This document shows, piece after piece, positions 1 through 64,000 of a stretch of 64,000 nt of DNA (its first letter is position 1; every line of letters starts with the position of its first letter). Both the position numbers and the translations under genes were made by a program. This stretch comes from an uncultured Gammaproteobacteria bacterium (GTDB lineage: Bacteria; Patescibacteriota; Microgenomatia; Levybacterales; UBA12049). The DNA lies in NCBI GenBank assembly GCA_964490105.1, contig CAZAZU010000001.1, forward strand, positions 646,245 through 710,244, written 5' to 3'. The notes under the pieces were generated by a model, which did no database searches, had not been told where the DNA came from, and was given only the letters and a program-made list of their open reading frames with translations.

Positions 1-633
1 AAACCTAAGAAAATTAGTAAAATAGCGGCAATTCTTAAGAAACTGTTTTTAAATTTATCTCCAAGTTTTGCAGTCAGAAATCCGATTCCGAAAAACATTG
101 GAAAAGTTCCCAGTACAAATGTTCCCAAAATCAAAGCTCCTTTTATAGGACTTGCGCTACTTATGGCTAGTGCTTCCATAGCTAGAGTTGTACCGCATGG
201 AATAAATATAGTCATTACGCCTAACACAGCGGGTGCAAAAATATCAGAGCTTCTGGATTTATTTCTAATTCTTCTAGTTAAGAAGCGGGGCGGTTGAATA
301 ACAGCGTATCTAAAAATTGGATGAACATCGAATAAATTTAAGGCAATTATTACCATATAAATTCCTGCAAAAATTTGAATTACTGATTGAACCTGAGAAG
401 TAAGACTTATGGCAGAACCAAATAACCCTAGCAAAAAACCTAAAACTAGATATGCACTCAATTTAGAGACTAAAAATGCAAGTGTTGGGAAAACTGGATT
501 TATTTTTCCTTTTTCCGAAATCCCTTCTTTTTCTCTTGAGGCAATTACTGAAGCCAAAAGCCCACCCTGAACCGCCAGACAAGTTAGTCCTCCGATAGTT
601 AACCCTGTTAAAAATATAATTCCAAGTTCCATA
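1..633 (-). CDS. Partial integral membrane protein with two Cys in TM segments (DsbD_2/CcdA-like or metal permease-like); N-terminus at 633, C-terminus runs off the window edge
   Basis: Manual translation of reverse strand from ATG at 633..631 gives MELGIIFLTGLTIGGLTCLAVQGG...IFIPCGTTLAMEAL..., a multi-TM hydrophobic profile. Sits directly upstream of copA, separated by 1 nt. Family assignment not verified. Confidence 0.45.
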
Positions 634-634
634 A

Positions 635-2848
635 TTATTTAGCTATTTTTTTTAATAATAACGAATTTCCCACTACTGAAATTGAACTCGCAGCCATGGC
701 AAAAGAGGCAAAAATCGGATTCATGAGTATTCTTAATACAGGATAAAGTGCCCCCATCGCGACCGGAATTAGGATTATATTATAACCAAATGCCCAAATA
801 AAATTAAGTTTTATGGTTCTCATGGTTTTTCTTGATAAATTAATGGCCTCAACTACTGTATTCAGATCTTTGTTTATTAAAGTAATTCCTGCGGTTTCCA
901 TGGCGACATCAGTTCCTGTTCCCATCGCAATTCCTACATCTGCTGATGCGAGAGCCGGAGCGTCATTTATTCCGTCTCCTACCATCGCGACCACTTTCCC
1001 CATTTCTTGAAGTTTTCTAACTTCACTTTCTTTATCCTCAGGCATAACTTCCGAGATTATATTCTCAATTCCAGCTTTTCGCCCAATCGCTTCAGCGGTC
1101 GACTTATTATCACCAGTTATCATAAAAACCTCTACTCCCATTTTTCCCAGAGCTGCCACCGCGCCTTTCGCTGAATCCTTCAAGTTATCTTGAATTGTAA
1201 TAATTCCCAAAGCCTCATTCCCTTCCGCCAAAACTACAGCAGTCTTGCCTTCTTCCTCAAAACTTTTAATCTGCTCAAGATAATTCTTAGTCTCAACATT
1301 TTCAGAATTCATGAGCCTTAAATTACCTAAGAGTACTTTCTTTCCATTTATTAAACCTGAAATTCCTTTTCCGCTTAATGCTTTAAATCCCTCAACATTA
1401 TCAAGTGAAATCTTTTTCTCATTTACTTTATTTAAAATTGCCTCAGCTAAAGAGTGTTCCGACCCTTTCTCAAGCGACCCCGCAAGCTTCAAGAGGTTAT
1501 CTGAAGATCCCTTTAGCGGAACCACGTCTATAACTTCAGGTTTACCATGGGTTAAAGTCCCTGTTTTATCGAAAATAATCGTATTTACTTTATGCATTTT
1601 CTCAAGCATTGAGGCATCTTTTATAAGTATCCCTTTCCCAGCCCCTATTCCAGTCGAAACCATAATTGCCGTAGGAGTTGCAAGTCCCATCGCGCATGGG
1701 CAAGCTATGATTAAAACTGCAATCGTGTTAAGTAACGCATAAAGAAAAGTTGGCTCCGGCCCGAATAGATACCAAACCATAAATGTCGCAATAGAAAGAA
1801 GAATTACCACAGGTACAAAATATGCAGAAATCTGATCTGCCATCCTTTGAATTGGAGCTTTTGTACTTTGAGCTTCTTCAACTAACTTTATTATCCTTGA
1901 CAGAAATGTATCACGGCCTACTTTGGTCGCTTTATAGAGAAATGTTCCTGATTTATTAATTGTCGCGCCAATTACCATGTCTCCTTTAATCTTGTCTATT
2001 GGAATGCTTTCTCCTGTTACCATAGACTCATCTACACTTGATTCTCCCTCAATAATTTCTCCATCCACTGGAATTTTTTCGCCTGGCCTCACCCTTATAA
2101 CAGAATTAACAACTACTTCTTCAATTGGCACATCTTTTTCGATTCCATCTATTACAATTCTTGCAGTCTTTGCAGATAGACTCATTAGTTTTTTAATTGC
2201 GTCACTTGTTTGGAGTTTAGCTTTTGTCTCTATAAATCTGCCTAAAAGAATTAACGTGATAATAACCGAAGAAACATCAAAATATGGCATCGGCTCTATC
2301 CCCACCGACATTGGAATTTCAGGGAAAAAAGTTACAAAGGATGAGTATATAAATGCTACAGTCGTACCCAGAGCTACAAGAGTATCCATATTTGCAATTC
2401 GATTTCTTAAGGCAGGAATTGATGCTTTGTAAAAAGTTAAACCTATAAAGAATTGAACGGGAATAGAAAGAACTAGCTGTAAATAAAAGTTTCTGATGAT
2501 AGCTGGCGCTGTCTCCATAAGACCTGGAAAACTTCCCCACAGTATTACTGCAGAAATTATAGCCCCTGCTAAAACTTTCATTTTTAAGATTTTCAGATCT
2601 TTTAACTTAGAGGCGGTTTTTTCTTCAGGAGATAAATTAAATTGTGCTTCATATCCAACTTTTTTTAATGCTTCTTTTATTTTTTTATCAGGAACTTCTT
2701 TATCGCAAACAACACATCCTGATTCCGTAGCTAAATTTACAGTCGCTTCCTTAACTCCGTCAATTTTTCTGAGACTTTTTTCGATTACATTTACGCAGGA
2801 AGCGCAATGCATTCCTTTTATGTTAAAATCCGTTCTTTTTTCTTCCAT
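635..2848 (-). CDS. copA: Copper-translocating P1B-type ATPase
   Basis: 737 aa. N-terminal HMA motif GMHCASC, TM CPC motif [10 protein letters not shown], phosphorylation motif DKTGTLT, hinge [10 protein letters not shown]. Confidence 0.95.
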
Positions 2849-3207
2849 TAACTTACAATTAATTTTCCGTGATACATATTCATACCACAGGAAAATTCGT
2901 ACTCTCCTTTTTCTTTTGGAAATATATCTATGCTTATTTTTTTATTTAGAGGTAAAAATTTTTTAATTTTAAAATCTGATAAAACTACCTCCTCAAGACA
3001 ATCTGAAGGGTCTTTTCTTAAAAAATTAATTTTAGTAGATTTATTATTCTTAACTTCAATTACTGTGGGTTTATATCCGCCGGAGACGATTACATCAATC
3101 TCGTCCGTAGCTTTTACCACTTCCTCTTTTTTCATAAAGAAGAACCAGTAGGTAAAAATCATTCCCAGTGCTCCGGAAATTAAAACAATTATTTGGTCTA
3201 TCTGCAT
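2848..3207 (-). CDS. Cupredoxin-like small copper-binding protein (N-terminal TM anchor)
   Basis: 119 aa. N-terminal hydrophobic helix. C-terminal Cys/His cluster [10 protein letters not shown] typical of cupredoxin-like proteins found beside copA/copZ. Stop overlaps copA start. Confidence 0.55.
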
Positions 3208-3213
3208 TTATCA

Positions 3214-3822
3214 TTACTCCCACTCAGTTAACCATTTTCGCATCAAATCAATTTCAGCTGTTTGAGCTAAGATTATGTCATCAGCGAGTTTTTTCATCTC
3301 AGGTCTATCAGTTCCATTCTTAAGCATACTTGCCATCATAACAGCCATCTGGTGATGTGGGATCATGTCTTCTATAAATGCCCTGTCAAAATCTTCTGAA
3401 TTTTCTAGACTATCTAAATCCATGTCGCTACCCCTCATGCCCATATGCATTTTTCCGCCTGACATCATTCCGTGCTGACTCATAACCTCGTCTCCAGTTG
3501 GAAGTTCACGCCCATACCAGTCTTTATACCAGGACTTCATCTGGGTGATTTCATTTGACTGTGAAGAAATAATATTAGTAGCTAGCTCTTTTACCTCAGG
3601 ACGCGTAGCTTTTTCTAAAGCGAGCTCACTCATTGTTATCGCATCTTCATGATGAGGAATCATCTGTTCTATAAAATGTGCATCAATTACATCCGGATTA
3701 TTTGACACTGAGTTTCTGCCCATCATTACTCCCGGATTAATTGAAGTCTTATCTGAAAAATAACCAAAAACTGCAAGCCCGCCTATTACCGCACCTATAA
3801 TTAAAAATATTAATTTATTCAT
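3214..3822 (-). CDS. DUF305 family protein (copper-resistance associated, ferritin-like)
   Basis: 202 aa. Signal/TM N-terminus. Duplicated DUF305 signature IEQMIPHHEDAITMSEL and IEDMIPHHQMAVMMA. Confidence 0.8.
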   Translation of the reverse strand: MNKLIFLIIGAVIGGLAVFGYFSDKTSINPGVMMGRNSVSNNPDVIDAHFIEQMIPHHEDAITMSELALEKATRPEVKELATNIISSQSNEITQMKSWYKDWYGRELPTGDEVMSQHGMMSGGKMHMGMRGSDMDLDSLENSEDFDRAFIEDMIPHHQMAVMMASMLKNGTDRPEMKKLADDIILAQTAEIDLMRKWLTEWE

Positions 3823-4091
3823 TTATTTACCCTCTTAAATAGCGTTATTAACTCTTGCGAAGCTTTTGGATCTTCTGACATAAACTGGTGTTTTACATGA
3901 GTATTAACGTGTCTTTCAAATAAAACTGAATCGAGACTTTTTAAAGAATTTTGGATAGCAAGGCTTTGATTTAAAAGATCTATGCAGTATTCATCGGATT
4001 CAATCATGCGCTCGAGTCCTTCAAGCTGACCTTTTATAATATTTAATCTTTTCTGGGCTTCTTCTTTTTTATCCGTATAGTTTTGTTTCAT
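3819..4091 (-). CDS. csoR: CsoR/RcnR-family metal-sensing transcriptional repressor (DUF156)
   Basis: The ORF track extends to 4199, but the conserved family starts at internal Met (MKQNYTDKKEEAQKRLNIIKGQLEGLERMIESDEYCIDLL...ERHVNTHVKHQ), ATG at 4091..4089. Cys-His-His pattern in the expected helices. 4-nt overlap with the downstream DUF305 gene. Confidence 0.75.
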   Translation of the reverse strand: MKQNYTDKKEEAQKRLNIIKGQLEGLERMIESDEYCIDLLNQSLAIQNSLKSLDSVLFERHVNTHVKHQFMSEDPKASQELITLFKRVNK

Positions 4092-4100
4092 AAAAATATG

Positions 4101-4121
4101 ATATACCCCCCTAGGGTATAT
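4101..4121. promoter_or_regulatory. Candidate CsoR-type operator: perfect inverted repeat ATATACCC-N5-GGGTATAT inside a putative TTGACA-N17-TATCAT promoter on the minus strand
   Basis: atatacccccctagggtatat has 8-bp perfect arms and a C/G-rich core like known CsoR boxes. It lies 10 nt upstream of the csoR ATG, exactly in the -35/-10 spacer on the minus strand. Confidence 0.5.
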
Positions 4122-4169
4122 GTCAATATCCAAATTGACCGCGTTCTTTAAAACACTTATATTAAATAT

Positions 4170-4385
4170 ATGGCAAAGAAAAAAGTTAAAAAAATCCAAT
4201 ATCCAAGTAAAAATAAAATGGTGTTCTCTATTCTTGCAACGGTAGGAGTTGTAGCTGTCTGGCGTGGAATTTGGGTAGTTTTCGATGCGCTTCCCTATTT
4301 TGAGAGACCTATTGTTGCAGGAGGAATTGCAATCTTAATTCTTATAATCGCAGGGATTTACTTTAAAAAAATCAACTTCTGGTAA
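4170..4385 (+). CDS. Small two-TM membrane protein, unknown function
   Basis: 71 aa, MAKKKVKK... followed by two hydrophobic helices. Divergent from csoR. Confidence 0.4.
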   Translation: MAKKKVKKIQYPSKNKMVFSILATVGVVAVWRGIWVVFDALPYFERPIVAGGIAILILIIAGIYFKKINFW

Positions 4386-4388
4386 AAC

Positions 4389-5018
4389 TTACTTTATAAC
4401 AACCATTGGATGCTCAAATGCTCTATTTAATGCTTCAGCTTGCAAATCTGGATTTCCTTCCCATCGATCTCTTCTTAAAGTTTGAACTCCTAAACCCACT
4501 ACATTAATTGTTCCTGCTTGATCTGCAATAATGAATAAGCCGTGTAGTGCAGTTGATTTAAAAGTCTTCGAAAGATGCTTTGAAAATCTTCCAAAACGGT
4601 CAGAGAATCTTCCAGCTGGTAGATCTAACTCTACTTTTCTTGATGATTTTATATCCCAGTTAACACCTAGATAACTAACATCTGGCAATAATTCAATCGG
4701 AGGTGTCGCAACCACCTTTGGCTGACCTTCTACTATTCTTGCAGGCCAACTATCATGTAAATATACGAGCTTACCTACTCCTATTTTATTGTAAAGATCA
4801 GCCATCTCAACTAAAAGATTAGGGAATGCACTCGCGATTAAATGTCCGGAGGCTAAATCATGAGGACTCACCTCATGCTCATCATGCCCACCATCATGAC
4901 CACCATGGCCAACTCCATGTACCGCAGGAGTAATAGGTGCTTCTGCCGCCTTTCTCCTAGCAGCCTCTGCAACTGCAAATTCTAATCCTGGAAAATTCGG
5001 TCTTCGATCTGGACTCAT
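4389..5018 (-). CDS. Hypothetical protein with His-rich N-terminal segment (HGVGHGGHDGGHDEHE)
   Basis: 209 aa ORF. Higher GC than surroundings. No recognised catalytic motif. Confidence 0.45.
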   Translation of the reverse strand: MSPDRRPNFPGLEFAVAEAARRKAAEAPITPAVHGVGHGGHDGGHDEHEVSPHDLASGHLIASAFPNLLVEMADLYNKIGVGKLVYLHDSWPARIVEGQPKVVATPPIELLPDVSYLGVNWDIKSSRKVELDLPAGRFSDRFGRFSKHLSKTFKSTALHGLFIIADQAGTINVVGLGVQTLRRDRWEGNPDLQAEALNRAFEHPMVVIK

Positions 5019-5068
5019 AGGCTCATATTATACTATAAGTCTATATTTAAAGCAATTAATGTCTGGAA

Positions 5069-5524
5069 GTGGTACAATGCTACTTCATGGGATATCCAAA
5101 CAGAGATAACAGAGGAGGGGGACGAGGCGGAGGACGCGATTTTGGCGGAAGAAGTTTTGGCGGAGAAAAGCGTTTTAGACCTGCGGAACTTCATAAAGCC
5201 ACATGCAGTAACTGCGGAAATGAATGTGAAGTTCCTTTTAAACCAAGTGGAGAAAAACCAGTTTATTGCAGAGATTGTTTTGGAAAAATGAAACGGTCAA
5301 ATGAAGAAAAGAGCTTTGATAGAAGAGAAGAGAGATCCTCTCAGTCTCAAAATAATCCAAAACTGGATGAAATCAACTCAAAGTTAGACCAAATCATAGA
5401 ATTACTAAATAATAGGTCAGAGGTATTAACCCCTGAAGCACCAATAATAGTAAAAAAGAAAAGATTATCCAAGAAAGCAATCGAGCTAGCAGATACACCC
5501 CTAGAAGGACCCACCACAGAATAA
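5069..5524 (+). CDS. Zinc-ribbon protein with RGG/GGR-rich N-terminus (possible nucleic-acid binding)
   Basis: 151 aa. GGGRGGGRDFGGRSFGG, then CSNCGNEC...PVYCRDCF (CxxC-x17-CxxC), then a K/E-rich tail. Confidence 0.5.
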   Translation: MVQCYFMGYPNRDNRGGGRGGGRDFGGRSFGGEKRFRPAELHKATCSNCGNECEVPFKPSGEKPVYCRDCFGKMKRSNEEKSFDRREERSSQSQNNPKLDEINSKLDQIIELLNNRSEVLTPEAPIIVKKKRLSKKAIELADTPLEGPTTE

Positions 5525-5553
5525 TTTGTCGGATTTTGCTATAATCCTCGACT

Positions 5554-6243
5554 ATGTCTATAGAAACCTTTAAAGACCAGTATCCGTCAGGAGATAGATT
5601 CGCGGAAGCTGTAACTAAAAGAGCAGAATTTAAAAGAGGATATTCCAGAATGAGAGCTTTAGCTGATACGATGTATCACGAAGGAAGGGCAGGGCTTAAA
5701 GATGTCCACAGAGAATTAAGAAATAGCAAGCGTCTTGTCCCTGCATCTCCCCTTTCCTCAGATATTCCTCCATCTCTTAAAGATGCAATTAGCATGAATG
5801 CAGGTGCAGTTCTTTGGGGATCCATATTCAGAACTACCGAAATCATAGCCGTAGAAAGATTTTATGATCCGTCTTTTTTTGCTCATCTGGTAAGAGACGG
5901 TTTCAGAGGAATGGGGTGGGCTGACTCGATAAATCTTGGAAAACCTGAAGAAAAAGAGCCAACTCATTTTACTCATGCAAAAGTTGCAGCGCTTACACAT
6001 GAAGTTACTATTGATCCAAAAATGACATTTATATTCACAAAACAAGGGTTTAATCTACTTCCTACGACTTTTCAAGGCGATATCCTAGGAACTGCACTTT
6101 TTAATGGAATGGTTTCACATTTTGGACCTGTTTATCATTCTAGATCTGATGCACTCCTTAGAGCACCTGTTACACCTGCAGAACAAAAAGCCAGACAGCT
6201 ACAGTTAGTACTTCCTCAGCATAGGCCTTTAACTTTTAGATAA
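5554..6243 (+). CDS. Hypothetical protein
   Basis: 229 aa ORF in GC-rich block. No motif recognised. Confidence 0.4.
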   Translation: MSIETFKDQYPSGDRFAEAVTKRAEFKRGYSRMRALADTMYHEGRAGLKDVHRELRNSKRLVPASPLSSDIPPSLKDAISMNAGAVLWGSIFRTTEIIAVERFYDPSFFAHLVRDGFRGMGWADSINLGKPEEKEPTHFTHAKVAALTHEVTIDPKMTFIFTKQGFNLLPTTFQGDILGTALFNGMVSHFGPVYHSRSDALLRAPVTPAEQKARQLQLVLPQHRPLTFR

Positions 6244-6630
6244 TTATCTTACCGGGGATTTTCCTGGATTATAAATCAAACATTCGTAGATAGAAGGAAT
6301 TCCAGCCTCATTTACGCCAGTTATAATCACAGAAGGATAACCTTTTGCGATCGGAAAATGTCTTTCGCCAACCATCGGATTATTTCCATCTAAATCTTGT
6401 GTCATGGCGCTTGGATTTAATGGAACAACATGACAATCTCCTGTACCCTCTGGATCAACAGTCAGATTATATCTATGATTATTTCCCGGAGGAGTAAGAT
6501 CATATTCACCTGCAGGTAAAGAAGTGAGCGTGCCTCTTCTTTCACTCATAGCACTAACCACAGTATCTTTTGGTTCCTCTCCTTCTATAATTGGTAAACC
6601 ACCCGAAAAACTAACTCTTTCAACTACCAT
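6244..6630 (-). CDS. Hypothetical protein
   Basis: 128 aa ORF. No motif recognised. Confidence 0.35.
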   Translation of the reverse strand: MVVERVSFSGGLPIIEGEEPKDTVVSAMSERRGTLTSLPAGEYDLTPPGNNHRYNLTVDPEGTGDCHVVPLNPSAMTQDLDGNNPMVGERHFPIAKGYPSVIITGVNEAGIPSIYECLIYNPGKSPVR

Positions 6631-6732
6631 AGCGGGAAATTATATACTAGAGGTCTATATAAATCAAGCTTATATTGACTTGGTTTTGGCACAAACATTT
6701 ATGAGATTACACACGAGGAGTATAATTAGTGT

Positions 6733-7370
6733 GTGGATATTTCCCTTATCGCCAAAACTTTTATAACATTTTTTACAGTAATTGATCCCTTAGGCTTAGT
6801 TCCTGTAGTTCTAGTAATTTTAGCTAATAATAATCCCGAGGAAAGGAAAAAATAATTACCAGAGCGGTAATAATTGGTGCATTAGTAATTTTTACATTCG
6901 CTCTTTTAGGAAAAATACTTATAGAAAGTCTTGGGATCGGACTTTATGCATTTAACATCGCAGGAGGTGTTCTACTTTTTCTCATAGCTCTAGACATGCT
7001 TTTTGGAAGAACTCCTGGAACTCGCGAGACCCCAGTAGAAGAAAAAGAGGCAATAACTAGTAGTGATGTAAGCGTTTTTCCTTTAGCTATACCTATGATT
7101 GCAGGTCCTGGAACTATAGCCACCACTATTCTTTTTACAGACAACGCATCCGGAAGTAACTTGAGCATCCTTATACTTGCTGTAGTCCTAATTTTAATTC
7201 TATTTATTTCCTGGGTAGTTATGATAAAAAGTTCTTTAATTATGAAGCTTATTGGAAGAACTGGAATACTGGTTTTTTCTAGAATTCTGGGAATAATTCT
7301 AGCCGCATTAGCAGTCCAATATATTCTTAACGGTATTCAGACATTCCTGAAATTAAATGGATTTATTTAG
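6733..7370 (+). pseudogene. marC: MarC-family (UPF0056) integral membrane protein gene interrupted by a -1 frameshift in an A6 homopolymer (6847..6852); possible GTG start
   Basis: Frame 1 from GTG 6733 gives VDISLIAKTFITFFTVIDPLGLVPVVLVILANNNPEERKK then stop. The next frame continues IITRAVIIGALVIFTFALLGKILIESLGIGLYAFNIAGGVLLFLIALDMLFGRTPG..., the conserved MarC core, running into ORF 6996..7370. Restoring one A makes a single ~212-aa MarC protein. Confidence 0.55.
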
Positions 7371-7788
7371 ATAGATTTAATTGACTGAGTGGCTTTGCAA
7401 TTCCAGCTGTATCTTTTAAATATCCGTCAACTGCCTCCTGAAAAGCTTCCCCACGAGCTGTAGCTCCAAACCTGACTATAAATCGTCCTTGCGCTAATAC
7501 TGATCTTCTTATATCAATTCCCGGTCTCTGAAGTCCTTCAACTCTTGCCTCATGATAACCAGACCCCTGAACGATATCTCTTACTAATGGCTCGAGCTCC
7601 AAACCACGAGTTAAATCCTCTGGACTTCTACGAAACACCTGACAATAGATAGCTGTGATGTCATCTAAATGTTCCTGTGTTAAAACACCTGGGTCTACCC
7701 AAAATGTTTCTCTAGGTTTTAGTCCTTCAACTTTAACGCTAGGAGTTTGTGGATATAAAATTGGCCCATATTTCCCTCTTCTTTCCAT
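7363..7788 (-). CDS. Hypothetical protein
   Basis: 141 aa ORF, GC-rich. No motif recognised. Confidence 0.4.
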   Translation of the reverse strand: MERRGKYGPILYPQTPSVKVEGLKPRETFWVDPGVLTQEHLDDITAIYCQVFRRSPEDLTRGLELEPLVRDIVQGSGYHEARVEGLQRPGIDIRRSVLAQGRFIVRFGATARGEAFQEAVDGYLKDTAGIAKPLSQLNLSK

Positions 7789-7826
7789 GACTGAGGATTA
7801 TACTTCCGAGGCCAAATTAAATCAAT

Positions 7827-8474
7827 CTAAAAAGGAATATCGTTAGAAGCTTGTTGATCATCAATTCCTTCAAAAATCATTCTTTTATATACTTGTCGTG
7901 TTAACTCCACATCTTTCATGCAATACTTATTAATCTCCTCTATTCTTCCCTGCTGATAATAATCCCAGACCATAGATCCATCCATTTCATCTTTTGAAGT
8001 TGGTAATCCTAAAACCTTAGCAAGAGTATCTAACTTTTGAACTTTGTCAAAGTTCCATAAAGACCATTGAAGCATAGTGTCATAAATAGGTATATCTCTA
8101 TACCTAGCAAAACTTATATCAGTTCTTGGCTTAACTTTATTTATTATGGAGCGCTGATAGATGAATGGGAGATCAAATGACCAGATATTATGTCCCACAA
8201 ATCTCATAACATCCTGGGACGCTTTCCAGAAATTAATTAAGATTTCTTTTTCGTCTCCTGAAAAAGTCTCCCTAAAAATTTCCTTACCGTTCATTTCTTT
8301 TATAACGGCAATTGAACAAATTCTCCCAAAAGTCCCGTCAAAAGAAGTATTTGCGTGAATTTCTGTTTCAGCCTTATTACTATTCCCGTTTTTCTTTTTA
8401 AGAATCTCGAGATATGTATTTTTATATTCTTCAGCGCAGGGAATTGTCTCTATATCAAAAAATAATGTAATCAT
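7827..8474 (-). CDS. DnaQ-like 3'-5' exonuclease (PolB-exonuclease-related, RNase H-like fold)
   Basis: 215 aa. Exo I FFDIET, Exo II GHNIWSFDLPF, Exo III YCMKDVELT (YxxxD). Confidence 0.7.
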   Translation of the reverse strand: MITLFFDIETIPCAEEYKNTYLEILKKKNGNSNKAETEIHANTSFDGTFGRICSIAVIKEMNGKEIFRETFSGDEKEILINFWKASQDVMRFVGHNIWSFDLPFIYQRSIINKVKPRTDISFARYRDIPIYDTMLQWSLWNFDKVQKLDTLAKVLGLPTSKDEMDGSMVWDYYQQGRIEEINKYCMKDVELTRQVYKRMIFEGIDDQQASNDIPF

Positions 8475-8514
8475 AGCCGTGAATTATACTCTTGAAATAA
8501 TTATATAGCAATTC

Positions 8515-9054
8515 TTATTTCTTAAATTTCAAAACTAGCTCTATGTAAGTTTCTCTGGGAATTAAGATTCTAAATTTATTTAATTCTTCGCTACGTCTCA
8601 CATAAAAATCTTTAAATTTATCTCGTAAAGCATCTTCCATTATCTGGTAAGAAGTCTCGAGATCTATTTTTTTACCATTAAAATAACCGCTGAATTCATA
8701 CATTTCAGCGGAGACCCAGTCCCCATCTGTAATATTTATTGAATAACCGGATTTTTTTACTATTTTTTCAATTTCTTCTATGAATCTTTTTAAGCCTCTG
8801 TTTGAATAGTGAACAAGCGTATTTTTATAAAATAATGAGAATGGAAAATATCTAGTTAAATAAGAAACTATAACGAAATATAAATGATGAAAATTATAAT
8901 AGGAAAGACCCGTGTAAAATTTTAATAGCCATAAATAAGTTTCTATAGAATTTTCATTCAGATTCTTTGGAGGTTTCGAATTAAAAAGTTTATAGAAAAA
9001 GTAACTAATCCTGAATTCTTTTACAAAATCTTTTTCCGTATATCTCTTTTTCAC
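8515..9054 (-). CDS. Hypothetical protein (AT-rich island)
   Basis: 179 aa ORF, Tyr/Phe/Lys-rich. No motif recognised. Confidence 0.4.
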   Translation of the reverse strand: MKKRYTEKDFVKEFRISYFFYKLFNSKPPKNLNENSIETYLWLLKFYTGLSYYNFHHLYFVIVSYLTRYFPFSLFYKNTLVHYSNRGLKRFIEEIEKIVKKSGYSINITDGDWVSAEMYEFSGYFNGKKIDLETSYQIMEDALRDKFKDFYVRRSEELNKFRILIPRETYIELVLKFKK

Positions 9055-9117
9055 TATTTCCCAAAATTATATTCCCGCTCCCCAAATAAAGCAATTTAAT
9101 AGATGTATAATTAAGTT

Positions 9118-9510
9118 ATGAACCAAACAAAAGAATTGGAGGAATTAAAGTCCATTAAAAGAAAAGCAAGATTTCATTATAATTTTATCCGCTCTGTCTA
9201 TGTAGATAATTATAAAAATGAAACCTTCCCGCTACGAAAAATATATTACGAGGCAATAAATTCACTGGATTCCATGGAAAACCTCTATCAATCCCTAAAA
9301 ACAGGAATGAGAAAAAGGTCTTTATCTGAACAAATCCAATTTGTAGAAAAGTGGGAGGAATTTATTTTCTGCATAGAATCGATTACAGCTCAAAAAACAA
9401 ATGATAAATATTTAACAAGATATATTAATATGGACATGGAACTTGCAAACAAAGAAGCTATTTCACTCTGGATGGACTATAAAAAACAATTTCACCAAAA
9501 ACCTTACTAA
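9118..9510 (+). CDS. Hypothetical protein (AT-rich island)
   Basis: 130 aa ORF. No motif recognised. Confidence 0.35.
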   Translation: MNQTKELEELKSIKRKARFHYNFIRSVYVDNYKNETFPLRKIYYEAINSLDSMENLYQSLKTGMRKRSLSEQIQFVEKWEEFIFCIESITAQKTNDKYLTRYINMDMELANKEAISLWMDYKKQFHQKPY

Positions 9511-9543
9511 ATTATTTGAATACTATCTGCCCAAATAAAACAA

Positions 9544-9984
9544 TTATTTATTGAATAATACAAAGTGTGGTAGTTGATCAAGCCCAATATAATTAAACAT
9601 CCACAAATCTTTTCTTCCACTTTTAAAAGTAGCAAGGTATTTCTTGAGATTTAACTTAGGAATAAAGGGATAAAATCTAATCTCTTGCTTCATTTCGTTC
9701 TTCTCAATCCACTTAAAATTAGCAATTAGCGGAGGTGCAAAATAACCAGACTTGGTAACTTTATCCATTACCTCCCATGTAGCACCAAAAATCTCCTTTT
9801 TTGGTTTAGTAGAATTTGTTTTAACTTGTGCACGAAAATTACACCCCACACACTGAACATCACAAAGAGGAAAACTTGGAGGAAGAAGCATTAATTTCTT
9901 TTTGCAATTAGGACAACTAATCAAATCCACGATTTCCTGTTCACCAAAATCCCCTGCTTCCTTATTTGATATTTTTAAATCCAT
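9544..9984 (-). CDS. Zinc-ribbon protein (CPNC ... CDVQCVGC), island accessory gene
   Basis: 146 aa. Two Cys clusters near the N-terminus. Immediately downstream of the methyltransferase-like accessory gene. Confidence 0.45.
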   Translation of the reverse strand: MDLKISNKEAGDFGEQEIVDLISCPNCKKKLMLLPPSFPLCDVQCVGCNFRAQVKTNSTKPKKEIFGATWEVMDKVTKSGYFAPPLIANFKWIEKNEMKQEIRFYPFIPKLNLKKYLATFKSGRKDLWMFNYIGLDQLPHFVLFNK

Positions 9985-10032
9985 GATCGTGAATTATACA
10001 CTTGAAGAATTAATAAAACAATCTAGTTCAAT

Positions 10033-10938
10033 TTAACTTATTAGGTCGACAAATTTTACTGATTTATTTTCAACCCAGTCCATGATCTTGACATACTTAC
10101 CATTATGCTTAGTAGGAAGATTATACTTACACCCTTCACATTTGAATTTCCCTTCTGCGTCTTTAAGCGCTAACTGACCGGTCTTGGCATTGGCTTCGTG
10201 AAGACAGCTCATGGGCGTTACATACTTTAAACCGTCCATTTGAAAAACATTCCAGCTAATAATTTCTGCAAATTCTTTCTGTATAGATAGATCTGGACTA
10301 TTATCATATTTTTCCTTGTAATAATCAATTAATGTGTAAAGTAAATTTTCGCGGGCTATAAGAATATTATCCCCTTGCCACTCAAATCCATAAGAGCTTT
10401 GGAATGCAATTCGCGCCCACTTTAACCATTCTTTTTTATTAGAACCGTATTTGGATACAATCTGTAGCTTATGATCTAAAAACCCTACTCGATCCTTAGT
10501 TTTAATGATTTCACCACGCACTACTGGGTCATACCGACTAACGATAAATGGCGCTTCACCACAAGTAATTTCTAATTTTAATTCAGCAACATAAGTCTTC
10601 CAATTCGATCTGTTTATTCGAGACCTATTGGTAATTTTGTTCATTTCACTCACTATGTTAAGAGGGGTAAATACTTCGCCTTTATTTCTAGCTCGATTAC
10701 GTTGCTCTTGTAGGCTTCTTATTATACGGGGTTGAATTAGCTCGCCATGCTTTCCTGTAATAAGCTGGGGTTTAATTTGTTTTTCAGAAGCAAATTCTAC
10801 GCCGTATTGCTCAAAATAAGAATCAGTTGCCCATATAATGTATTTGCTAGTCGTATGATCTCTTAGAAGAATATCAAGTAAATCATTATCAAGTAGAAGA
10901 GTGTTCTCTAGAATATCAGCTTTATCTAAATAAGCCAT
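10033..10938 (-). CDS. Methyltransferase-like accessory protein: motif X (GEVFTP) and motif-I-like (LEITCGEAPF) present, no NPPY/DPPY; C-terminal CEGC cluster
   Basis: The ORF track gives 10033..10998. Start is more likely Met21 (ATG 10938..10936), 1 nt after the stop of the giant upstream gene, with a weak GGA upstream. The layout parallels the methyltransferase segment of the 1343-aa protein but lacks motif IV. Confidence 0.5.
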   Translation of the reverse strand: MAYLDKADILENTLLLDNDLLDILLRDHTTSKYIIWATDSYFEQYGVEFASEKQIKPQLITGKHGELIQPRIIRSLQEQRNRARNKGEVFTPLNIVSEMNKITNRSRINRSNWKTYVAELKLEITCGEAPFIVSRYDPVVRGEIIKTKDRVGFLDHKLQIVSKYGSNKKEWLKWARIAFQSSYGFEWQGDNILIARENLLYTLIDYYKEKYDNSPDLSIQKEFAEIISWNVFQMDGLKYVTPMSCLHEANAKTGQLALKDAEGKFKCEGCKYNLPTKHNGKYVKIMDWVENKSVKFVDLIS

Positions 10939-10939
10939 A

Positions 10940-13900
10940 TTATTCCATGGCTTTGACATGTGTTTCGATAAAATTTTTTTCTTTGTCATCAAGTCCATAT
11001 TTTTTATAAAGCTGCTTATCTATTTCAGAAACAGATTTTGTCCATTGTATATCTGATTTATCAGTAAAATCTTGAAGGGGGATGAATTTATACGTCTTTG
11101 AAGTAGCGTCTTGACTTGCTTTATTAAGGCTATGCAGAAATCTAGCAAATTTGGACTGTAAATATCTAGAAAGGTTATATGAAGAAAGTTTGTCTAATTT
11201 CAATTTTGCACCAATTACAACATAAGATTCCGTACAAATGGTATTTGGGTAACCAATAAATGTGTTTAAATTATCGTCATTTAACTCAGTCCCGATATTG
11301 TTTGCTCTTGGGGTGAATACTTTGTAATTATTAATCCAGTCTGTATTCCTTGTGATTTCACTCCTTTCTAAATAACCTATTTTTTTACCTTTTCCGTAGC
11401 AAGTAACAGGATGCCTCAAATTCTCTTTAGAAGACCTAAAAATCTTTGAATTCTTAATTATGTCACCATCTAAATTGAAAGGCCGTCGTGATGAAACATG
11501 AACTTCAAGAGATTTAAACTCGGAATAAGATTTAATTTTTTTAAGTATAGTTATCGCCTGAAAGTGTCGGATAAAAATATCAAAGCCTTCTGTGCTCAAG
11601 CTACGTGTACTAATTTTTGGCGATAAGTTATTCTCATATGTAAATATTTTGGTTAGATTCTTTGTATTATTGTAATTCCTATCCCATAATAGGTAACAAA
11701 TTCCTCCTCTTAAATTTATTTGTGGAAAAATTAATTCCGGATTAAGAAAATCATGTAGTTCAGTTATATGAATATCATTTAACATTCGAGCCCTAAAATC
11801 ATCCAAACCTTTACCACCCGCATACCAACGCGTTGGCATAATCATAGATATGTAGTGAGGTTTAAGGTTTTTAGCCATTTCAAAGAAAAGATTATAGACA
11901 GGCTTAGCGCTAGCCTGAGCTCCTCCATCCTTTTGCTGATAAGGGGGGTTTCCTACAATTGCTGTAAATTTCATATTATTCTTTTCTGACATAGTACCAT
12001 AAGTCTTCAAATCATCTATTGATATCTCACAGAACTTTTTATCTTGGAACAATAAATACTCAATTTCTTCATCTTTCAACTTGATAAGATCAAATGAATA
12101 GAAAAGCCTGGCAATATTATCTACATTTAAACCCAACGCTTCATACATTTTTCGAGTAAATTCATATGCAACTGGTGAGGTAGGAATTGAATAAAAATTA
12201 TTTCGTACTTCTTCTAAATTTATGCCAATATTAGTGACCTTTTCCACAAAACCCTTCGCAAAACTTCCTGATTTACTAGCTAAATCCAAAATTTTTGTAT
12301 GCTTAATATTGTCCCAAAACTTTTCATCAAAAGCGCGGTACATTTCGTTAACGATATGTGAGGGAGTAAAAACTTCTGCTTCAGACAGTCGTCCAAATTT
12401 ATTTATGGCAATTTCGATATGCTCAACCGGTGAAATACTCCCATCGTATGAACGAAAATCCGAATTTTGAATTTTATAATCAAGAGCACTCAGTACAAAT
12501 GGATTGATATTTTTGCGAATGAGCATTAGATCCTCTTTATTAATGCCAAGATTTTGGGCAATGCGACGATTATCATCATTTACATCAATATTAGATATAA
12601 CATCGGTTAAGGATTTTTCTTCAGTAGAAGATAGAAATGCAAATAGAAGAATCATCACATAATATGTGCGGAAACGCTTTTCAAATGATGAGATTTCTTC
12701 ACTATCTCCTTCTTTCTCTATAGATGATGTTGCCTTACTGCCTGCTCCTTCAATTCCATTTTCCACACCTTCTCCTTCTAAATCTATTCCGTCTTCTTCA
12801 TTTGGCTTAATATTAATCCCATTCTTCCCACCAAGCTCTGGCAATTCACTAATAACCTCATAAATCGCTTGGTTGTCTTTTAACGAAGCATCAATACCAA
12901 TTTCTTTTACATCTTCAATTATCGTTCTGTCGTTTACATATTTACGGACTTCATCGATAATTCTTGTAGCTGTTACTTCAACAAGTTTATTTCTCTCGGC
13001 ATTAAGCGTTATGATAGGCGAAATTTTAAGTTCTCGTTGAATGAACTCTTCGATATTTTCATTTCCTATTTTCTGTGTATTTGCGCCATAAGTAAATGCT
13101 TTCATTTCTTGAAGGTAAAAAAGCCTTGTTGGATCGAGGTCTACCAAAAGTGTTTGTGGTTTCATGTCATATTTAATAAAATCGCCATTTTTATCTTGAT
13201 ATTTCTCAACCCAAGGTGACTGTAAACGAAATATCGCCTGATCATATTCTTGTGGACTTGTCGTAGATTTAAGATAGATCATAGTATCCCATTGTGGTAC
13301 GGTAGAGCCAGTAAGCATTTTATTAACTGTTAAGGTAATTGTCTTTTTACCTTTTGATTCAGCGTATGATATCGCTGACTTAATTTCCTCTGGTGTTATG
13401 AGTTTTTTATTATATCCACTAATATTAAAGATTTCATATTCAGAAATATTCTTAAATAATGATAAATTAGTTAAAATAAGTTTTTCGAAAGCATCACATG
13501 ATGCGCAGTACGGCAACACAACAACTATGTGTTGCGCGAGCTTGCCTGCTTTAATAGTCTCGTTGTCGAGCAAACCAAGCATGTTGGCATCTTTTTTAGA
13601 ACCATCAAGTACTTGAAGCAATTCAATAATTTCTTGTTCATAAACAAAAGATTCATAGTCGCCATTCCTACTGATACTTACAGGGGTGAATAATTCGGCT
13701 GGTTTGCTACCCGGAATATTAGCAAGCTTTTTGCGTGAACTTTCATTGGGATTAAACGCAAAACGAATCATCTGCGGAAATCCATAATATGGATTGTCCC
13801 ATTCGTTTTCATCCAAATGATCCTCGTTCCAGTTTAATTTTGCTTCGTAAATATCGCCAAATTGTACAAAAGCAATAATATCCTCTTTATTAAACTCACT

Positions 13901-14971
13901 TCCCATCAAGATGCGATATGGAGTCCCGGAAAGGTGAAGTTTAATTTTAGCCTTTATTGATACGAGCTTAGTAAGAGAACCAAAATCAACCGGGTCTTCT
14001 TTGTCATTCTTTAGTAATTCTTTATCTTCATCATCAATTTCCAGTCCTGCAAGAATCTTACCCAGTACTTTTGCTCGAGCTCCAAAGTGTGTCTCATCGA
14101 TAATCAACAGATCTACACTAACTGTTTTTAAAATTTCATGGTGTTTTTTTATATTTTCTGAAGAACCTGCAAGGTCTTGTAATGTGAGAAATAAAACAAC
14201 ATTTGTACAATTCTCCTCTCCAATACCCGTCTTAAATTTTTGGTCATAAAAATCTGACAATCTCAATCCTCTTTTGAGATCGTCTTTATCAATAAAACGG
14301 TAACCTGCAAAATCCTTGTGACTTTCTACAGTTTGCTTCCATTCCGACCGCACATCTGCTTTTGCAGAGACTATAACCGTAAACTTAGAGTCAATACTTT
14401 TAGCGCTCCACATCGAAGTAATTGACTTTCCAAAACGCATAACAGCATACATGAGAAGATTAGTACGACCATTTTTTACAGCTGAATTGAATGCATTTAT
14501 GACATTTTGTTGGTTTTCGCGTGGGAGATAATCCTGTGTTCGACTGTAATGATATTCTATAATCTCCCTTGAGTTATTGTAATATTCATATTTATCTGTC
14601 TTTTGATAATTATTTACAATATCATTCACGGCATTAGTTATCTCAATCTCGCCAATTCCTTCAAAAAACTCCGTAGAATAAATATTTTTCAAAATATTCA
14701 AAGGGATTTGAGTAAAACCATTTTGCTGCAGATATTTATGTACAGAATAATCACGGAAAAATACTTTGCCATCAATTGATGCTTTATGACGAGAGATCTC
14801 TTTTAAGTCTTTATAGTATCGCCTCCATTCATTCAGTCGCTCCTCAACTGGGCGATAGGTATCTCCCACTTTCAGATAGTTCGGGAGGGTATTTGTTGCA
14901 AAAGAATAGATATAGGGAGACACCCGACCGATAATTATTTTTTGTAATTCTGAAGTATTTATCCTAGACAT
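10940..14971 (-). CDS. Single-chain T5orf172(GIY-YIG-like)-SF2 helicase-N6-adenine methyltransferase-TRD protein (Type ISP-like restriction-modification/defence enzyme)
   Basis: 1343 aa. N-terminus YIYSFATNTLPNYLKVGDTYRPVEERLNEW (T5orf172/GIY-YIG-like). Helicase Walker A MRFGKSITS and DEAH-like LIIDETHF. Helicase C motifs MLTGSTVP and QAIFRLQSP. Methyltransferase motif X EVFTPSHIV, motif I ILDLASKSGSFAKGF, motif IV IVGNPPYQQ. About 300 aa C-terminal putative target-recognition region. Confidence 0.75.
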   Translation of the reverse strand: MSRINTSELQKIIIGRVSPYIYSFATNTLPNYLKVGDTYRPVEERLNEWRRYYKDLKEISRHKASIDGKVFFRDYSVHKYLQQNGFTQIPLNILKNIYSTEFFEGIGEIEITNAVNDIVNNYQKTDKYEYYNNSREIIEYHYSRTQDYLPRENQQNVINAFNSAVKNGRTNLLMYAVMRFGKSITSMWSAKSIDSKFTVIVSAKADVRSEWKQTVESHKDFAGYRFIDKDDLKRGLRLSDFYDQKFKTGIGEENCTNVVLFLTLQDLAGSSENIKKHHEILKTVSVDLLIIDETHFGARAKVLGKILAGLEIDDEDKELLKNDKEDPVDFGSLTKLVSIKAKIKLHLSGTPYRILMGSEFNKEDIIAFVQFGDIYEAKLNWNEDHLDENEWDNPYYGFPQMIRFAFNPNESSRKKLANIPGSKPAELFTPVSISRNGDYESFVYEQEIIELLQVLDGSKKDANMLGLLDNETIKAGKLAQHIVVVLPYCASCDAFEKLILTNLSLFKNISEYEIFNISGYNKKLITPEEIKSAISYAESKGKKTITLTVNKMLTGSTVPQWDTMIYLKSTTSPQEYDQAIFRLQSPWVEKYQDKNGDFIKYDMKPQTLLVDLDPTRLFYLQEMKAFTYGANTQKIGNENIEEFIQRELKISPIITLNAERNKLVEVTATRIIDEVRKYVNDRTIIEDVKEIGIDASLKDNQAIYEVISELPELGGKNGINIKPNEEDGIDLEGEGVENGIEGAGSKATSSIEKEGDSEEISSFEKRFRTYYVMILLFAFLSSTEEKSLTDVISNIDVNDDNRRIAQNLGINKEDLMLIRKNINPFVLSALDYKIQNSDFRSYDGSISPVEHIEIAINKFGRLSEAEVFTPSHIVNEMYRAFDEKFWDNIKHTKILDLASKSGSFAKGFVEKVTNIGINLEEVRNNFYSIPTSPVAYEFTRKMYEALGLNVDNIARLFYSFDLIKLKDEEIEYLLFQDKKFCEISIDDLKTYGTMSEKNNMKFTAIVGNPPYQQKDGGAQASAKPVYNLFFEMAKNLKPHYISMIMPTRWYAGGKGLDDFRARMLNDIHITELHDFLNPELIFPQINLRGGICYLLWDRNYNNTKNLTKIFTYENNLSPKISTRSLSTEGFDIFIRHFQAITILKKIKSYSEFKSLEVHVSSRRPFNLDGDIIKNSKIFRSSKENLRHPVTCYGKGKKIGYLERSEITRNTDWINNYKVFTPRANNIGTELNDDNLNTFIGYPNTICTESYVVIGAKLKLDKLSSYNLSRYLQSKFARFLHSLNKASQDATSKTYKFIPLQDFTDKSDIQWTKSVSEIDKQLYKKYGLDDKEKNFIETHVKAME

Positions 14972-15053
14972 TGTTTTTTAGTATTTTCCTTTGGATTCAT
15001 TTATATATAATGAACACAGAAGAATTATACTGCTTTTGAGGCTGGATTAAAAG

Positions 15054-15503
15054 CTAATTACTTTCCTCTATTAATAATCCTGCGTTTTTACGCTGCTCCA
15101 TAATCCGCCCCTGCTGAATTAAAATTCTATCTTTATATTCTTTAGCGCTGGTAAATGCGTTTGCGACCTCAGCGGGATTTGTTTCGTAAAGATTCATATC
15201 AGTAATTTTAGAAAAATTTGATCCTTGAACATAATAAAGTCTTGATAATTCTTCATAACCTGAAATGAGATTCAGATATTTTTCGTTTTTATCTTCCAGA
15301 TCTCCATAAGGAACTTTTTGAATATTTCCCTCAATAATTAATGTAAATAAAATTCCCAGAACAAAAAAACCAAGAGCAGAAGACGCTCCTAATATAAGTT
15401 TTGGGATTTTTTTATAAAACCGCGGAAGTATCTCAAAAGCCAGTTTTTTATATGTTTTTATTAAAAATTTAAAAGGAGATAATAATTTAGATAGGCCTGC
15501 CAT
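15054..15503 (-). CDS. Membrane-anchored hypothetical protein
   Basis: 149 aa. Internal TM ILGASSALGFFVLGILFTLII. No motif recognised. Confidence 0.45.
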   Translation of the reverse strand: MAGLSKLLSPFKFLIKTYKKLAFEILPRFYKKIPKLILGASSALGFFVLGILFTLIIEGNIQKVPYGDLEDKNEKYLNLISGYEELSRLYYVQGSNFSKITDMNLYETNPAEVANAFTSAKEYKDRILIQQGRIMEQRKNAGLLIEESN

Positions 15504-15584
15504 TTCAGGCGATTATAGTACTTAAGAAATAAAAAAGATACACTTTGACCTAATTGACTTTTTTATCCTCAAGTTTTAAAGTTT

Positions 15585-15887
15585 ATAAACTCCGAATAGA
15601 TAGGAGAAAGGCTCAGTTGACGACCTGTTCGCAGGTCGGATGCTGAAACGATTGACCATCTTAAGCGCATTCAATAAATTTTCATTTGGAGAAACCCTAT
15701 GGCAGGACAAATGAAAGATGGCACCGCTAAGGAGTCCCTCTTCTGGGGGCAAGTGCCGTCTGCTATGACAAAAGAATGAGATGATTCTTCAAAATTCCGA
15801 AGAATTCTAGGGATTTTGATGGTGGCAGGAATGCAATCAGGGAAAGAGAGTGAATGGGCATCTACCCAGGATCTCTCTTTTTTTATT
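15585..15887 (+). ncRNA. Candidate unclassified structured RNA (~300 nt) with putative promoter (TTGACT 15554..15559, N17, TAAAGT) and 3' intrinsic terminator
   Basis: About 45% GC versus ~30% flanks. No convincing ORF. Ends in a hairpin plus T-run. I could not match it to the tmRNA, RNase P, SRP or 6S conserved motifs. Confidence 0.2.
15843..15887 (+). terminator. Rho-independent terminator-like hairpin (aaagagag ... ctctcttt) followed by a T-run, functional only in + orientation
   Basis: Stem 15843..15850 pairs with 15873..15880, with an internal GGG/CCC sub-stem, then ttttt. No + strand CDS precedes it, implying an unannotated + strand transcript. Confidence 0.35.
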
Positions 15888-16160
15888 CTCCAAAAGACAC
15901 TTCAGGCTGCATACCAGGCTTCGGAGTAAGTCTTCTTATATGAAAGTCTTGAAGCAATATAATTTGCCTAAAATTAATACATGGATGACAAGAAGTGGGA
16001 GGAAGGCTCTTGTAATGTGCATTTCTTACATGATCAGCAAATTGTCGCACGGTAGCACTTCGCTCCTCTCTTAAAACTTCCAGCTCAATGCCATTTGGAT
16101 TTACTCCGTTTTCCATCTGCGGATTTTACCATATTTTCTTACAAATGACTATAGGATATA

Positions 16161-16727
16161 TTAAGGAGCTGGAGTAGGACTTTCTGCAGGGCTAATAGTT
16201 GGATCCACTGAGACTTGGGGATTAGGACTTGGGGCTGCAGTTTGGGATTTAAAATCCAATAATTCTATTTCAAAAATTAGAGGGGTATTTGGCGGAATTG
16301 GCCCAGAGCCAGCTGCTCCATACGCTAAATCTGAAGGAATTCCTATTTGCCTCTTCCCTCCAATTTTCATACCTACCACTCCTAGCTCGACACCTTTTAT
16401 AACCTGCCCTGCACCTACCTGAAAGGTTAATGGAGAGTTTTTTTGATATGAATCATCAAATATCTTTCCATCCATAAACGCTCCCTTATAATGAATCGTA
16501 ACGATGTCACCAGCTACAACTGCAGCAGAAGAAGTTCCTACATTTAAATCTCTTCCAGTTAATTCAGTTAGGGGTACCGGAGTAGGCGTTACCCCTTTTG
16601 CACCTAAGTTTAGAACCGTAAGGTCTTCGCCCATTTTAGGTAATTTATTAGATTGAAAAACGAGAAGAACCATGAGAAGTATTAGAAGTCCAAATGCGCC
16701 AATTGCAATTAAGTGTTTGTTTTCCAC
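16161..16727 (-). CDS. FKBP-type peptidyl-prolyl cis-trans isomerase, membrane anchored, Pro/Ser-rich C-terminal tail
   Basis: 188 aa. GDIVTIHYKGAFMDGKIFDDSY...LIFEIELLDF FKBP core. N-terminal TM. Confidence 0.85.
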   Translation of the reverse strand: MENKHLIAIGAFGLLILLMVLLVFQSNKLPKMGEDLTVLNLGAKGVTPTPVPLTELTGRDLNVGTSSAAVVAGDIVTIHYKGAFMDGKIFDDSYQKNSPLTFQVGAGQVIKGVELGVVGMKIGGKRQIGIPSDLAYGAAGSGPIPPNTPLIFEIELLDFKSQTAAPSPNPQVSVDPTISPAESPTPAP

Positions 16728-16752
16728 GTGGGCTATTATAGCAAATGGAGAT

Positions 16753-16992
16753 TTATGCGTTTTTGGCTTTAGCGAGTTTTAATTTTTCTCTTTTCTGCGC
16801 ATCATCCGCAATGACTTTATCAAATGCTGCCTGACATTCTTTATTTGTACAAATTAGTTGAGTGTGTTGAAGAGTCATGAATCCACCTGTGTTTTTAATT
16901 TTTTCAGTCCAGGTTTTAGCTACTTTTCTTTTAGATCCGCATCTATCGCAGGGCATTTCACTTCTTGGAATTGAATTTCCGATTTTTGGCAT
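16753..16992 (-). CDS. Small zinc-ribbon protein (4 Cys), unknown function
   Basis: 79 aa. CDRC ... CTNKEC. Lys-rich C-terminus. Confidence 0.45.
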   Translation of the reverse strand: MPKIGNSIPRSEMPCDRCGSKRKVAKTWTEKIKNTGGFMTLQHTQLICTNKECQAAFDKVIADDAQKREKLKLAKAKNA

Positions 16993-17116
16993 ATTTATTC
17001 AGGCAAGTGAGTTAAAAATCGAGGAAAAATTTAAATTTAATCAGGAATTAACTCTAAAGCTATTATAGCAGATTCCGACCTATAAACCTAATGACTGATT
17101 CTGATATAATCTAGCC

Positions 17117-19024
17117 ATGACAGCGAAGCAAATCATAGATATTTATATAAGTTTTTTTGAAAAACGCGGACATAAAAGAATCCCCAATTCTCCACTCGTT
17201 CCTGAAAATGACCCCACTACTCTTTTTACTTCTTCCGGAATGCAGCCTTTAGTTCCATATTTATTAGGACAAGAACATCCCCAAGGAAACAGATTAGTAG
17301 ATGTACAGAATTGTTTTAGAGCAGTAGATATCGATGAAGTTGGAGATAACAGGCACACCACTTTTTTCCGAATGCTCGGCAACTGGAGCCTAGGAGATTA
17401 TTTTAAAAAAGAGGAAATTCCATGGCTTTGGGAACTACTCACAAAAGAGCTAAGACTTCCAAAAGAAAAACTATATATAACAATCTTTGGAGGAGATGAA
17501 AATTTCAAAGTTTTAAAAAATGACAAATATCAACCGCTAACTCCGGACGCAGAATCATATTCCATATGGGCCAAAACATTAGATATTGAAAATGATGCAG
17601 ATGAAAAGAAGAAGAGAATCACCTATTGCGGTGCTGATAAAAATTGGTGGTCTAGGTCTGGAGTACCAGAAAAAATGCCAATCGGTGAACCGGGAGGACC
17701 TGACACGGAAGTTTATTATAAATTTGAAAATATTGAGCACGAAAAAAATTGCCTAGGTGACAGCCCAGCGTTATGTGAATGCGGAGTTTACTTAGAAATC
17801 GCGAATGCAGTCTTCATGCAATATAAAAAAATCGACGAAATAACTTTTGAAGAATTACCAAATAAAAATGTGGATTTTGGTGGCGGACTTGAGAGACTTA
17901 TCGCAGCTACAGAAAACAAGAGTGATATATTTCAGACTTCTCTTTTCGCACCTGTCATAAAATCTCTTGAAGACAATATATTAACAAAGTTTAAATATGA
18001 TAACGAAATAAGAGTTGATAAATCATTTAGGATAATCGCAAATCATCTTGTATCCGCTGTTTTTCTCATAAACTCAGGCATCTTGCCTGGAAATAAAGAA
18101 AGAGAGTCCGTCACTAGAAGATTAATTCGCAAAGCTGTTGCCCAAAAGTTTCTATGGGGAGATCGAGAAAAAAGTTTTTCTCCAGTAATAGAGATAATTC
18201 TTGAAACCTATAGAGAGACTGATCCTGAATTAAAAGATTTAGTAAAGAAAGTTATTGAGGAAGAAGAAATAAAAGCGAATAGAGCAACTAATGAAGGATT
18301 TAAGGCATGGAGCAAGTGGGTTGAAGCAGAATATATTTCTAATCCACAAATACCTGGAGATTTTATGCCTGGAGAAGGAGGTAAACTTCCACCACTTTCT
18401 GCTGAGAAAATGTTCGATCTTTATCAGTCCTATGGCTTATCACTTGATGTTATGGAAGATGTAACCCAAGGAAATATAGACAAGGAAGGTTTTAATAAAC
18501 TACTTGAAAAACATCATGATATTTCTCGAGCTGGTGCTACTAAAAAATTCGCGGGAGGGCTTGCGGATCATTCTGAACAAACAGTGAGAGGACACACTGC
18601 GACCCACCTTATGCACCAAGCCATAAGAGATATGCTGGGAACATCAGTTCACCAGTCAGGGTCAAACATTACAGCTGAAAGAGTGAGGTTTGATTTTAAT
18701 TTTGATAGAAATTTAACAGATGAGGAAATAACCAAACTTGAACAGACTGTAAACGAAAAAATAAAAGAAAAAATGCCTGTTTATTTTGAATTTATGCCGC
18801 TCGTTAAAGCTAAGGAAATAGGTGCAATCGGACTTTTTGATGAAAAATATTCTGACAAAGTAAAAATATATTTAATTGGTGACAAAAATCCAGAAAAAGC
18901 GTACTCAAAAGAGTTCTGCGGGGGCCCCCATGTCAACTTTACTGATGAGGTAAAATCGTTTAAGATAATAAAGCAGGAGAATATCGGAAACGGCCTGCGT
19001 CGGCTTTATGCAAAAGTCGGTTGA
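17117..19024 (+). CDS. alaS: Alanine--tRNA ligase, short form lacking the C-terminal (C-Ala) domain
   Basis: 635 aa. FTSSGMQP, FFRMLGNWSLGDYFK catalytic core, editing-domain HTATHLMHQAIRDML (HxxxH). Confidence 0.9.
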   Translation: MTAKQIIDIYISFFEKRGHKRIPNSPLVPENDPTTLFTSSGMQPLVPYLLGQEHPQGNRLVDVQNCFRAVDIDEVGDNRHTTFFRMLGNWSLGDYFKKEEIPWLWELLTKELRLPKEKLYITIFGGDENFKVLKNDKYQPLTPDAESYSIWAKTLDIENDADEKKKRITYCGADKNWWSRSGVPEKMPIGEPGGPDTEVYYKFENIEHEKNCLGDSPALCECGVYLEIANAVFMQYKKIDEITFEELPNKNVDFGGGLERLIAATENKSDIFQTSLFAPVIKSLEDNILTKFKYDNEIRVDKSFRIIANHLVSAVFLINSGILPGNKERESVTRRLIRKAVAQKFLWGDREKSFSPVIEIILETYRETDPELKDLVKKVIEEEEIKANRATNEGFKAWSKWVEAEYISNPQIPGDFMPGEGGKLPPLSAEKMFDLYQSYGLSLDVMEDVTQGNIDKEGFNKLLEKHHDISRAGATKKFAGGLADHSEQTVRGHTATHLMHQAIRDMLGTSVHQSGSNITAERVRFDFNFDRNLTDEEITKLEQTVNEKIKEKMPVYFEFMPLVKAKEIGAIGLFDEKYSDKVKIYLIGDKNPEKAYSKEFCGGPHVNFTDEVKSFKIIKQENIGNGLRRLYAKVG

Positions 19025-21318
19025 TCTCTATGAACTTACCAAAACTGCCCTTTTTAGAGAAAAAGAATAAATCGGAGTTTTTCCTCTCTCTAGTTCTTCG
19101 TGATGAAAAAGCTAGTGCTGTAGTTTTTCAGGAAATTGACGGGAAAATAAATGTAGTCGGAGAACATGTAGTTAACTTTAAAACATCCGTTGAAGACGCC
19201 TCAGAAGAAGAATTACTTGACGCGATAGATAAAGCGGTTTCAACTGCAGAAAAAAATCTTCCCCCTGACATGGAAAGTCACAAAACTATTTTTGGAGTAA
19301 AACAGGACTGGATAATTGACGGAAAGATTAAACCTGCATATCTAACTAAATTAAAAAAAATAAGCGATGAACTGGAATTTAAGCCAATGGGTTTTCTTGT
19401 AATTCCTGAAGCCATCGCACATCTGCTTCAAAAAGAAGAAGGCGCACCAGTTACTGCGATTCTCGCTGAAATCGGACAAAAAAACGTAACTCTTTCTTTA
19501 ATTAGAGCAGGAAAAATTGTAGAAGCAAAAGGAGCCGCAATCGGCGACTCGCTGGTCGCGACAGTTGAAACAGTTCTTAAGCATTTTTCCGTGGAAAATC
19601 TCCCGCCAAGAATTATTCTGTTTGATAGCGGACGCGAAGATGTCCAGCAAAAATTTATAACTCATAAATGGAGTCAAAGTCTTCACTTTTTACACCTCCC
19701 TCAAGTAAGTGTACTTCCAGCAAATTTTGATGCAAGAGCCGTACTTTCTGGTGCAGCAACTCAGATGGGATTTGAAATATTTGAAGCTTCTCTTACTGAT
19801 GTAGAAAATTCAAACACCAAACATATAAGAGCTGCTGTTCCAATTGTCGAGGAAGAACCAGACAGAACGCTTGCTGAGGCAGCATCTGAATTTGGATTTG
19901 TTGGAGGGGACGTAAAAGATACTAAAGCAGAAGCCAAAACTGAAAAAGATTTACTTGAAACCACAGAAGAATTAGAAATAGAAGATACAGAACCAGTTAA
20001 AGATATTCCAAAAACTGCTGTAATGGATAACATATCTCCCGCAGATCAATTCAGAGAAATTCCAGAAGAAGTAAAAATAAATAGTGCGGAGAAAAAACCG
20101 CTTCCAATAAACGCAGCGCTAATGATGAGTGGCATTATGGGTTTTATTAAAAAAGTACATCCGGGGAAAATATTAAAAGGAGCAAATGGATCACGCAAAA
20201 AACTCATAATTGGAATTATTCCGCTCGCCATAATTCTTCTTTTCCTCTACATTTATCTTTTTGGCAGGAGTGCGACAGTTACTTTAGGAATTGATGCCAG
20301 AGAAGAGGATGAGGAAGTAAATGTAACATTCTCTGAATCTGAAGCGACAAGCGCTTCGGATAATGTTATAAATGCGGAGTTTATAACTGTTACAGCTGAT
20401 GGTAAAAAATCTATCGCTACCACAGGTAAAAAAGAAATCGGAGATAAAGCGAAAGGAACTGTAACATTATTTAACAGCAATACCTCAGGAGTTACGATTC
20501 CAACAGGCACCGTAATAACATCTCCAAATGATCTTAAATTCGTTACAGATAAGGCGGTCACAATTGCCTCCGCCTCAGGCGATATTTTCTCAGGAACTGA
20601 GCCCGGGAAAGCAGATGTAACTGTAACTGCTGAGAAATTTGGTACAAGTCAAAATCTCCCAAGCAATACTAAATTCACAGTCGAGGGAAGTAGCTCAGTT
20701 GCTGCAAAAAATGATAAAGCATTTTCAGGAGGAACTAAAAAAGAGGTAAAAGTTGTCGCGAAAAAAGATCAGGATAAATTACTCGCGGAACTTCAGAAAG
20801 ATTTAGAAACTGAAGCAAAAGAGCAAATTCAAAAAAAAGCAGAAAATGGATCTGTAGTATTACCAAACTTTATCTCAGTCGAATATGATAAAAAAACCTT
20901 CAGTAAAGACGTTGATGATGAAGCAACAGAAATCAGTCTAACCGGAACAATAAGCTATAAAGGGGTTTCGTACAAAGAAGAGGATATTCTAAAATTTGCT
21001 AAAGACAAACTTGAGACCAGCAGTGACTTAGAAGTAGATAAAGATAGCATAGAAGCAAGTGCAGCCAATCTAAAAGCAAAAGGAAATAATGCTACTGGAA
21101 AACTTACCATAAAAGCTAATCTGGTTCCAAAAATTGACTCAAAGGAAATTGCTAAGGAGATAAAAGGAAAATCTACGAAGGATGCTATTGAGAAACTAAA
21201 TGAAATAGATGAGGTAAATAAAGTAGATATAAAATTATTCCCGCCTATCCCCTTTCTCCCACAGCGTATTCCGTTCTCCTCGGGAAAGATAAAAATAATG
21301 ACAGAAAAAAATGGGTAA
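19021..21318 (+). CDS. Large bitopic membrane protein: N-terminal cytoplasmic domain with FtsA/PilM-like (actin-fold-like) features, central TM, C-terminal extracellular Thr/Ser/Lys-rich domain
   Basis: 765 aa. Start overlaps alaS stop (ATGA). TM LIIGIIPLAIILLFLYIYLFG near aa 395-415. Domain assignment is tentative. Confidence 0.55.
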   Translation: MISMNLPKLPFLEKKNKSEFFLSLVLRDEKASAVVFQEIDGKINVVGEHVVNFKTSVEDASEEELLDAIDKAVSTAEKNLPPDMESHKTIFGVKQDWIIDGKIKPAYLTKLKKISDELEFKPMGFLVIPEAIAHLLQKEEGAPVTAILAEIGQKNVTLSLIRAGKIVEAKGAAIGDSLVATVETVLKHFSVENLPPRIILFDSGREDVQQKFITHKWSQSLHFLHLPQVSVLPANFDARAVLSGAATQMGFEIFEASLTDVENSNTKHIRAAVPIVEEEPDRTLAEAASEFGFVGGDVKDTKAEAKTEKDLLETTEELEIEDTEPVKDIPKTAVMDNISPADQFREIPEEVKINSAEKKPLPINAALMMSGIMGFIKKVHPGKILKGANGSRKKLIIGIIPLAIILLFLYIYLFGRSATVTLGIDAREEDEEVNVTFSESEATSASDNVINAEFITVTADGKKSIATTGKKEIGDKAKGTVTLFNSNTSGVTIPTGTVITSPNDLKFVTDKAVTIASASGDIFSGTEPGKADVTVTAEKFGTSQNLPSNTKFTVEGSSSVAAKNDKAFSGGTKKEVKVVAKKDQDKLLAELQKDLETEAKEQIQKKAENGSVVLPNFISVEYDKKTFSKDVDDEATEISLTGTISYKGVSYKEEDILKFAKDKLETSSDLEVDKDSIEASAANLKAKGNNATGKLTIKANLVPKIDSKEIAKEIKGKSTKDAIEKLNEIDEVNKVDIKLFPPIPFLPQRIPFSSGKIKIMTEKNG

Positions 21319-22027
21319 AATTTATTACAAAGGAAAAAATAGAAATTATAAAATATTATTTAAACTTGGAAGCATCGGCGTAATAATATTCGGGGCAATT
21401 TTATTTGCATATACTTTTTTCCCTCTTCTCTCCTGGCATATTTATTTTGCACCGGCATTTGCATCTCAAAAAATACAAGCCCCGATTCCTAACCAAACAG
21501 TAATTAGCCCCACAAATATAGGAACTCTTCTTGAAAATGCGGCTAGTTCTATAAATAGAGATTATACAAATGCTTACAACTGGTATCCCGATGCTCAGGC
21601 TCAGAAATCAAGCAATGTAGCAACTTACAAAATATCCTTTCCTAAAATAGGAATTACTGATGCAGAAGTCTCTAACAAGGACACGGATTTAACCCGCCAC
21701 ATGGTTCAATTTAATTCTGATACGTTACCTGGAAAAGACGGAAATTCTGTAATCTTCGGCCATTCAACACTTCCTCAGCTTTATAATCCAAAAGACTACA
21801 AAACTGTTCTCGCAAACGCATATAAATTAGAGGTTGGGGATCAAATAATTACTGAGATTAATGGAAAAAAGCATAACTATAAAATTATAAGTATTACAGT
21901 AGTAGAGCCCACTGACACTTCCGTTTTAGCGCAAAATTTTACAGACAGTTTTTTAACAATTATTACCTGCACTCCTCCCGGAACAATTTGGAAAAGATTA
22001 ATTATTAAAGCGAGGATTCAAAAATAA
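21311..22027 (+). CDS. Sortase family transpeptidase
   Basis: 238 aa. N-terminal TM. Catalytic His IFGHS, Cys motif LTIITCTPPGT (TLxTC), Arg KRLIIKARI. Overlaps the upstream gene by 8 nt. Confidence 0.8.
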   Translation: MGKIYYKGKNRNYKILFKLGSIGVIIFGAILFAYTFFPLLSWHIYFAPAFASQKIQAPIPNQTVISPTNIGTLLENAASSINRDYTNAYNWYPDAQAQKSSNVATYKISFPKIGITDAEVSNKDTDLTRHMVQFNSDTLPGKDGNSVIFGHSTLPQLYNPKDYKTVLANAYKLEVGDQIITEINGKKHNYKIISITVVEPTDTSVLAQNFTDSFLTIITCTPPGTIWKRLIIKARIQK

Positions 22028-22161
22028 TATGGAAAGAGTAGGAATTCAAAGATTCTTGTATAACATTTGGCCGACAATTTACAAAGTCGTAAATAATACT
22101 TTTTTTGCGGCTTTAAAATTTCTTAAAAACTTAGTTAGACTCATGATAAACCAAATTAAGC

Positions 22162-23436
22162 ATGGATGAAAAAGAGCAGGCAATAGCCGCCATAAGAAAA
22201 AAACTTGTTGGAAAAGACCTTAATTATAAGGAAATTTTTGCCATCATGGACCAAATCTCCAAAGAAAAACTGGGAGATGTTTTAACGACTTATTTCGCAG
22301 CTTCTGGATTTTCAAAGGGCTTTTCAGACGATGAAATTTATTATCTAACTAAAGCGATGATTGAGACCGGAGAAAAACTAAATTTCTCAGGAATTGTTGC
22401 GGACAAACACTCAATCGGAGGAGTTCCTGGAACTAGAACTACTATGATAGTAGTTCCCATCGTCGCAGCAGCAGGTTTTAAGATACCCAAGAGCTCTTCA
22501 CGCGCTATTACTACTCCAGGCGGAACAGCTGATGATTTTGAAATTTTAGCACCAGTAAACCTGAGCAAACAAAAAATTTATGCGACAGTTAAAAAAACTA
22601 ATGGATGTATAGTTTGGGGTGGAAGTTTTAATATAGCGCCAGCTGACGACGTAATTATAAAAGTAGAGGAAGTTCTTCTTTTTGAATCTTTCGATAAAAT
22701 TCTTATCTCAATCATGGCAAAAAAAGTAGCTTTTGGAAGTAATCACGTAGTAATTGATATTCCGTATGGTGAGTCTGTAAAGGTACATAATGTTAATGAC
22801 GCAAAGCTTCTTAAGAGAAAATTCATCGAGCTTGCGAAAAAATTTGATGTCAAAATAGAAGTTTTAATTCATAAGACTGATGAACCAGCTGGGCGTGGTA
22901 TCGGTCCAGTTCTTGAGACTAAAGAATCACTATTAGTTCTTGAACAGGATCCAAAAAGAGCGCCGGATCTAGAAGCAAGAAGTATAAATCTAGCAGGAAG
23001 TCTTTTGGAACTTTGTCTTGCGAGCAGCCCGGCAGCATTTAGAAACAAAATAATTAAAGAACATAAAAATGGATTTAATTGGGCGCTTCATATTCTCCTC
23101 TCAGGTCTTGCGCTGTCAAAATTCAAGCAAATTATAAAAGCACAAGGCGGAGACGCAAATGTAACAAGTAAAGACTTAAAACCTGGTAAACATAAATTCG
23201 AATACGTTGCCCCAAAAAATTGTGAAATTGCAGGCTTTAACATAAAAAATCTTACAATGATAACTAGAATTCTTGGCGCTCCCGATATGAAATCAGCAGG
23301 CATTTATTTAAATAAGAAAATTGGAGAGAAAGCTCGCAAGAACGAGCCAATCTGTACTTTTTACTCCGATTCTGTGTATAATCTTAAAGAAGGAAAAGAG
23401 TCATTAGAAAACTTCCCTTTAGTAAAGTTTAAATGA
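22162..23436 (+). CDS. Thymidine phosphorylase family protein (pyrimidine-nucleoside / AMP phosphorylase-like)
   Basis: 424 aa. DKHSIGGVPG phosphate-binding motif and SSRAITTPGGTADDFE. Confidence 0.8.
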   Translation: MDEKEQAIAAIRKKLVGKDLNYKEIFAIMDQISKEKLGDVLTTYFAASGFSKGFSDDEIYYLTKAMIETGEKLNFSGIVADKHSIGGVPGTRTTMIVVPIVAAAGFKIPKSSSRAITTPGGTADDFEILAPVNLSKQKIYATVKKTNGCIVWGGSFNIAPADDVIIKVEEVLLFESFDKILISIMAKKVAFGSNHVVIDIPYGESVKVHNVNDAKLLKRKFIELAKKFDVKIEVLIHKTDEPAGRGIGPVLETKESLLVLEQDPKRAPDLEARSINLAGSLLELCLASSPAAFRNKIIKEHKNGFNWALHILLSGLALSKFKQIIKAQGGDANVTSKDLKPGKHKFEYVAPKNCEIAGFNIKNLTMITRILGAPDMKSAGIYLNKKIGEKARKNEPICTFYSDSVYNLKEGKESLENFPLVKFK

Positions 23437-24389
23437 AGAGAATTTATATAACGGTTGCTATCCTCGCAGTACTTATTATTCTTTCTCTTGGCTGGTGGCT
23501 AAGAGGAACTTCCCCAGCAAACTCCAAAGACAATACTCCTAAAATATTTATAGTTGAGCAGGGTGAAGGTGTTAGATCAATTGCAAGAAACCTTAAAGAA
23601 CAGGGATTAATAAAAGACCCTACTGCATTTTTTCTTTTAACCAAACAAACAGGGCTTGATAGTAAAATCCAGGCAGGGAGCTTTAGATTAAATCCATCTA
23701 TGACAGCGCGTGAAGTAGCACAGGCTCTAACTGTGGGCACTGAAGACATTTGGATCACAGTTCCTGAAGGTCAAAGAGCTGGTGAAATAGCCGATACTCT
23801 GGAAAAAATCATGCCTAATTATGATGCCTCCTGGGAGGATGTTTTAGAAAAAAATGAAGGATATTTATTCCCTGATACTTATCTTTTACCAAAAGATGCA
23901 GATGTAGATGCGGTAGTAAAAATTATGAGAGATAATTTCGATTCTAAATATGCAACCTTAGATACTTCAAAAGTTAATCTAACAGAAAATCAAATAGTAA
24001 CTCTTGCTTCTCTAATCGAGCGCGAGGCAAGACACGCCGAAGATAGACCAATTGTTTCAAGTGTTATTCATAACAGATTAGACATTGGAATGAAGCTTGA
24101 TATCGATGCAACTCTTCAATACATAAAGGGTTACGATAATGCTTCGAAAAGATGGTGGCCAAATAATATAACTAATGAGGACAAACAATCTGCTTCTCTT
24201 TATAACACCTACGGAAGGGCAGGACTTCCTCCAGGACCGATTGCAAACCCAGGACTCTTAAGCCTTCAAGCTGCTGTTAACCCTGACGATACACCATATT
24301 TTTACTATATTACTGATAAAAACGGTGTTAATAGATATGCAGAAACTCTGGACGAACACGAGGAAAATATCTCTACCTACGGCCTCTAA
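23433..24389 (+). CDS. mltG: Endolytic murein transglycosylase MltG (YceG-like)
   Basis: 318 aa. N-terminal TM. YceG-like motifs TVPEGQRAGEIA, EGYLFPDTYLLPKD, LASLIEREA. Confidence 0.85.
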   Translation: MKRIYITVAILAVLIILSLGWWLRGTSPANSKDNTPKIFIVEQGEGVRSIARNLKEQGLIKDPTAFFLLTKQTGLDSKIQAGSFRLNPSMTAREVAQALTVGTEDIWITVPEGQRAGEIADTLEKIMPNYDASWEDVLEKNEGYLFPDTYLLPKDADVDAVVKIMRDNFDSKYATLDTSKVNLTENQIVTLASLIEREARHAEDRPIVSSVIHNRLDIGMKLDIDATLQYIKGYDNASKRWWPNNITNEDKQSASLYNTYGRAGLPPGPIANPGLLSLQAAVNPDDTPYFYYITDKNGVNRYAETLDEHEENISTYGL

Positions 24390-24700
24390 TTCTTTGCGGT
24401 TTTGCGGAAAAATCTTTTAGAAGAACTCTTAGATTCTTGACCATTTCCTGCTACAGTTTCAATTACGATCGAATCACCTAAGTCTTCTATTTTCTCTTCT
24501 ACTTTTTTTAGCTGAACCTTTGTTTCTCTTCTTGCATCATTTTCAAGTTCTTTTGCTACTTCTCCCAAACCAGCAAGGCCATCTTCAGTAATAGTTTTTA
24601 AAATTTTATTTCCTTTTTTTGTGCCGAGCAGAAATACAGCGGCTCCTCCAATGAGCATGCCTAAAAGTATTCCGTCTGAAAATCTTCCATGATTACCCAT
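24386..24700 (-). CDS. Small membrane protein, YtxH-like
   Basis: 104 aa. N-terminal TM and charged coiled C-terminus. Confidence 0.4.
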   Translation of the reverse strand: MGNHGRFSDGILLGMLIGGAAVFLLGTKKGNKILKTITEDGLAGLGEVAKELENDARRETKVQLKKVEEKIEDLGDSIVIETVAGNGQESKSSSKRFFRKTAKN

Positions 24701-24971
24701 TTTTCTTTTCCTCCTTATCGTCCGAAACCTTTTTTATAATTGATGCTATTGTCCCTCCAGCTTTAAGACCCATTAGAATTGATGAGATACTTGTTAGAGG
24801 CTGGGAAACACTCTGAGTGATGTCTCCGGTATTATCTAGAACTTTATTTGCCTTAGTAATTGTTTTTCGAAGATCTTTTAGAATAAAGAACACTTGAATT
24901 CCCAAGACTAAAAGAAGAAGCGTGAGAATTATGATAACGATAAATAATAATATTTGGGCAGGATCGGTCAT
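24693..24971 (-). CDS. Small membrane protein, DUF948-like
   Basis: 92 aa. N-terminal TM, then a helical region. Confidence 0.4.
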   Translation of the reverse strand: MTDPAQILLFIVIIILTLLLLVLGIQVFFILKDLRKTITKANKVLDNTGDITQSVSQPLTSISSILMGLKAGGTIASIIKKVSDDKEEKKNG

Positions 24972-25025
24972 AGTACTAATTAACTTATATCATTGAATTC
25001 TAGGTGTCAAGATATATTCACTATA

Positions 25026-25697
25026 TCAATCACCTAACTTAATATTAATCTTTCGCTCTAGTGTTGTAGTTCTGCCAAATTTATTCTCTACTTGAAACGT
25101 AAGAGAAGTAGATCCCGGAAAAACTGTAATCTGTTTATTAAAACTCCCGTCCGAATTTATCGTAACTTGTTCATTCTCGACCATAAGAATTCCATTCGGA
25201 TCAGTTTTTCCCTTCACTTCAATATTTAGTGAAGATAATGTTTGACCTTCCTGAGGTGAGTCTACATCCAAACCCGGGTTAAACACTGCAGCTCTATATT
25301 GAAAAAATAGAAAAGCTGAAATTATTAAAAACACAGCAGCCACCAGAAGTGCGCTTTTTCCGATCTTAAATCTAGGGAGAGTAAAATCCGAAGAATTAGT
25401 TAGTCCTCTTGGTAACACCTCAACCGCTTTCTTTCCGTCAAATTCGCGCCTAAATATTGCAAGACTTTTTTCAACCGGTAAACCTAAAAATTCTGCATAA
25501 TTTCTAACAAATCCATAAGCGTAAGCAGGGGAAGGGAGTTTTTTGTAATCCCCTCTTTCTATCGCACTCAAGAATTCAGCTCTAATTTTTGTAGCACGCG
25601 AAACCTCTTCAATGGATAGATTTTGATTTTTTCGTTCCTCCTGGAACTGTATTCCTATACTAATCATATTTAAATTACTCGCTTTGAGGCTCACCAA
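25026..25697 (-). CDS. rodZ: RodZ-like cytoskeleton protein (XRE-type HTH + TM + C-terminal domain)
   Basis: 223 aa. HTH LSIEEVSRATKIRAEFLSAIERGDYKKLPSPAYAYGFVRNYAEFLGL. Central TM. Confidence 0.6.
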   Translation of the reverse strand: MVSLKASNLNMISIGIQFQEERKNQNLSIEEVSRATKIRAEFLSAIERGDYKKLPSPAYAYGFVRNYAEFLGLPVEKSLAIFRREFDGKKAVEVLPRGLTNSSDFTLPRFKIGKSALLVAAVFLIISAFLFFQYRAAVFNPGLDVDSPQEGQTLSSLNIEVKGKTDPNGILMVENEQVTINSDGSFNKQITVFPGSTSLTFQVENKFGRTTTLERKINIKLGD

Positions 25698-27768
25698 GGA
25701 TTTGTGAAGGATCTTTTATTAAAACGTCTCTTGGCTTACTTCCTTCAGCTCTTCCAACAATTCCTGCAGCCTCCAGCTGATCTAAAATTCTTGCAGCTCT
25801 AGAATACCCTATTGAAAGACGGCGCTGTAAGAGTGAGGCCGAAGCTTTATCATATTCACAAATAACTCTAACTGCTTCTGCAAATACCGGATCTTTCCCG
25901 TCAGCTCCAGATGTTCCAATACTCCCCTTAGGAGTATAAGGTGTGGAGATAATTTCTTCGGTGTACTCAACAGCTGGAGATTTAGATTTAAGGAATTCCA
26001 CTAATTTCTTAACTTCTTTATCTGAAACAAATGCCCCCTGAATACGAGTAGGTTTTGCCTGGTCTGGAGGAATATATAACATGTCTCCTCGTCCCAAAAG
26101 CTTCTCAGCACCAGGTCCGTCAATAATAACGCGAGAGTCAATCATAGATGACACATTAAATGCGATTCTACATGGAACATTTGCTTTAATTAAACCGGTA
26201 ATAACATCAACCGATGGACGCTGTGTCGCAATTACCAGATGTATTCCAGTAGCTCTAGCCATCTGCGCAAGACGGGCAATTGTATCTTCAACCTCAACTG
26301 GCGCAAACATCATAAGATCAGCTAACTCGTCGATGAAAATAATAATATATGGAAGGGCCTGGAATCCTGCAAGCTCATTATATCCGTCTATATTCCTAAC
26401 TCCTCGCTCAGCAAAAGTTTTATACCTTCTATCCATCTCATTTGTGGCCCATTTAAGAGCTGAAAGAATTTTCTCAACCTCTACTATAACTGGCACCATA
26501 AGATGAGGAATTCCATTATATCCTGTTAACTCAACGCGCTTTGGATCGATAAGAATTAATTTTACTTCTTCTGGACTTGCGCGGAAAAGCAGGGAAGTGA
26601 TAAATGAATTTACGAGTACTGATTTTCCGGATCCGGTAGTTCCAGCTACAAGTACGTGAGGCATTTTCCCTATATCCGCAATCAGAGGATTTCCGGAAAC
26701 ATCAAGTCCAAGTGAAACTGATAATTTAGACTTAGATTTTCTCATTAAGTCTGACGAGAGCATTGTTCTAAGTGTTACAACTTCCAAAGATTTATTTGGA
26801 ATTTCAATACCAACTAAATTTCTGCCTGGAATTGGAGCCTCAATTCTAATTTGTCCGGTCGGAGCCTGCGTATTAAGCGCTAAATCGTTTGCAAGCGAAG
26901 TAATTTTAGAGACTTTTGTTCCAAGTGCAATTTCTAAAGCATACTGTGTAACAGCAGGACCCAAGTTTACTTCTACGACCTTTGCAATAATTCCAAAACT
27001 CTGAAGTGTCTCTTCGATCTTTGCAGCGGTAGCTTTAACATCTCCTCTATCAGCTTTTCCTCCTCCGCCATCTTCAAGAAGATCAAGCGGCGGATATTCC
27101 CAAATTAGCCCTGATGACAATGTATTTGAAACTAATTTTTCTGTAATAAGCGCTTCATCTTTCTTAACAGAATTACTTACAATCGCCGGCCCGTTTTTAT
27201 TAAAGCTTGAATCTTTAATAGTCATTTGTTTGTTAAGAAGTGGATCCTTTTGTTTTTTCAAAAATGAAGTTGGAACCACTTTTCCGCCTGTCTTTCTAAA
27301 TGCAGACAGGCCTTTTAGAATTTCATCTACTGAAGTATCAAAAAGAACGACCAAACCAATAAATATTCCTGCTAGAAAAACTAAAAGAGTTCCAATTGGA
27401 GTAATAACATCTGAAATATTCCCAAACATTAATTGACCTATGTATCCTGAACGAAACAAAACTACTGCTGATCCATAAAGGATCAAAAAGCCAATTGCCA
27501 CATTTGGACGGGAGAGTGCAAATTTAGTTTTAAAGAAAAGAAATCCAAATAAAATAAACACAAATCCCAGGAAAAATGAAAAAGGCCCAAAATACTGTCT
27601 TATAAAAGTATTTATGTAAATAAAGGTGTCTCCGGAATTACTAAATGAAAGAAGAAGCAAGAGTCCGGCAACGATCTGACCGAGAGCAAAAATAGTATAA
27701 ACTGTCTTAGTCTTAAGCTTTATTTTGAATTTTCCACGCTTACCATAAGCCCCACGTTTTCTGGCCAT
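25675..27768 (-). CDS. ftsK: DNA translocase FtsK/SpoIIIE
   Basis: 697 aa. N-terminal TMs. Walker A GTTGSGKSV, Walker B IIFIDELADLMM. C-terminal winged-helix gamma domain. Confidence 0.9.
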   Translation of the reverse strand: MARKRGAYGKRGKFKIKLKTKTVYTIFALGQIVAGLLLLLSFSNSGDTFIYINTFIRQYFGPFSFFLGFVFILFGFLFFKTKFALSRPNVAIGFLILYGSAVVLFRSGYIGQLMFGNISDVITPIGTLLVFLAGIFIGLVVLFDTSVDEILKGLSAFRKTGGKVVPTSFLKKQKDPLLNKQMTIKDSSFNKNGPAIVSNSVKKDEALITEKLVSNTLSSGLIWEYPPLDLLEDGGGGKADRGDVKATAAKIEETLQSFGIIAKVVEVNLGPAVTQYALEIALGTKVSKITSLANDLALNTQAPTGQIRIEAPIPGRNLVGIEIPNKSLEVVTLRTMLSSDLMRKSKSKLSVSLGLDVSGNPLIADIGKMPHVLVAGTTGSGKSVLVNSFITSLLFRASPEEVKLILIDPKRVELTGYNGIPHLMVPVIVEVEKILSALKWATNEMDRRYKTFAERGVRNIDGYNELAGFQALPYIIIFIDELADLMMFAPVEVEDTIARLAQMARATGIHLVIATQRPSVDVITGLIKANVPCRIAFNVSSMIDSRVIIDGPGAEKLLGRGDMLYIPPDQAKPTRIQGAFVSDKEVKKLVEFLKSKSPAVEYTEEIISTPYTPKGSIGTSGADGKDPVFAEAVRVICEYDKASASLLQRRLSIGYSRAARILDQLEAAGIVGRAEGSKPRDVLIKDPSQILGEPQSE

Positions 27769-27807
27769 AATTAGTCTATTATAACGGGATGTTTCTAGCG
27801 GTGCAAA

Positions 27808-28890
27808 CTAAACTCTCTCTGCCGTAGATAGATGAATTCCCTTCGTAGTAATCGTGGCTGTTGAACGAGGAGCATGACCATTATCACTATCCATTACGCC
27901 TTCCACACCGAGCATCGGCTCGTAAGTAACGGCTGTAAAATTAACAAATGTATGATCCCTATTACCTGGAACCAATTTATTTAAACCCATTTGTTCTGGA
28001 TATTTTTCCATAAGTTCTGGATGCTCCTTGCTCCAAACCTTCATTAAAGCTTCTCCACCTAAAACCTCGGCGGCAGCGGCTGTGATAACACCCTCCTCAG
28101 CTCCTCCAATTCCATTTAGGATGGTAGGATTATCAGGATTTGTCATAGCAGCTGCTGCAATTCCCGCAGCTAAATCTCCTGCACCAATAGGAACATATCC
28201 AGCACCATATCTTCTAATTCTCCTTACCATCTCCTCGTGCCTTGGCCTCCAAAGCGCAATTACGTCAATCTCATCAGGCCTAACATTAAAAACATCTCTT
28301 AGAACATCAAGTCTATCTTCAATTTCCATATCCAAACTTATTTTCCCTTTTACCTCAGCGGGACCGACAAATTTATCAAGATACTCAACTCCCTCAGGCG
28401 GAGTCCATAAACCTCCGGGAGTACTCCCTGCCATAACCACAATTGCGCCCTCTTTTCTATCTATTGCTGCTTTACTATTTTCTACCGGATCATTAACTAT
28501 TGTTACTTGACGTTTTCCGTTACCAAAATTACCCACAACAGTTTTTGCTCCATCCCAAATTCCTTCACCAGCAACACTATTCCAGGTAAATTTACGGGTT
28601 AAACTAAGTCTGCCTCGCAAAGAATCAGCAGCAAAATTATCCATCGCAGTTATTTCTGCATCTCTCTGGTCCACTGAAGGAATAGATCTTCCTCTCAAAT
28701 AATCTCCAACTGCATATGCTACATGTGCAGTTACCAAACTTGCTTCGCGTATTGCTTCATCCAAGGGAACGTGCTCTGCAATTTCAGGTCTCCTCATCTG
28801 CATAACATGTATTGGGCCATCTGGCCTTACTCTTCTTGCAATAGAACCAACTTGAGGAACGCCTTTGCCGGCGCTGGTTTCTGGAGGCAT
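27808..28890 (-). CDS. glpX: Class II fructose-1,6-bisphosphatase / sedoheptulose-bisphosphatase GlpX family
   Basis: 360 aa. WRPRHEEMV...GAGDLAAGIAAAA...NGIGGAEEGVITAAAAEVLGG matches the GlpX C-terminal core. IVNDPVENSK resembles the DPIDGT metal site. Confidence 0.75.
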   Translation of the reverse strand: MPPETSAGKGVPQVGSIARRVRPDGPIHVMQMRRPEIAEHVPLDEAIREASLVTAHVAYAVGDYLRGRSIPSVDQRDAEITAMDNFAADSLRGRLSLTRKFTWNSVAGEGIWDGAKTVVGNFGNGKRQVTIVNDPVENSKAAIDRKEGAIVVMAGSTPGGLWTPPEGVEYLDKFVGPAEVKGKISLDMEIEDRLDVLRDVFNVRPDEIDVIALWRPRHEEMVRRIRRYGAGYVPIGAGDLAAGIAAAAMTNPDNPTILNGIGGAEEGVITAAAAEVLGGEALMKVWSKEHPELMEKYPEQMGLNKLVPGNRDHTFVNFTAVTYEPMLGVEGVMDSDNGHAPRSTATITTKGIHLSTAERV

Positions 28891-28893
28891 AAA

Positions 28894-29190
28894 TTAAATC
28901 CTTACTTCTCCTAATGGGGCTTCAAAAACTGGAACTGGTGCGAAAGATTGTACTCCTACAGGCGCAGGTTCTCCGATTCGAGTGCCTGCTTGTCCTATTC
29001 CACTACCTGCTCTAAGTTCTGGTGCTGGACGACCTAAAAAGGCTTGTGCATCTAATTTTAATCTCGTAGAACCACTTTCTCCAGTAACTCGTTTAACAAC
29101 ATGCTCACTTGAAAGCTGAACTGGTAAACTAGATTGTGGAGCTCTCCATGCTTCCGCTCCTGCTGGCCTTGGTGTTAATTGATCAACCAT
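28894..29190 (-). CDS. Hypothetical Pro/Ala/Gly-rich small protein, translationally coupled to glpX
   Basis: 98 aa ORF. Its stop is 3 nt before the glpX ATG, and an AGGA RBS for glpX lies inside its 3' end. GC-rich and low complexity, so it may be non-coding. Confidence 0.3.
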   Translation of the reverse strand: MVDQLTPRPAGAEAWRAPQSSLPVQLSSEHVVKRVTGESGSTRLKLDAQAFLGRPAPELRAGSGIGQAGTRIGEPAPVGVQSFAPVPVFEAPLGEVRI

Positions 29191-29242
29191 TACACTATAA
29201 TAAATCAGAAATTAAACACTGGCTTGATTTTTTTCCGATCTT

Positions 29243-29262
29243 TTCCTGACACTTTCCTGACA
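29243..29262. promoter_or_regulatory. Tandem direct repeat TTCCTGACA x2 with 11-bp periodicity upstream of the OmpR-type winged-helix regulator gene
   Basis: ttcctgacacTTTCCTGACA at 29243..29251 and 29254..29262, 46 nt upstream of ATG 29308. The 11-bp period is the canonical spacing for tandem OmpR/PhoB-family wHTH binding. Confidence 0.35.
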
Positions 29263-29307
29263 AAAAATCCGTTTGCTTATGCGCTTTTAAACAACTAAAA
29301 TGTCTGC

Positions 29308-30597
29308 ATGAATCCTAACTTAATCGAAAAAACATACCCTATTAATTTCCGCGAAGAAGAAGCCAAAAAACTAGGAACTCACATTATAAATAGACGCTCA
29401 GTTGTTCTAACAGGAATGCTCAGAGTCGGAATCAGTAATTTTCTTAGGTTCTTTTTAAATCACGATGGAATTAATAAAAAATATTTGGATGATAAGAAAT
29501 ACATAATAATTCCAGTTGATTTAAATGACTTAGTCGAAAGAGAAATTTATCCTTTTTGGATTTTAACTTTCAAAAGATTAGCAGATACTATTGAAGACTC
29601 TAGCTTACCGCAAGGAATCAAAAAGCAAATTGCATTATATTTTTTAGATAGTATTCAGTCGCAAGATCTATTTTTAACAATCGATTATTTAAGAAAAAGC
29701 TTAGTACTTCTTTGTGACGAGGGTTATCTTCCTACTGTATTTTTCTTAAGATTCGATCGCATGAAAGATTCCATAACTCATGATTTCTTCGCAAATTTTC
29801 AAGGACTTATTGAATCAACTCATGACCGTTTATCTTATGTTTTTACAAGTGCCCGTCCTTTAAATCATCTAGAGCCGACTATTTTTACCAAACAATCCTT
29901 ACTGATTTTCTCAGATAATCTTTACATAAAACCAAATAAAAAATCTGATATAAAAACTATTTTTGAGTCGAGTATCAAACAATATGATTTAAAACTTTCT
30001 CCCGAAATAATAAATAGTTTATTAAAACTTGTTGATGGACACACTCAATATTTACAGTTTGCATTAATATCTCTTAAAGAAAATGGAAATATTAAGCCCT
30101 CTGAGCTTTTCGATTTTCTAAAAAATGACGAAAGAATTTCTCTTCAGTCAGAAGAACTTTGGGAAAGTCTTTCTTCGATTGAACAAGATATCCTTTTGAA
30201 AATAGAGTCAGGAAAAAAATTGACAGATAGTGAAATTAAAGAGGGGGAGTATTTAGTAAATACAGGATTTTTTGATTTAAAAACTTTAAAAATATTTAGT
30301 CCGATATTTGATTTATTTATTAAATCAAAAGCGGAAGAAAAAAGAAAAGAAAAAAATAATACTGATTTTTCAAAAAAAGAAAATTTACTTTTAAAATTTC
30401 TGGAAGAAAATAAAAATGAAATTTGCGAAAGGGAAGAGATAATAGAAGCTGTTTGGCCGGAAGCAGAAGCACTTGGGGTTACCGATTGGGCAATCGATAG
30501 ATTAGTGGCAAGAGTTAGAAATAAACTAAAAGATCATGATAAAAATTATGAAATTGTTACAATTAAAACAAGGGGATATAAATTAATTGAAAGATAA
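29308..30597 (+). CDS. Transcriptional regulator with C-terminal OmpR/PhoB-type winged-helix DNA-binding domain and a large N-terminal domain (possibly degenerate NTPase-like)
   Basis: 429 aa. C-terminus EEIIEAVWPEAEALGVTDWAIDRLVARVRNKL...IKTRGYKL (trans_reg_C signature). N-terminal VVLTGMLRVGIS is P-loop-like but lacks Lys. Confidence 0.6.
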   Translation: MNPNLIEKTYPINFREEEAKKLGTHIINRRSVVLTGMLRVGISNFLRFFLNHDGINKKYLDDKKYIIIPVDLNDLVEREIYPFWILTFKRLADTIEDSSLPQGIKKQIALYFLDSIQSQDLFLTIDYLRKSLVLLCDEGYLPTVFFLRFDRMKDSITHDFFANFQGLIESTHDRLSYVFTSARPLNHLEPTIFTKQSLLIFSDNLYIKPNKKSDIKTIFESSIKQYDLKLSPEIINSLLKLVDGHTQYLQFALISLKENGNIKPSELFDFLKNDERISLQSEELWESLSSIEQDILLKIESGKKLTDSEIKEGEYLVNTGFFDLKTLKIFSPIFDLFIKSKAEEKRKEKNNTDFSKKENLLLKFLEENKNEICEREEIIEAVWPEAEALGVTDWAIDRLVARVRNKLKDHDKNYEIVTIKTRGYKLIER

Positions 30598-31186
30598 GGC
30601 GCTTACTCATTTTAAAAAAGTAGACCCAGTTCTTTACGAAATTGCAATTAAAGTAAAACTCGAAAATTACCCAAAGCCCGAAGATTATTTTATTGATTTA
30701 GTAGATTCAATTATCTCTCAGCAATTATCCGGAAAAGCTGCAGCCACTATTTTCGGAAGATTTAAAAAACTTTTCAAAAATGAGAAAATTACCCCAGAGG
30801 AATTAATTAAACTTAACGATCAAACAATAAGAACTGCAGGAATTTCTTTTAGTAAAATTAAATACATAAAGGGAATCGCAGAAGCAGTTAAAAATAAAGA
30901 TATTGATTTAAAAAAACTTGACAACCTAACTGATGAAGAAGTAATAGGGGAGTTAATAAAATTAAAAGGAATAGGGAATTGGACGGCAGAAATGTTTTTA
31001 ATGTTTACACTTGGTCGTCCTGATGTTTTTTCAACTGGAGATTTAGGACTACAGAATGCTATTATTAAGCATTATAAACTCAAAAACAAACCAACAAAAG
31101 ATGAGCTTTTAAGAATCAGCGAGAAATGGTCACCACATCGCACAATAGCTAGTCGGATTCTCTGGAAAAGTTTAGAATCAAAATAA
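30587..31186 (+). CDS. alkA: HhH-GPD base-excision DNA glycosylase (3-methyladenine DNA glycosylase II / AlkA-like)
   Basis: 199 aa. HhH LKGIGNWTAEMFLMF with catalytic Asp context STGDLGLQNA. Confidence 0.75.
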   Translation: MKDKALTHFKKVDPVLYEIAIKVKLENYPKPEDYFIDLVDSIISQQLSGKAAATIFGRFKKLFKNEKITPEELIKLNDQTIRTAGISFSKIKYIKGIAEAVKNKDIDLKKLDNLTDEEVIGELIKLKGIGNWTAEMFLMFTLGRPDVFSTGDLGLQNAIIKHYKLKNKPTKDELLRISEKWSPHRTIASRILWKSLESK

Positions 31187-31864
31187 CTATTTAATTATCT
31201 CCCAGAGATTTAGATCTCCATCTTTTAGAGGAATTTCACCTTTCCACGCCTTTACTATCATATTGGCTACTTTTGAAGGATCAACGCCGGAATCAAAATT
31301 CCACATTTCAGTTTTAACTGCACCGGGACTTACCGAGAAAATTCGAAGATCCGGATACTCAAGCGCAAGACTTTTCGTAAAACCTATGACCCCATGCTTC
31401 GTCGCACAATATACTGCTCGACCCGGATAGGGGAGATGCCCAGCACGTGAAGCAATATTTATTATTCCTTCTTTTATCTGTGGGAATGCAGCTGAGGTCA
31501 TCTTAATCATTCCCGAGAGGTTGGTCCCGATCTGTCCATCTATCTCATCGAAAGATTCGTTTTCGAATTTCTCCCACCCTATAACTCCTGCGTTGTTTAT
31601 AAGAATATCTATGTGGCCAAATTTTTCTATAACTTCTTCGACCGATTTCTCTATATTTTCATTATCTCTAGTATCTAACTTTATTATTAAGACTTCGTCC
31701 GCTCCTAAATCCTTACACTTATGTGCCACTTTTTGTGCGCCGCTAATATCGCTATTGTAAGTAATAACCACTCTGCATCCTTCATTTGAAAATGCATAAG
31801 CAATCTGTTCCCCGATCCCTTTACTTGATCCTGTTATTAATACGCTTTTTCTAGATAGATCCAT
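31187..31864 (-). CDS. Short-chain dehydrogenase/reductase (SDR)
   Basis: 225 aa. Cofactor motif ITGSSKGIGEQIA. Catalytic YCATKHGVIGF (YxxxK). Confidence 0.85.
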   Translation of the reverse strand: MDLSRKSVLITGSSKGIGEQIAYAFSNEGCRVVITYNSDISGAQKVAHKCKDLGADEVLIIKLDTRDNENIEKSVEEVIEKFGHIDILINNAGVIGWEKFENESFDEIDGQIGTNLSGMIKMTSAAFPQIKEGIINIASRAGHLPYPGRAVYCATKHGVIGFTKSLALEYPDLRIFSVSPGAVKTEMWNFDSGVDPSKVANMIVKAWKGEIPLKDGDLNLWEIIK

Positions 31865-31918
31865 CAGTTATTTAATTCTAACGTTTAGAATTAAATTTGC
31901 AATATTCTTGACATTTTT

Positions 31919-32608
31919 TTGCTTCAAGAATACAATACCCATGTGCAAAATAAACAGGCAATCATCGGCATAATTGCAGCCATTGTTATCCTTTTCGGAG
32001 CGGCAGGAGTATTTCTATATTCACAAAATAAAAATGAGCCCGAACCAAACACCACAACAGCAACAGAACAGAAAAACGAAGCTGAATCTCTGGAAAGCAA
32101 TTTAGCTTCTATTTTAAAATCTGGAAAAACCCAAAAGTGTACTTTTACCTATGCTGATGAAAGCGGAAATAGTACAAAAGGCATGGCTTATTTGACTAAG
32201 AATCAAATGAGAACCGATGTAACAAGTACTGCTAATGGCAAGTCTTCCACGATTTATGTGATTAGGAATGGCGATGATAATTATATTTGGGGTAGTGATT
32301 TTCCAAATAATACGGGTATGAAGATGACCATGTCTCTAGATGAATATGCTTCTAATGAGGAATCAAAAAAATATTTTGATCCAAATTTAAATGCAAAGTA
32401 TGACTGCTCTAATTGGACAGTTGACTCTAGCATGTTTACGCCTCCAACAAATATTAAATTCCAGGATATTGGAGCTTTATTACAAGGCATGATGAAAGGA
32501 GCTTCTAAAGCACCTACTGGTTCCTCTGGATCTTCTTCTGAGTGTTCTATTTGCAATTCTCTAACTGGTGATGCGAAAACTGCCTGCATGAAGCAATTTA
32601 GCTGCTAA
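31919..32608 (+). CDS. Secreted/membrane-anchored hypothetical protein with Cys-rich C-terminus
   Basis: 229 aa. N-terminal TM. C-terminal SSECSICNSLTGDAKTACMKQFSC. Confidence 0.45.
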   Translation: MLQEYNTHVQNKQAIIGIIAAIVILFGAAGVFLYSQNKNEPEPNTTTATEQKNEAESLESNLASILKSGKTQKCTFTYADESGNSTKGMAYLTKNQMRTDVTSTANGKSSTIYVIRNGDDNYIWGSDFPNNTGMKMTMSLDEYASNEESKKYFDPNLNAKYDCSNWTVDSSMFTPPTNIKFQDIGALLQGMMKGASKAPTGSSGSSSECSICNSLTGDAKTACMKQFSC

Positions 32609-32672
32609 TCCTCTTACAAATCCTTTACTCTTTTTATACCCGAGTCATAAAAGTAAATACTAATATAAGCTT

Positions 32673-32948
32673 ATGGTTAATCCATATACAGTAATAATTT
32701 TTTCCCTGATAGTTGCTATCGCGACGCTTTCACCAGCTCAAATCAGATATGCCGTAAGTGATCCTATAGGGTCTATAAATGTTTTTCTAAATCTAGGAAT
32801 AATACTTGCGATAATAGTCGTTTATTATTTCTATAGAAAAAGCAAAGCTGAGGATACTACAACCAATAACGATTACAGCTTGGTGGGAAGCAAAGGTGGA
32901 AGGGCTACAAGAACCAAAACTACAAGAAGAAAAAACCGTCAGGTTTGA
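32673..32948 (+). CDS. Small membrane protein with basic C-terminal tail
   Basis: 91 aa. Two hydrophobic helices, then RATRTKTTRRKNRQV. Confidence 0.35.
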   Translation: MVNPYTVIIFSLIVAIATLSPAQIRYAVSDPIGSINVFLNLGIILAIIVVYYFYRKSKAEDTTTNNDYSLVGSKGGRATRTKTTRRKNRQV

Positions 32949-32982
32949 CTTGAATAAATAAAACCGCTAATATATTTAGATC

Positions 32983-33465
32983 TTGAGAAAAGAACACTTT
33001 CTTTTACTCCTAGTGTTTGTTTTGGCTTTATTATCAGTGCTATTTATAGCAGATAAATACTCCGGAAAAAGTCTAAATAATCCATTTGCGTCCGTTACAC
33101 CTTATCCTACGATTATCCCCGGGAATAATTCCGGAGAAATTATTTCCATGGCCCCCTCTTCTTCTCAAAATATCGAAGTCCTATCTCCCAGATCAGGTGA
33201 TAAAGTAAAATCTGAATTCGTAGTTAAAGGGAATGCTAGGACTTTTGAAAGCAATGTAGCGATTAGACTTTATGATTCAGAGGGAAACGTACTGATAGAA
33301 ACTTTTACACTGGCGAATGCACCAGATATCGGACAATTTGGACCTTTTGAAAAAATGATAAGCTATGTAACTGATTCACAAACTGGAACACTTGAGGTTT
33401 TTCAATACAGCGCAAAAGATGGATCCCAAATAGATAAAGTTACAATCCCTGTGGTCTTCCGGTAG
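32983..33465 (+). CDS. Secreted Gmad2-like immunoglobulin-like domain protein
   Basis: 160 aa. N-terminal signal/TM. C-terminal ~100 aa resembles the Gmad2 Ig-like domain (SGDKVKSEFVVKGNARTFESNVAIRLYDSEGN...). Confidence 0.5.
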   Translation: MRKEHFLLLLVFVLALLSVLFIADKYSGKSLNNPFASVTPYPTIIPGNNSGEIISMAPSSSQNIEVLSPRSGDKVKSEFVVKGNARTFESNVAIRLYDSEGNVLIETFTLANAPDIGQFGPFEKMISYVTDSQTGTLEVFQYSAKDGSQIDKVTIPVVFR

Positions 33466-33973
33466 AAAGTCGTTCTCTCCAATTATTTCCCCATTCCTCT
33501 ACCACTTCTCTTCGCGGCATCCACACATCAAAAGCAATTCCCCCTCGAGAAGCTCTCATTTCATGTCTGACGCTAATTCTTAAAATTAAATCACTCACAC
33601 TGCTTTGGATTGGAAAAACTCTTTGCTTCTCATCATCTGTATATTTATCTTCGATATGCTTTCGATAACTGGTTTCATAACTATTTCTAGCTGCTTGATA
33701 CGGGTTTCTGATTCCCTGCAGTCTATGAAGATAATAAACAGTGGGATTTACTACTCCTCTTAAGCCATGAAATCCAAGATTATCTGCTAAAAAAGCTTCT
33801 TCTCTCAACTGCCTTAGCCCTAAATACATTACGAGAGTTTGCTGATCAACTCCGGCCAAACCAGCTGCACCTGAAATTCCAAATCTTCTATCCATTTTTC
33901 TTGCATCAGCTAAAAATCTATTTGCGAATGATGGATCTAACTGTGGTTCACCTTGTGCGATACGCTCACCCAT
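33440..33973 (-). CDS. Hypothetical protein (GC-rich)
   Basis: 177 aa ORF. Overlaps the convergent upstream gene by 26 nt. No motif recognised. Confidence 0.35.
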   Translation of the reverse strand: MGERIAQGEPQLDPSFANRFLADARKMDRRFGISGAAGLAGVDQQTLVMYLGLRQLREEAFLADNLGFHGLRGVVNPTVYYLHRLQGIRNPYQAARNSYETSYRKHIEDKYTDDEKQRVFPIQSSVSDLILRISVRHEMRASRGGIAFDVWMPRREVVEEWGNNWRERLSTGRPQGL

Positions 33974-33994
33974 AAGAGTGGAATTATAACGGAG

Positions 33995-35650
33995 TTAAAC
34001 TTCTATAACAACCGGGAGAACGAGAGGACGGCGTTTTAACTTTTTTAATAAATATCTTTCAGATACAGTTCCTATGTTTCGTCTTAGGTAATTCCAATCG
34101 TTTATTTTAGTCTTCTTTGGTTTTAAGTTCATGCTAATTTCCGAAGATAAACCATTTATAATTTCATTTACTTCAGCTCCTGAAAAACCCCTAACAATAA
34201 TATTTGGTTTATCTACTAGCCCTCCAAAGGTATCAATTTCTGCAAGTACTATTACGACTCCTTCTTTTGAAATTTTCTCACGGTCCCGCAAAACAAAAGT
34301 GTCTACCTCTTCACCTGATACTTGATCTACGTAAACATTTTGAAGAGAAATCTTCTTACCAAGCTTTGCATCAGTCTTTGTGAATATAACTTCTTGTCCG
34401 TCGTCAGGAAGTAAAACATCTTTTTCTAAAAATCCATTTTTCATAGCCAGCGCTTTATATGCAATCATGTGCTTATACCCTCCGCCAATTGGAAGAACCT
34501 TACGAGGTCTCACGAGACTCATCATTAAAGATAAATCTCCCTGAGGTCCGTGGCCTGAAACATGAAGACCGTGCTCTACATCTGAATATAAAACTCTTGC
34601 TCCTGATTTTGCGAGATCATCAATTAAAGAGTTAACTGCAACTTCATTTCCGGGAATCGCATCTGAAGAAAATGCAACTGTGTCTTTTGAATTAATCATA
34701 ATATCTCTATGATCTCCCCTAGCAATTCTTGATAACGCTGAATTTTCTTGACCCTGACTCCCTGCAACTACTAAAACTATTTGTTTATTGTTATAGTTTC
34801 TGACATCCTTGAGCTCGATTTCCATGTTTTTATCAATCTTCATGTAACCAAGTCCTGTTGCCACATCTTTAGCTTTTAGAAGAGAACGACCAACAAAGCA
34901 AATTCTTCTATTTAGAATTCTTGCTGCGTCAACAACTTGATTTAGTCGTGCTATGTTTGAAGAATAAGTGGTCATTATAAATTTACCTTGAGTGTTTCTC
35001 ATTTCATCAAATATTTTATTTCCAATTCCGATTTCTGTTTCTGTAAATCCGGTTCTTTCAGCTCCGAGACAATCAGACATTAAACACATTATTCCTTCAT
35101 CGGCCTTTCTCACAATCTTTGCAAAATCACTTTTTTTCCCGTCGTATGGAGTCATATCAAATTTAAAATCTGAACCATGATAAATATTTCCAACAGGAGT
35201 TTTAATAAAAATGTTTGACGTATCTGGCACTGAGTGAGTAACTCTGATAAACGATAACATGAAATTTCCGAGCAAAATATCCTTATCAAAGTTCACGCTA
35301 ATCGCTTTTTTATTTAAACCAAACTCTTTTAATTTTTCATTTATAAAACCAGCTGTAAGAGGAGTCGCATAGATATTAAAATTTCCCTGAAGCTGCGGAA
35401 GAATATATGGAAGTGCTCCAAGATGATCTTCGTGTCCATGAGTGATGGCAATTCCTATGATTTTTTTATTTGGATTTTTTTGAAAATATGAAATATCCGG
35501 AAGCATAAGATCCACACCAATCATTGTTTCATCGGCAAAACCAAGTCCACAGTCCACAATTAGAACCTGGTCATTATATTCATAAAGATGCATATTCTTT
35601 GTGACTCCTGTGACTCCTCCCAGAGGAATGTATTTTAAAGTATTATCCAT
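33995..35650 (-). CDS. rnj: Ribonuclease J (metallo-beta-lactamase/beta-CASP)
   Basis: 551 aa. ITHGHEDHLGALPYI (HxHxDH) plus beta-CASP and C-terminal domains. Confidence 0.9.
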   Translation of the reverse strand: MDNTLKYIPLGGVTGVTKNMHLYEYNDQVLIVDCGLGFADETMIGVDLMLPDISYFQKNPNKKIIGIAITHGHEDHLGALPYILPQLQGNFNIYATPLTAGFINEKLKEFGLNKKAISVNFDKDILLGNFMLSFIRVTHSVPDTSNIFIKTPVGNIYHGSDFKFDMTPYDGKKSDFAKIVRKADEGIMCLMSDCLGAERTGFTETEIGIGNKIFDEMRNTQGKFIMTTYSSNIARLNQVVDAARILNRRICFVGRSLLKAKDVATGLGYMKIDKNMEIELKDVRNYNNKQIVLVVAGSQGQENSALSRIARGDHRDIMINSKDTVAFSSDAIPGNEVAVNSLIDDLAKSGARVLYSDVEHGLHVSGHGPQGDLSLMMSLVRPRKVLPIGGGYKHMIAYKALAMKNGFLEKDVLLPDDGQEVIFTKTDAKLGKKISLQNVYVDQVSGEEVDTFVLRDREKISKEGVVIVLAEIDTFGGLVDKPNIIVRGFSGAEVNEIINGLSSEISMNLKPKKTKINDWNYLRRNIGTVSERYLLKKLKRRPLVLPVVIEV

Positions 35651-35664
35651 TATATTTATGTGAG

Positions 35665-36726
35665 CTAATGTGGCAGAAATTGCGAGACGTTCTGCGAATT
35701 CAAAGTTATTATAGCATTTTTTCCAACTTTACCCTCAACTATTAATCTTGCGACTTTTCTGCAAATTCCTTCAATTGTTCGCTCTAAAGTTCTTATTCCA
35801 GAATCATATCCCAGCGGTCTAACGATTGTTGGCCAGACATCATCCGCAATTTTTAATAGATTTGGCGGAAGTCCCGACTGCTGAGAAATTTTTGGAAAAA
35901 GATAATTCTTGCCAATCATAAATTTTTCCTCATCAGAATATGAAGGCATCTGAACTAATTCCAAACGGTCAAGTACAGCCGTAGCAATATTTGTAGTGTT
36001 ATTTACAGTAGCAACAAATAAAACTTCGGATAAATCTACTGGGTAATCTACATAGTGATCAGTGAATGCTTGATTTTGCTCTGGATCAAGTAGCTCGACT
36101 AAAGCTCCCATAATATCAGCCCTGGCTGCCTCCGTTACGCGGTCAAGCTCATCAAGAAGAATTACACTGTTTTTAGATTTTGCATGCATTAATTTTTTTA
36201 TTATTTGTCCGGGTTCTGCATCAGGAAAAAGTCTGGATTGCCCTCTCAAGTCCCTAACGTCTCCCATTCCACCAAGAGGAATTCTTTCGAAATTTCTCCC
36301 CATACTTTGCGCAATTGATGAAGCAAGTGTAGTTTTTCCAGTTCCAACAAGACCCACCAAACAAAGAATTGGAGCACGATTCGCTTTCTGACCACTTTTA
36401 AGATTGAGAATAAGGGAGGCTAAATATTCAAGAATTGTATCTTTTACCCCAGCTAAACCATAATGATTCTTATCTAATATCTGTTTTGCAAAGCCTAAAT
36501 CTAAGTTATCTTTTGTTTCAGCTGCAAATGGAATCTGAGAAATAACATTTAAATAATTAGAAACACTTTCCAGGTTAGAATAATTTCCAGCTTGTTTTAG
36601 TGAAATTTTTAAAATGTCTATCATTCCGCGGGCTTTTTCTAAAAGCTCAGGCGGTAAATTAGCAGACATAATCTTTTTCTCTAAAATTTGAAGTTGGGCA
36701 TCGTAACCCTGGGCAGAGTTATCCAT
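35665..36726 (-). CDS. Lon-like AAA+ ATPase lacking a C-terminal protease domain
   Basis: 353 aa. GLVGTGKTTLASSIAQSMGRNFERIPLGGMGDVRDLRGQSRLF closely parallels the Lon AAA+ module (GPPGVGKTSLG...SLGGV.DEAEIRGHRRTY). Walker B ILLDELDR. The protein ends after the alpha-helical lid. Confidence 0.65.
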   Translation of the reverse strand: MDNSAQGYDAQLQILEKKIMSANLPPELLEKARGMIDILKISLKQAGNYSNLESVSNYLNVISQIPFAAETKDNLDLGFAKQILDKNHYGLAGVKDTILEYLASLILNLKSGQKANRAPILCLVGLVGTGKTTLASSIAQSMGRNFERIPLGGMGDVRDLRGQSRLFPDAEPGQIIKKLMHAKSKNSVILLDELDRVTEAARADIMGALVELLDPEQNQAFTDHYVDYPVDLSEVLFVATVNNTTNIATAVLDRLELVQMPSYSDEEKFMIGKNYLFPKISQQSGLPPNLLKIADDVWPTIVRPLGYDSGIRTLERTIEGICRKVARLIVEGKVGKNAIITLNSQNVSQFLPH

Positions 36727-36738
36727 ATATATATCTTA

Positions 36739-37407
36739 TCAGTTTTGAAATTTATTTCTAATTTCTTTTTTCGATTTTTGCCATACCTGATGCTGCTTGA
36801 TAATTCCGAGAAGACCTAAATGGTGCGAATGAGTTACTCTAAACCTAGGATCATTAATTATTTCATATCCTTTACGTTTAAAATACATCGACCATTCGAG
36901 ATCTTCTGAGACTATCAAGCTTTCATCAAATTTATGCTTCATCCACAAATCACGCCTAATAATTGAATTTGTATTTCCTAAATCTCCACCCTTTTTATAC
37001 TTATTAAAAGAACCGATTATCTTCTCAGCAAATGTAGATTCTTTTCCAGGCATAGGAAATGCAAAAACCCCAGCCACTTTATCGCTCTTAAAATTACTTA
37101 ATCCATCCGAAAGCCAAGTTTTAGATACTGGAAACGAGTGCGCAGATAAATAAATAAGATATTTGCCTTTTGCTTTCTCCGCTCCTAAATTACATGCTTT
37201 TGAATAAGAAAATTTTTTAATCATTACAATCTGAACACGATCTTTTTGAAAAAAATTAAAAGCTACCTTATCTGAACTGTCAGTTGAATTATTATTTACA
37301 ATAACTATCTCAAAATCCTGATTTGTTTGACTTCTAAGAATTTTAAAAAGTTTTTGGAGATTTTCTTTCTCGTTTTTAACTCTAACAATTACTGATGTTT
37401 CCATCAA
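36739..37407 (-). CDS. Family 2 glycosyltransferase
   Basis: 222 aa. IVIVNNNSTDSSDKVA GT-A N-terminus. DxD-like SED. Confidence 0.65.
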   Translation of the reverse strand: MMETSVIVRVKNEKENLQKLFKILRSQTNQDFEIVIVNNNSTDSSDKVAFNFFQKDRVQIVMIKKFSYSKACNLGAEKAKGKYLIYLSAHSFPVSKTWLSDGLSNFKSDKVAGVFAFPMPGKESTFAEKIIGSFNKYKKGGDLGNTNSIIRRDLWMKHKFDESLIVSEDLEWSMYFKRKGYEIINDPRFRVTHSHHLGLLGIIKQHQVWQKSKKEIRNKFQN

Positions 37408-37409
37408 GT

Positions 37410-39875
37410 TTAATAGTGGGTTTTTTTGTAAGGTCTTCTTGCTCCGCCAGTTCTTGGATTATTTTTTCTAAAATTCTCTTCTCTTTCGCGTCGGAACTGC
37501 ATTGCTAATGGATGAGCTGCTGGTCCTGCGTTTGGATCATCATGACGTGGTCCTTTTAAAGGTGCTGCTGGTTCAAAATTTGTTGGTCTATCATTTCTTG
37601 GTGCGAAATCATTTCTAGGTGCAAAATCACTACGCGGTGAAAAATCTCTCCTTGGTCCTCGGTCATTTCTAGGCCCACCCCTAAATCCACCGCCATCTCT
37701 TCTTGGTCCTCGGTCTTCAAATCCGTCGCGTCCGCCTCTATCTCCTCCGCCGCTTGATGGTTTATCAGCATCTGCTCCGAATTTCATAGAAAGATTAATT
37801 CTTCCTTGTTCATCGATTTCCATTACTCTAACTTTTACTTTGTCTCCGATATTTACGACATCAGATGGATTCTTAACATATTCTGCTGCCATCTGACTAA
37901 CGTGAACCATTCCTTCTTTTCCTGGTAAGAATTCTACAAAAGCTCCAAATGGAAGCATTCTCTTAACTTCAGAATTTTCGAAAACTTCACCAACCGTAAC
38001 TTCTCTCATCATGTTTTTTATCCAATCAGTTCCAGCTTTAACAGCATCCGCGTCAACACCTGAAATCGTTACTGTTCCATCATCTTCTACGTCCACTTGT
38101 GCGCCAGTTGTAGCAATTATGTGTTTTATATTCTTTCCACCAGGACCAATTAATTCACCGATCTTATCAACTGGAATCTTAACTGTTTCAATTTTTGGAG
38201 CGAATTCTGAAAGATTCTTTCTAGGTTCTGGAAGAACAGACTCGATAACTTTAAGTATTTCAAGTCTTGCAGTCTTTGCTCTATCTAAGATAGATTTAAT
38301 TTGTTCATCAGTTAATCCCGGGATTTTAACATCAAGCTGAATTGCTGTAACCCCAGAGTCAGTTCCTGCTACTTTAAAATCCATATCTCCGGAAAAATCT
38401 TCAAGACCAATGATATCTGTAAGTAGTTCATACTTGTCTCCATCTGACATCATTCCGATTGAAATTCCAGCAACTGGTTTTTTAATTGGGACTCCTGCAT
38501 CCATAAGAGCTAGAGTTGATCCGCAAGTTGAGGCCATTGAACTTGATCCATTTTGCGATAGAACTTCAGACACTACTTGAATTGTGTATGGAAATTCTGC
38601 CTGAGATGGAATAACAGCTTCAAGTGCTCTTTCAGCGAGTGCTCCATGACCAATTTCACGTCTACTTGGTGTCCCAACGCGTCCTGTCTGACCAAATGAA
38701 TATGGAAGACCTGAATAATGATGAATGTATCTTTTTTCTTCTTCCCCTTCTGCTGATTCAATTAATTGACCCATTCTAGGAGAACCTAGCGTAGCGATTG
38801 AAAGGGCTTGAGTTATACCTCTTTGGAAAAGCGCTGATCCATGAGTTCTTGGGAGAAGTCCAACTTTTGCCTGAAGCTGTCTAATTTCATCCATTTTTCT
38901 TCCGTCTGCTCTTTTTCCTTTAGTTAATACATTTGATCTTATTAACTTAAACATTACTTTTTCTACGGCTGCGGCTATAGTTTTCTTGTCAATTTCAGAT
39001 GCGCTGTCTTTGACCTTCATATCTTCAAAAATCTTATCTATTAACGCTCCTGTTTCATTTCCTCCGCCTTCTTTATTTACTCTTGTATCAATAAGCGCTT
39101 GAACATCTTCTTTGTAAGATTTATCAATTAGAGCAACTACATCATTAAGATCTCCTTCAGATGGGGTTTCCAGTTTATCTTGTCCGGCCTTCTTAACTAA
39201 CTCCTCTATTCCTTTAATAACAGCTTGTGTTTCTGCATGCGCTTTTTCAATTGCCTCAAAAAGTGTATCTTCTGGAATCTGATTAGCTCCAGCCTCAATC
39301 ATTACAGTCTTATCTTTTGATTGGGAGACTACCAAGTCTAAATCTGAGAATTGCTGCTCAGCACCTGGATTAATAATGCATGCAGAGGATCCACCCTCTA
39401 TGTTTTCCTTAACGCATCCTATCCTTACGGCTCCGATAGGTCCATTCCATGGAATTCTAGAAATTGCTAATGCAGCTGATACTGCATTTAAAGCTACTAT
39501 ATCAGCATCATTTTCTCCATCTACTGAGAGCACGGTTACGATTACTTGAACTTCATTCTTAAATGCTTTTGGGAAAAGAGGTCTAACTGATCGATCAATA
39601 AGACGTCCTGCGAGAATTGATTCGTCGCTTGGTCTTCCTCCTCTTTTTACCCAACGTGATCCTTTAATTTTTCCTCCGGCGTAAAGACGCTCTTGGTATT
39701 CAATTGAAAGTGGGAAATAATCTAAATCAGTTTTTCCGCCTTCAACAACTGTTACTAAAACAACTGTATCTCCAAGGCGGGCTAAGATTGATGATGTTGA
39801 TTGTACAGCAAGTTCACCTGTTTCAAAGGTTAGCTTTTTTCCTGCTAGTTCTATCTCTACTGAGGCGTTTTTCAT
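37410..39875 (-). CDS. pnp: Polyribonucleotide nucleotidyltransferase (PNPase) with an ~125-aa Arg/Gly/Asp-rich repetitive C-terminal extension
   Basis: 821 aa. Two RNase PH domains, KH and S1, then GGGDRGGRDGFEDRGPRRDGGGFRGGPRNDRGPRRDFSPRSDFAPRNDFAPRNDRP. Confidence 0.95.
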   Translation of the reverse strand: MKNASVEIELAGKKLTFETGELAVQSTSSILARLGDTVVLVTVVEGGKTDLDYFPLSIEYQERLYAGGKIKGSRWVKRGGRPSDESILAGRLIDRSVRPLFPKAFKNEVQVIVTVLSVDGENDADIVALNAVSAALAISRIPWNGPIGAVRIGCVKENIEGGSSACIINPGAEQQFSDLDLVVSQSKDKTVMIEAGANQIPEDTLFEAIEKAHAETQAVIKGIEELVKKAGQDKLETPSEGDLNDVVALIDKSYKEDVQALIDTRVNKEGGGNETGALIDKIFEDMKVKDSASEIDKKTIAAAVEKVMFKLIRSNVLTKGKRADGRKMDEIRQLQAKVGLLPRTHGSALFQRGITQALSIATLGSPRMGQLIESAEGEEEKRYIHHYSGLPYSFGQTGRVGTPSRREIGHGALAERALEAVIPSQAEFPYTIQVVSEVLSQNGSSSMASTCGSTLALMDAGVPIKKPVAGISIGMMSDGDKYELLTDIIGLEDFSGDMDFKVAGTDSGVTAIQLDVKIPGLTDEQIKSILDRAKTARLEILKVIESVLPEPRKNLSEFAPKIETVKIPVDKIGELIGPGGKNIKHIIATTGAQVDVEDDGTVTISGVDADAVKAGTDWIKNMMREVTVGEVFENSEVKRMLPFGAFVEFLPGKEGMVHVSQMAAEYVKNPSDVVNIGDKVKVRVMEIDEQGRINLSMKFGADADKPSSGGGDRGGRDGFEDRGPRRDGGGFRGGPRNDRGPRRDFSPRSDFAPRNDFAPRNDRPTNFEPAAPLKGPRHDDPNAGPAAHPLAMQFRREREENFRKNNPRTGGARRPYKKTHY

Positions 39876-39944
39876 TTATTTTTTATTTCTTTCTCCCACA
39901 CACTACTAAATCGAGGAATATGAATGTATTCTATATGTTTCTAC

Positions 39945-40214
39945 TTAATCTTTCAATCCTACTTTTTTAGCGATGTCTGCTGACCTAACTTTATCAACTT
40001 TTGTTAAGAAATTAATAAGTCTTCTTCTCTTTGCGATCATTGATAAAAGTCCACGTCTTGAATGTACATCATGATTATGAGCTTTTAAATGTTCTGTTAA
40101 TTTTTCAATTCTAGTCGTAAGAAGTGCAATTTGAACTTCAGGACTTCCTGTGTCACCTTTTACTGTTGCGAATTTATTTATAATTTCTTGTTTCTGTGTT
40201 GTACTTAGCGGCAT
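39945..40214 (-). CDS. rpsO: 30S ribosomal protein S15
   Basis: 89 aa. LTEHLKAHNHDVHSRRGLLSMIAKRRRLINFL. Confidence 0.95.
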   Translation of the reverse strand: MPLSTTQKQEIINKFATVKGDTGSPEVQIALLTTRIEKLTEHLKAHNHDVHSRRGLLSMIAKRRRLINFLTKVDKVRSADIAKKVGLKD

Positions 40215-40245
40215 ATAGAGAGGTATTATATCAAAGATTAACTAT

Positions 40246-41262
40246 TTACTCAACATTAGTAGAGCCTTTGTAAATTTTAGGGGCTAACCAATCAGGCGGT
40301 GCATCATCTTTTTTCTGTTCATTTGGAAATTCATTTTGTGAAGAAGTGTTATCAAATTGTGTTTGAACCGTTCTTGCAGCATTAGATCTACTCTGTCTTT
40401 GTGAAACAACACTTTGAAGAGATGGATTCGGCATCACATCTTCTACAAAATTATTTGCTTGCTGTGCTGGCGCAGATTGTACAGGAGGGATTGATGGCAT
40501 AGGTGCTACTGGTCTTCTGATTTGTCTTGGCAAAGGATTTACTCCTTCTCTGACTGCTCCGCTTCTAAGAAGTATTCCAGCCATTTCAAATGCTAGAGAA
40601 CTTGTCATTGAACTTTGGAAATCCGAAGTTGCATATACAATTCCGCTAAGTAAGTTTTGTGCAACATCAGGATCAATTGGGTATGCGAGAGAAAGCATTA
40701 CATTTGCAACTTGCTCAGAAACACTTGATGCAGATTGACCAATCATAACTATGTCTCCAAAACCTTCATTTGCCCCAGCTTTATCAATATTAATAATTGT
40801 TGTATCTTTAAGAGCCTCTATGTTAAAAATAGAAGATAATTCTGAAAGTCTTTTAACTCCAACTGCGATAAGTACTCGTGGTGCTTCTCCGCTTCTTCTA
40901 AATAGAACGTCTTTTTCACCAAATGAAAGTGCATTTTCTTTAGGTTTTACGATAATATTTAAAAATCCAGCTTCAAGAGTATAAGAAACTTTTCCAATTT
41001 CATCTCCCTGATATGGGAAAGAAACGACTAAGTCTCCATTTTTTGATTCATATCCGGATTTGACTCTATCTATTCCTACGAGGCTAGAAACCTCAACAAG
41101 CGGCTGTTTTGACGAAATAACTGAAGCGTCTTTTCCAAGCGAAGAAAGAGTTAGGTAAAGCGCAAGAGAAGCTCCCATTTCATCAATTGTGTAGTCTTGA
41201 CCAACAACAATCGCAAAACTGCTTTCTCTGTCAAAAATTTCTCTTAGTCTTTGAATATCCAT
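40246..41262 (-). CDS. DHH-family-like (NrnA-like) protein with apparently degenerate catalytic motifs and Pro/Gln-rich C-terminal tail
   Basis: 338 aa. Positioned where nrnA usually follows infB/rbfA. DHH motif replaced (IVMIGQSASS). N-terminal Asp/His motif degenerate (GQDYTIDEMGASLAL). Confidence 0.45.
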   Translation of the reverse strand: MDIQRLREIFDRESSFAIVVGQDYTIDEMGASLALYLTLSSLGKDASVISSKQPLVEVSSLVGIDRVKSGYESKNGDLVVSFPYQGDEIGKVSYTLEAGFLNIIVKPKENALSFGEKDVLFRRSGEAPRVLIAVGVKRLSELSSIFNIEALKDTTIINIDKAGANEGFGDIVMIGQSASSVSEQVANVMLSLAYPIDPDVAQNLLSGIVYATSDFQSSMTSSLAFEMAGILLRSGAVREGVNPLPRQIRRPVAPMPSIPPVQSAPAQQANNFVEDVMPNPSLQSVVSQRQSRSNAARTVQTQFDNTSSQNEFPNEQKKDDAPPDWLAPKIYKGSTNVE

Positions 41263-41301
41263 GTTTATAAAAATAAGCCAAATAGAGTGCTATAGGCTTA
41301 A

Positions 41302-42732
41302 TTAGCTATGGCATATTACCATATCGCCTATAGTAAAGTCAAGAGCAGGGCCAACGATTATACCTGCTTCCAGGCCTGCTTCGACTTTGGAGGTTTGTTC
41401 TTTGCCTTGTCTTACCGAATTGATATATCCCTCTCCAATTACCTCGTCTCCTCGTTCAATTCTGACCTTATCTCCCTTAGCCACACGCCCTTCCAGAACC
41501 TTAATACCCATAACAATCTGCTTCTCGAATGGGAAACTCGCTAAAATCTTTGCGGTCCCATAAACTTCTTCAAGTAGAGAAAGTGCTTTCCCCTCAACTA
41601 CGTCATTAATCTCATCGAGCATTTCATAAATAATGCCGTAACTCTTTACCAAAACCTTTTCAGTTGAGGCTAAACGTGCCACATCAGGTTTAATTTTTAT
41701 GTTAAAACCAAGCACTAATGCTCCAATTGATTTTGCCAGCAACACGTCAGCTGTAGTTATATCTCCGGTTTTTTTAGAAATAATATTCATCTTCTCAGGA
41801 AGCGAGGCTACAATTGCCTCAAGAGAACCCAATGTATCAGCGACTAAAATTAACGAAATATAATCATCATTATTCTTTTTTCTTATTTCCTTTTCTGATT
41901 CTTCAAGTTGTTTTATCTCTGAACCTTTATAGATAACATTTCCTACACTAGGAGCTTTTTCAAAACCTAAAATCTCAACGGCGTCTCCAACTTTTGCAGA
42001 CCCAACAGTCTTTCCAGAGTCCAAAATCAAACTCCTTACTCTTCCGCTCACTTCACCGGTTGTAATATCGTCTCTGACAGAAATAGTGCCATTTTTAATT
42101 ACCACTGTCGCCTTTGGCCCAGCCTTAGGATCTTGCTTGGACTCAATAACGATTGCCTTTAGGGGTCCTGTTTCAGAAATTTCTGCGGGTTTTGGATGCA
42201 AATCATTAACTAATAAAATTAAATCTAATAACTCTTTAATATTAGCACCAGTTTTTGAGGATACCTCAATAATAGGCACGTCTCCGCCTAGTCCTTCGAA
42301 AAGAATCTCCTCATTCATAAGATCTCTTTTTGCCTTTTCCGGATTTTTCTGAGGATCGTCAGACTTAGTAAGTACTACTATATATGGGACTCCTGAAGCT
42401 TTTAGAAGACCAATACTCTCCTTAGTCTGCGGCATAACTCCATCAACTGAAGAAACTATTAATAAACCGATGTCAGCAGCCTGAGCCCCACGACCTCGCA
42501 TTTTCGCAAATGCTTCATGCCCTGGTGTGTCTATAAAGGTAATCCATCTTTTTTTACCTTCGTGCTCAATTTCTACGCTTGAAGCTCCAATTTTTTGAGT
42601 GATTCCGCCGTGTTCACGAGCGGCAATAGAAGTTTTCCTGATTGTATCTAGAAGTGTGGTTTTACCATGATCAACATGACCTAAAACAGCTACGACTGGA
42701 GGATATTCTTGATTAGTTTTCTTAGTGTCCAT
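41302..42732 (-). CDS. infB: Translation initiation factor IF-2 (short form, G domain onward)
   Basis: 476 aa. G1 VLGHVDHGKTTLLD, DTPGHEAF, TKSD. C-terminal beta-barrel domains. Confidence 0.9.
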   Translation of the reverse strand: MDTKKTNQEYPPVVAVLGHVDHGKTTLLDTIRKTSIAAREHGGITQKIGASSVEIEHEGKKRWITFIDTPGHEAFAKMRGRGAQAADIGLLIVSSVDGVMPQTKESIGLLKASGVPYIVVLTKSDDPQKNPEKAKRDLMNEEILFEGLGGDVPIIEVSSKTGANIKELLDLILLVNDLHPKPAEISETGPLKAIVIESKQDPKAGPKATVVIKNGTISVRDDITTGEVSGRVRSLILDSGKTVGSAKVGDAVEILGFEKAPSVGNVIYKGSEIKQLEESEKEIRKKNNDDYISLILVADTLGSLEAIVASLPEKMNIISKKTGDITTADVLLAKSIGALVLGFNIKIKPDVARLASTEKVLVKSYGIIYEMLDEINDVVEGKALSLLEEVYGTAKILASFPFEKQIVMGIKVLEGRVAKGDKVRIERGDEVIGEGYINSVRQGKEQTSKVEAGLEAGIIVGPALDFTIGDMVICHS

Positions 42733-42765
42733 ATTTTTTTCTGAAGAAAATTAAAGCTTCCCATA

Positions 42766-44022
42766 TTAAGAACTTTTTGTTGAATTTTCTTCTTTAGCGT
42801 CCGTTGCTGGATTTTCTGGTGATAAAGGTTCAACTTGCGATTCTTCTTCTTTCAATTCAACTGGAGCTTGGGAATCTGTTTTTGCTTCTTCCAGATCATT
42901 TGTTACTTCTGCTACTGCTTCCTCAGCCTCTTCTTTTGCTTCAACTTCAACTTTTTCTTCAGATTTAGCCTCAGCCTCTTCAACAACAGCCTCTTTTTTT
43001 GATACCTCTTCAATCTTTTCCTCAACTGGTGCTTCTGCTTTTTCCTCGACTTCTTTTTCTTCAGTTATCAGCGACTCTTCTCCTTCAATTTCGATTCTAT
43101 ATCCTGTTAATTTTGAAGCTAATCTTACATTTTGGCCATCTTTTCCAATCGCTAATGAAAGCTCATCCTGCGGAACCTTTACCTTTGCTGTTTTTTCTTT
43201 TTCATCAATCTCAACTGTAATATTTTTTGCTGGACTAAGAGCCTGAACCACATAATCACGTGCGTTTTCTTGCCACTGTATAATATCGATTTTCTCTAAG
43301 CCATTAAACTCTGCGATTATAGCCTGAACCCTAACCCCTTTTTGACCCACACAGCTTCCAACTGGATCAATTCCAGCTTGAGATGAATAAACCGCAATTT
43401 TTGCTCTATTTCCAGGCTCTCTTTCAATAGCTTTAATCTCAACAGCACCTTGCGCTACTTCTGGAACTTCGCGCTTAAGAAGTCCCTCAAGTAAACCATT
43501 ATCTGCGCGAGAAACTACCACTTCTTCACCTTTTGGTCCTTCATGGATTTCTTTTAAGAAAACCGCCATTCTCTGGTTTAAGTGGTATTTTTCGTTGGCT
43601 ATTTGCTCCTGCGGAGGCATAACTCCTTCAGCTTTTCCTACATCGATTATGATATTTGGACCTGCAAATCTAAGGACCATACCATTAACTATGGTTCCAA
43701 TTCTGACTTTATAATCAGTAATTATTGCTTCTTTTTCTTTTTCTCTGATCTTTTGTAAGATTACTTGCTTAGCGGTCTGAGCTGCAATTCTTCCAAACCC
43801 AGGAGGAGTTACATCTAATTTCTCGTGGAAAATCTTAGCTTCTCCGGAATTTGGGTCAAGTGTCGCTGAATATTCCTCAACGACAATATCAGGATGATCT
43901 TTTCTGTAAGCCGCGAGAATAGCGTTTTGGACTGTATCCAAAACAATTTCGGGGTCAATTCCCCTTTCATTTGCTACCTGATTTAGCGCTAATGCAAATT
44001 CGCTTCTTTGTACTGCTGGCAT
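42766..44022 (-). CDS. nusA: Transcription termination/antitermination factor NusA with acidic C-terminal tail
   Basis: 418 aa. NusA N-terminal domain, S1, two KH (GKDGQNVRLASKLTGYRIEI). Glu-rich tail. Confidence 0.9.
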   Translation of the reverse strand: MPAVQRSEFALALNQVANERGIDPEIVLDTVQNAILAAYRKDHPDIVVEEYSATLDPNSGEAKIFHEKLDVTPPGFGRIAAQTAKQVILQKIREKEKEAIITDYKVRIGTIVNGMVLRFAGPNIIIDVGKAEGVMPPQEQIANEKYHLNQRMAVFLKEIHEGPKGEEVVVSRADNGLLEGLLKREVPEVAQGAVEIKAIEREPGNRAKIAVYSSQAGIDPVGSCVGQKGVRVQAIIAEFNGLEKIDIIQWQENARDYVVQALSPAKNITVEIDEKEKTAKVKVPQDELSLAIGKDGQNVRLASKLTGYRIEIEGEESLITEEKEVEEKAEAPVEEKIEEVSKKEAVVEEAEAKSEEKVEVEAKEEAEEAVAEVTNDLEEAKTDSQAPVELKEEESQVEPLSPENPATDAKEENSTKSS

Positions 44023-44062
44023 AGTGTGACAAGTATAGCAGATCTCGAGGCTAGCTTCAAGG

Positions 44063-46417
44063 CTAAGTTGCTTTAGTAAATGCGAGATTTGAACTCTGAT
44101 CTAGCGTAACGCTGATCCTATCTCCTCTTACAATTTCTCCGGAAAGCATCTTTTTAGCCATAACATCTTCTACTTTATCCTGAATAAAGCGCCTAAGAGG
44201 TCTAGCTCCAAACTCCTCATTAAATCCGCCGCGTGCAATAAATTCGATTGCTTGAGGATCAAAATTTAAGGTTATATCTTGCTGAGCAAGCCTTCCTGAT
44301 AGCTCAGTTAAAAGTAATTTTGCAATTTGTGAAACCTGAGACTGATTAAGAGGGTTAAAGACTACAATATCGTCGAACCTATTTAATAATTCAGGAGTAA
44401 AAATTCCGCCTCTTTGCAAAAAGTCTAAGAGATTATTATTAGAAATATCTCTATTATTAGCCAAACTTTCGCGAATAAACTCAGAACCTGCATTACTTGT
44501 TGAGATAATAATAGTATTCGTGAATGAGATGGTCTTTCCAGAATTATCAGTAAGTCGTCCATCCTCAAAAACCTGAAGAAATAAATTTAGAATTTTCTCA
44601 TTAGCTTTTTCAAACTCATCAAGTAAAACTAATGAGAATGGATGAGTTTCTATTTGATTTAAGAAGCTTCCTGTTCCTCTCTCAAGCATTTTATTAATTG
44701 AATCAGGATTTCCATATTCACTCATATCAACTCTTACTATGTTCGCTTCTCCGCCGAAATAGATTCTCGCAAGTGTTCTCGCAGCTTCTGTTTTTCCGAC
44801 TCCGGTAGGACCGAGGAATAAGAATGAAATAGGTTTTTCTCGAGACAACCCTGACCTGATTCTCCTTATTGCTTCAGAAATTGATCGAATCGCCTCATCT
44901 TGACCTATCACGAATTTATGCATTTCATTTTCTAAATTTAAAAGAAGCATCTTTTCATCAAATTTTGGCTGCCCAACCGGAATATGACTTTTGGTTTCTA
45001 CTTTAGATAAAATATCTTCTTCAAGAACTAATTTCTCTTTTCTTTTATCTAACACCACAGAATTTGCTGTTTCTATTAGAAGTTCAACTGCTGTACCAGG
45101 GAGAACTGCATTTACATCAAATTTATCTGCATACTTAACTGCTGCAAGAATCGCTCTATAGCTAAGACGAGCTTTAGTATCATTTTCAATTTCTTCTGCT
45201 TTTTGAAATAGCATTTTTAAAGCTTCTTCTTCATTTGGTTCATCAAGTTTTATAATTTCAAAAACTTCACGAATTGCATTATTTTCAAAATATTTTTTAT
45301 ATTCGGGCTCTGTCATAGTCGCTATAATTGGCATTTTTCCGTCTCTAAGATATGGAAGTATTGCTCCTGAAAGATCAATCCCATAAGACGATGAGCCTAT
45401 TAAATTCTGAAACTCTGGCACATATAAAATTATATTTCCGGAATGCTTCACTTCTTCAATTATTGCCTGAAGCCTAGTTTCCAATTCTTCTCTATTGGCT
45501 GCTCCGGCAACAAGCGGTCCGATTGCTACTTCAAGAAACCTCCTGTGGTTTAATTTTTTGGGTAAATTAGCTTCATAACTGTCAAAAATAAAATTATCAA
45601 CTAGATTGCTTTTTCCTGTTCCAATATCTCCCACCAAAAGCACATTATTATTTTCTTTTCTTTGCATGGCCTCAAGCATTTCTTCATATTCTTTTTCCCG
45701 TCCCTCTATAAATCCTTTTTTTCTTATGCTTGAGAAAGTTAAATCCTTTGTATAATTTCTGGTTTCAGGGGTCCATCCCCAAACTAAAGTTTCGCCAATA
45801 CCAATTCCTACAAATCTTGCTTTTTTTGGTTTTAAATTTTCCTCATCAAATGTAACTTTAGTCCAGTGATTTATATTTAAAATATCGACTTCTTTTAATT
45901 TATTTGAAAAAAGTAATTTTGTTTGGTCCTCTGTTAAAAGAAGATAAGCTGTAAAAATATCCACAGAAGTAACGTAGTTATTGTTTTGAGACTTTGCAAT
46001 TTCAAGTGCTTTTGCGTATAAATCATGTTTTGGAAAATCTACAACCTTTATATTCTTAGGATCAATCGCCGCTTTTTCTAAATAAAACTTGATCTGAAAC
46101 CGTTTTTTTAAAAAATTAATAATTGATTCTGAATTCTTTTTAAGAAGAACCGCCATAAGAGCTTCTTTCGTAAAACAATCAAGGATATCATTTAAATTTC
46201 CGCTGACTTTTTTCACTGGCAAAATATTTTCTATTTCAAATCTAATAAAGATATGGACGATCGTAATTATCGATAATAAAAACAGAGGAACTGCGGGAAA
46301 ATTTCCTGCAAGAATTTCATATGCAATTAATATTAGAAGTCCATTTATTGCAAAAAATCTGATTAAAACTGATCCAATTGAATCGTAAATTAAAGAAATA
46401 CTTATTCGTCCGATCAT
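44063..46417 (-). CDS. Membrane-anchored Clp-family AAA+ ATPase (two nucleotide-binding domains, ClpB/ClpC-like)
   Basis: 784 aa. N-terminal ~65 aa with two hydrophobic helices. D1 Walker A VGDIGTGKSNLV. D2 FLGPTGVGKTEAARTLA and sensor region. Confidence 0.75.
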   Translation of the reverse strand: MIGRISISLIYDSIGSVLIRFFAINGLLILIAYEILAGNFPAVPLFLLSIITIVHIFIRFEIENILPVKKVSGNLNDILDCFTKEALMAVLLKKNSESIINFLKKRFQIKFYLEKAAIDPKNIKVVDFPKHDLYAKALEIAKSQNNNYVTSVDIFTAYLLLTEDQTKLLFSNKLKEVDILNINHWTKVTFDEENLKPKKARFVGIGIGETLVWGWTPETRNYTKDLTFSSIRKKGFIEGREKEYEEMLEAMQRKENNNVLLVGDIGTGKSNLVDNFIFDSYEANLPKKLNHRRFLEVAIGPLVAGAANREELETRLQAIIEEVKHSGNIILYVPEFQNLIGSSSYGIDLSGAILPYLRDGKMPIIATMTEPEYKKYFENNAIREVFEIIKLDEPNEEEALKMLFQKAEEIENDTKARLSYRAILAAVKYADKFDVNAVLPGTAVELLIETANSVVLDKRKEKLVLEEDILSKVETKSHIPVGQPKFDEKMLLLNLENEMHKFVIGQDEAIRSISEAIRRIRSGLSREKPISFLFLGPTGVGKTEAARTLARIYFGGEANIVRVDMSEYGNPDSINKMLERGTGSFLNQIETHPFSLVLLDEFEKANEKILNLFLQVFEDGRLTDNSGKTISFTNTIIISTSNAGSEFIRESLANNRDISNNNLLDFLQRGGIFTPELLNRFDDIVVFNPLNQSQVSQIAKLLLTELSGRLAQQDITLNFDPQAIEFIARGGFNEEFGARPLRRFIQDKVEDVMAKKMLSGEIVRGDRISVTLDQSSNLAFTKAT

Positions 46418-46752
46418 AATTTAATAAATAAAATTAAAAATGTTAATAAAGGCCACCAGATAAAGAAAGCAAGAAACGTAATTTCAAAAAAAATTATGGC
46501 TAAGAAAAGTAAAGTGTCCATAAAGATAAATACTGATTTAATAAAAATTCCCATTCCTATTGAAAATACTACTAATCCTTTTCTGTATTCATTCTTTAGA
46601 GGTTTGAAAAAAGTTCTGATCATTAGAGGAAGAGAGAGAATTTGAAGAACGGCATGGTTCACAGACATAAAGTATTTGATTAGCCTAATAGGCGCCTCAA
46701 GATACCAAAATTTGAGAAACAGAAAAGGAATGGATAAATAAAATCCGGGCAT
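46414..46752 (-). CDS. Small multi-TM membrane protein
   Basis: 112 aa, highly hydrophobic. Overlaps the upstream gene by 4 nt. Confidence 0.4.
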   Translation of the reverse strand: MPGFYLSIPFLFLKFWYLEAPIRLIKYFMSVNHAVLQILSLPLMIRTFFKPLKNEYRKGLVVFSIGMGIFIKSVFIFMDTLLFLAIIFFEITFLAFFIWWPLLTFLILFIKL

Positions 46753-46782
46753 TAGCTTAAGTATAGGAACTTGAGGCCAAAA

Positions 46783-47844
46783 TTACAAACTTCTTTTAAT
46801 CTCTTGGGCAAGCAGCGGATTCCACATGGCACCAGTCGCACTCATCACTGCGTCAGCCCCTTTAGATTTGTATTCAAAATATTCCTTTGCAAGAGTTACT
46901 CCGCCCACGCCAATTATTGCGAAATTTAAACCTAACTCTCCTCTTAATCCGTATAACCTTTCAGTCATTTCTAGCCCTGCCCATTTAATTGGATACCCGC
47001 ATGTTCCAGATTTTAATCTCATAGGCCCTCCCGGCAAAGCCTGCTCACCATTTTCTTTATAAACTTTTGCTGGAATTGTATTAATAGCTGAAATCCCCTG
47101 AACCATCTTTCCCACAGATTTGATTAATTTCCCTAGATGTTTCTGGTCCTCAAAATATGCAATTTTAATAATTAAAGGAGTATTTCCAATTTCATTTTTA
47201 ATAGCCTCAACTATTTCAACCGTCCTTGGAACATCAAAGCAAACCAAATGAGAAGATCCTTCGTTTGGACAAGAAAGATTTACCTCCATAACTTTTACTC
47301 CAGTTTTTTTTACCAACTTAGCAGCTAGAGCATAATCTTTAATAAATTTATTTACGTCTCCTTCAGTGGTACCCTGAAAACTCCCAATCACAATTTGTCC
47401 ATTCTTTGCATGCTTTACAGATTTGGCAAGGTCCCTTTGCCAAACTTCTGGATCCATAGATGGAACACCAAATGAATTAGTAACAGCTAAAGGATTTCCG
47501 TAATTTTGATTTCCAATGACTCCCTTTTCTGCCATTTCTAAAGTAAGATCTCCTTTAACTTTTACAGCTAAGACATTTGGCCATTCATTTGATAAACGGA
47601 ATTTAGTTCTAACAGTTTTATATTCCACCAGATCAAAACCTTTATCTAGAGCTGCATTTACATATTTAGAATTTAATAATGGACCGGCTGGAATTCCAAA
47701 AGGAGTAAAAACTGGAAGACCAAATAAATAATGATCTGGCTTACCTTTCTCTTTATAAACTTTTTTATTTGCGAATTCTCCAAAGGGGCCTTTTTTATAA
47801 TTTTCTTCGTAAGTTTTTAGAGGGTCAAAAAATGGCTTTAACAT
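46783..47844 (-). CDS. pyrD: Dihydroorotate dehydrogenase family (class 1-like TIM-barrel flavoenzyme)
   Basis: 353 aa. NLSCPN active-site loop, FMN-binding IGVGGV. Confidence 0.65.
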   Translation of the reverse strand: MLKPFFDPLKTYEENYKKGPFGEFANKKVYKEKGKPDHYLFGLPVFTPFGIPAGPLLNSKYVNAALDKGFDLVEYKTVRTKFRLSNEWPNVLAVKVKGDLTLEMAEKGVIGNQNYGNPLAVTNSFGVPSMDPEVWQRDLAKSVKHAKNGQIVIGSFQGTTEGDVNKFIKDYALAAKLVKKTGVKVMEVNLSCPNEGSSHLVCFDVPRTVEIVEAIKNEIGNTPLIIKIAYFEDQKHLGKLIKSVGKMVQGISAINTIPAKVYKENGEQALPGGPMRLKSGTCGYPIKWAGLEMTERLYGLRGELGLNFAIIGVGGVTLAKEYFEYKSKGADAVMSATGAMWNPLLAQEIKRSL

Positions 47845-47852
47845 CCCGAAAA

Positions 47853-48887
47853 TTATAGCACTTTTCCAAATCCCGGTTCTACGTGAAATTGTCCATTTTC
47901 AAAAACTAATTTTTTTCTTATTAAGACTTTTTTTACTTTTCCTTTTAATTTCCAGTTTTCATATGGGGACCATTTGCATTTTGCTTGTAGCTCCAGACCT
48001 CTAACAGTCCATTCTTCATTTTCATCAACTTCTATTTCTGCATCCTGTTTTATTCCAAATATTTCAGAAGGCCCGTCATGACAAAGACGTTTTATTTCTT
48101 CAATAGAAATCAAACCATGGGATTCTGCTGTAAAAAGCAAACCTAAAGTTGTCTCTAAATTAGGGACTCCAAATGGCGGCTTATCAGATTCCTTTTCTTC
48201 TTTTATATGAGGAGCATGATCTGATTCGATTAAATCAATATACTTTAAATTTTTAAATGCAAAATCTGAAAAACCATCATAAACTGGAGGCTTCATCATG
48301 CCATATGATTTTAAACGCTTAACATCTTTTTCAGTTAAAAATAAATGATGCGGAGTAACCCCGCAGGAAATACGTAAACCTTTTTTCTTTGCAAGAATAA
48401 TTTTTTCTAATTCTTCTCTACTTGAAACGTGACAAATATGAGTTTTCTTTTTTGTCTCTTCGCAAACTTTTATTACCAAATCTATAACATCTTCTTCTGC
48501 ATGAACCAAAATCGGTTTATCAACATTCCATGCATTATATACTTCAAACAAACTTTTACTATTAATAATAAATCCGCCTGTTGTTTGATTAAGGTAAAGC
48601 TTTAGACCAAAAACTTTATCATAAATTTTTTCAAATTCCGATAAATTATCTCCAAGGGATCCAAAATAAAATCCAATATCTGAAACGATTTCTTTTTTTG
48701 CAATTTCTATTTTTTCATCCAAACGATCAATTGTTGTAATTGGATTTAAATTATTCGGCATATCTATAACAGCCATAAACCCACCAGCAACTGCAGCCTT
48801 GGTACCTGTTAAAAAATCTTCTTTATGGGTTTGCCCAGGGGTACGGAAGTGGACATGCGGATCAATAAGCCCTGGAAGTTTTATCAT
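47853..48887 (-). CDS. pyrC: Dihydroorotase-like cyclic amidohydrolase
   Basis: 344 aa. LIDPHVHFRTPG metal site, SDHAPH motif. Confidence 0.7.
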   Translation of the reverse strand: MIKLPGLIDPHVHFRTPGQTHKEDFLTGTKAAVAGGFMAVIDMPNNLNPITTIDRLDEKIEIAKKEIVSDIGFYFGSLGDNLSEFEKIYDKVFGLKLYLNQTTGGFIINSKSLFEVYNAWNVDKPILVHAEEDVIDLVIKVCEETKKKTHICHVSSREELEKIILAKKKGLRISCGVTPHHLFLTEKDVKRLKSYGMMKPPVYDGFSDFAFKNLKYIDLIESDHAPHIKEEKESDKPPFGVPNLETTLGLLFTAESHGLISIEEIKRLCHDGPSEIFGIKQDAEIEVDENEEWTVRGLELQAKCKWSPYENWKLKGKVKKVLIRKKLVFENGQFHVEPGFGKVL

Positions 48888-49423
48888 TTATCAAGCTCTT
48901 CGTTTATATAATCTATCGCTTCTTGTGGAGTTTTTCTAAAAACTATATAGTCCCGCATATCAAAAGCGTTAAATTTATCATCCTCCATTTTTTTAAATTG
49001 CGTTCTTAATCCTTCATAAAAATTATCAGTGTCCAAAACTACAATTGGTTTTTCATGATGCTTTTGTCTTTTAAGCTCTGCTATATGAAGAAGCTCATCC
49101 AGAGTTCCAAGTCCGCCTACTAATGCGACTATAGCAACTGCTTTATCAAGCATTATCAATTTCCTATCTCCTAAGTCTTTTGCAAGAATCATTTCGCTTA
49201 CGTCTTTTCTAGCAAGCTTATGAAAAACCTGCATCGAAACACCAATTACTTCCCCACCATTTTTTCTAACCTCGTCCGCTACTACTTTCATGAGCCCTGT
49301 ATCAGTCCCTCCAAAAACCAAATGATATCCATGCTCAACTAGAAGCCTTGAAAACTCCTTCGCAGGCTCTATATATTTAGAATCCAGATCGCGGGATGAG
49401 CAAAAAACAGCAATATATTTCAT
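48884..49423 (-). CDS. LOG family protein (TIGR00730 Rossmann-fold nucleotide-binding, cytokinin riboside 5'-monophosphate phosphoribohydrolase-like)
   Basis: 179 aa. VFGGTDTGLM and GGLGTLDEL. Confidence 0.8.
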   Translation of the reverse strand: MKYIAVFCSSRDLDSKYIEPAKEFSRLLVEHGYHLVFGGTDTGLMKVVADEVRKNGGEVIGVSMQVFHKLARKDVSEMILAKDLGDRKLIMLDKAVAIVALVGGLGTLDELLHIAELKRQKHHEKPIVVLDTDNFYEGLRTQFKKMEDDKFNAFDMRDYIVFRKTPQEAIDYINEELDK

Positions 49424-49440
49424 TGGGAAATTATAACAGA

Positions 49441-50322
49441 TTAGAACCAGCCGGATTTTTTCTTACTATTATCAAACTCTCGAAGAATTTCTTTCTGGTG
49501 CGAAGATAAGCTCTTCGGAACAACGACTTTTATTTGAACGTAATGATCGCCTTTTCCCCGTCCCGACACGCTTGGTATTCCTTTTTGCGAAAGTCTAATT
49601 ACCGTATTTGGCTGTGTTCCTGATGGAATCTTTAGCTTCACAACTCCCTCAACTGTTTTTACTTCGATTTCTGTTCCAAGTGCTGCCTGGGGAAATGTAA
49701 TCTCTTCTTCAGTTACCACATCATTTCCCTCTCTTTTAAATCTCTTATCAGGTTTTACCTCTACTAAAATATCGTAGCTACCAAATCTCACTCGCTGTCC
49801 ATTATCAATTCCTGCAGGAATTTTTACTGTTTGGGTTTTTCCCTCAACCGTTATTCTTTTCGTAACTCCCTTAACAGCATCCATAAAGTCAATTGCTAAA
49901 GAATAAACCGGACGTCTTTCTCGTCTTCCGAAAGGATTTCCTCCACCAAAAAACTGCTCAAAAATTTCAAATGGATCTGCTCCACCACCGAAATCAAAAC
50001 CGCCGGCATTCCCTCCAGTAGTATATGTGTATGAAAATGGACCGCCACCTGAGAATGGATTTCCGCCTCCTCCAAATGGCCCACCCTGACCAGCTCCCTG
50101 CTCAAATGCAGCATGACCAAATTGATCGTATGATTGTCTCTTCGCTGGATCTGATAAGACTTCATAAGCCTTAGTTACTTCCTTAAATTTTTCCTCAGAA
50201 GTCTTATCTCCTTTGTTTCTATCCGGGTGGTGCTCTAATGCTAGTTTTCTATATGCCTTTTTTATGTCTGCATCCGTAGCATTTTTTGTAATTCCCAGAA
50301 CCTGATAGTAGTCTTTTGCCAT
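49441..50322 (-). CDS. dnaJ: DnaJ-like J-domain co-chaperone lacking the Cys-rich zinc-finger domain
   Basis: 293 aa. J domain DYYQVLGI...HPDRN. G/F-rich region. C-terminal substrate-binding domains. No CxxCxGxG repeats. Confidence 0.85.
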   Translation of the reverse strand: MAKDYYQVLGITKNATDADIKKAYRKLALEHHPDRNKGDKTSEEKFKEVTKAYEVLSDPAKRQSYDQFGHAAFEQGAGQGGPFGGGGNPFSGGGPFSYTYTTGGNAGGFDFGGGADPFEIFEQFFGGGNPFGRRERRPVYSLAIDFMDAVKGVTKRITVEGKTQTVKIPAGIDNGQRVRFGSYDILVEVKPDKRFKREGNDVVTEEEITFPQAALGTEIEVKTVEGVVKLKIPSGTQPNTVIRLSQKGIPSVSGRGKGDHYVQIKVVVPKSLSSHQKEILREFDNSKKKSGWF

Positions 50323-50363
50323 CCCTTTATTCTACCATTTTTCGAGCCTAAATTAAAGCTAAA

Positions 50364-50380
50364 CGAAGCATTTTATTGCT
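50364..50380. promoter_or_regulatory. Perfect palindrome TTGCTA-AATTC-TAGCAA upstream of dnaJ (candidate operator)
   Basis: 6-bp perfect arms, about 45 nt upstream of the dnaJ start. Confidence 0.3.
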
Positions 50381-50451
50381 AAATTCTAGCAATACTTTTA
50401 TATATTTCCCATAATTTAGGATTAAGCTATTCATATGAAAGGAGGTGTAGC

Positions 50452-50730
50452 ATGTTAAGCATTATACTTTGGGTACTATTTGGAGCTATAGTTGGATTTA
50501 TCGCTGACTATATCGACAGATCCGTTGAGTTAGGCTGGATGGAAAGAGTTGTTGTAGGAATCGTGGGAGCAGTAGTTGGAGGTTCAATTGCACAATTACT
50601 AACAACCGGCACTCTTGGGCTAACCGCAGCTGCAAGCTTTGATCTTGTATCAATGATCGTTGCAATTCTCGGTGCGCTCGGATCATTATTTGTTTGGAAA
50701 AGAGTTAGAGGAACAAGAAGCCTCGCCTAA
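50452..50730 (+). CDS. GlsB/YeaQ/YmgE family transglycosylase-associated small membrane protein
   Basis: 92 aa. MLSIILWVLFGAIVGFIADYI and Gly-rich TM helices. Confidence 0.7.
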   Translation: MLSIILWVLFGAIVGFIADYIDRSVELGWMERVVVGIVGAVVGGSIAQLLTTGTLGLTAAASFDLVSMIVAILGALGSLFVWKRVRGTRSLA

Positions 50731-50788
50731 AACTAAAACCCACCTGGTCTTACTATTAATAAGGAGATTCGGGTGGGTTTTATCTGGG

Positions 50789-52561
50789 TTATTTTACGGT
50801 TACGCTTTTTGCAAGATTTCGAGGCTTATCAGGATCGTAATTTTTAAATAAGGCCAGGTAATAAGATATCAGCTGAGCTGGTAAAATTTGCGCAATATAA
50901 CTTCCGTCTTCAATATCCTTTACCTCTATAAAATAATCAAAAACATCATTATTTTTATGGCTTATTCCAATCATAACTCCGCCTCTAGCTTTAATTTCCA
51001 TAGCATTTGAAATAATAGCGCCATATGTTTCATCATTTGGAGCAAATACAACGACTGGTGTACCTTTAGAAATTAAGGCTATCGGTCCATGCTTTAATTC
51101 TCCGCCAGCGAGACCCTCTGCATGTAGATAACTTACTTCTCTGATTTTAAGCGCCATTTCAAGCGCTGAAGGATATGAAGTACCTCTGCCAATTATGAAA
51201 ATATGCTCTTTAGAATTAAGAAATGATGCTACTTTTTTAATATTTTCCAGGCTTTCCTCGCCAAGTATTCTTCTAATCTCCCTTGCTCCCTTTTCGACCA
51301 ATTCTTTTCCTTTCGCGACTTCGCCTTTCATCGCATATGAAAGCATAAGAAGAATTGATAATTTCGCAAGATAAACTTTAGTTGAAGCTACCGCTTTCTC
51401 TGATCCTGCTCCCAAAAGCATTTTTTCATCGCTCATTCTATAAATGGTTGAGCCTTTTACATTAGTTATCGCAATTATTTTACTGCCTTTCTTCTTAGCT
51501 CTTTGAAGAGGTTCAACTACGTCTATTGTTTCACCGGATTGAGAAAGCGCAATTACCAAACTTCTGTCAGTTAAAAAATCCTCTAGATAATTAAATTCTG
51601 AGGCTGGAGCTGTATTAACGTGAACTTTTGCAATTCTTGAAAATAAATATGTTCCGCCGAGACATGCAAAAAAAGCAGTTCCTGCTCCGATGAAATAAGT
51701 GCCGTATGCTTTTTTAATATTTGCTCCCAATTTTTCGATTTGCTCAGAATAATTTTTAGCGATATTCTCTAGGACTTCCGGCTGTTCGTTTATTTCCTTA
51801 ATCATATAGTGAGGAAATTTTCCCATTCCCTCTTCCTTAAGTGCTTTTTCTAAAGTTTCTAAGTTTGGCTCTACGCTTAATCCGTCAGGAAGGGAAAATA
51901 ACTGAAGACTCTTTCCGACAACTACCATTTCATGGTCTTTAATAAAGAGTGCTTTGTCGGTATGAACTGCTACGCCATTTGGATCTGAAGAAATATAAAA
52001 GGCGTCCTGCCCTACTCCTACTACTAAAGGAGAGCCGGTTTTTGCAGCTGCAATTTCATTTGTTTTGGTATTTATCGCAACAATTGCATTTAGTCCTTTT
52101 ATAGAATTAAAAGCTATCCTAAAAGCATCTGTAAAATTTAGATCTTCAGTATTTATAAATTCTTCTATGAGATGAGGAAATATTTCTGTGTCTGTTTCTG
52201 AATGAAATTTGTGGCCTTTTTTCAAAAGATCATCTTTTATCTCTTTATAATTTTCAATAATTCCGTTATGCACAACTGCAATATTTTCGCTGCAGTCTAA
52301 ATGCGGATGTGAATTTTCCTGTGTTACTCCTCCGTGAGTCGCCCAGCGAGTATGACCTATTCCAATTTCACTTTCTGGTAGATTTACTTTAGCGTCTCCT
52401 ATTTTTCCTACATGCTTTTCTACTCTAATTTTATCTCCTGCTTTTACTGCAATTCCCCATGAATCATAGCCTCGATATTCCAAAAGCTTAAGTCCATCTA
52501 GGACCATATTAGGCGTGTCTGTGGATTTCCCTACGTAACCAAATATACCGCACATAAACAA
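50789..52561 (-). CDS. glmS: Glutamine--fructose-6-phosphate aminotransferase
   Basis: 590 aa. N-terminal MCGIFGYVG. Two SIS domains. Confidence 0.95.
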   Translation of the reverse strand: MFMCGIFGYVGKSTDTPNMVLDGLKLLEYRGYDSWGIAVKAGDKIRVEKHVGKIGDAKVNLPESEIGIGHTRWATHGGVTQENSHPHLDCSENIAVVHNGIIENYKEIKDDLLKKGHKFHSETDTEIFPHLIEEFINTEDLNFTDAFRIAFNSIKGLNAIVAINTKTNEIAAAKTGSPLVVGVGQDAFYISSDPNGVAVHTDKALFIKDHEMVVVGKSLQLFSLPDGLSVEPNLETLEKALKEEGMGKFPHYMIKEINEQPEVLENIAKNYSEQIEKLGANIKKAYGTYFIGAGTAFFACLGGTYLFSRIAKVHVNTAPASEFNYLEDFLTDRSLVIALSQSGETIDVVEPLQRAKKKGSKIIAITNVKGSTIYRMSDEKMLLGAGSEKAVASTKVYLAKLSILLMLSYAMKGEVAKGKELVEKGAREIRRILGEESLENIKKVASFLNSKEHIFIIGRGTSYPSALEMALKIREVSYLHAEGLAGGELKHGPIALISKGTPVVVFAPNDETYGAIISNAMEIKARGGVMIGISHKNNDVFDYFIEVKDIEDGSYIAQILPAQLISYYLALFKNYDPDKPRNLAKSVTVK

Positions 52562-52593
52562 AATGAATCATGAAGTGTGAATCATGAATCAAG

Positions 52594-52621
52594 CCTCAGT
52601 ATTATAGCAAAAAAGCGCTCC
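52594..52621 (-). terminator. Rho-independent terminator downstream of dnaK (GC hairpin AGCGC..GCGCT followed by U6 on minus strand)
   Basis: aaaaaagcgctccagcgcgct on + strand. On the minus strand this is a hairpin then TTTTTT, 37 nt after the dnaK stop. Confidence 0.55.
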
Positions 52622-52657
52622 AGCGCGCTCGTAATTCATAATTCTTGCTTCTTAATT

Positions 52658-54568
52658 CTAGTTTACTACTTCGCCTTCGACTGGCTCATCAGGATTCGCT
52701 TTTTTCTCTTCTTCCTTTGGAGCTTCTGCATTAGTTGAATCAGAAGCGTCTTCCGCTGCTGGAGCTTCAGGATTCTGACTTTGATTCATTTGCTGTCCTA
52801 TTTTCTGAAGGCTTTCTGATAATTCATTTGTTTTTGCTTCAATCTCTTCTTTATTCTCAGAGTTCAAAACATCTTTTAAGGCTTTGATCTTATCTTCAAC
52901 TTCAGTCTTTAGCTCTGCGGGAACTTTATCTCCAGCGTCTTTAAGACTTTTTTCAGCTGTAAAGATAAGTGAATCAGCCTGATTTTTAGCCTCAACCATT
53001 GCTTTTTTCTCTTCGTCTTCTTTAGCATGAGCCTCAGCGTCTTTTGTCATCTTATCGATTTCTTCATCTGTCAAACCCGTAGAACCGGTTATTTTAATGC
53101 TCTGTTCTTTTCCGGAAGCCTTATCTTGTGCTTTTACATTTAATATTCCTGAAGCATCTATATCGAAAGTAACTTCTATTTGTGGTACTCCACGAGGAGC
53201 TGGTGGAATTCCATCAAGAATGAAACGTCCTAAAGACTTATTATCTGCGGCCATTGCGCGCTCTCCCTGAAGAACATTAATTTCCACTTGAGTCTGATTG
53301 TCTGCAGCAGTTGAGAAAACTTGAGATTTAGAAGTAGGGATTGTTGTATTTTTTGAAATAAGCGGAGTTGAAACTGATCCTAAAGTCTCAATTCCAAGAG
53401 TAAGCGGAGTAACATCCAAAAGTAAAACGTCTTTTACTTCTCCGCCTAGTACTCCAGCTTGAACAGCAGCTCCAACGGCTACAACCTCATCAGGATTTAC
53501 TGACTTATTTGGCTCTTTTCCAAAGAATTTGGTCACTACTTCAACAATCTTTGGCATTCTAGTCATTCCTCCGACCAGAACTATTTCATCAATTTCATTT
53601 ATTTTTACTTTTGCATCTTTTAGAGCCTGCTCTACTGGCTTTAAAGTCTTTTGAACTAACGGATCTACTATCTGCTCAAGCTTTGCGCGAGTAAGAGTCA
53701 TAGTGAGATGAAGCGGACCATTTTCACCCTGTGTAATAAATGGCTGGTTAATTTGAGCTTCTTGAGATGTAGATAATTCAATCTTAGCTTTTTCTGCTGA
53801 TTCTCTAAGACGCTGCAGCGCTTGTGGGTCTTTTTTAAGATCTACATTATTCTCTTTTTTAAATTCTTCAGCTAAGTAGTCAATAATTGCCTGGTCAAAA
53901 TCGTCTCCTCCAAGGTGAGTATCTCCATTTGTAGACTTAACTTCATATACTCCTTCTCCTAGTTCAAGAATTGAGATATCAAAAGTTCCTCCTCCGAAAT
54001 CATAGACGGCAATAGTATGTGCGTTTTTCTTATCAAGTCCATATGCAAGGGCTGCAGCGGTTGGCTCATTAATAATACGCAGTACTTCAAGGCCTGCGAT
54101 TTCTCCTGCCTGTTTCGTAGCTTGACGCTGGGAATCATCAAAGTAAGCTGGCACTGTAATTACAGCCTGCGTTACTTTATCTCCAAGATATGCTTCTGCA
54201 TCAGCTTTTATTTTCTGAAGAATCATAGCGCTTACTTCCTGCGGAGTTAAAGTTTTTCCATCAACTTCAACTGTAGCCATTCCTTCTCTTCCTTCTTTAA
54301 TGGTGTATGGAAGCCATTTAGAATCAAACTGAACACTCTCATCCTTAAACTTCTTACCCATAAGTCTTTTAATAGAAAAGATGGTGTTCTTTGGTTTTAG
54401 AACTAGCTGACGTTTTGCAACATCTCCCACAACGTGACTTACTGGATCCACAACTGAAGGAATAGTGTTACGTCCTTCTCTTGAGTGAATCACTTTTGGT
54501 GCTCCACCTTCCATTACGGCTACACATGAATTTGTTGTACCTAAATCAATTCCAATTATTTTTGCCAT
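52658..54568 (-). CDS. dnaK: Chaperone DnaK (Hsp70)
   Basis: 636 aa. [18 protein letters not shown]. Confidence 0.97.
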
Positions 54569-54651
54569 AGTTTAAAAATATTTATTATTTATAATTTACT
54601 ATTTATTATTTACGACTATCAAATGATCAATCATAAATGATAAATGGTCAA

Positions 54652-55149
54652 TTAGTTTCTTTGCTTTACAGAACCTCCTACTATAACCTGAGCAGGCCTA
54701 AGAACTGTATCGTTTATTTTAAATCCAGCTCTTACCTCTTCAAGTATTTTATCTTCTGTTCCTTCTTGCACCGAAACACATTCCATCAGATTTGGATCGA
54801 AATCTCTGCCCGCGGTTTCGATCCTTTGAACTCCTTCTTCTGAAAGAGCGTCTAAAAATTTCTGTATAGAAAGATTTAAACCATCATTCTGAATATGTTT
54901 CTGTGCAAGAAATAGATTATCTAAAACTGGTAAAAGTTTCAAGATCAAATCTTTATTTGATGCCATTATCCATGCACTTTTTTCTTCTGTTATCCGTCTT
55001 TCAAGATTTTGATAATCAGCAAGTGCTCTTTTTAATTGATTTTCAAGGTTCTTTAACTGTTCGTCGTTTTCTACGACTTGCTCTTCAATTATTTCTTCTT
55101 CATTTGAATTCTGATTTGCAGAATCATTTTTCTTTGCCATCTTTACCAT
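54652..55149 (-). CDS. grpE: Nucleotide exchange factor GrpE
   Basis: 165 aa. Coiled-coil N-terminus and GrpE C-terminal domain. 7-nt overlap with hrcA. Confidence 0.9.
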   Translation of the reverse strand: MVKMAKKNDSANQNSNEEEIIEEQVVENDEQLKNLENQLKRALADYQNLERRITEEKSAWIMASNKDLILKLLPVLDNLFLAQKHIQNDGLNLSIQKFLDALSEEGVQRIETAGRDFDPNLMECVSVQEGTEDKILEEVRAGFKINDTVLRPAQVIVGGSVKQRN

Positions 55150-55874
55150 CCCTTCGCAACTTCTTCAATTAAATTTCCAAAATACCTAACTGTCGGCACA
55201 ACCTGAGTATAGTTTAACCTGGTCGGGCCAATTACTCCGATTTCTCCTCCGCCATGTTCCTGCGTTGTATACTTTTTAAACACAAATCCATATGGACCTG
55301 CCAATCTTGGACCAAGATCCTCTCCCATAAGAACTTGAATTTCATTGTCCTCCCCAGCAGCTGCAAAAAGCGTTCTTATGCATTCAAATTCATCTATCGC
55401 TGAAAGCAAAGTTTTCGTTATATCTATATCGAAAAACTCTGGCATCTCTAATAAATTTGCATACCCTGAGATGAAATATTCTCCTGAATCTGTTGCTGCA
55501 ATTGCGATTGTTCCTGTTTTATTTGCAAGCGCACGGGTTACTTCTTTAAGAAACTCAGTTTCTTTATTTCTTATGTCCCAAACCTTCTCTTTCATCGAAA
55601 CTTCTTCTGCAACAGAAAGATCCTTTTCTTTCATAAGCTGCTTAACATAAAATTTCATAGCAGCTGGAGTGGGAACTCTTCCTGAAGAAATGTGAGTCTT
55701 TTTCAAGTAACCGTAATCGGTTAATCTCACCATTTCATTTCTGATTGTTGCAGGCGAAGCTGAGAGAGAATGTTTCTTCTCAAGAGTCTCAGAGCCTACT
55801 GGTTCTGCCGTTTCAATGTACTCCTCAATTAGAGACTTTAAAATCTCTATTTGACGTTGTGTCAAATCATGCAT
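55143..55874 (-). CDS. hrcA: Heat-inducible transcription repressor HrcA
   Basis: 243 aa. N-terminal wHTH LTQRQIEILKSLIEEYIETAEPVGSETL. Short form. Confidence 0.85.
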   Translation of the reverse strand: MHDLTQRQIEILKSLIEEYIETAEPVGSETLEKKHSLSASPATIRNEMVRLTDYGYLKKTHISSGRVPTPAAMKFYVKQLMKEKDLSVAEEVSMKEKVWDIRNKETEFLKEVTRALANKTGTIAIAATDSGEYFISGYANLLEMPEFFDIDITKTLLSAIDEFECIRTLFAAAGEDNEIQVLMGEDLGPRLAGPYGFVFKKYTTQEHGGGEIGVIGPTRLNYTQVVPTVRYFGNLIEEVAKGW

Positions 55875-55892
55875 AACTTGTAAAAATCTAGA

Positions 55893-55919
55893 TTAGCAGT
55901 AATATAGCACGTCTGCTAA
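55893..55919. promoter_or_regulatory. CIRCE-like inverted repeat (TTAGCAGTA-N9-GTCTGCTAA) upstream of hrcA-grpE-dnaK
   Basis: Matches the CIRCE consensus TTAGCACTC-N9-GAGTGCTAA at the TTAGCA/TGCTAA cores with 9-nt spacer. 18 nt upstream of the hrcA start. Confidence 0.55.
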
Positions 55920-55920
55920 T

Positions 55921-56235
55921 TCATGTCAAGAGGTTTAATGCAATTTGTAATAATCCTAGAAAAAAAGGCAACAGAATCACCGCGGCATTTAATATGACTA
56001 GTATTATGGTAATCTTTATTTTTTTATCTTTAGTGTTTGTAAAATATAAAATAAATGAGCACAAAAATGCACTCACTAATGTAGCGCTAGAGATCCAAAT
56101 GACTAAACCTGTAAAAAACGTAGATAAACTACCCGAATTACCTAACTGTTGAAATAACAAATATGAAGAGAGGAATGATAAAAATACTGTCAAAATTATT
56201 ACAGCAGTGTTAATTAAAATATTTTGGAAAATCAT
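55921..56235 (-). CDS. Small multi-TM membrane protein
   Basis: 104 aa hydrophobic ORF. Confidence 0.4.
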   Translation of the reverse strand: MIFQNILINTAVIILTVFLSFLSSYLLFQQLGNSGSLSTFFTGLVIWISSATLVSAFLCSFILYFTNTKDKKIKITIILVILNAAVILLPFFLGLLQIALNLLT

Positions 56236-56300
56236 AGCCGCGTTATGTAAATAGTTACAAATGCTAAGGTTAAAGTCAATTTCTTGCTATACTAAGTCTT

Positions 56301-56675
56301 GTGGAGAATTTAGCAAAGACAAGAAAAAAAGTACGCCCTATTGCCAGAAAAAGACATAACTATATTTATTTGCTAATCTCGGTTTTACTAGGAATAATAA
56401 TTTCATATTTATTTGTAAATTTTTCCCCTTTCCATAAATTTCAAATTTCAAATTTATCACTCCCTATTCTTCCTGTCTTCTTTGCATCTCTTGGACTTCT
56501 AATTTTTTCACTATCTACTTTTATATTTATAGGAAAACAACATGGTGTAATAATTACCCTAATAATTCTTGGATATTTACTAATGCGCTTAATCGGTCTC
56601 ACCCACTGGATATTTTTAATCCTATCAATCGCATTATTAATTACAATCGAACTTTTTATTATTAAGAAAAAATAG
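56301..56675 (+). CDS. Small multi-TM membrane protein
   Basis: 124 aa hydrophobic ORF with basic N-terminus. Confidence 0.4.
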   Translation: MENLAKTRKKVRPIARKRHNYIYLLISVLLGIIISYLFVNFSPFHKFQISNLSLPILPVFFASLGLLIFSLSTFIFIGKQHGVIITLIILGYLLMRLIGLTHWIFLILSIALLITIELFIIKKK

Positions 56676-56701
56676 CCTCCTCTGATATAATCAAACCTAA
56701 G

Positions 56702-58117
56702 ATGAATAAATTTTATATTACAACAGCGATTCCGTATGTAAATGGAAAACCCCACATAGGCCATGCTCTTGAATATTTCCAAGCAGACGTAATTCGCAAT
56801 TATCATAAATTACTTGGTGAAGAAACTTTGCTTCTTTCTGGCGCAGATGAAAACGCTTTAAAAAATGTTCAAAAAGCTGAAGAGGAAAATGTTCCAGTTC
56901 AAGAATTTCTAGACAGAAACTCAAAGATTTTTGAAGACTCTTATGCAAAACTCGGAGTAAAACTTGATGTTTTCGAAAGAGGAAGTGACCCCCTTCATCA
57001 TTTCCCTGGTGTTCAAAAACTTTGGGAACTTTGTAACAAAAATGGAGATATTTATAAAAAATCTTATACTGGTCTTTATTGTGTCGGATGCGAAAGTTTT
57101 AAAACAGAAAAAGAATTAACTGACGGAAAATGTCAGGATCATCAAAAAGCTCCGGAAAAAGTAACTGAGGAAAATTATTTCTTTAAATTATCAAATTACC
57201 AAGAAAACCTTTTAAAACTGATTGAAAGTGACGAACTTAAAATTGTGCCAATCAGCAAAAGAAATGAAATTTTGTCTTTTATAAAACAGGGGCTCGAGGA
57301 CTTCAGTATTTCTAGAAGCAAAGATAGAGCTAAGGGAGTTGGAGTTCCAGTGCCCGGTGATGAAACCCAAGTTATGTATGTTTGGTTTGACGCTTTAGCA
57401 ATTTATATCACAGGAATCGGATATGGCGTGGATCAAACTATGTTTGAAAAATGGTGGCCAGCTGATGTTCATGTAATTGGAAAAGATATAAATAGATTTC
57501 ATACTGTTTATTGGCCTGCGATGCTTTTATCAGCAAGACTACCTACCCCTAAAACAGTATTAGTTCATGGATTTGTACAAAGTGGCGGAGAAAAAATGTC
57601 TAAATCTTTAGGAAATGTTATTGATCCTTTCGAGATAGCTGATAAATACGGCCTAGAACCATTTAGATATTACATGCTCTCTCAAATCCCAACAACTGAT
57701 GACGGAGATTTTACAATTGAAAGATTTATAGAGGTTTATAATTCAGATCTTGCGAATGGACTTGGAAACCTAGTAGCAAGAGTTGCAAGACTTTGTGAAA
57801 AAGTAGAATTAGATAAAATCCCGGAATCAAACTTAAGCGAAGAGTACAAATCAAAATTTGAAGAATATAAATTTCATGAATTTATAGGAAATATTTGGGG
57901 AAGAATTTCAGAAATTGATCAGGAGATTGAAAGAGAACAGCCTTGGAAAATTGAAGACTTAGAAAAACTTAAAACCTTATTACAAAATTGGGCGGAAAGA
58001 ATAAATCAAATTGCATTTGAGCTAAAACCCTTCTTACCAGAAACCTCAGAAAAAATTCAAAATATTTTTAATGAATCAAAAGTTAAATCTACTTCCCCGC
58101 TTTTTCCGAGAATTTAA
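56702..58117 (+). CDS. metG: Methionine--tRNA ligase (short form)
   Basis: 471 aa. HIGHALEYF, zinc knuckle CVGCESF...CQDH, KMSKSLGN. Confidence 0.9.
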   Translation: MNKFYITTAIPYVNGKPHIGHALEYFQADVIRNYHKLLGEETLLLSGADENALKNVQKAEEENVPVQEFLDRNSKIFEDSYAKLGVKLDVFERGSDPLHHFPGVQKLWELCNKNGDIYKKSYTGLYCVGCESFKTEKELTDGKCQDHQKAPEKVTEENYFFKLSNYQENLLKLIESDELKIVPISKRNEILSFIKQGLEDFSISRSKDRAKGVGVPVPGDETQVMYVWFDALAIYITGIGYGVDQTMFEKWWPADVHVIGKDINRFHTVYWPAMLLSARLPTPKTVLVHGFVQSGGEKMSKSLGNVIDPFEIADKYGLEPFRYYMLSQIPTTDDGDFTIERFIEVYNSDLANGLGNLVARVARLCEKVELDKIPESNLSEEYKSKFEEYKFHEFIGNIWGRISEIDQEIEREQPWKIEDLEKLKTLLQNWAERINQIAFELKPFLPETSEKIQNIFNESKVKSTSPLFPRI

Positions 58118-59568
58118 AAAGGCTTCTTCTCAACTGTATAAATTCTAGAAGTACCGAACTGTTTATATATTTTTATAGTTCCATCTTTTTCCATATTTGA
58201 TAGTCCTGCAAGAAAATCTTCTCTTACTGCTAAAAGATTAAGAATATTCCACTCTGGTGCAGTGTCCACTAATAAATATTGCGGCTCTCCTGCCCACTTA
58301 AACCATTCGCAAACAGGTCTTCCGCAAGGAGAATTTTTTTTAAATTCTTTTTTCTCTCCCCACATCGTAATAACAAATTTTCTATTTGACACATGCGGAG
58401 AAATATTTGTTTGAGTAACTATATAAGCGTCTTTTGGAATTTCATCAATTGCCAATTTTATATTTTTTACTCCAGATGGCTCTGTCCAAAACCAGTTCTT
58501 AGATAGATATGTTAACGGTGCATGAAGCAAATATGTGGTTATTGCTGCGAAGAAAAAAATGTAAATCGCTATATATTTAGTATTTAATTTTTTATATTTT
58601 CCAATTATTAAAATCGTAGGCCATACTAATAGTATCGCTGAGGTAACTCTATAATGACCGAACAAACCTTGCGCTGATGTAACCCTTTCGTTTCCCAAAA
58701 CAAAATAATGACCTAAGTCTGCGAAAAATGGAATTAGAAAAAATGGATTTAAAAAACTAATAAATCCATTTGAAATAAATGAATAAAAGAATACATCTCT
58801 TTTTTCAGGAGTATTGAAAAACTCTCGTAAATCTATTCCTGATAGTAAACCGCTATCTCCCGCATAAGTATAACCCCATGTAAAATTTGGATAATAAATA
58901 AAAAATAATACAAAAATATAAATAAAAGAAATCAGCATAATAACTAAATTAATTTTTTTCTTAGTTAAAATTAGATAAACAAACGAAACAAAAAACGTTA
59001 TGAACCCCATATCCTCTTTACTGGTCAATGCTAATAAGAAAAATAAAAATGACAGTTTAATTTTTCCAATATCAAGAAGATAAATAAAAATTGCCAGAAA
59101 GCTCACTCCAAAAACCAGACTATGAACATCAGACCAAAGCGCAAACTGCACACCATAAAAAGTGAAGTATGAAAAAAGAAGAGAAAAAGAAATTAACGTG
59201 TTGAGTTTATATTTCCTGGTTAATAAGAATACAAAAAAACCTGAGACAGAAAAAACTAAAGCCTGCAGAATTATTAGAGTTCTAGCGTCAGGCAGTATCC
59301 AATAAAAGGGCGCTATTAAAATATAGATAAATTCAATATGATCAAAAAAAGCTGGCATAAAAGGATAAGCATGCCCTGTCATTACTGGCGGAATAAATCT
59401 GCTATATTCCCAAGCAATTTGATTTACTAAAGAAAGATCGTATCCAGTAAGAAAATGTGCATGCTTTACGAGACCAAGAGTAAGATAAGCTAGGAGAAAT
59501 ACTAAACAAAAAGCTGCTGCAAAGTAATATTCTTTATTCTTTTTGAAACTTCTAATAAGCTTCTGCAC
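58114..59568 (-). CDS. Polytopic membrane protein (DUF2079-like / glycosyltransferase-like)
   Basis: 484 aa with more than 10 predicted TM helices. 4-nt overlap with metG end. Family assignment uncertain. Confidence 0.55.
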   Translation of the reverse strand: MQKLIRSFKKNKEYYFAAAFCLVFLLAYLTLGLVKHAHFLTGYDLSLVNQIAWEYSRFIPPVMTGHAYPFMPAFFDHIEFIYILIAPFYWILPDARTLIILQALVFSVSGFFVFLLTRKYKLNTLISFSLLFSYFTFYGVQFALWSDVHSLVFGVSFLAIFIYLLDIGKIKLSFLFFLLALTSKEDMGFITFFVSFVYLILTKKKINLVIMLISFIYIFVLFFIYYPNFTWGYTYAGDSGLLSGIDLREFFNTPEKRDVFFYSFISNGFISFLNPFFLIPFFADLGHYFVLGNERVTSAQGLFGHYRVTSAILLVWPTILIIGKYKKLNTKYIAIYIFFFAAITTYLLHAPLTYLSKNWFWTEPSGVKNIKLAIDEIPKDAYIVTQTNISPHVSNRKFVITMWGEKKEFKKNSPCGRPVCEWFKWAGEPQYLLVDTAPEWNILNLLAVREDFLAGLSNMEKDGTIKIYKQFGTSRIYTVEKKPF

Positions 59569-59845
59569 AGAATTATTATAGACTATTATGGTAATTTATT
59601 TAGAAACTGATTTTAAACTTATGGAGTAGATACACCGAGGACTGCTTGACCTACTGAAGAATAAAGTAAAAATGCTCCGATTAATACTCCGACCATTCCT
59701 GCAAGCATAGTAAATAATACTACACCCATAATATTTTGATCTGTGTAGAGCTTAAAGTGCTTATATTGTGCTTTTCTTTTTGCCATTAATTATATTAAGC
59801 AACAATCTTAAGACTTTGTCAAGAAGAAATTATATAATTAGTATT

Positions 59846-60652
59846 ATGGTAGATGTACACTGTCATCTTAACTTTAAATCCTTCAGGGAAGATTTCGATA
59901 AAGTCATAAAACAAGCCAAAGAAGAAGGCGTGGAAATAATAATCAATACAGGCACGAGTCTTGAATCCAGCAAACGGGCTGTTGAGTTAGCGAATGAGTA
60001 TGAAAACCTATATGCAATAGTTGGAATTCACCCTCATCATGCAGATAAAGTTAGTCCCGGTTGGGATAAAGAGCTTGAAAAAATAGCGACATCATCTAAT
60101 AAAATTGTGGGAATTGGTGAAATAGGGCTAGACTATTATTCATATGCATCAAATGGAATCGTTGAGCCCAAACTTCAAAAAGAAGTTTTTATAAAACAGC
60201 TAGAACTTGCTCATAAACTTAAGCTTCCCCTTCAAATTCATAACCGCCAAGCTGGAAACGATATTCTAGAAATTCTAAACACGCATTCTTCTTTAATAAA
60301 TCAGAATAAACCAGGAATGTTTCATTGCATGTCAGGAAACGTTGAATTTTTACAAAAAGTTCTTATGCTAGGTTTCCTTGTAGGCTTTGACGGAAATATA
60401 ACATATGAAGGAATTGCCAAAGGCGAGGATACTGCTCTTTCTGAGTTAGTAAAGAATTCTCCATTAGAGAAAATAGTAACTGAAACAGATTCACCTTATT
60501 TAACTCCCCAGCCTCATAGACATAGTCGCAACATTCCTTCCTATGTTATAATTATCGCAGCAGAAATAGGTAAAATAAAAGGCATTGATTCCAAAGAAGT
60601 TGAGGCTAAAACTTCAGAAAACGCAAAAAACTTATTCAACCTGACGTCCTAG
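59846..60652 (+). CDS. tatD: TatD family metal-dependent hydrolase/DNase
   Basis: ORF track starts at 59768. Conserved start MVDVHCHL (ATG 59846). IGEIGLDY, later His/Asp/Glu metal ligands. Confidence 0.85.
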   Translation: MVDVHCHLNFKSFREDFDKVIKQAKEEGVEIIINTGTSLESSKRAVELANEYENLYAIVGIHPHHADKVSPGWDKELEKIATSSNKIVGIGEIGLDYYSYASNGIVEPKLQKEVFIKQLELAHKLKLPLQIHNRQAGNDILEILNTHSSLINQNKPGMFHCMSGNVEFLQKVLMLGFLVGFDGNITYEGIAKGEDTALSELVKNSPLEKIVTETDSPYLTPQPHRHSRNIPSYVIIIAAEIGKIKGIDSKEVEAKTSENAKNLFNLTS

Positions 60653-60664
60653 ATCAAACCAGAT

Positions 60665-62158
60665 ATGACTGAATTCTTTAATAAAATTTTTACTCGCTAT
60701 CCCATTAAAACTCACAGGTCATTATCTGCTCTTCCGGGAATAACCTCTTGGACATTAATACTTTTCCCAGTCTGGGGATCAATTTTTGTTCCATATTTAG
60801 TTGCATATTTTATCCTTTTCTTTGATGTTTATTGGTTCTACCGATCTTTTTCTTTAATGTTCACAGCTTACCTAGGCTCAAAGAAAATTAAAGAAGCAGA
60901 ACTAAAAAACTGGCTCGAAAAAGGAGAAAAATTAGAAAATTTTGAAAAAGTTAACCATATAGTAATAATCCCTAACTATAAAGAAACTGAGGAAAAACTA
61001 CGAAGAATTGTGGGAACCATTGCAGCTCAAACTTTCCCTTCAAAAAGAATTTATGTAGTTTTAGCTATGGAAAAAAGAGAAGACTCAGCCTACAAGAAAG
61101 CCTCGAGAATTATAAAAGATTTTGAAAATGTATTTGGGGGAATTTATGCCACATATCATCCTGATATTCCAGGAGAAGTAAAAGGAAAATCATCAAATGA
61201 ATCGTTTGCCGCCAAAGAAATTAATAAGATTTTAATTGACACAAATATTATTGATGTAAATTATACGACAGTCACCACTGCTGATGCTGACTCTATGTTT
61301 GACAGACAGTATTTTGCATACTTGGCTTTTGACTTCTTAAAAGAGGAAAAAAGATACAACAGATTCTGGCAATCAGCAAACGTAGATCACAATAATTTCT
61401 GGAGCGTTCCAGCAGCAAGTCGAGTTTTCTCATTCTTCTCAAGTCTTCACAGAACCGGTCTATTGGTTCAGGGAGACAGATTAATAGCAACTTCCACTTA
61501 TTCACTTTCCTTTTTACTATTAAAACGTATCGGATATTGGGATACAGACGTAATTCCTGAGGATTACAGAGTTTTCTTTAAAGCTTTTTTCATGATGAAA
61601 GGAGATATCTCAGCAAACCCAATTTTCCTAAAGACTTCTATGGACTCTCCGCTCTCCCCGACTTACATAGGAAGTCTTAAAAATAAATACTCTCAAATAA
61701 GACGCTGGAGCTACGGCGCATCTGATGATCCGTTATTTATAAAATGGTGGTTCACTGTTCCAGGTGTTCCATTTGTTAGAAAAACAAAAATTCTTTTTCA
61801 TGTTTTATTAGATCATTTTCTTTGGCCAGCAAATTGGTTTATATTAACAATTGCAACAAGTGTAATTACTTTAGTAAATCCTGAATTCTCTAGAACCTCA
61901 CTTGGATACAGTCTTCCAATTATGGCTCGAATAATTCTTACCTCTTCGCTCATAGCGTTAGTCGTAATGGTAGTAATTGATTACAGAAACAGACCAAAAC
62001 ATCTAAGCAAATCTCGAACTCGCGAACTACTTTTCCCTCTAGAATTTATCCTCATGCCAATCGCAGGATTTTTCCTAAATTCTTTGCCTGCAATAATCTC
62101 TCATACTCAACTAATGTTAGGACGAAAAATGGAATATAAAGTTACTGAAAAATTATGA
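60665..62158 (+). CDS. Membrane-bound family 2 glycosyltransferase (cellulose-synthase-like)
   Basis: 497 aa. N-terminal TMs. GT-A core VIIPNYKETEE, DxD TTADADS, QxxRW-like QIRRWSYG. C-terminal TMs. Confidence 0.7.
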   Translation: MTEFFNKIFTRYPIKTHRSLSALPGITSWTLILFPVWGSIFVPYLVAYFILFFDVYWFYRSFSLMFTAYLGSKKIKEAELKNWLEKGEKLENFEKVNHIVIIPNYKETEEKLRRIVGTIAAQTFPSKRIYVVLAMEKREDSAYKKASRIIKDFENVFGGIYATYHPDIPGEVKGKSSNESFAAKEINKILIDTNIIDVNYTTVTTADADSMFDRQYFAYLAFDFLKEEKRYNRFWQSANVDHNNFWSVPAASRVFSFFSSLHRTGLLVQGDRLIATSTYSLSFLLLKRIGYWDTDVIPEDYRVFFKAFFMMKGDISANPIFLKTSMDSPLSPTYIGSLKNKYSQIRRWSYGASDDPLFIKWWFTVPGVPFVRKTKILFHVLLDHFLWPANWFILTIATSVITLVNPEFSRTSLGYSLPIMARIILTSSLIALVVMVVIDYRNRPKHLSKSRTRELLFPLEFILMPIAGFFLNSLPAIISHTQLMLGRKMEYKVTEKL

Positions 62159-63612
62159 AACTTTTTTCGCGTCTAGAAAAAAGCAAATCGTTTTGGTTTT
62201 TATTAATAATTTCCGTAGTCTTCTTTTTTCTTCGCTGGCCAAGCCTCTTTGAACCCTACTGGTACGGTGATGAGGGAATCTATCAGGCAGTCGGTATGTT
62301 AATTAACAGCGATGAATCTCTGTATATAGGTGCATGGGATAACAAGCCTCCGCTTCTTTATGTACTCTATGCCCTTTTTAATTCTGATCAATTTGCGTTA
62401 AGAACGCTCTCGTTATTCTTTGGACTCTTCTCAGTATGGGCATTTTATTTTACAGTAAAAAGATTACTTCCAAAATCTAAATATGGCGCAACTATTTCAA
62501 CCTCTCTTTATGCATTCGCATTTGGAACAAGATTAATTGAAGGAAATATCGCAAATGCAGAAAATTTCATGCTTTTACCAATTCTGACATCAGCATACTT
62601 AATCATATCCGGAGACTATATTAAAAAAGCATGGCATTTTAGATTTCATTTGTTATCTGGTTTTTTCATGAGTATCGCTTTCTTAACAAAAATTGTCGCT
62701 ATTTTTGATTTTATGGCTTTATTATTTTTTATCTTAATAGATCATGAAAAAGATTTAAAAGATAAATTTGGGAATAGAGCCTTACCATTCATATTAGGAT
62801 TCGTTGTTCCGGTAATTTCAATATTGGGTTATTTTTTCCTTACTAATAATTTTAAAGATGCAATAAATGGTTTTCTTTTTAGCAATGTTGGGTACGTCGG
62901 ATACGGAAACGAATTTATAATTCCTCAGGGACTTCTATATATTAAAGCAGGACTTCTTGCGGCATTTTTAATATTTATTTTCTGGAAAAAGAAAAATATT
63001 CCCAGGAACGTTTTATTTGCTTCCGTTTGGTTCGCGTTCTCACTTTTTAGCGCCTTTTTTGCACAGCGTCCATACACCCACTATTTAATAATGCTTCTAC
63101 CAAGCTTTTGCTTGATGGTGGGAACAATTATAGAAGAAAAGAAAACAAGAATCTTATTAATATTTTTTTTAGTAGCAGGATATTTAGCAATAATAAATAC
63201 TTTTAATTTAAAAGGGAAAATCATCCAGCATTATACAAATATAATTGCATTCTGCAGCGATAAAAAAGATCTCTCATCCTACCAAGCATTTTTTGATGGA
63301 AATACTCCCAGAGATTACGAGCTTGCAGCATACATTAAGGCAAATACATCCAAAGATGAGTTAATTTTTATCTGGGGAAATAATGCACAAGTTTATAAAC
63401 TAGCAGAAAAAACTCCCATCATGCGCTATACTGTCGCATATCATATTACAAATTACCCGACGGGATTATCTGAAATGGAAAACGCTATTAGAACTAAATC
63501 GCCAAAATTAATTATCGTTATGCCAAATGTTCCAGAGTTCCCAATGAAGCTCACAAACTATGAAGAAAAAATTGACATAAGAGGAGTAAAAATTTATGAG
63601 AAAGTATTTTAA
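62155..63612 (+). CDS. GT39/GT83-like (PMT/ArnT-type) polytopic glycosyltransferase
   Basis: 485 aa. First-loop DE motif YWYGDEGIYQ. More than 10 TMs. 4-nt overlap with the upstream GT2. Confidence 0.55.
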   Translation: MKLFSRLEKSKSFWFLLIISVVFFFLRWPSLFEPYWYGDEGIYQAVGMLINSDESLYIGAWDNKPPLLYVLYALFNSDQFALRTLSLFFGLFSVWAFYFTVKRLLPKSKYGATISTSLYAFAFGTRLIEGNIANAENFMLLPILTSAYLIISGDYIKKAWHFRFHLLSGFFMSIAFLTKIVAIFDFMALLFFILIDHEKDLKDKFGNRALPFILGFVVPVISILGYFFLTNNFKDAINGFLFSNVGYVGYGNEFIIPQGLLYIKAGLLAAFLIFIFWKKKNIPRNVLFASVWFAFSLFSAFFAQRPYTHYLIMLLPSFCLMVGTIIEEKKTRILLIFFLVAGYLAIINTFNLKGKIIQHYTNIIAFCSDKKDLSSYQAFFDGNTPRDYELAAYIKANTSKDELIFIWGNNAQVYKLAEKTPIMRYTVAYHITNYPTGLSEMENAIRTKSPKLIIVMPNVPEFPMKLTNYEEKIDIRGVKIYEKVF

Positions 63613-63949
63613 TTCTTTAAAAAAAGATAGATTAATTTTTAGACTTTATATTGGAACATTTGTTTTAATAGCAGTAACAGCAGGATATATTTTAATAAAC
63701 CTCGGAAATCTTCCTCCATTAATTCCTGTTTTCAATCAGATGCCTTGGGGCGAGGAGAGACTAAGTTCAACTTTCGGAATTTTTATCCCCTCCATTATCA
63801 CGTCAGTAATATTTTTTGTAAATATAATTTTATCAGCTGTAAGCTACAATACCTCTCCTCTTATTTCAAGATTAATCGCAATAACAAGTTTTTTAACAGC
63901 ACTCTTAACTTTTCTTTTTATCGTTAGGACAATTACGCTAATCATATAA
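63596..63949 (+). CDS. Small multi-TM membrane protein
   Basis: 117 aa hydrophobic ORF overlapping the upstream gene by 17 nt. Confidence 0.4.
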   Translation: MRKYFNSLKKDRLIFRLYIGTFVLIAVTAGYILINLGNLPPLIPVFNQMPWGEERLSSTFGIFIPSIITSVIFFVNIILSAVSYNTSPLISRLIAITSFLTALLTFLFIVRTITLII

Positions 63950-64000
63950 ATGGAAAACGTTTTAAACAATTTGATTTTCCTGCCTTTCTTAGTAGCGTTT

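Follow-up and report, generated by a model that had tools for sequence, protein, structure and literature searches.

Gene content of the segment

The sequence analyzed here, hereafter the window, is a 64,000-nt stretch of a Patescibacterial chromosome. Its segment from 7827 to 15503 carries genes for a stand-alone exonuclease (EXO), two small proteins (h179 and h130), a DpnI-type nuclease domain (DpnI-like146), a small protein (MT321) that accompanies a large restriction-modification (RM) enzyme (IIG1343), and a putative membrane protein (h149), with a GC-rich patch beyond the last of these (Table 1). The gene list of the first-pass annotation for this segment was correct.

Table 1 Features of the variable segment and its right flank.
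Feature	Coordinates	Strand	Description
EXO	7827–8474	-	215 aa; stand-alone DEDDy 3'-5' exonuclease, PF10108 PolB-exonuclease-like
Variable segment relative to L002	7844–15023	none	7180 bp here; the L002 counterpart is unrelated and 3842 bp long
h179	8515–9054	-	179 aa; lowest-GC gene (26.7%)
h130	9118–9510	+	130 aa; only plus-strand gene of the segment
DpnI-like146	9544–9984	-	146 aa; stand-alone DpnI-type PD-(D/E)xK catalytic domain (Pfam, AlphaFold, conservation)
MT321	10033–10998	-	321 aa (301 aa from the second ATG); PADLOC MTase_II, 306 bits
IIG1343	10940–14971	-	1343 aa; single-chain RM enzyme (PADLOC, Pfam)
h149	15054–15503	-	149 aa; predicted membrane-anchored; flank gene, not island cargo
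GC-rich patch	15554–15888	+	conserved ~300-nt structured-RNA candidate, outside the island

Boundaries and alternative cargo in related genomes

The locus was covered by only four related genomes, all of them fragments of metagenome assemblies, and the variable segment was delimited by blastn breakpoints and junction alignments against the closest relative, L002. Homology to L002 ended at 7843, with the breakpoint (7843/7844) falling within the final codons of the exonuclease gene, and restarted at 15024. This right breakpoint (15023/15024) places h149 outside the island; relative to L004, the right breakpoint lay at about 15553. The flank genes of L002 shared 84–94% amino acid identity with those of the window. 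The h149 protein was 84% identical in L002; a 49-bp remnant of its gene was left in L098 and none in L004. The protein had no family match in Pfam, PADLOC, NCBIfam, or PHROG.

Between the same flanks, L002 carried genes for a Cas4-like nuclease, a C5 methyltransferase, a D12 methyltransferase, and an HNH Type II restriction endonuclease. The interval of L098 contained h130, a 247-aa protein, Vsr, a 209-aa RE_BsaWI-like protein (putative restriction endonuclease), a C5 methyltransferase, and the h149 remnant. L004 had no island; there, FKBP was followed by the RNA element, then an h229-like gene, and then h141. The segment is a chromosomal slot that holds different RM cassettes in related genomes. 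The comparison with syntenic regions had been set beforehand as the refuting test for an accessory segment with defense genes; gene order varied within the lineage, as L002 and L098 had RM cassettes unlike each other and unlike that of the window and L004 had an empty interval, and the proposal stood.

Two hallmarks of a horizontally acquired island were found, namely replacement or presence/absence at one locus among closely related genomes and known defense genes in the cargo (PADLOC matches for IIG1343 and MT321). A third, consisting of mobility genes, a tRNA target, or direct repeats, was lacking: the Pfam search gave no integrase or transposase domain in or beside the segment, no tRNA lay in or beside it, and no flanking or boundary repeats were found at its edges.

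The GC-rich patch had been taken for the edge of the island. It is instead conserved by itself in relatives (88–90% nucleotide identity in L002, L004, and L098) and is no boundary scar. As a candidate structured RNA, it showed four compensatory pairs, a minimum free energy z-score of -3.28, and its own promoter-like site and terminator-like hairpin; it had no Rfam match.

Nucleotide composition

The GC content of 7827–15503 was 32.7%, compared to 36.2% in the rest of the window, and only 1.2% of stretches of equal length were as GC-poor. However, the region from 56 to 64 kb was just as GC-poor (32.5%), and further, shorter dips occurred at 29.5–31 kb and 45–48.5 kb. The flanks adjoining the segment had a GC content of ~38–40%, and values of 28–30% were reached only at 8.0–9.5 kb. 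All seven segment genes were below the mean gene GC (35.5%, sd 4.0), and h179 was the only one more than 2 sd away from it. The GC3 of the island genes (0.21–0.30) was not below the window mean (0.255), so the AT excess resides in codon positions 1 and 2; it mirrors amino acid content and is no foreign codon signature. Because the dip amounted to 3.5 points, left GC3 unchanged, and was not unique within the window, composition lends little independent support to a foreign origin of the segment. The sliding-window analysis proposed in the first-pass annotation thus confirmed an AT-rich segment, while the claimed contrast of 27–33% with 38–45% GC was overstated.

A single-chain restriction-modification enzyme and its small partner

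IIG1343 matched the PADLOC model REase_MTase_IIG (PDLC03626) over its full length, with a score of 1186.6 bits and residues 9–1342 aligned to profile positions 12–1359. Its N-terminus contained a T5orf172/GIY-YIG-type nuclease domain (residues ~20–114; 26.5 bits, Pfam cut-off 20), and an SF2 ATPase was recognized by ResIII and Helicase_C domains and the motifs GKS and DETH. The gamma-class N6-adenine methyltransferase was represented by an Eco57I domain (residues 925–1082; 80.2 bits, Pfam), with motif X EVFTP at 866–870 and NPPY at 1008. The C-terminal region is taken to be a putative target-recognition domain; over the C-terminal 489 aa, the protein was 48% identical to a Paenisporosarcina plasmid enzyme. 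The full-length match and the Eco57I, ResIII, and T5orf172 domains substantiate the original description as an RM-like enzyme.

MT321 contained a methylase-like motif X (EVFTP..IV.EM) in a motif scan, a degenerate motif I that was seen by eye only, and a C-terminal Cys cluster. The motif scan found no (D/N/S)PP(Y/F/W) catalytic motif, and the protein had no match in Pfam or the PDB. On plasmids of Enterococcus, Paenisporosarcina, and Limosilactobacillus, homologues of MT321 adjoined homologues of the large enzyme, and the pair recurred on Bacillota plasmids with 25–48% identity. Family labels differed, with a methylase in the REBASE-derived PADLOC models and "restriction endonuclease" or "N-6 DNA methylase" among NCBI homologues. 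Judged from its sequence and neighbors, MT321 appears to be a conserved small partner of IIG1343, the role of which is ambiguous.

Consistent with a Type IIG assignment, IIG1343 combined endonuclease and methyltransferase domains in one polypeptide, and it had both a (D/N)PP(Y/F) motif and a full-length match to a curated model. As in the Eco57I family, a nuclease, a gamma-class methylase (NPPY), and a C-terminal recognition region are joined on one chain, and a separate small methylase-like gene lies next to it, as M.Eco57I adjoins Eco57I. However, Eco57I and MmeI have PD-(D/E)xK nucleases, whereas the nuclease of IIG1343 is of the T5orf172/GIY-YIG type. The inserted SF2 ATPase (ResIII/Helicase_C) is absent from classical IIG enzymes, and the small partner here lacks NPPY, unlike that of Eco57I-family systems.

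IIG1343 also resembles the Type ISP enzymes LlaGI and LlaBIII, which are single polypeptides with a nuclease, an SF2 motor, an N6-adenine methylase, and a target-recognition domain in the same order. In contrast to the N-terminal Mrr-family PD-(D/E)xK nuclease of Type ISP enzymes, its N-terminus matched T5orf172 (GIY-YIG superfamily), and no homology to any solved structure, that of the Type ISP enzyme LlaBIII included, was detected at E ≤ 0.001 (phmmer against all PDB chains). Type ISP enzymes work alone, while IIG1343 has the extra partner gene MT321. Type IIG enzymes cleave independently of ATP, at a fixed distance from an asymmetric site; given the intact GKS and DETH motifs, ATP-independent cleavage by IIG1343 seems doubtful.

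A DpnI-type catalytic domain associated with RM genes

DpnI-like146 matched the Pfam DpnI family (PF06044) with 21.4 bits, below the gathering cut-off of 26.7 bits, over profile positions 25–97 of 183, and many of its homologues had a precomputed PF06044 match. The family (1136 homologues) was widespread on Patescibacterial chromosomes and practically absent from viral contigs and plasmids. Residues E15, D42, Q53-x-K55, and C24/C27/C48 were invariant, and C45 was present in >90% of the sequences. The best PDB match of the AlphaFold model (pLDDT 89.9) was DpnI (4kyw_A; Foldseek TM 0.79, E 7e-6), with the alignment covering the whole query and about half of the target (TMt 0.48). The protein thus has the fold of the DpnI catalytic domain together with the Cys4 zinc site and the PD-(D/E)xK residues, and it shares the zinc site and the D...(E/Q)xK layout with R.DpnI (Type IIM, Gm6ATC-dependent; PDB 4kyw/4esj). 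Unlike R.DpnI, to which it is ~19% identical, it consists of the catalytic domain alone (146 aa compared to 254 aa), lacks the C-terminal winged-helix m6A-sensing domain, and has Q for E in the triad. With Q-x-K in place of E-x-K, catalytic competence is putative.

Recognizable RM genes lay directly upstream of the DpnI-like gene in five of six distinct contexts, the window included, and the upstream gene was co-oriented with it in all six (gaps of 7–116 nt). The RM gene sets that ended in a member of this family were of Type I, Type III, and Type IIG. Most likely, DpnI-like146 would act on its own as a nuclease that accompanies RM systems and is possibly directed by methylation. Alternatively, it could be a conserved backbone gene that neighbors a hot spot for insertions and is functionally unconnected with RM systems, in line with the one context (L100) where the upstream gene was not a recognizable RM gene. 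A third reading, in which the protein is the true cognate endonuclease of adjacent methylases and acts in trans as the restriction subunit of many RM types, appears unlikely. Its position fits such a role, as the gene is always 3'-terminal in the RM gene set, often 7–8 nt past the preceding stop codon, and two loci (L093 and L102) showed no other dedicated restriction subunit beside a Type I-like methylase. However, the DpnI-like proteins stay 65–85% identical while the partner systems change in type and presumably in specificity, which argues against a cognate subunit. In addition, nuclease domains are already present in the neighboring RM proteins IIG1343, Type III Res (L094), and HsdR-like (L095), and the gene in the window has its own leaderless-type promoter-like site.

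The exonuclease and the uncharacterized proteins

EXO matched PF10108 with 75.9 bits (cut-off 24). The exonuclease motifs first read from the translation (FDIET, GHNIWxFDLPF, and YCMKDVELT) were confirmed and did not vary across the family, and D7, E9, D101, Y184, and D188 were invariant in 28 EXO-family sequences. EXO therefore has the gathering score, the Exo I/II/III acidic residues, and the tyrosine that define PF10108 membership. Its intact DEDDy motifs agree with the description of PF10108/COG3298 as a predicted 3'-5' exonuclease related to the PolB exonuclease domain, a family that is listed as predicted only (PMC3985635). The 521 homologues were Patescibacterial, the best 120 having 60–85% identity. 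While phage PolB-associated exonucleases (PF10108) are annotated as polymerase-associated, the EXO clade is stand-alone and chromosomal, with no adjacent polymerase. EXO ends in a tail resembling the C-terminus of SSB (...SNDIPF), and similar tails ([DE][DE][IL][PN]F) were found in many Patescibacterial members of the clade. The unrelated Cas4-like nuclease that occupies the position of EXO in L002 has the same SSB-like tail (...DIPF).

At 76 other EXO loci, none of h179, h130, DpnI-like, MT321, and IIG1343 occurred within 10 kb, and EXO elsewhere adjoined the backbone genes FKBP, MarC, and CsoR/CopA, with RM genes absent. The suggestion that the exonuclease belongs to an RM or defense system was thus not upheld, as it has >500 homologues and none of the 76 other loci has these RM genes. 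From this genomic distribution, EXO is a lineage-wide Patescibacterial gene and no RM component, and its product is probably a DNA-metabolism exonuclease.

The h179 family was small (72 representative clusters), with conserved YxPFS...H, E96, and R153, and had no match in Pfam, PADLOC, NCBIfam, or PHROG. The structural model (pLDDT 93.8) predicted an N-terminal helical part and a C-terminal alpha/beta domain and had no significant match in the PDB. A HEPN_AbiV gene adjoined one h179 homologue. The h130 family was very narrow, with four homologues in 5.8 billion clusters; in L098, h130 borders another RM cassette on the left (82.8% nucleotide identity over 9080–9484). EXO, h179, and h130, which make up the left third of the segment, are variable and not recognizably defensive. 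Of the proteins originally called uncharacterized, some remain so, while the others turned out to be a DpnI-fold nuclease, an RM partner (MT321), and a flank gene product (h149). The search against PADLOC models matched MT321, and not h179, h130, DpnI-like146, or h149.

Origin and function of the segment

One could suppose that EXO, h179, h130, DpnI-like146, and the RM enzyme act together as one integrated defense system, with EXO, for example, degrading RM-cut DNA. We regard this as very unlikely, although the genes lie side by side, most of them in the same orientation, EXO weakly matched the PADLOC Cas-associated DEDDh model (27.9 bits), one EXO homologue (L009) had a C5 methyltransferase and R.HinP1I directly upstream, and OLD/AAA genes neighbored EXO homologues at three loci. 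The lack of all the other genes at the 76 other EXO loci argues against it. EXO neighborhoods are heterogeneous and mainly housekeeping, and no other gene of the segment accompanies the RM pair on plasmids. The phyletic spread also differs, with >500 relatives for EXO, 72 for h179, 5 for h130, and >1100 for DpnI-like146, and EXO, like the DpnI-like gene, has its own promoter-like site.

A remnant of a prophage or integrative element that had introduced the exonuclease along with the RM genes is highly improbable. EXO did match PHROG 403 ("DNA polymerase exonuclease subunit") and was 32–39% identical to the "PolB-associated exonuclease" of Brucella, Vibrio, and other phages, and a phage-like contig (L051) had consecutive recombinase-like, EXO-like, and SSB genes. 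However, no integrase, transposase, capsid, terminase, or tRNA gene was present in or beside the segment, which also had no boundary repeats; members of the Patescibacterial EXO clade lie on chromosomes beside the conserved backbone genes FKBP, MarC, and CsoR/CopA, and the near absence of the DpnI-like family from viral contigs and plasmids is likewise at odds with such an origin. Hardly credible is an ordinary core genome with low GC from Lys/Asn/Ile-rich proteins, for which the GC3 values, the single gene beyond 2 sd, and the equally AT-rich parts of the window speak, and which synteny refutes with unrelated sequence in L002 and L098, the missing interval in L004, and the sharp breakpoints.

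We therefore favor, with a probability of roughly 0.8, a mosaic accessory chromosomal interval in a Patescibacterium, the core of which is a slot for RM cassettes exchanged between relatives. The slot would span about 9.5–15.0 kb, and its present occupant would be the two-gene system of IIG1343 and MT321. In this system, the C-terminal region of IIG1343 may read a specific site, and host DNA would receive m6A marks from the methylase. When incoming DNA is unmodified, the ATPase would drive translocation or remodeling and the GIY-YIG domain would cut, a logic shared with Type ISP and Type I enzymes, which use different parts.

Sharp breakpoints and the lack of an integrase, transposase, tRNA, or flanking repeat suggest that cassettes are exchanged by homologous recombination in the conserved flanks. 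The DpnI/DpnII cassette locus of S. pneumoniae and the hsd "immigration control region" of E. coli are variable RM loci between conserved flanks. Like them, the locus described here holds unrelated RM sets at one position in relatives, without site-specific recombination genes. It differs in lying in a Patescibacterium, in its stronger mosaicism, as at least three modules vary independently of one another, and in being sampled from four metagenomic relatives rather than by a population survey. A swappable RM slot of this type is an ordinary kind of defense hot spot.

A variable restriction-modification slot between conserved flanks

The segment at 7827-15503 had been described in the first-pass annotation as an accessory island. 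Species-representative genomes were scanned with h141, a 141-aa protein of the left flank, yielding four related loci that were compared by tblastn and blastn, and a further locus, L098, was reached through a homologue of h130. In the closest locus, L002, the flanking proteins were 84-94% identical, and homology ended at window position 7843 and restarted at 15024. This gap was filled in L002 by 3842 bp of unrelated DNA with genes for two methylases (one C5, one D12 N6-adenine), a Cas4-like nuclease of 229 aa, and an HNH Type II restriction endonuclease (PADLOC REase_II, 291 bits). L004 (~70-78% identity) carried FKBP, an RNA element, an h229-like gene, and h141, without the island and without h149. 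Beside h141, L003 encoded a 502-aa Cas4-plus-DEDD fusion, and L005 encoded Fic and other proteins. L098 had h130 in common with the window (82.8% nucleotide identity across 9080-9484) and also kept 49 bp from the 3' end of h149 as a remnant, together with the RNA element, FKBP, h79, and AlaRS; from h130 to the h149 remnant it encoded a C5 methylase, a 209-aa RE_BsaWI-like protein, Vsr, and a 247-aa protein. Taken together, the contents of L002, L098, the window, and L004 therefore represent three different restriction-modification (RM) cassettes and one empty state at one position.

The interval is thus truly accessory, with other RM cassettes in L002 and L098 and no island in L004, but its originally proposed limits are replaced by better-defined breakpoints. 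The narrowest variable core runs from h130 to h149 and comprises in the window DpnI-like146, MT321, and IIG1343 (9544-14971), and the widest variable extent is 7844 to ~15553. As judged from these sequence comparisons, the centre of the segment is an RM slot with exchangeable content, of a kind already known. The island as such is unremarkable. Of the defences known in CPR bacteria, RM systems are the principal one, and loci with variable RM content are familiar.

Coordinates and annotation of features in the window and of related genes in other loci
Feature	Position	Strand	Annotation or context
Left flank			h141, frameshifted MarC gene, CsoR-DUF305-cupredoxin-CopA cluster
MarC gene	6732-7370	+	disrupted
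EXO	7827-8474	-	PF10108 DEDDy exonuclease
h179	8515-9054	-	no family match
h130	9118-9510	+	no family match
DpnI-like146	9544-9984	-	DpnI match, sub-threshold
MT321	10033-10998	-	PADLOC MTase_II 306 bits; without Pfam match
IIG1343	10940-14971	-	PADLOC REase_MTase_IIG 1186.6 bits, full length
h149	15054-15503	-	no family match; N-terminal hydrophobic helix
Candidate RNA	15554-15888	+	between h149 and FKBP
77-aa ORF	15883-16116	-	no family match
Right flank			650-bp non-coding stretch, FKBP, h79, AlaRS
AlaRS	17117-19024
765-aa protein	19021-21318	+	Baseplate_J-like domain
DpnI-like gene, L093	10001		after Type I M-DUF4145-S
DpnI-like gene, L094	10001		after Type III Mod-Res, 7-nt gap
DpnI-like gene, L095	6001		after HsdR-like and M-S fusion
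DpnI-like gene, L102	7001		after Type I-like methylase, 7-nt gap
DpnI-like gene, L100	7001		after two unannotatable proteins
Cas4-like gene, L005	4564-5253		ending EDLPF
Cas4-like gene, L093	10931-11599		ending EDIPF
Cas4-like gene, L095	6481-7170		ending EELPF

No integrase or transposase was found in or beside the segment, nor were boundary repeats or att sites, and a tRNA scan of the 64 kb detected none, so there was no tRNA-linked integration. Cassettes are probably exchanged by homologous recombination in the flanks; Saccharibacteria have been reported to be naturally competent (PMC10633639). For this RM exchange locus, which lies in a lineage regarded as naturally competent, the breakpoints are now known exactly.

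A 35-nt repeat (8478-8512 and 9988-10022) was considered as a recombination site and rejected, as its copies proved to be a pair of similar leaderless-type promoters, one preceding EXO and one preceding the DpnI-like gene. Similar sequences preceded the minus-strand start codons of EXO, the DpnI-like gene, and h141 (at 7789-7826 for h141), with the pattern TTGnnn-17-TATAAT and the ATG 5-8 nt further on. Such closeness to the ATG suggests leaderless transcripts.

The gene order of the window recurred exactly on a Logan contig from SRR8863434, its proteins mapped to an NCBI contig of 784,859 bp, and the AlaRS cluster bears the name 'Patescibacteria group bacterium'. The MAG contigs of L002-L005 were deposited as 'uncultured Gammaproteobacteria bacterium', a label that is probably wrong, since both the genes and the nearest homologues that carry a name are Patescibacterial. 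In the left flank, the first ~35 codons of the MarC gene were out of frame and several stop codons were present, and the orthologues were intact (212 aa) in L002 and L003; the disrupted copy is a pseudogene or an assembly error. In the right flank, AlaRS was only 60% identical to that of L002 (2499-4289), though the neighbouring genes were 84-94% identical, and its first 128 residues were 92% identical to those of the L098 AlaRS, so this gene may itself have been exchanged. The 765-aa protein directly following AlaRS was conserved in L002 (84%) and L093 (41%).

Base composition of the segment

The GC content of the segment was 32.7%, compared with 36.2% for the remainder and a mean of 35.8% for the window, and only 1.2% of equal-length windows were as low. 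The lowest-GC stretch of the window was not the segment but 56-64 kb, and shorter dips occurred at 29.5-31 kb and 45-48.5 kb. All seven segment ORFs fell under the mean gene GC (35.5%, sd 4.0), with h179 (26.7%) alone differing by more than 2 sd. The GC3 of segment genes (0.21-0.30) was close to the window mean of 0.255; the AT excess therefore lies in codon positions 1 and 2, where it reflects amino-acid composition, and does not amount to a codon signature of foreign origin. Tetranucleotide distance rose modestly across 8-14 kb, reaching values roughly like those elsewhere in the window. The AT-rich character claimed for the island was hence correct in direction but overstated in magnitude and weak evidence alone, and the modest GC dip and tetranucleotide rise were equalled in other window regions. 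In these low-GC, streamlined genomes, synteny shows accessory DNA where composition fails.

A candidate structured RNA beside the slot

The GC-rich non-coding patch between h149 and FKBP, previously taken as the island boundary, proved to be a conserved candidate RNA gene that is also present in L004, which has no island. It was 88-90% identical at the nucleotide level in L002, L004, and L098, above the identity of neighbouring coding DNA, and had a promoter-like TTGACT-17-TAAAGT site as well as, at the 3' end, a hairpin with a run of T after it. It folded better than 200 of 200 shuffled sequences (MFE z = -3.28), and four compensatory pairs were found among the four sequences. Rfam gave no family anywhere in the 64 kb at gathering threshold and none for the patch at E<=1 (scan of 15400-16250), and nhmmer with the four-sequence alignment found it in close relatives only. 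We consider the patch a candidate structured-RNA gene, with a putative RNA of ~300 nt at 15590-15885, and not an island scar. A 26-aa ORF within it was rejected as a gene, because a 1-nt indel breaks its frame in L004 and L098.

L002, L004, and L098 lacked a 276-bp stretch (15885-16160) that separates the candidate RNA from the stop codon of FKBP and carries a 77-aa ORF; this sequence is unique in the window.

The RM enzyme, its partner, and uncharacterised island proteins

The large single-chain enzyme IIG1343 contained a T5orf172 domain (GIY-YIG superfamily, residues 20-114), ResIII/Helicase_C with GKS and DETH motifs, and an Eco57I methylase with NPPY at 1008; its C-terminal region is taken to be the target-recognition domain. 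REBASE-derived models place it in Type IIG. It shares the architectural logic of Type ISP enzymes, but its nuclease is of GIY-YIG type and no homology to any solved structure could be detected; a PDB sequence search with IIG1343 and MT321 returned no match.

The large enzyme and its small partner recur as a conserved pair on plasmids. In Enterococcus faecium, the gene for a 282-aa protein (40% identity to MT321) immediately precedes that for a 1412-aa protein with an Eco57I domain; in Paenisporosarcina, a 253-aa 'N-6 DNA methylase' is followed by a large enzyme whose 489 C-terminal residues share 48% identity with IIG1343; and in Limosilactobacillus the large enzyme comes first, then a 'restriction endonuclease', then an 'N-6 DNA methylase'. 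Such cross-phylum similarity fits horizontal spread of the pair. MT321 had no (D/N/S)PP(Y/F/W) motif, and we rejected the idea that it duplicates the IIG methylase domain, since the alignment was limited to the 15-residue motif X (EVFTP..IV.EM), all that the two have in common. MT321 could serve in second-strand methylation, regulation, or assembly.

NCBIfam matched none of the island proteins, and PHROGs matched EXO only. The 179-aa h179 was represented by 72 clusters, and one homologue adjoined a HEPN_AbiV gene; its confident structure model matched no known fold. Four homologues were found for h130, and h149 was common as a full gene to L002 only.

A DpnI-domain protein accompanying diverse RM operons

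DpnI-like146, a stand-alone DpnI catalytic-domain protein, had 1136 homologues, with 60-85% identity among the matches listed and named sources in Paceibacterota, Moranbacteria, and 'Patescibacteria group'; the family was essentially absent from viral contigs and plasmids. Residues E15, C24, C27, D42, C48, and Q53-x-K55 were invariant, and C45 was present in >90% of sequences. The best match of its AlphaFold model (pLDDT 89.9) was DpnI (4kyw_A, E 7e-6, TM 0.79), spanning the catalytic domain only.

Six contexts were read, the window included. In the five others, all distinct, the DpnI-like gene (143-146 aa) was the last of a co-oriented set, often just 7-8 nt from the preceding gene, and in L093 and L095 it was followed by a Cas4-like nuclease gene. 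Because identity within the family holds at 65-85% even though the RM type changes, and because the gene has its own promoter-like site, DpnI-like146 is read as a putative independent nuclease accompanying RM sets, which may be methyl-directed.

The exonuclease and its SSB-like tail

The 215-aa DEDDy 3'-5' exonuclease EXO, which had been raised as a possible part of the RM or defence system, had 521 homologues, the best 120 of which were 60-85% identical and from Patescibacteria; the DEDDy residues were invariant in the family. An exact-sequence look-up of EXO gave no entry, though the homology database contained this very protein. A metagenome scan gave 80 EXO loci, and every island protein was searched by tblastn against 76 EXO-bearing loci; none of h179, h130, the DpnI-like protein, MT321, and IIG1343 was found there. 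EXO neighbourhoods were heterogeneous: the 114 genes within three positions in 25 loci included FKBP (3), Dus (3), OLD/AAA (3), C5 methylase (2), ResIII (2), RecA, and others. Heterogeneous neighbours and the absence of the RM partners therefore argue that EXO is no dedicated RM component. FKBP was adjacent to EXO in L007 and L008 and next to or near it in L009, L022, and L029, CsoR-cupredoxin-CopA adjoined it in L034 and L035, and MarC did so in L012; EXO therefore seems long established in this neighbourhood, even though it falls within the part of the window not shared with L002. The appealing but mistaken connection of the exonuclease to the RM system is thereby removed, and EXO is a bystander with an interesting feature of its own.

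This feature is the C-terminus, ...SNDIPF (7827-7843), which matches the DDDIPF C-terminus of bacterial SSB (PMC5872125, PMC3159472). Among the best 120 of the 521 homologues, 47 ended in [ILVM][PNS]F and 67 in F. The Cas4-like 4-Cys PD-(D/E)xK nuclease in EXO's place in L002 ended in ...TDDIPF (9945-9962), and three further copies had similar ends (see table). Across 3923 ORFs of >=60 aa in all loci compared, the ending [DE][DE]?[ILVM][PNS]F occurred in three kinds of protein only: the EXO family, the Cas4-like family, and one phage SSB (...DSDIPF), encoded directly after a distant EXO homologue in the phage-like contig L051. The L051 row (637-2388) comprised a recombinase-like protein of 191 aa with the ending EDIPQ, an EXO homologue of 248 aa (37% identity), and this SSB. 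The arrangement ties the exonuclease family to recombination modules built around SSB.

EXO and the Cas4-like nuclease are mutually unrelated but share the tail [DE][DE][IL]PF, and one or the other stands beside h141, depending on the genome; the L003 fusion (DUF2779/UU173-like), ending ...DDSSF, contains both Cas4-like and DEDD domains. From the shared tails, we infer that both nucleases may dock on a common partner recognising SSB-type tails. The broader reading, to which we assign a probability of about one in four, is that interchangeable end-processing nucleases would act on one SSB-interaction hub and that the DpnI-domain protein would serve adenine-methylase RM operons, whether of Type I, III, or IIG, as a common accessory nuclease.

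Implications

The two features around the RM cassette, the SSB-like tails and the DpnI-domain protein, may be new. The tails, the DpnI-domain protein trailing diverse RM operons, and the unclassified conserved RNA offer handles on the DNA metabolism of uncultured organisms.

Follow-up and report, generated by a model that had tools for sequence, protein, structure and literature searches.

Three genes lie side by side on the minus strand of the stretch of DNA that we analysed (the window, 64,000 nucleotides): a giant gene of 1343 codons, the gene of a 301-aa protein and that of a 146-aa protein. We will call the 301-aa protein and its family A, the methyltransferase N-half within the giant A', and the catalytic half that follows it, together with its TRD, B. 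The features of the locus are as follows:

10940..14971, minus strand: giant gene, 1343 aa, in the order T5orf172, SF2 helicase, A', B (NPPY plus TRD)
14630..14914, minus strand: T5orf172 domain, residues 20-114 of the giant, a presumed nuclease
13226..14524, minus strand: SF2 helicase/translocase core, residues 150-582 of the giant (Pfam ResIII at 150-352, Helicase_C at 482-582)
11975..12394, minus strand: A' module, the degenerate or atypical methyltransferase N-half of the giant, with motifs X and I
10943..11974, minus strand: B module of the giant, with the catalytic half (MKFTAIVGNPPYQ, NPPY at residues 1008-1011), the TRD and a conserved C-terminus ending in FIETHVKAME
10936..10942, minus strand: junction TAA-T-ATG, with the giant stop at 10942..10940, one T, and the ATG of the 301-aa gene at 10938..10936
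10033..10938, minus strand: A module, a stand-alone half-methyltransferase of 301 aa with motifs X, I, II and III, a Cys/His cluster and a terminal beta-hairpin
10663..10677, minus strand: motif X of A, EVFTP, residues 88-92
10546..10575, minus strand: motif I of A, LEITCGEAPF, residues 122-131
10381..10395, minus strand: motif II of A, SYGFE, residues 182-186, with the acid E186
10231..10245, minus strand: motif III of A, FQMDG, residues 232-236
10099..10215, minus strand: Cys/His cluster of A, C245, C267-x-x-C270 and H278
9985..10032, minus strand: spacer of 48 nt between the stop of A and the 146-aa gene
9544..9984, minus strand: 146-aa protein, a predicted DpnI-type PD-(D/E)XK catalytic domain with two CXXC motifs and no winged helix

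The giant is matched over its full length by the PADLOC profile REase_MTase_IIG (PDLC03626, 1186.6 bits) and, in Pfam, by Eco57I (2.4e-22, continuous over residues 925-1082), ResIII and Helicase_C. Its N-terminal 140 aa match the Pfam family T5orf172 (PF10544), which belongs to the GIY-YIG clan, over profile positions 2-96 of 101 (E 9.2e-6, 26.5 bits for a cut-off of 20). The DExH box of the helicase reads IIDETH (residues 290-295). The A' module that follows carries motif X (EVFTP, 866-870), motif I (LDLASKSGSF, 895-904) and the stretch FYSFDL (957-962), and K900 occupies the position of the first glycine of motif I. Of 62 giants and helicase proteins compared, 61 have this lysine, and none has an acidic residue where motif II is expected. 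The missing acid could be taken as a firm argument that A' cannot bind AdoMet; we rejected it as such, because the deposited adenine methyltransferase PDB 7LO5, in which the first G of DPATGTGTF aligns with the lysine of A', also lacks an acid at the aligned motif II position, which leaves the argument a weak one. At the other end, residues 999-1342 are matched by PADLOC MTase_II (PDLC03375, 389 bits), and the same B module also serves as the C-half of separate methyltransferases of 650-720 aa, in which it is fused to A.

The gene of A starts one nucleotide after the stop of the giant, as the first-pass annotation had proposed, and this start is supported by the homologues, which share the same aligned first position. 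A 321-aa reading (start at 10998) was discarded, since its extension is merely an alternative frame of the giant C-terminus. Spacings of about -11 to +20 nt are found in most of the 60 adjacent A/giant pairs of other genomes. The 301-aa and 146-aa genes had been described as a translationally coupled pair, a description that fits the first gene only, because it alone abuts the giant and the 146-aa gene stands 48 nt further on. When the region of this 48-nt spacer was scanned for promoters and terminators, promoter-like matches were no commoner than in shuffled sequence, so no promoter is claimed for the 146-aa gene.

The N-terminal region of A (residues 1-85) is conserved, and motif X, which comes next, is invariant in 85 homologues. 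Motif I, in which E123, C126, G127, E128, P130 and F131 are invariant, is a divergent ExxxGxGxF form with Ala for the second Gly, and its aligned counterpart in a related half-methylase reads LEPAAGDGNF. Motif II is nearly invariant (at least 90% of the 85 homologues) and aligns with IYGIE; motif III, with Q233, M234 and G236 invariant and D235 kept in at least 90%, falls opposite VRGNT when the canonical half is aligned to it. Compared as a whole with the canonical half labelled "N-6 DNA methylase" (EPAAGDGNF / YGIE), A reaches 94.9% in hhalign. The residues of the Cys/His cluster are invariant in the 85 homologues as well, and the cluster forms an insertion ahead of the final hairpin, probably a zinc knuckle, metal binding being predicted and the model confidence being low in this region; the versions of A from enterococci, bifidobacteria and phages lack it. 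The invariant CEGC noticed earlier (residues 267-270) is part of this cluster, but it does not end the protein as had been stated, since it lies 31 residues before the end. Motif IV ([NDS]PP[YFWH]), already reported as lacking, is absent from the 301-aa protein and from every one of the 85 homologues; the protein stops a few residues short of the position at which its fused relatives carry MKFDFVIGNPPYQ. No TRD or B-half match was found among 103 A-only representatives. The evidence says that the 301-aa protein, judging from its motif content, would be unable to methylate by itself.

The family of A is large, with more than 7900 homologues (about 60% identity) and 1486 representatives at the 50% clustering level; among the best 150 of these, 103 consist of A alone and 46 of A+B with NPPY. 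The 301-aa protein itself is matched by PADLOC PDLC03390 (3.9e-92). Searches of Pfam, NCBIfam and PHROGs were uninformative for it, and PDB sequence searches with the protein and with its profile gave nothing relevant. An exact look-up of the protein of the window itself retrieved no contig. As to a Rossmann-like methyltransferase fold, structural similarity to which was one of the points on which the first-pass annotation was to be judged, the AlphaFold model of the protein alone has a pLDDT of 66, and its Foldseek matches to the PDB are noise only. The fused full-length relative P0128 (A+B) is modelled with a pLDDT of 81.6 and matches CamA, BpuSI, M.TaqI and MmeI with a probability of 1.0; the matches of the A+B model to CamA, BpuSI, BrxX, M.BseCI, M.TaqI and MmeI range from E 1e-15 to 1e-8. 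The residues that are invariant in the motifs of free A are those that are invariant in fused A. A is homologous to the N-half of genuine NPPY-bearing methyltransferases. One NCBI name makes of it a nuclease; this was rejected, as no nuclease family was matched and its C-terminal Cys/His hairpin also precedes NPPY in full-length methylases.

The 146-aa protein is predicted to be a separate nuclease domain of the DpnI type. Its gene fills a variable accessory slot and is not part of the conserved pair. Its CPNC (residues 24-27) and CVGC (45-48) motifs are where they had been reported, and its key residues are E15, C24/C27, D42, C45/C48 and Q53-x-K55. The match to the Pfam family DpnI (PF06044) covers profile positions 25-97 of 183 with an E of 2.2e-4 and a score of 21.4 bits, below the cut-off of 26.7; all of its 35 homologues match the same family with E of at most 0.01 (best 5.9e-12). 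Across the family, C24, C27 and C48 are invariant and C45 is kept in at least 90%; E15, D42 and K55 are invariant with a DpnI-like spacing, and Gln53 replaces the glutamate of ExK in 35 of 35. The C-terminal winged-helix methyl-reading domain is absent, the protein ending at residue 146, and PDB sequence searches with the protein and the family profile returned nothing relevant and no DpnI chains. In other genomes, the same accessory slot is taken by GmrSD, HNH or other PD-(D/E)XK nucleases.

A travels with giants. A giant adjoins A in 60 of 79 species loci and lies within 3 kb of it in 10 more (70 of 79), and both gene orders are found. By label, the hosts of the pair are Patescibacteria, Bacteroidota, Bacillota, Gammaproteobacteria, Treponema and one methanogen, and the pair is also carried by Enterococcus and Pediococcus plasmids. 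No giant was found at two or three amply flanked loci (L030, L050 and perhaps L046). Conservation of the three genes together, by which the first-pass annotation was to be judged, holds for A and the giant but fails for the 146-aa family, which is found only at L001/L010 (one contig) and L053 of about 85 loci. A is methyltransferase-related, lacks motif IV and is a conserved partner of the giant; the system is therefore probably multi-component, as had been suggested.

In a second layout, A is fused to B and gives a 650-720-aa Eco57I-type methyltransferase. At all five of the five A+B loci and on one Bifidobacterium plasmid, A+B is followed by a T5orf172-helicase protein of about 1110 aa, which terminates in A' without NPPY, and whose end aligns where the giants go on with MKFDAVVGNPPYQ (MKFDxVVGNPPYQ). 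Because A is fused to B where the helicase protein ends in A', each system appears to have A, A' and B once each, and the attachment of B alone seems to shift. The fused form is also that of Akkermansia. The Lactococcus and Paenisporosarcina giants have a shorter half-methylase upstream, likewise without NPPY, and one branch of the half-methylase partners carries a fully canonical EPAAGDGNF. In P0208 and in P0225, one case each, A is joined with parts of the giant. Stand-alone B-half genes were considered as a third architecture and rejected, the cases being truncated giants, contig ends or IS-disrupted genes. In phages, orphan A-halves are found: 39 of the best 80 viral loci have no partner within 6 kb.

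We lean, if only modestly, towards a two-component, Type ISP-like R-M enzyme made of the giant and of A, the latter being the obligate non-catalytic, cofactor-side half of a gamma-class adenine methyltransferase. How this half works, we infer as follows. A would dock on the A'-B module of the giant, and A, A' and B would assemble into a single methyltransferase/recognition core, in which A most likely provides or completes the AdoMet-binding side facing NPPY. Self-methylation would hinge on A, and the 1-nt gene junction would hold the giant and A in step. Against this reading, the distance-matrix correlation of A with the catalytic part of B is low (0.35), and it is somewhat higher with the helicase/A' (0.54 and 0.51), which favours docking on A' over pairing with B.

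With an N-half of its own directly before NPPY, moreover, the giant may by itself be a complete methyltransferase. It is possible, although we consider it doubtful, that A'-B is fully competent and that A is a structural or regulatory pseudo-enzyme partner with no part in catalysis; A could then sense AdoMet, or it could pair with A' in a dimer-like way and, in the sister systems, tether the methylase to the helicase protein. The competence of A'-B is suggested by the normal place of A' before NPPY, by the uninterrupted Eco57I match and by 7LO5, a methyltransferase that does without the motif II acid too, whereas the invariant Lys of A', where canonical enzymes have Gly, argues against it. As for the pseudo-enzyme role of A, it fits the stronger co-variation of A with the helicase/A' than with B, and it fits the A+B systems, in which A' is the sole methylase-like part of the helicase protein and so a natural docking module; it is at odds with the strong constraint on all the cofactor-side motifs of A, be it free or fused to B, and with the canonical motif I of one partner branch.

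The two-component enzyme can also be given a bolder reading, which is unlikely as a whole. B would be served by two alternative N-halves, A being competent for AdoMet and A' perhaps not: built into the translocase and with a Lys in motif I, A' may not bind the cofactor. The half seated at NPPY would then set the balance between methylation and restriction, so that a recognised site would be methylated with A in place, and reported to the motor-nuclease with A' in place. B would be a mobile specificity cassette with the conserved MKFDxVVGNPPYQ junction as its site of recombination, a property that would account for the permuted architectures, and the orphan A-halves of phages may capture the B of the host, so that the phage DNA would be methylated or restriction jammed.

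The first-pass annotation had seen in the 301-aa protein a partial duplication of the methyltransferase module of the giant, turned into an inactive specificity subunit. This we judge very improbable. The order of motifs X and I is indeed common to both proteins and motif IV is missing from A, but the shared layout, although real, is by itself barely above chance: in the pairwise alignment, BLASTP joins the 301-aa protein to the giant over a 15-residue motif X stretch only (E = 0.03), and the comparison of the A family profile with the N-half of the giants gives a probability of 21% over 20 columns, again in motif X only. A is far nearer to the N-halves of the separate A+B methylases, and that 650-720-aa Eco57I-type lineage is where its relatives are. 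A role as specificity subunit is unlikely in turn: TRDs vary, whereas A lacks one and shows the strongest conservation of all the modules, with a mean identity of 0.56 compared with 0.35 in the TRD.

There is equally little to be expected from a unit made of the 301-aa and 146-aa proteins, in which a methylase-like targeting subunit would work with a DpnI-type nuclease independently of the giant. In its favour, the two small genes are neighbours at this locus and in L001/L010, the relative P0121 joins A to a C-terminal region showing a D...ExK pattern, and A is followed by an HNH gene in L002; the narrow distribution of the 146-aa family among the loci with A, its place upstream of the giant in L053, its occurrence elsewhere beside unrelated methyltransferase systems that have no A, and the 48-nt gap of the present locus all go the other way. 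Finally, it is extremely improbable that the 301-aa gene is a functionless, decaying remnant of a second full-length methyltransferase, since truncated and IS-disrupted versions do exist (L088, L041, L065) but intact copies number in the thousands and are uniform in length, with about 60 positions invariant across phyla, a precise end point and a conserved linkage to the giant.

In the databases, the 301-aa protein is labelled "Type II methyltransferase", "restriction endonuclease subunit M" or "restriction endonuclease", and the giant "Type IIG". These labels mislead, as the evidence points to a helicase-driven, ISP-like enzyme with a half-domain subunit as the actual unit. The unit has a wide distribution, which takes in Patescibacteria, Bacteroidota, gut Firmicutes, dairy and enterococcal plasmids and, with A and B fused, Akkermansia, and relabelling it affects both the assignment of methylomes to genes and the counting of defence systems. 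Three separable modules (A, A' and B), with B on either N-half, amount to a natural experiment on the balance of methylation and restriction in single-chain R-M enzymes, and one that also bears on the exchange of specificity cassettes and on the action of half-domains in trans. The orphan halves of phages hint at a new anti-restriction strategy. We found no description of the A/giant arrangement in the searchable literature, the coverage of which is incomplete, so that novelty is not proven.

Among the known systems, the closest in layout are the Type ISP enzymes LlaGI and LlaBIII, for which the published account gives the order nuclease, SF2 helicase/translocase, gamma-class adenine methyltransferase and TRD on a single chain (PMC3553950). 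The giant has the same order, but its nuclease is of the T5orf172/GIY-YIG clan and not Mrr (Pfam gave no Mrr match at its N-terminus), the N-half of its methyltransferase is atypical in having Lys within motif I, and the half-methylase stands beside it as a second conserved protein, so that more than one polypeptide would make up the system. Both the B half and the fused A+B relatives belong to the same fold and Pfam family as the Type IIG/IIL enzymes (Eco57I family; BpuSI, MmeI, 7LO5), CamA, M.TaqI and BrxX; these have motifs X-I-II-III-IV on one chain, whereas the 301-aa protein ends just before IV and the giant adds a helicase. In the DnmA-YeeB-YeeC system of Bacillus subtilis and Vibrio, adenine methyltransferase, SF2 helicase and T5orf172 proteins are encoded in one conserved operon (PMC9973331). 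The three activities are the same there, but they are carried by three proteins, the methylase is MmeI-like and complete, and no half-methylase is described. MANTIS/Gao_RL was rejected as the same system, as it consists of four genes with an AAA+ ATPase. R.DpnI (Type IIM, PF06044) has E25, D53, E64 and K66 and a bound zinc, with two CXXC motifs (PMC3424567). The 146-aa protein shares both CXXC motifs and has its key residues spaced in the same way (E-27/28-D-11-(E/Q)-x-K), but it has no C-terminal winged helix, every member of its family has Gln for the Glu of ExK, and its score is below the gathering threshold.

A precedent for a methyltransferase in pieces is that of M.AquI and M.EcoHK31I, DNA methyltransferases made of two polypeptides, in which inactive fragments complement each other (PMC3404938). 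These are cytosine-5 enzymes with a late split (motifs IX/X) and without redundancy, whereas here the enzyme is of the adenine type and the split falls between motifs III and IV. One motif set is not simply shared out between two chains at this locus: A has motifs X to III, the giant has IV onward, and, unlike those precedents, the large protein retains an X/I/III-like N-half of its own.

The restriction locus comprises three genes, which are arranged head to tail:

10940..14971, minus strand: the giant, a 1343-aa restriction protein
10033..10938, minus strand: the 301-aa protein, its small partner
9544..9984, minus strand: the 146-aa zinc-ribbon protein

The TAA stop of the giant (10942..10940) is followed by a single T and then by the ATG of the 301-aa gene, and 48 nt separate the stop of the latter from the start of the 146-aa gene. 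A 321-aa reading of the 301-aa gene, found in the ORF listing, was rejected; homologues begin at the ATG at 10938. The extension (10940-10998, minus strand; MDLMTKKKILSKHMSKPWNN, including SKPWNNM) recurs in some database gene calls because it is an alternative frame of the conserved C-terminus of the giants (...FIETHVKAME), and it leads to miscalled starts. In the AT-rich region before the 146-aa gene, a consensus promoter scan gave matches no better than shuffles. Around the three genes lie small unknown ORFs and the housekeeping genes for AlaS, an FKBP isomerase and a PolB-like exonuclease, and GC is ~35% throughout. The exact sequences of the 301-aa and 146-aa proteins are recorded from a contig of 785 kb, and the closest relatives lie in Patescibacteria-type assemblies. 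Directly 3' of the alanyl-tRNA synthetase gene, and overlapping it, an ORF of 765 aa that starts with TTG (19021-21318, plus strand) has a match to Baseplate_J-like (E 9.4e-9); the context is that of a small, Patescibacteria-like genome.

For the 301-aa protein, searches of Pfam, NCBIfam and the PDB sequences gave no match. It matches the PADLOC 'Type II methyltransferase' model (3.9e-92) and belongs to a family, here called A, of more than 7900 proteins, most of them 295-330 aa long and ~60% identical, with 1486 cluster representatives at 50% identity. Some 60 positions are invariant, and the invariant or near-invariant motifs are EVFTP, LEIxCGExPF, RxGFLDxKL, SxGxxWQGD, ARENxL, SWNxxQMxG, PxxC, CxGC and HxGxY; motif IV was looked for in the 301-aa protein and 85 homologues and is present in none. 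The family aligns at 94.9% probability (hhalign) with a 230-aa 'N-6 DNA methylase' from a Lactococcus plasmid, whose motifs are canonical (GEVFTP, FLEPAAGDGNF, YGIE, RGNTL), and this alignment fixes the motif assignment in the 301-aa protein: LEITCGEAPF is motif I, SYGFE186 motif II and FQMD235G motif III. A Cys/His cluster, a probable zinc knuckle, and a final hairpin (KIMDW...VKF) then lie between motif III and the would-be start of motif IV. The AlphaFold model of the protein alone is poor (pLDDT 66) and has no structural match, which would fit an incomplete domain and is no evidence in itself.

The giant matches the PADLOC REBASE-derived 'Type IIG' model end to end (1186.6 bits). Its Pfam matches (ResIII, Helicase_C, Eco57I), together with T5orf172 above the curated cut-off when the first 140 residues are scanned alone (E 9.2e-6), point to a predicted domain order of T5orf172 (GIY-YIG clan), SF2 helicase, adenine methyltransferase and TRD. 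The methyltransferase has an N-half of its own, here called A', with motif X EVFTP, an unusual motif I (LDLASKSGSF), FYSFDL and then MKFTAIVGNPPYQ; the catalytic half (NPPY) and the TRD that follow are called B. There are at least three classes of giants, whose helicases are only ~24% identical between classes, and the same kind of A' is common to all. The first-pass annotation had taken the small protein for a partial duplication of the methyltransferase module of the giant; BLASTP aligns just 15 residues around motif X (E 0.03), and profile-profile comparison of the A family with 62 A' regions covers 20 columns (21% probability), so that it is no recent copy.

The linkage of A to giants is conserved. 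A 1320-1340-aa ResIII/Eco57I giant stands immediately upstream in 3/3 look-ups of close homologues, and we surveyed 80 loci from a one-genome-per-species collection, of which 79 have an intact A gene. A giant or giant fragment directly adjoins A in 60/79 (42 with the giant first, 18 with A first) and lies 0.4-2.9 kb away on the same strand in 10 more. It is absent at 9/79 loci; at six of these either the flank is <2.1 kb or, once, the filter missed a giant fragment. With a giant adjacent or nearby at 70/79 loci, the earlier proposal of a multi-component system is borne out. The hosts, as labelled, include Patescibacteria, Bacteroidota, Bacillota, Gammaproteobacteria, Treponema and a Methanobacteriaceae archaeon. 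The pair is also found on Enterococcus faecium and Pediococcus plasmids, where RefSeq names the small protein 'restriction endonuclease'. Short half-methylases (230-253 aa), homologous to the A family, with fully canonical motifs X, I, II and III and without NPPY, precede giants on Lactococcus cremoris p1196B (L103:2036-2728) and on a Paenisporosarcina plasmid (L102:2965-3726). In the L103 giant, the T5orf172-like part is preceded by a DUF4145 segment.

Where the pair is separated by 1.1-2.9 kb (L019, L025, L033, L034, L037, L042, L045, L056), the intervening genes are typical island cargo: YhcG-like nuclease, NYN, Fic, Schlafen/AlbA_2, RhuM, Bro-N, S24/LexA-like and a free T5orf172 protein. 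The giant/A junction seems to be an insertion hot spot. The commonest flanking gene is GmrSD (DUF262/DUF1524, Type IV), at 11 of ~80 loci (for example L031:10932-12683, L052:8029-10515 and L086:13035-14279) and on the E. faecium plasmid; NucS/YhcG-type PD-(D/E)XK proteins and an HNH protein, the latter weakly matching Type IV, occupy the same slot elsewhere.

What A is homologous to becomes apparent from its fused relatives. Among the best 150 representatives of the family, 103 are A only and 46 continue into NPPY and B, giving methyltransferases of 650-720 aa whose B matches the C-half of the giants over its whole length. In particular, P0128 and P0138 (666-670 aa) contain the entire A region including the Cys cluster, then MKFDFVIGNPPYQ, and a giant-like C-terminal end (FIExHVKEM); their Pfam match is Eco57I. 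The AlphaFold model of P0128 (pLDDT 81.6) has CamA, BpuSI, BrxX/PglX, M.BseCI, M.TaqI and MmeI as its best PDB matches (E 1e-15 to 1e-8, probability 1.0). A is homologous to the N-halves of real methylases and lacks the catalytic half.

In 5/5 look-ups, the A+B gene is directly followed by a 1067-1121-aa ResIII protein; one of these loci, that of Akkermansia muciniphila, is on at least 1000 contigs. These sister helicase proteins have a T5orf172-like start, no NPPY and an A' end (TNQIFTPK...FIDLYMKSGLY...QVYGLAPT...FDxLP), which aligns with the giants of class 3 and ends no more than a few residues from the point of their continuation MKFDAVVGNPPYQ. The Bifidobacterium longum plasmid NZ_CP065398 (L088, 7866-14681) has the same layout, the A+B gene and then the helicase-A' gene, and there an IS256 a few codons before NPPY splits A+B into a 'restriction endonuclease subunit M' and an 'Eco57I domain protein'. 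The sister loci and the locus in the window represent two layouts, helicase-A' plus A-B and helicase-A'-B plus A, respectively, with one A, one A' and one B in each; both N-halves terminate at the same structural point. P0208 (1125 aa; A fused ahead of a helicase-A' protein) and P0225 (933 aa; partial A, linker, A' and B on one chain) are hints only, since they are single records, and could be either genuine Rosetta-stone fusions or artefacts of assembly or frameshifting. On the Enterococcus faecalis cfr plasmid NZ_CP028840 (L104:1738-2817), a 359-aa B-only 'Eco57I domain' protein beside an IS110 transposase is a probable remnant; the separate 348-aa PADLOC 'MTase_II' model may stem from such fragments.

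We then compared the pairwise distance matrices of the modules over 59 non-identical pairs.

Correlation of distances between modules (r)
helicase and A': 0.91
B catalytic part and TRD: 0.74
helicase/A' and B: 0.25-0.33
A and helicase: 0.54
A and A': 0.51
A and B catalytic part: 0.35

Mean identity of each module
A: 0.56
helicase: 0.43
B catalytic part: 0.38
A': 0.35
TRD: 0.35

Relative to helicase-A', B has the behaviour of an exchangeable cassette. Conservation is highest in A, and A tracks helicase-A' somewhat better than B, which argues against the specificity subunit proposed earlier and mildly favours a contact of A with A'.

We infer that A, A' and B form one core, in which A binds the A'-B region of the giant. 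In the version that we prefer, A would supply or complete the AdoMet side facing NPPY, self-protection would depend on A, and the abutting stop and start codons would tie the level of A to the potentially toxic giant. We know of no precedent for an adenine enzyme that is divided between motifs III and IV and has a redundant N-half. That half-enzymes can act in trans is shown by split C5 methyltransferases and by fragment complementation (PMC3404938).

The main rival explanation makes A'-B complete in itself and A a pseudo-enzyme partner with a structural or regulatory role; the same A:A' contact would then tether the methylase to the motor protein in the sister systems. The A'-B profile matches the solved adenine methyltransferase 7LO5 (E 1.8e-4). 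All 62 A' sequences compared share the T-P of motif X, the G and Y/F of motif I and, ahead of motif I, an acid (D or E in every case). The expected motif II acid position is A, C, P, T or S, acidic in 0/62; this argument against cofactor binding by A' is weak, because 7LO5 likewise has no acid there. The Lys at the canonical first-glycine position (61/62), aligned with the first G of DPATGTGTF in 7LO5, is the sole clear oddity of A'. In A, by contrast, motifs I, II and III are equally conserved whether free or fused.

A is also found in viruses. A scan of viral contigs (IMG/VR) gave 398 relatives, and among the best 80 of these loci ~40 are pairs of A and a giant. In 39 (L146-L184; for example L148:5959-6741 and L160:5959-6732), A is an orphan of 254-283 aa (one ORF of 332 aa) that keeps all motifs and lacks the probable zinc knuckle, and no giant, helicase, A' or B was found within 6 kb. 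At the four loci inspected, its neighbours are phage early/replication genes, among them those for a C5 methylase and a polymerase. Such orphans may be anti-restriction decoys or hijackers.

The 146-aa protein, which the first-pass annotation had placed in the same unit, gives a sub-threshold match to Pfam DpnI (E 2.2e-4, 21.4 vs 26.7 bits, profile positions 25-97 of 183). The model is matched by 35/35 aligned homologues (best 5.9e-12), some of which NCBI names 'DpnI domain-containing protein'. E15, C24/C27, D42, C45/C48, Q53 and K55 are invariant or near-invariant; R.DpnI has E25, D53, E64, K66 and two zinc-binding CXXC motifs (PMC3424567), so that the residue spacing and the two CXXC motifs are the same, whereas the 146-aa family has Gln for Glu and is without the winged-helix domain. 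The family accompanies the giant and A only at L001/L010 (one contig) and at L053, there upstream of the giant. Elsewhere it stands beside a Type I-like helicase with an N6_Mtase/Methylase_S pair, an uncharacterised 974-aa protein or a 1085-aa N6_Mtase/Eco57I protein. This rare pairing, the other neighbours and the varied slot lead us to read it as a putative independent accessory nuclease of the island, possibly modification-dependent. At two unrelated loci (L001:9565-10113, L098:6555-7016), a DUF2726 gene lies 3' of the DpnI-like nuclease; at the equivalent place in the window, the ORF 8515-9054 (minus strand) gives no match to Pfam.

The components are of known kinds, and both the giant and the 301-aa protein are already in databases under misleading names. 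In the searchable literature, itself incomplete, we found no description of a half-methylase partner or of the A/A'/B permutation. Related systems that are described include the DnmA-YeeB-YeeC cluster, Type ISP and the four-gene MANTIS; the giant shares the domain order of Type ISP (PMC3553950) and differs from it in its nuclease domain.

Follow-up and report, generated by a model that had tools for sequence, protein, structure and literature searches.

The 1343-residue protein encoded at 10940..14971 and the small gene beside it are best read, with a probability of roughly 0.55, as a two-gene, ATP-dependent restriction-modification (RM) system of Type ISP-like character, in which a restriction arm is joined by a split-methylase arm started internally within the same gene. 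The more specific proposal—that one ORF encodes two enzymes, a translocating GIY-YIG restriction enzyme and a 344-aa fragment active as a methylase only with its partner—falls a little short of an even chance. The window, meaning the whole stretch of DNA analysed, comprises 64,000 nucleotides from an uncultured Gammaproteobacteria bacterium (GCA_964490105.1, CAZAZU010000001.1:646245-710244). Its relevant features are as follows.

10940..14971, minus strand: main ORF, predicted RM enzyme of 1343 aa (from the ORF list and translation); domains from N to C terminus are T5orf172/GIY-YIG nuclease, SF2 motor, N6A methyltransferase and target-recognition domain (TRD).
14627..14929, minus strand: T5orf172 domain (GIY-YIG superfamily), aa ~15-115 (PF10544, invariant columns, hhalign).
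12872..14536, minus strand: SF2 helicase-like ATPase motor, aa ~146-700 (Pfam ResIII and Helicase_C, motifs, fold).
12692..12829, minus strand: acidic, glycine-rich linker of low confidence, aa ~715-760 (pLDDT 24-37, model residues 571-614).
12122..12604, minus strand: the main ORF's own methyltransferase N-half, aa ~790-950 (Pfam, invariant columns, pLDDT >90).
10943..11974, minus strand: exchangeable cassette and putative nested product of 344 aa, aa 1000-1343 (PADLOC, covariation, start signals).
11974..11972, minus strand: candidate internal start, an in-frame ATG at the beginning of the cassette.
10033..10938, minus strand: partner gene of 301 aa, coding for the N-terminal, SAM-binding half of an N6A methyltransferase.
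9544..9984, minus strand: neighbouring DpnI-like protein of 146 aa (weak Pfam DpnI match, E=2e-4).

The main ORF lies exactly where the initial annotation had placed it, on the minus strand, and a database record of the identical 1343-aa protein exists. All motifs quoted in that annotation were located in the translation: those of the nuclease (YIYSF, aa 20-24; YLKVGDT, aa 32-38; ERLNEW, aa 44-49), of the helicase (MRFGKSITS, Walker A, aa 178-186; LIIDETHF, DEtH, aa 289-296; MLTGSTVP, motif V, aa 552-559; QAIFRLQSP, motif VI, aa 578-586), and of the methyltransferase (EVFTP, aa 866-870; LDLASKSGSF, aa 895-904; NPPYQQ, aa 1008-1013). Residues of these motifs are invariant or nearly so across 58 to 119 homologs, and the proposed order of nuclease, SF2 motor, gamma-type N6A methyltransferase and TRD is supported by Pfam, motif positions, and Foldseek. 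The AT-rich island in which the gene was said to sit disappears on counting, as GC content is 33.8% in the gene vs 35.8% in the window, which is no real contrast.

The N terminus carries the T5orf172/GIY-YIG signature claimed for it. PF10544 matches aa 20-114 (26.5 bits, cut-off 20; E=9.4e-6) when aa 1-150 are scanned alone, whereas a scan of the whole protein misses the domain; the same profile matches 11 of 16 homologous N-termini, and hhalign aligns the domain with a Pfam-confirmed T5orf172 protein at E=4e-5. Invariant residues comprise Y22, K34, G36, R45, E48, W49, R73, D74, H78, E101, F102, and F103. The proposed check on the catalytic Arg and Glu thus came out positive, with Y22, R45, and E101 (plus H78) invariant in 16 diverse homologs; judged by motif order, Y22, R45, and E101 would correspond to the catalytic residues of I-TevI. 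Replacement of the Mrr nuclease by a GIY-YIG-like domain, as had been suggested, agrees with these data: the N terminus matches T5orf172, a member of the GIY-YIG clan, and the Mrr profile gives no match.

For the claimed SF2 core, Pfam supplies a ResIII match (aa 150-352, E=2.7e-7) and a weak Helicase_C match. The Walker A, DEtH, and SGTP (aa 348-351) motifs as well as motifs V and VI do not vary in 58 homologs and persist across phyla at an overall identity of only 43-60%, and the motor fold matches those of LlaBIII, Chd1/ISWI, and SauUSI in Foldseek. The linker that follows is the most gapped and most variable stretch of the family alignment. The gamma-class N6A methyltransferase is equally well founded (Eco57I PF07669, aa 925-1082, E=2.4e-22, with profile positions 2-72 mapping from aa 925 onward); its N-half contains a helical region, motif X (EVFTP), motif I (LDLASKSGSF), and FYSIPTS..AYEFTRK, and the TP of motif X, D896, G902, and GNPPY show no variation among the 58 homologs. 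Structure prediction likewise favoured the Type ISP-like architecture: the best PDB match for the AlphaFold model of aa 145-1343 was LlaBIII (4xqk; Foldseek E=1.9e-24, ~1500 aligned columns), spanning motor, methyltransferase, and TRD, with the next PDB match ten orders of magnitude behind. At the level of sequence, phmmer and a 58-sequence profile searched against all PDB chains, 4xqk included, found no homology to LlaBIII or any other chain at E<=1, one spurious match aside.

The description of the system as a single chain did not hold. A partner gene starts 1 nt past the main ORF stop; in 83 of 85 loci, from different phyla, the two genes are neighbours, in either order. The partner encodes EVFTP, EITCGEAPF, YGFEWQGD..ARENL, and a C-terminal C-C-C-H zinc knuckle, thus holding motifs X, I, and II/III only, and has a homolog in a 230-aa Lactococcus protein (hhalign 95%) that matches Pfam N6_Mtase positions 20-105. 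Motif IV (NPPY) and the entire catalytic half are missing, and the partner would therefore be unable to methylate alone. This weighs against an ordinary Type IIG enzyme that cuts at a fixed distance without translocation, its helicase auxiliary or vestigial and its partner a second methyltransferase, as do the invariance of the motor motifs across phyla at such low identity and a best fold match to a translocating Type ISP enzyme. Such an enzyme would nevertheless suit the full-length match of the main protein to REase_MTase_IIG, a REBASE-derived PADLOC model (PDLC03626; 1186.6 bits, aa 9-1342 vs profile 12-1359 of 1359), the PADLOC MTase_II matches of the partner (PDLC03390, E=5e-92) and the cassette (PDLC03375, aa 999-1342, E=5e-117), and the Foldseek matches of methyltransferase plus TRD to DrdV, MmeI, and BrxX/PglX. 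In the Eco57I system, too, an RM fusion is accompanied by a separate methylase. On balance, the Type IIG explanation is very unlikely.

The C-terminal ~300 aa had been described as a non-conserved, likely TRD. The exchangeable TRD stands, but the region is far from unconserved, showing 43-67% identity with most homologs, whatever their phylum, and a single TRD type occurs in 68 of 75 homologs, which would be unusual under diversifying selection. In the closest relative by backbone (L004), identity is 76% for the helicase and only 31% for the TRD, whereas a phage methylase shares 61% identity over aa 934-1342 and 67% over aa 1000-1343. Identity in the TRD tracks that of the catalytic half (partial rho 0.67) but not that of the N-half, helicase, nuclease, or partner. 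By these sequence comparisons, the module exchanged between backbones is aa 1000-1343, catalytic half plus TRD, running from MKFTAIVG-NPPY (motif IV) through motif VIII and then the TRD.

Phages carry the two complementary methyltransferase halves both fused and apart. In phage PTm1, the cassette (starting MKFDIIVGNPPY), an HTH gene, and the partner are separate genes; in phage FNU4_28, a partner-type N-half and the cassette form one chain, and a single continuous Eco57I match (Pfam profile 9-171) spans the junction. Partner-cassette fusions account for 16 of 150 cluster representatives. At least 13 of the 150 are free-standing cassettes whose first residues read (M)xFxxxxGNPPY/F, and several more begin within a few residues of this motif.

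The same boundary bears signals of translation initiation. Of 78 loci, 73 have ATG, GTG, or TTG at the internal-start position; where the residue is valine, its codon is GTG in 17 of 18 cases. An SD core of >=6 nt lies at -18..-5 of this position in 25 of 33 SD-using loci, compared with 0.6% of other start-capable codons; a binomial P-value for this excess overstates independence because the loci are related, and all 33 upstream 21-mers are distinct. By the same criterion, the N-terminal start scores only 9 of 33, weaker than the internal one. In Bacteroidota-type loci, the leader of the internal start is unusually A-rich (median in the top 2-3% within the gene). The internal ATG in the window has no SD and a moderately A-rich leader (11th percentile), and no TATAAT was found at the usual distance; this genome appears to rely on leaderless transcripts and not on SD. 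In the family, the main gene probably has a nested start yielding a second, shorter protein, and this start may also be used in this particular genome.

Alternatively, the partner could be a SAM sensor or regulatory subunit, with the internal SD and start either left over from the fusion of two genes or marking a pause in translation between folding units. The large protein's own N-half is complete, conserved, and confidently modelled, so that a second one is not obviously needed; a fusion origin is plausible because the cassette is also known as an independent gene; and covariation between partner and TRD was not seen. A relic would be expected to decay, yet the SD persists although all 33 upstream sequences differ, exceeds in strength that of the gene's own start, and gives way to an A-rich leader in non-SD lineages. 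Moreover, the phage proteins that fuse a partner-type N-half directly to the cassette do so as one Eco57I domain. This alternative is considered unlikely.

Under the preferred two-arm reading, and by analogy with LlaGI and LlaBIII, the methyltransferase and TRD of the full-length protein would recognise an asymmetric site and sense whether it is methylated. Where the DNA is unmodified, the SF2 motor would translocate along the double strand, and a stall or collision would lead the N-terminal T5orf172/GIY-YIG domain to cut. The last 344 codons (aa 1000-1343) would also be translated separately from the conserved in-frame start. This fragment would lack the SAM-binding half of the Rossmann fold, which the 301-aa partner may provide, the two forming a split, motor-less methyltransferase with the specificity of the full-length enzyme. 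With the TRD codons common to both arms, restriction and modification would always have one specificity, and a cassette swap would alter both together.

The family is encoded in at least 505 species genomes, among them CPR bacteria, Bacteroidota, Bacillota, Actinomycetota, and Campylobacterota. It is also present in phages and on plasmids. Relatives adjoin OLD/Gabija-like ATPases, SIR2-HerA, and integrases, and are preceded by C-protein-like HTH genes. The 146-aa neighbour in the window, which resembles the DpnI catalytic domain only (CPNC..D..CxxC..QVK), has its own TATAAT; L004 carries a 68% identical gene at the same position, the other loci examined have none, and elsewhere such genes adjoin other RM types. 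It is probably a separate gene, and its membership of the RM system is doubtful.

The domain combination, which the initial annotation did not recognise as a described family, had in fact been met before: in addition to the full-length REase_MTase_IIG match, automated annotation already assigns these domains to thousands of homologs, and helicase-linked relatives using GIY-YIG nucleases were pointed to by Morgan et al. in 2009 (PMC2731913) and likewise by Sisakova et al. in 2012 (PMC3553950). Those proposals include 'large single polypeptides' as well as the split YeeA/YeeB/YeeC set (PMC2731913, PMC3553950). Biochemical characterisation (cleavage, translocation, or methylation) was found in the literature for no family member.

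A further alternative is a non-restricting role, whether as a motor-coupled methylation or epigenetic machine or as non-cleaving defence in the manner of BREX, with T5orf172 binding DNA and not cutting it. Cleavage is reported for no relative, and YeeA-type relatives expressed alone showed no endonuclease activity (PMC2731913). Transformation efficiency in B. subtilis was unchanged after loss of the DnmA m6A mark (PMC9973331), and T5orf172 has been described as binding DNA, with an uncertain function (PMC9973331; PMC2731913). Phage and IMG/VR contigs, Lak megaphages included, also encode full-length homologs, and the methyltransferase resembles BrxX/PglX. Against this stand the invariant GIY-YIG-type Tyr, Arg, His, and Glu, and the location of relatives in defence islands and behind C-protein-like regulators. 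Phages that retain the methylase parts and drop nuclease and motor are, furthermore, what counter-defence against a restricting enzyme predicts. A non-restricting role thus appears rather unlikely.

The family is widespread and biochemically unstudied, and it is labelled 'Type IIG' despite an intact motor and a Type ISP-like look; automated defence annotation therefore probably mislabels the mechanism. If true, the nested product and split methylase would suggest how fused RM enzymes maintain adequate safe methylation while the motor stays idle, and would explain how specificity is exchanged without lethal mismatch. The split-methylase model would also account for phages carrying exactly partner plus cassette, as a counter-defence methylase. 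A GIY-YIG nuclease combined with a programmable TRD and a motor may be of interest to enzyme engineers. One ORF specifying two enzymes through shared TRD codons was found described in the literature for no RM class.

Among known systems, the Type ISP enzymes LlaGI and LlaBIII share with the present protein one chain running from nuclease through SF2 motor and gamma-class N6A methyltransferase to TRD. Their nuclease is, however, of the Mrr-family PD-(D/E)XK type, in contrast to T5orf172/GIY-YIG here, and they act as single proteins, whereas the present system has a conserved half-methyltransferase partner gene; neither such a partner nor the probable nested short product is described for Type ISP. 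Type ISP enzymes are also characterised by movement along dsDNA from an asymmetric site at the expense of ATP, by cleavage where two head-to-head enzymes collide, and by methylation of a single strand; of the features needed for this, the present protein shows intact ATPase motifs.

DnmA(YeeA)-YeeB-YeeC of B. subtilis, proposed in 2009 as an RM system that depends on a helicase and has a nuclease of the GIY-YIG type (PMC2731913, PMC9973331), similarly links methylase, SF2 helicase, and T5orf172 activities, there within one operon. It consists of three genes with an MmeI-family methylase, whereas the present system has a fused chain, an Eco57I-family methylase, and a half-methylase partner, a distinction drawn from gene layout and methylase family. 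A split relative of the present family on a Rhizobium plasmid comprises a half-methylase, a 538-aa methylase, and an 847-aa GIY-YIG-helicase.

Type IIG/IIL enzymes (Eco57I, MmeI, DrdV) also combine nuclease, methyltransferase, and TRD in one chain and share the Eco57I Pfam domain, but their nuclease is PD-ExK and not GIY-YIG. Type IIG is, moreover, defined without an NTP-dependent motor, whereas an invariant ATPase motor of ~550 aa lies here between nuclease and methylase. In Type I systems, one HsdS is common to the methylase and restriction complexes; here, too, one specificity element would serve both activities, which would therefore not drift apart, but the sharing would be achieved by two translation products of one ORF and not by a shared subunit.

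The large gene lies on the minus strand, as do the adjoining half-methyltransferase gene (the partner) and the candidate internal start discussed below:

10940..14971, minus strand: main ORF from the ORF list and its translation, 1343 aa
10033..10938, minus strand: partner, 301 aa (likewise 301 aa in the NCBI record), directly downstream of the main ORF
11974..11972, minus strand: ATG, codon 1000 of the large protein and first codon of its C-terminal cassette
9544..9984, minus strand: DpnI-catalytic-domain-like gene, 146 aa, next gene after the partner

An identical 1343-aa protein was already present in the database, from a 784,859-bp contig. The motifs quoted in the initial annotation for a T5orf172/GIY-YIG-like nuclease, an SF2 helicase and an N6-adenine methyltransferase were all found in the protein, in that order. 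A Pfam scan of the complete sequence matched Eco57I (aa 925–1082, E = 2.4e-22), ResIII (aa 150–352, E = 2.7e-7) and, weakly, Helicase_C, and missed T5orf172; this last domain was recovered when aa 1–150 were scanned alone (aa 20–114, 26.5 bits against a cut-off of 20, E = 9.4e-6). Pfam likewise matched T5orf172 in 11 of 16 homologous N-termini, and hhalign gave E = 4e-5 against a Pfam-confirmed T5orf172 protein adjoining a Saccharibacteria homolog. NCBIfam returned no match for the large protein or the partner; PHROGs returned none for the partner and only generic helicase and methyltransferase families for the large protein.

Alignments covering 16 to 119 homologs show as invariant, or nearly so, the GIY-YIG-type residues Y22, K34/G36, R45, H78 and E101-F-F, the helicase motifs GKS, DEtH, SGTP, V and VI, and the methyltransferase motifs TP, D896, G902 and GNPPY. 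Given these profile matches and invariant motifs, the original observation stands, and the nuclease, helicase and methyltransferase modules all appear active, as predicted from their intact motifs. That the protein is instead a non-cleaving methylation machine is a less likely rival reading, against which the conservation of the GIY-YIG-type residues speaks. A restriction-modification (RM) or defence function is predicted with a probability of about 0.8.

The same annotation had regarded the family as undescribed, which proved too strong a claim in view of a full-length database model, labelled homologs and earlier literature. The REBASE-derived PADLOC model 'REase_MTase_IIG' (1359 positions) matches the large protein end to end with 1186 bits. 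Of 4619 significant matches in a protein search, the best 120 each reach 50% identity or more (119 full length, plus one partial protein of 1052 aa), and some of these carry database labels for all three domains. Scanning one genome per species located at least 505 loci encoding homologs, in Saccharibacteria and other CPR, Bacteroidota, Campylobacterota, Bacillota, Actinomycetota, Spirochaetales, Melainabacteria, and one Woesearchaeota MAG. Morgan et al. 2009 reported MmeI-like methylases whose flanking genes encode a DEAD helicase and a GIY-YIG protein (YeeA/B/C), and noted 'large single polypeptides' that combine endonuclease, helicase, methylase and TRD (PMC2731913); relatives of Type ISP enzymes that use GIY-YIG nucleases are referred to by Sisakova et al. 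2012 (PMC3553950), and the DnmA-YeeB-YeeC cluster was taken up again in 2023 (PMC9973331). The combination of nuclease, helicase, methylase and TRD is thus anticipated by the literature (PMC2731913, PMC3553950), and full-text searches found no biochemical characterisation of the fused architecture. A plain Type IIG enzyme is the reading suggested by the name of the PADLOC model; set against the conserved helicase motifs, a fair description of the family is 'uncharacterised and probably mislabelled as Type IIG'. Phage genomes also carry long homologs, at ~29% identity to the fused enzyme, both in Lak megaphages (MK250019.1, MK250029.1) and in human gut phages (MT835565.1, PV036449.1); three of these four reach from nuclease to TRD, and the Lak-C1 homolog begins at aa 155.

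Across homologs, the last 258 aa vary in identity independently of the remainder of the protein. At L004, a locus in another CPR genome, identity is 66% in the nuclease, 76% in the helicase and 60% in the SAM-binding N-terminal methyltransferase half (N-half), and 31% in the TRD; at locus L019, no TRD match was detectable, and distant Campylobacterota are ~45–50% identical in the backbone and 67% in the TRD. When 75 loci were compared, the identity of the TRD covaried with that of the catalytic half, aa 1000–1085 (partial Spearman 0.67 with helicase controlled); no such covariation was seen for the nuclease, the N-half of the large protein or the partner, which points to aa ~1000–1343—the cassette—as the exchangeable unit. 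A second PADLOC model, 'MTase_II', spans exactly this cassette (aa 999–1342, E = 5e-117). One TRD type dominates (68 of 75 loci, including the window), and four are rarer.

The partner follows the main ORF across the junction TAAtATG, and 83 of 85 loci have a homolog of it beside the large gene. In the CPR clade the partner lies downstream of the large gene; in other groups it lies upstream, often behind a C-protein-like HTH gene. It has no Pfam match, and matches another PADLOC 'MTase_II' model with E = 5e-92. Its invariant residues comprise EVFTP (motif X), EITCGEAPF (motif I), YG(Y/F)EWQGD..ARENL (motifs II/III) and a C-C-C-H cluster; NPPY is absent from partner homologs. The partner profile aligns at 95% probability with a 230-aa 'N-6 DNA methylase' of Lactococcus plasmid pCV56A, which adjoins a distant relative of the large gene and matches only positions 20–105 of Pfam N6_Mtase; on this alignment, the partner is the SAM-binding N-terminal half of a methyltransferase. 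As to whether the partner may be a diverged paralog of the N-half within the large protein, hhalign aligned only 54 columns near EVFTP and motif I, at 8% probability. That the partner acts as a regulator is a less likely rival. A role as nuclease, after the 'restriction endonuclease' label of some records, was rejected on the N6_Mtase alignment; the true Mrr gene in L. reuteri encodes a protein other than the partner homolog. The single-chain reading of the system is incomplete in leaving out a conserved half-methylase.

Distant plasmid relatives at 25–37% identity (Lactococcus pCV56A, Rhizobium and L. reuteri) all retain a half-methylase of 215–235 aa, with the other parts rearranged. On the Rhizobium plasmid, a 538-aa methylase is separate from an 847-aa GIY-YIG-helicase; on that of L. 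reuteri, an Mrr gene is inserted; and in pCV56A, the N-terminus is DUF4145-like, not T5orf172.

Phages carry both halves without the motor. Tenacibaculum phage PTm1 has three adjacent genes: ORF-277, which opens with MKFDIIVGNPPY and has 67% identity to aa 1000–1343, an HTH gene, and ORF-279, a partner homolog. In Fusobacterium phage FNU4_28, a partner-type N-half is fused directly to the cassette, and Pfam Eco57I positions 9–171 run unbroken across the junction. These split and fused versions suggest that a partner-type N-half and a cassette can form one methyltransferase domain, in cis or as two proteins. Sorting the best 150 cluster representatives by cassette architecture gave the following:

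Free-standing cassette, opening residues (M)xFxxxxGNPPY/F: at least 13
Partner-cassette fusion, ~600–670 aa: 16
Cassette with an N-half like the large protein's, without motor, some fragments: ~21
Cassette with helicase-like motor: 41

IMG/VR contigs hold further split (L153) and fused (L156) forms. Mostly methylase-only derivatives had been expected in viral contigs; instead, full systems occur there together with conventional ~500-aa methylases that have separate helicases next to them, and with a few forms that are split or fused. Viral contigs support the split-methylase model only by example. Of 16 near-identical IMG/VR contigs (about 1020–6019), 15 also hold partner and helicase ORFs; in most of the 16, the large ORF is broken and the cassette end forms an ORF of its own downstream of the separate partner and helicase ORFs, which could reflect a frameshift, phase variation or decay.

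Codon 1000 is ATG in 54, GTG in 17 and TTG in 2 of 78 loci, and where it encodes valine, this is spelled GTG in 17 of 18. In Shine-Dalgarno (SD)-using lineages, an SD core at −18 to −5 is present at ≥6 nt in 25 of 33 loci and at ≥5 nt in 30 of 33, against 0.6% and 3% at the remaining codons of these genes that could serve as starts (binomial P about 1e-37 and 1e-28, values inflated by locus relatedness). All 33 upstream 21-mers are distinct, and the N-terminal start has a weaker SD (≥6 nt in only 9 of 33). In Bacteroidota-type loci, which are not SD-reliant, the upstream 21 nt fall within the most A-rich 2–3% of the gene. We read codon 1000 as a conserved in-frame initiation site that would release the cassette as a separate 344-aa protein, and internal initiation in the family seems highly probable.

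In the window, codon 1000 is ATG with an only moderately A-rich leader and no SD. SD sequences are nearly absent there, and an exact TATAAT precedes the start codon by 6–12 nt in 11 of 35 long ORFs (4389..5018, 5554..6243, 7827..8474, 9544..9984, 16161..16727, 17117..19024, 25675..27768, 33440..33973, 46783..47844, 48884..49423 and 56702..58117; chance expectation <1), which suggests that the source genome relies heavily on leaderless transcripts. No TATAAT stands at leaderless distance before codon 1000, and promoter-like sites show no excess (28 against 27.8 in shuffles). With neither signal present, internal initiation at this locus is drawn from its relatives only, and has about even odds. 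The 10-mer GAATAATATG is common to 10936..10947 and 11972..11983 (minus strand), ending in the partner start and candidate internal start codons; it may have arisen by chance in AT-rich DNA or be a common initiation signal.

The window belongs to the chromosome of a small-genome bacterium, with alaS, an FKBP isomerase and a copper ATPase in the vicinity. The AT-rich island proposed earlier was not borne out: GC is 33.8% in the gene against 35.8% in the window, so there is no clear compositional island, and a search for island markers found no tRNA genes in the window. The 146-aa neighbour resembles the DpnI catalytic domain alone (CPNC..D..CxxC..QVK), without the winged-helix domain, and belongs to a Patescibacteria family of >1100 members, 60–85% identical. 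It keeps its position in one other CPR genome (L004, 12942–13373) and adjoins various adenine-methyltransferase RM genes in several genomes (including L172, L173 and L174, 6001–6438). It was rejected as a system component because just 2 genomes of the set have it and because it accompanies other RM types elsewhere; it may be a defence-hotspot marker or a methyl-directed nuclease. A stand-alone PolB-exonuclease-like 3′-5′ exonuclease gene (7827..8474, minus strand) shares with it a nearly identical upstream sequence, GTATAATTCACGnnC-ATG. Unusually for the neighbourhood of a tRNA synthetase gene, a 765-aa protein with a Baseplate_J-like domain (19021..21318, plus strand) has its start 4 nt before alaS (17117..19024) ends.

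In the proposed mechanism, the full-length protein would act in a Type ISP-like manner: its methyltransferase and TRD would recognise an asymmetric site, ATP-driven translocation along dsDNA would follow, and the GIY-YIG domain would then cleave. Such translocation-coupled cleavage is moderately likely. The short product and the partner would make up a split, motor-less methylase with an identical TRD for host protection, and this pairing is likewise rather probable. The main difficulty for the split methylase is that the large protein's own N-half is conserved and confidently modelled; it may serve recognition and methylation-state sensing in restriction mode. Interest lies in the conserved half-methylase partner and in the nested start, both of which can be tested directly.

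The AlphaFold model of aa 145–1343 has a mean pLDDT of 78, and its best structural match in the PDB is the Type ISP enzyme LlaBIII (4xqk; E = 1.9e-24, ~1500 aligned columns), ahead of a runner-up at 4e-14. Further matches are CamA, BrxX/PglX, DrdV, M.BseCI and MmeI for the methyltransferase-TRD part, and Chd1, ISWI and SauUSI for the motor. PDB sequence searches with the large protein, the partner and both family profiles gave no usable match, and HMMER, even with the family profile, linked the large protein to no PDB chain; the resemblance to Type ISP is thus architectural and structural, not one of close homology. To judge from its sequence, the large protein is real and intact, and belongs to an RM family that is widespread and known to databases but uncharacterised. 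That family is a GIY-YIG variant of the Type ISP design, like LlaBIII in fold and architecture but differing in its nuclease, which in the large protein is GIY-YIG.
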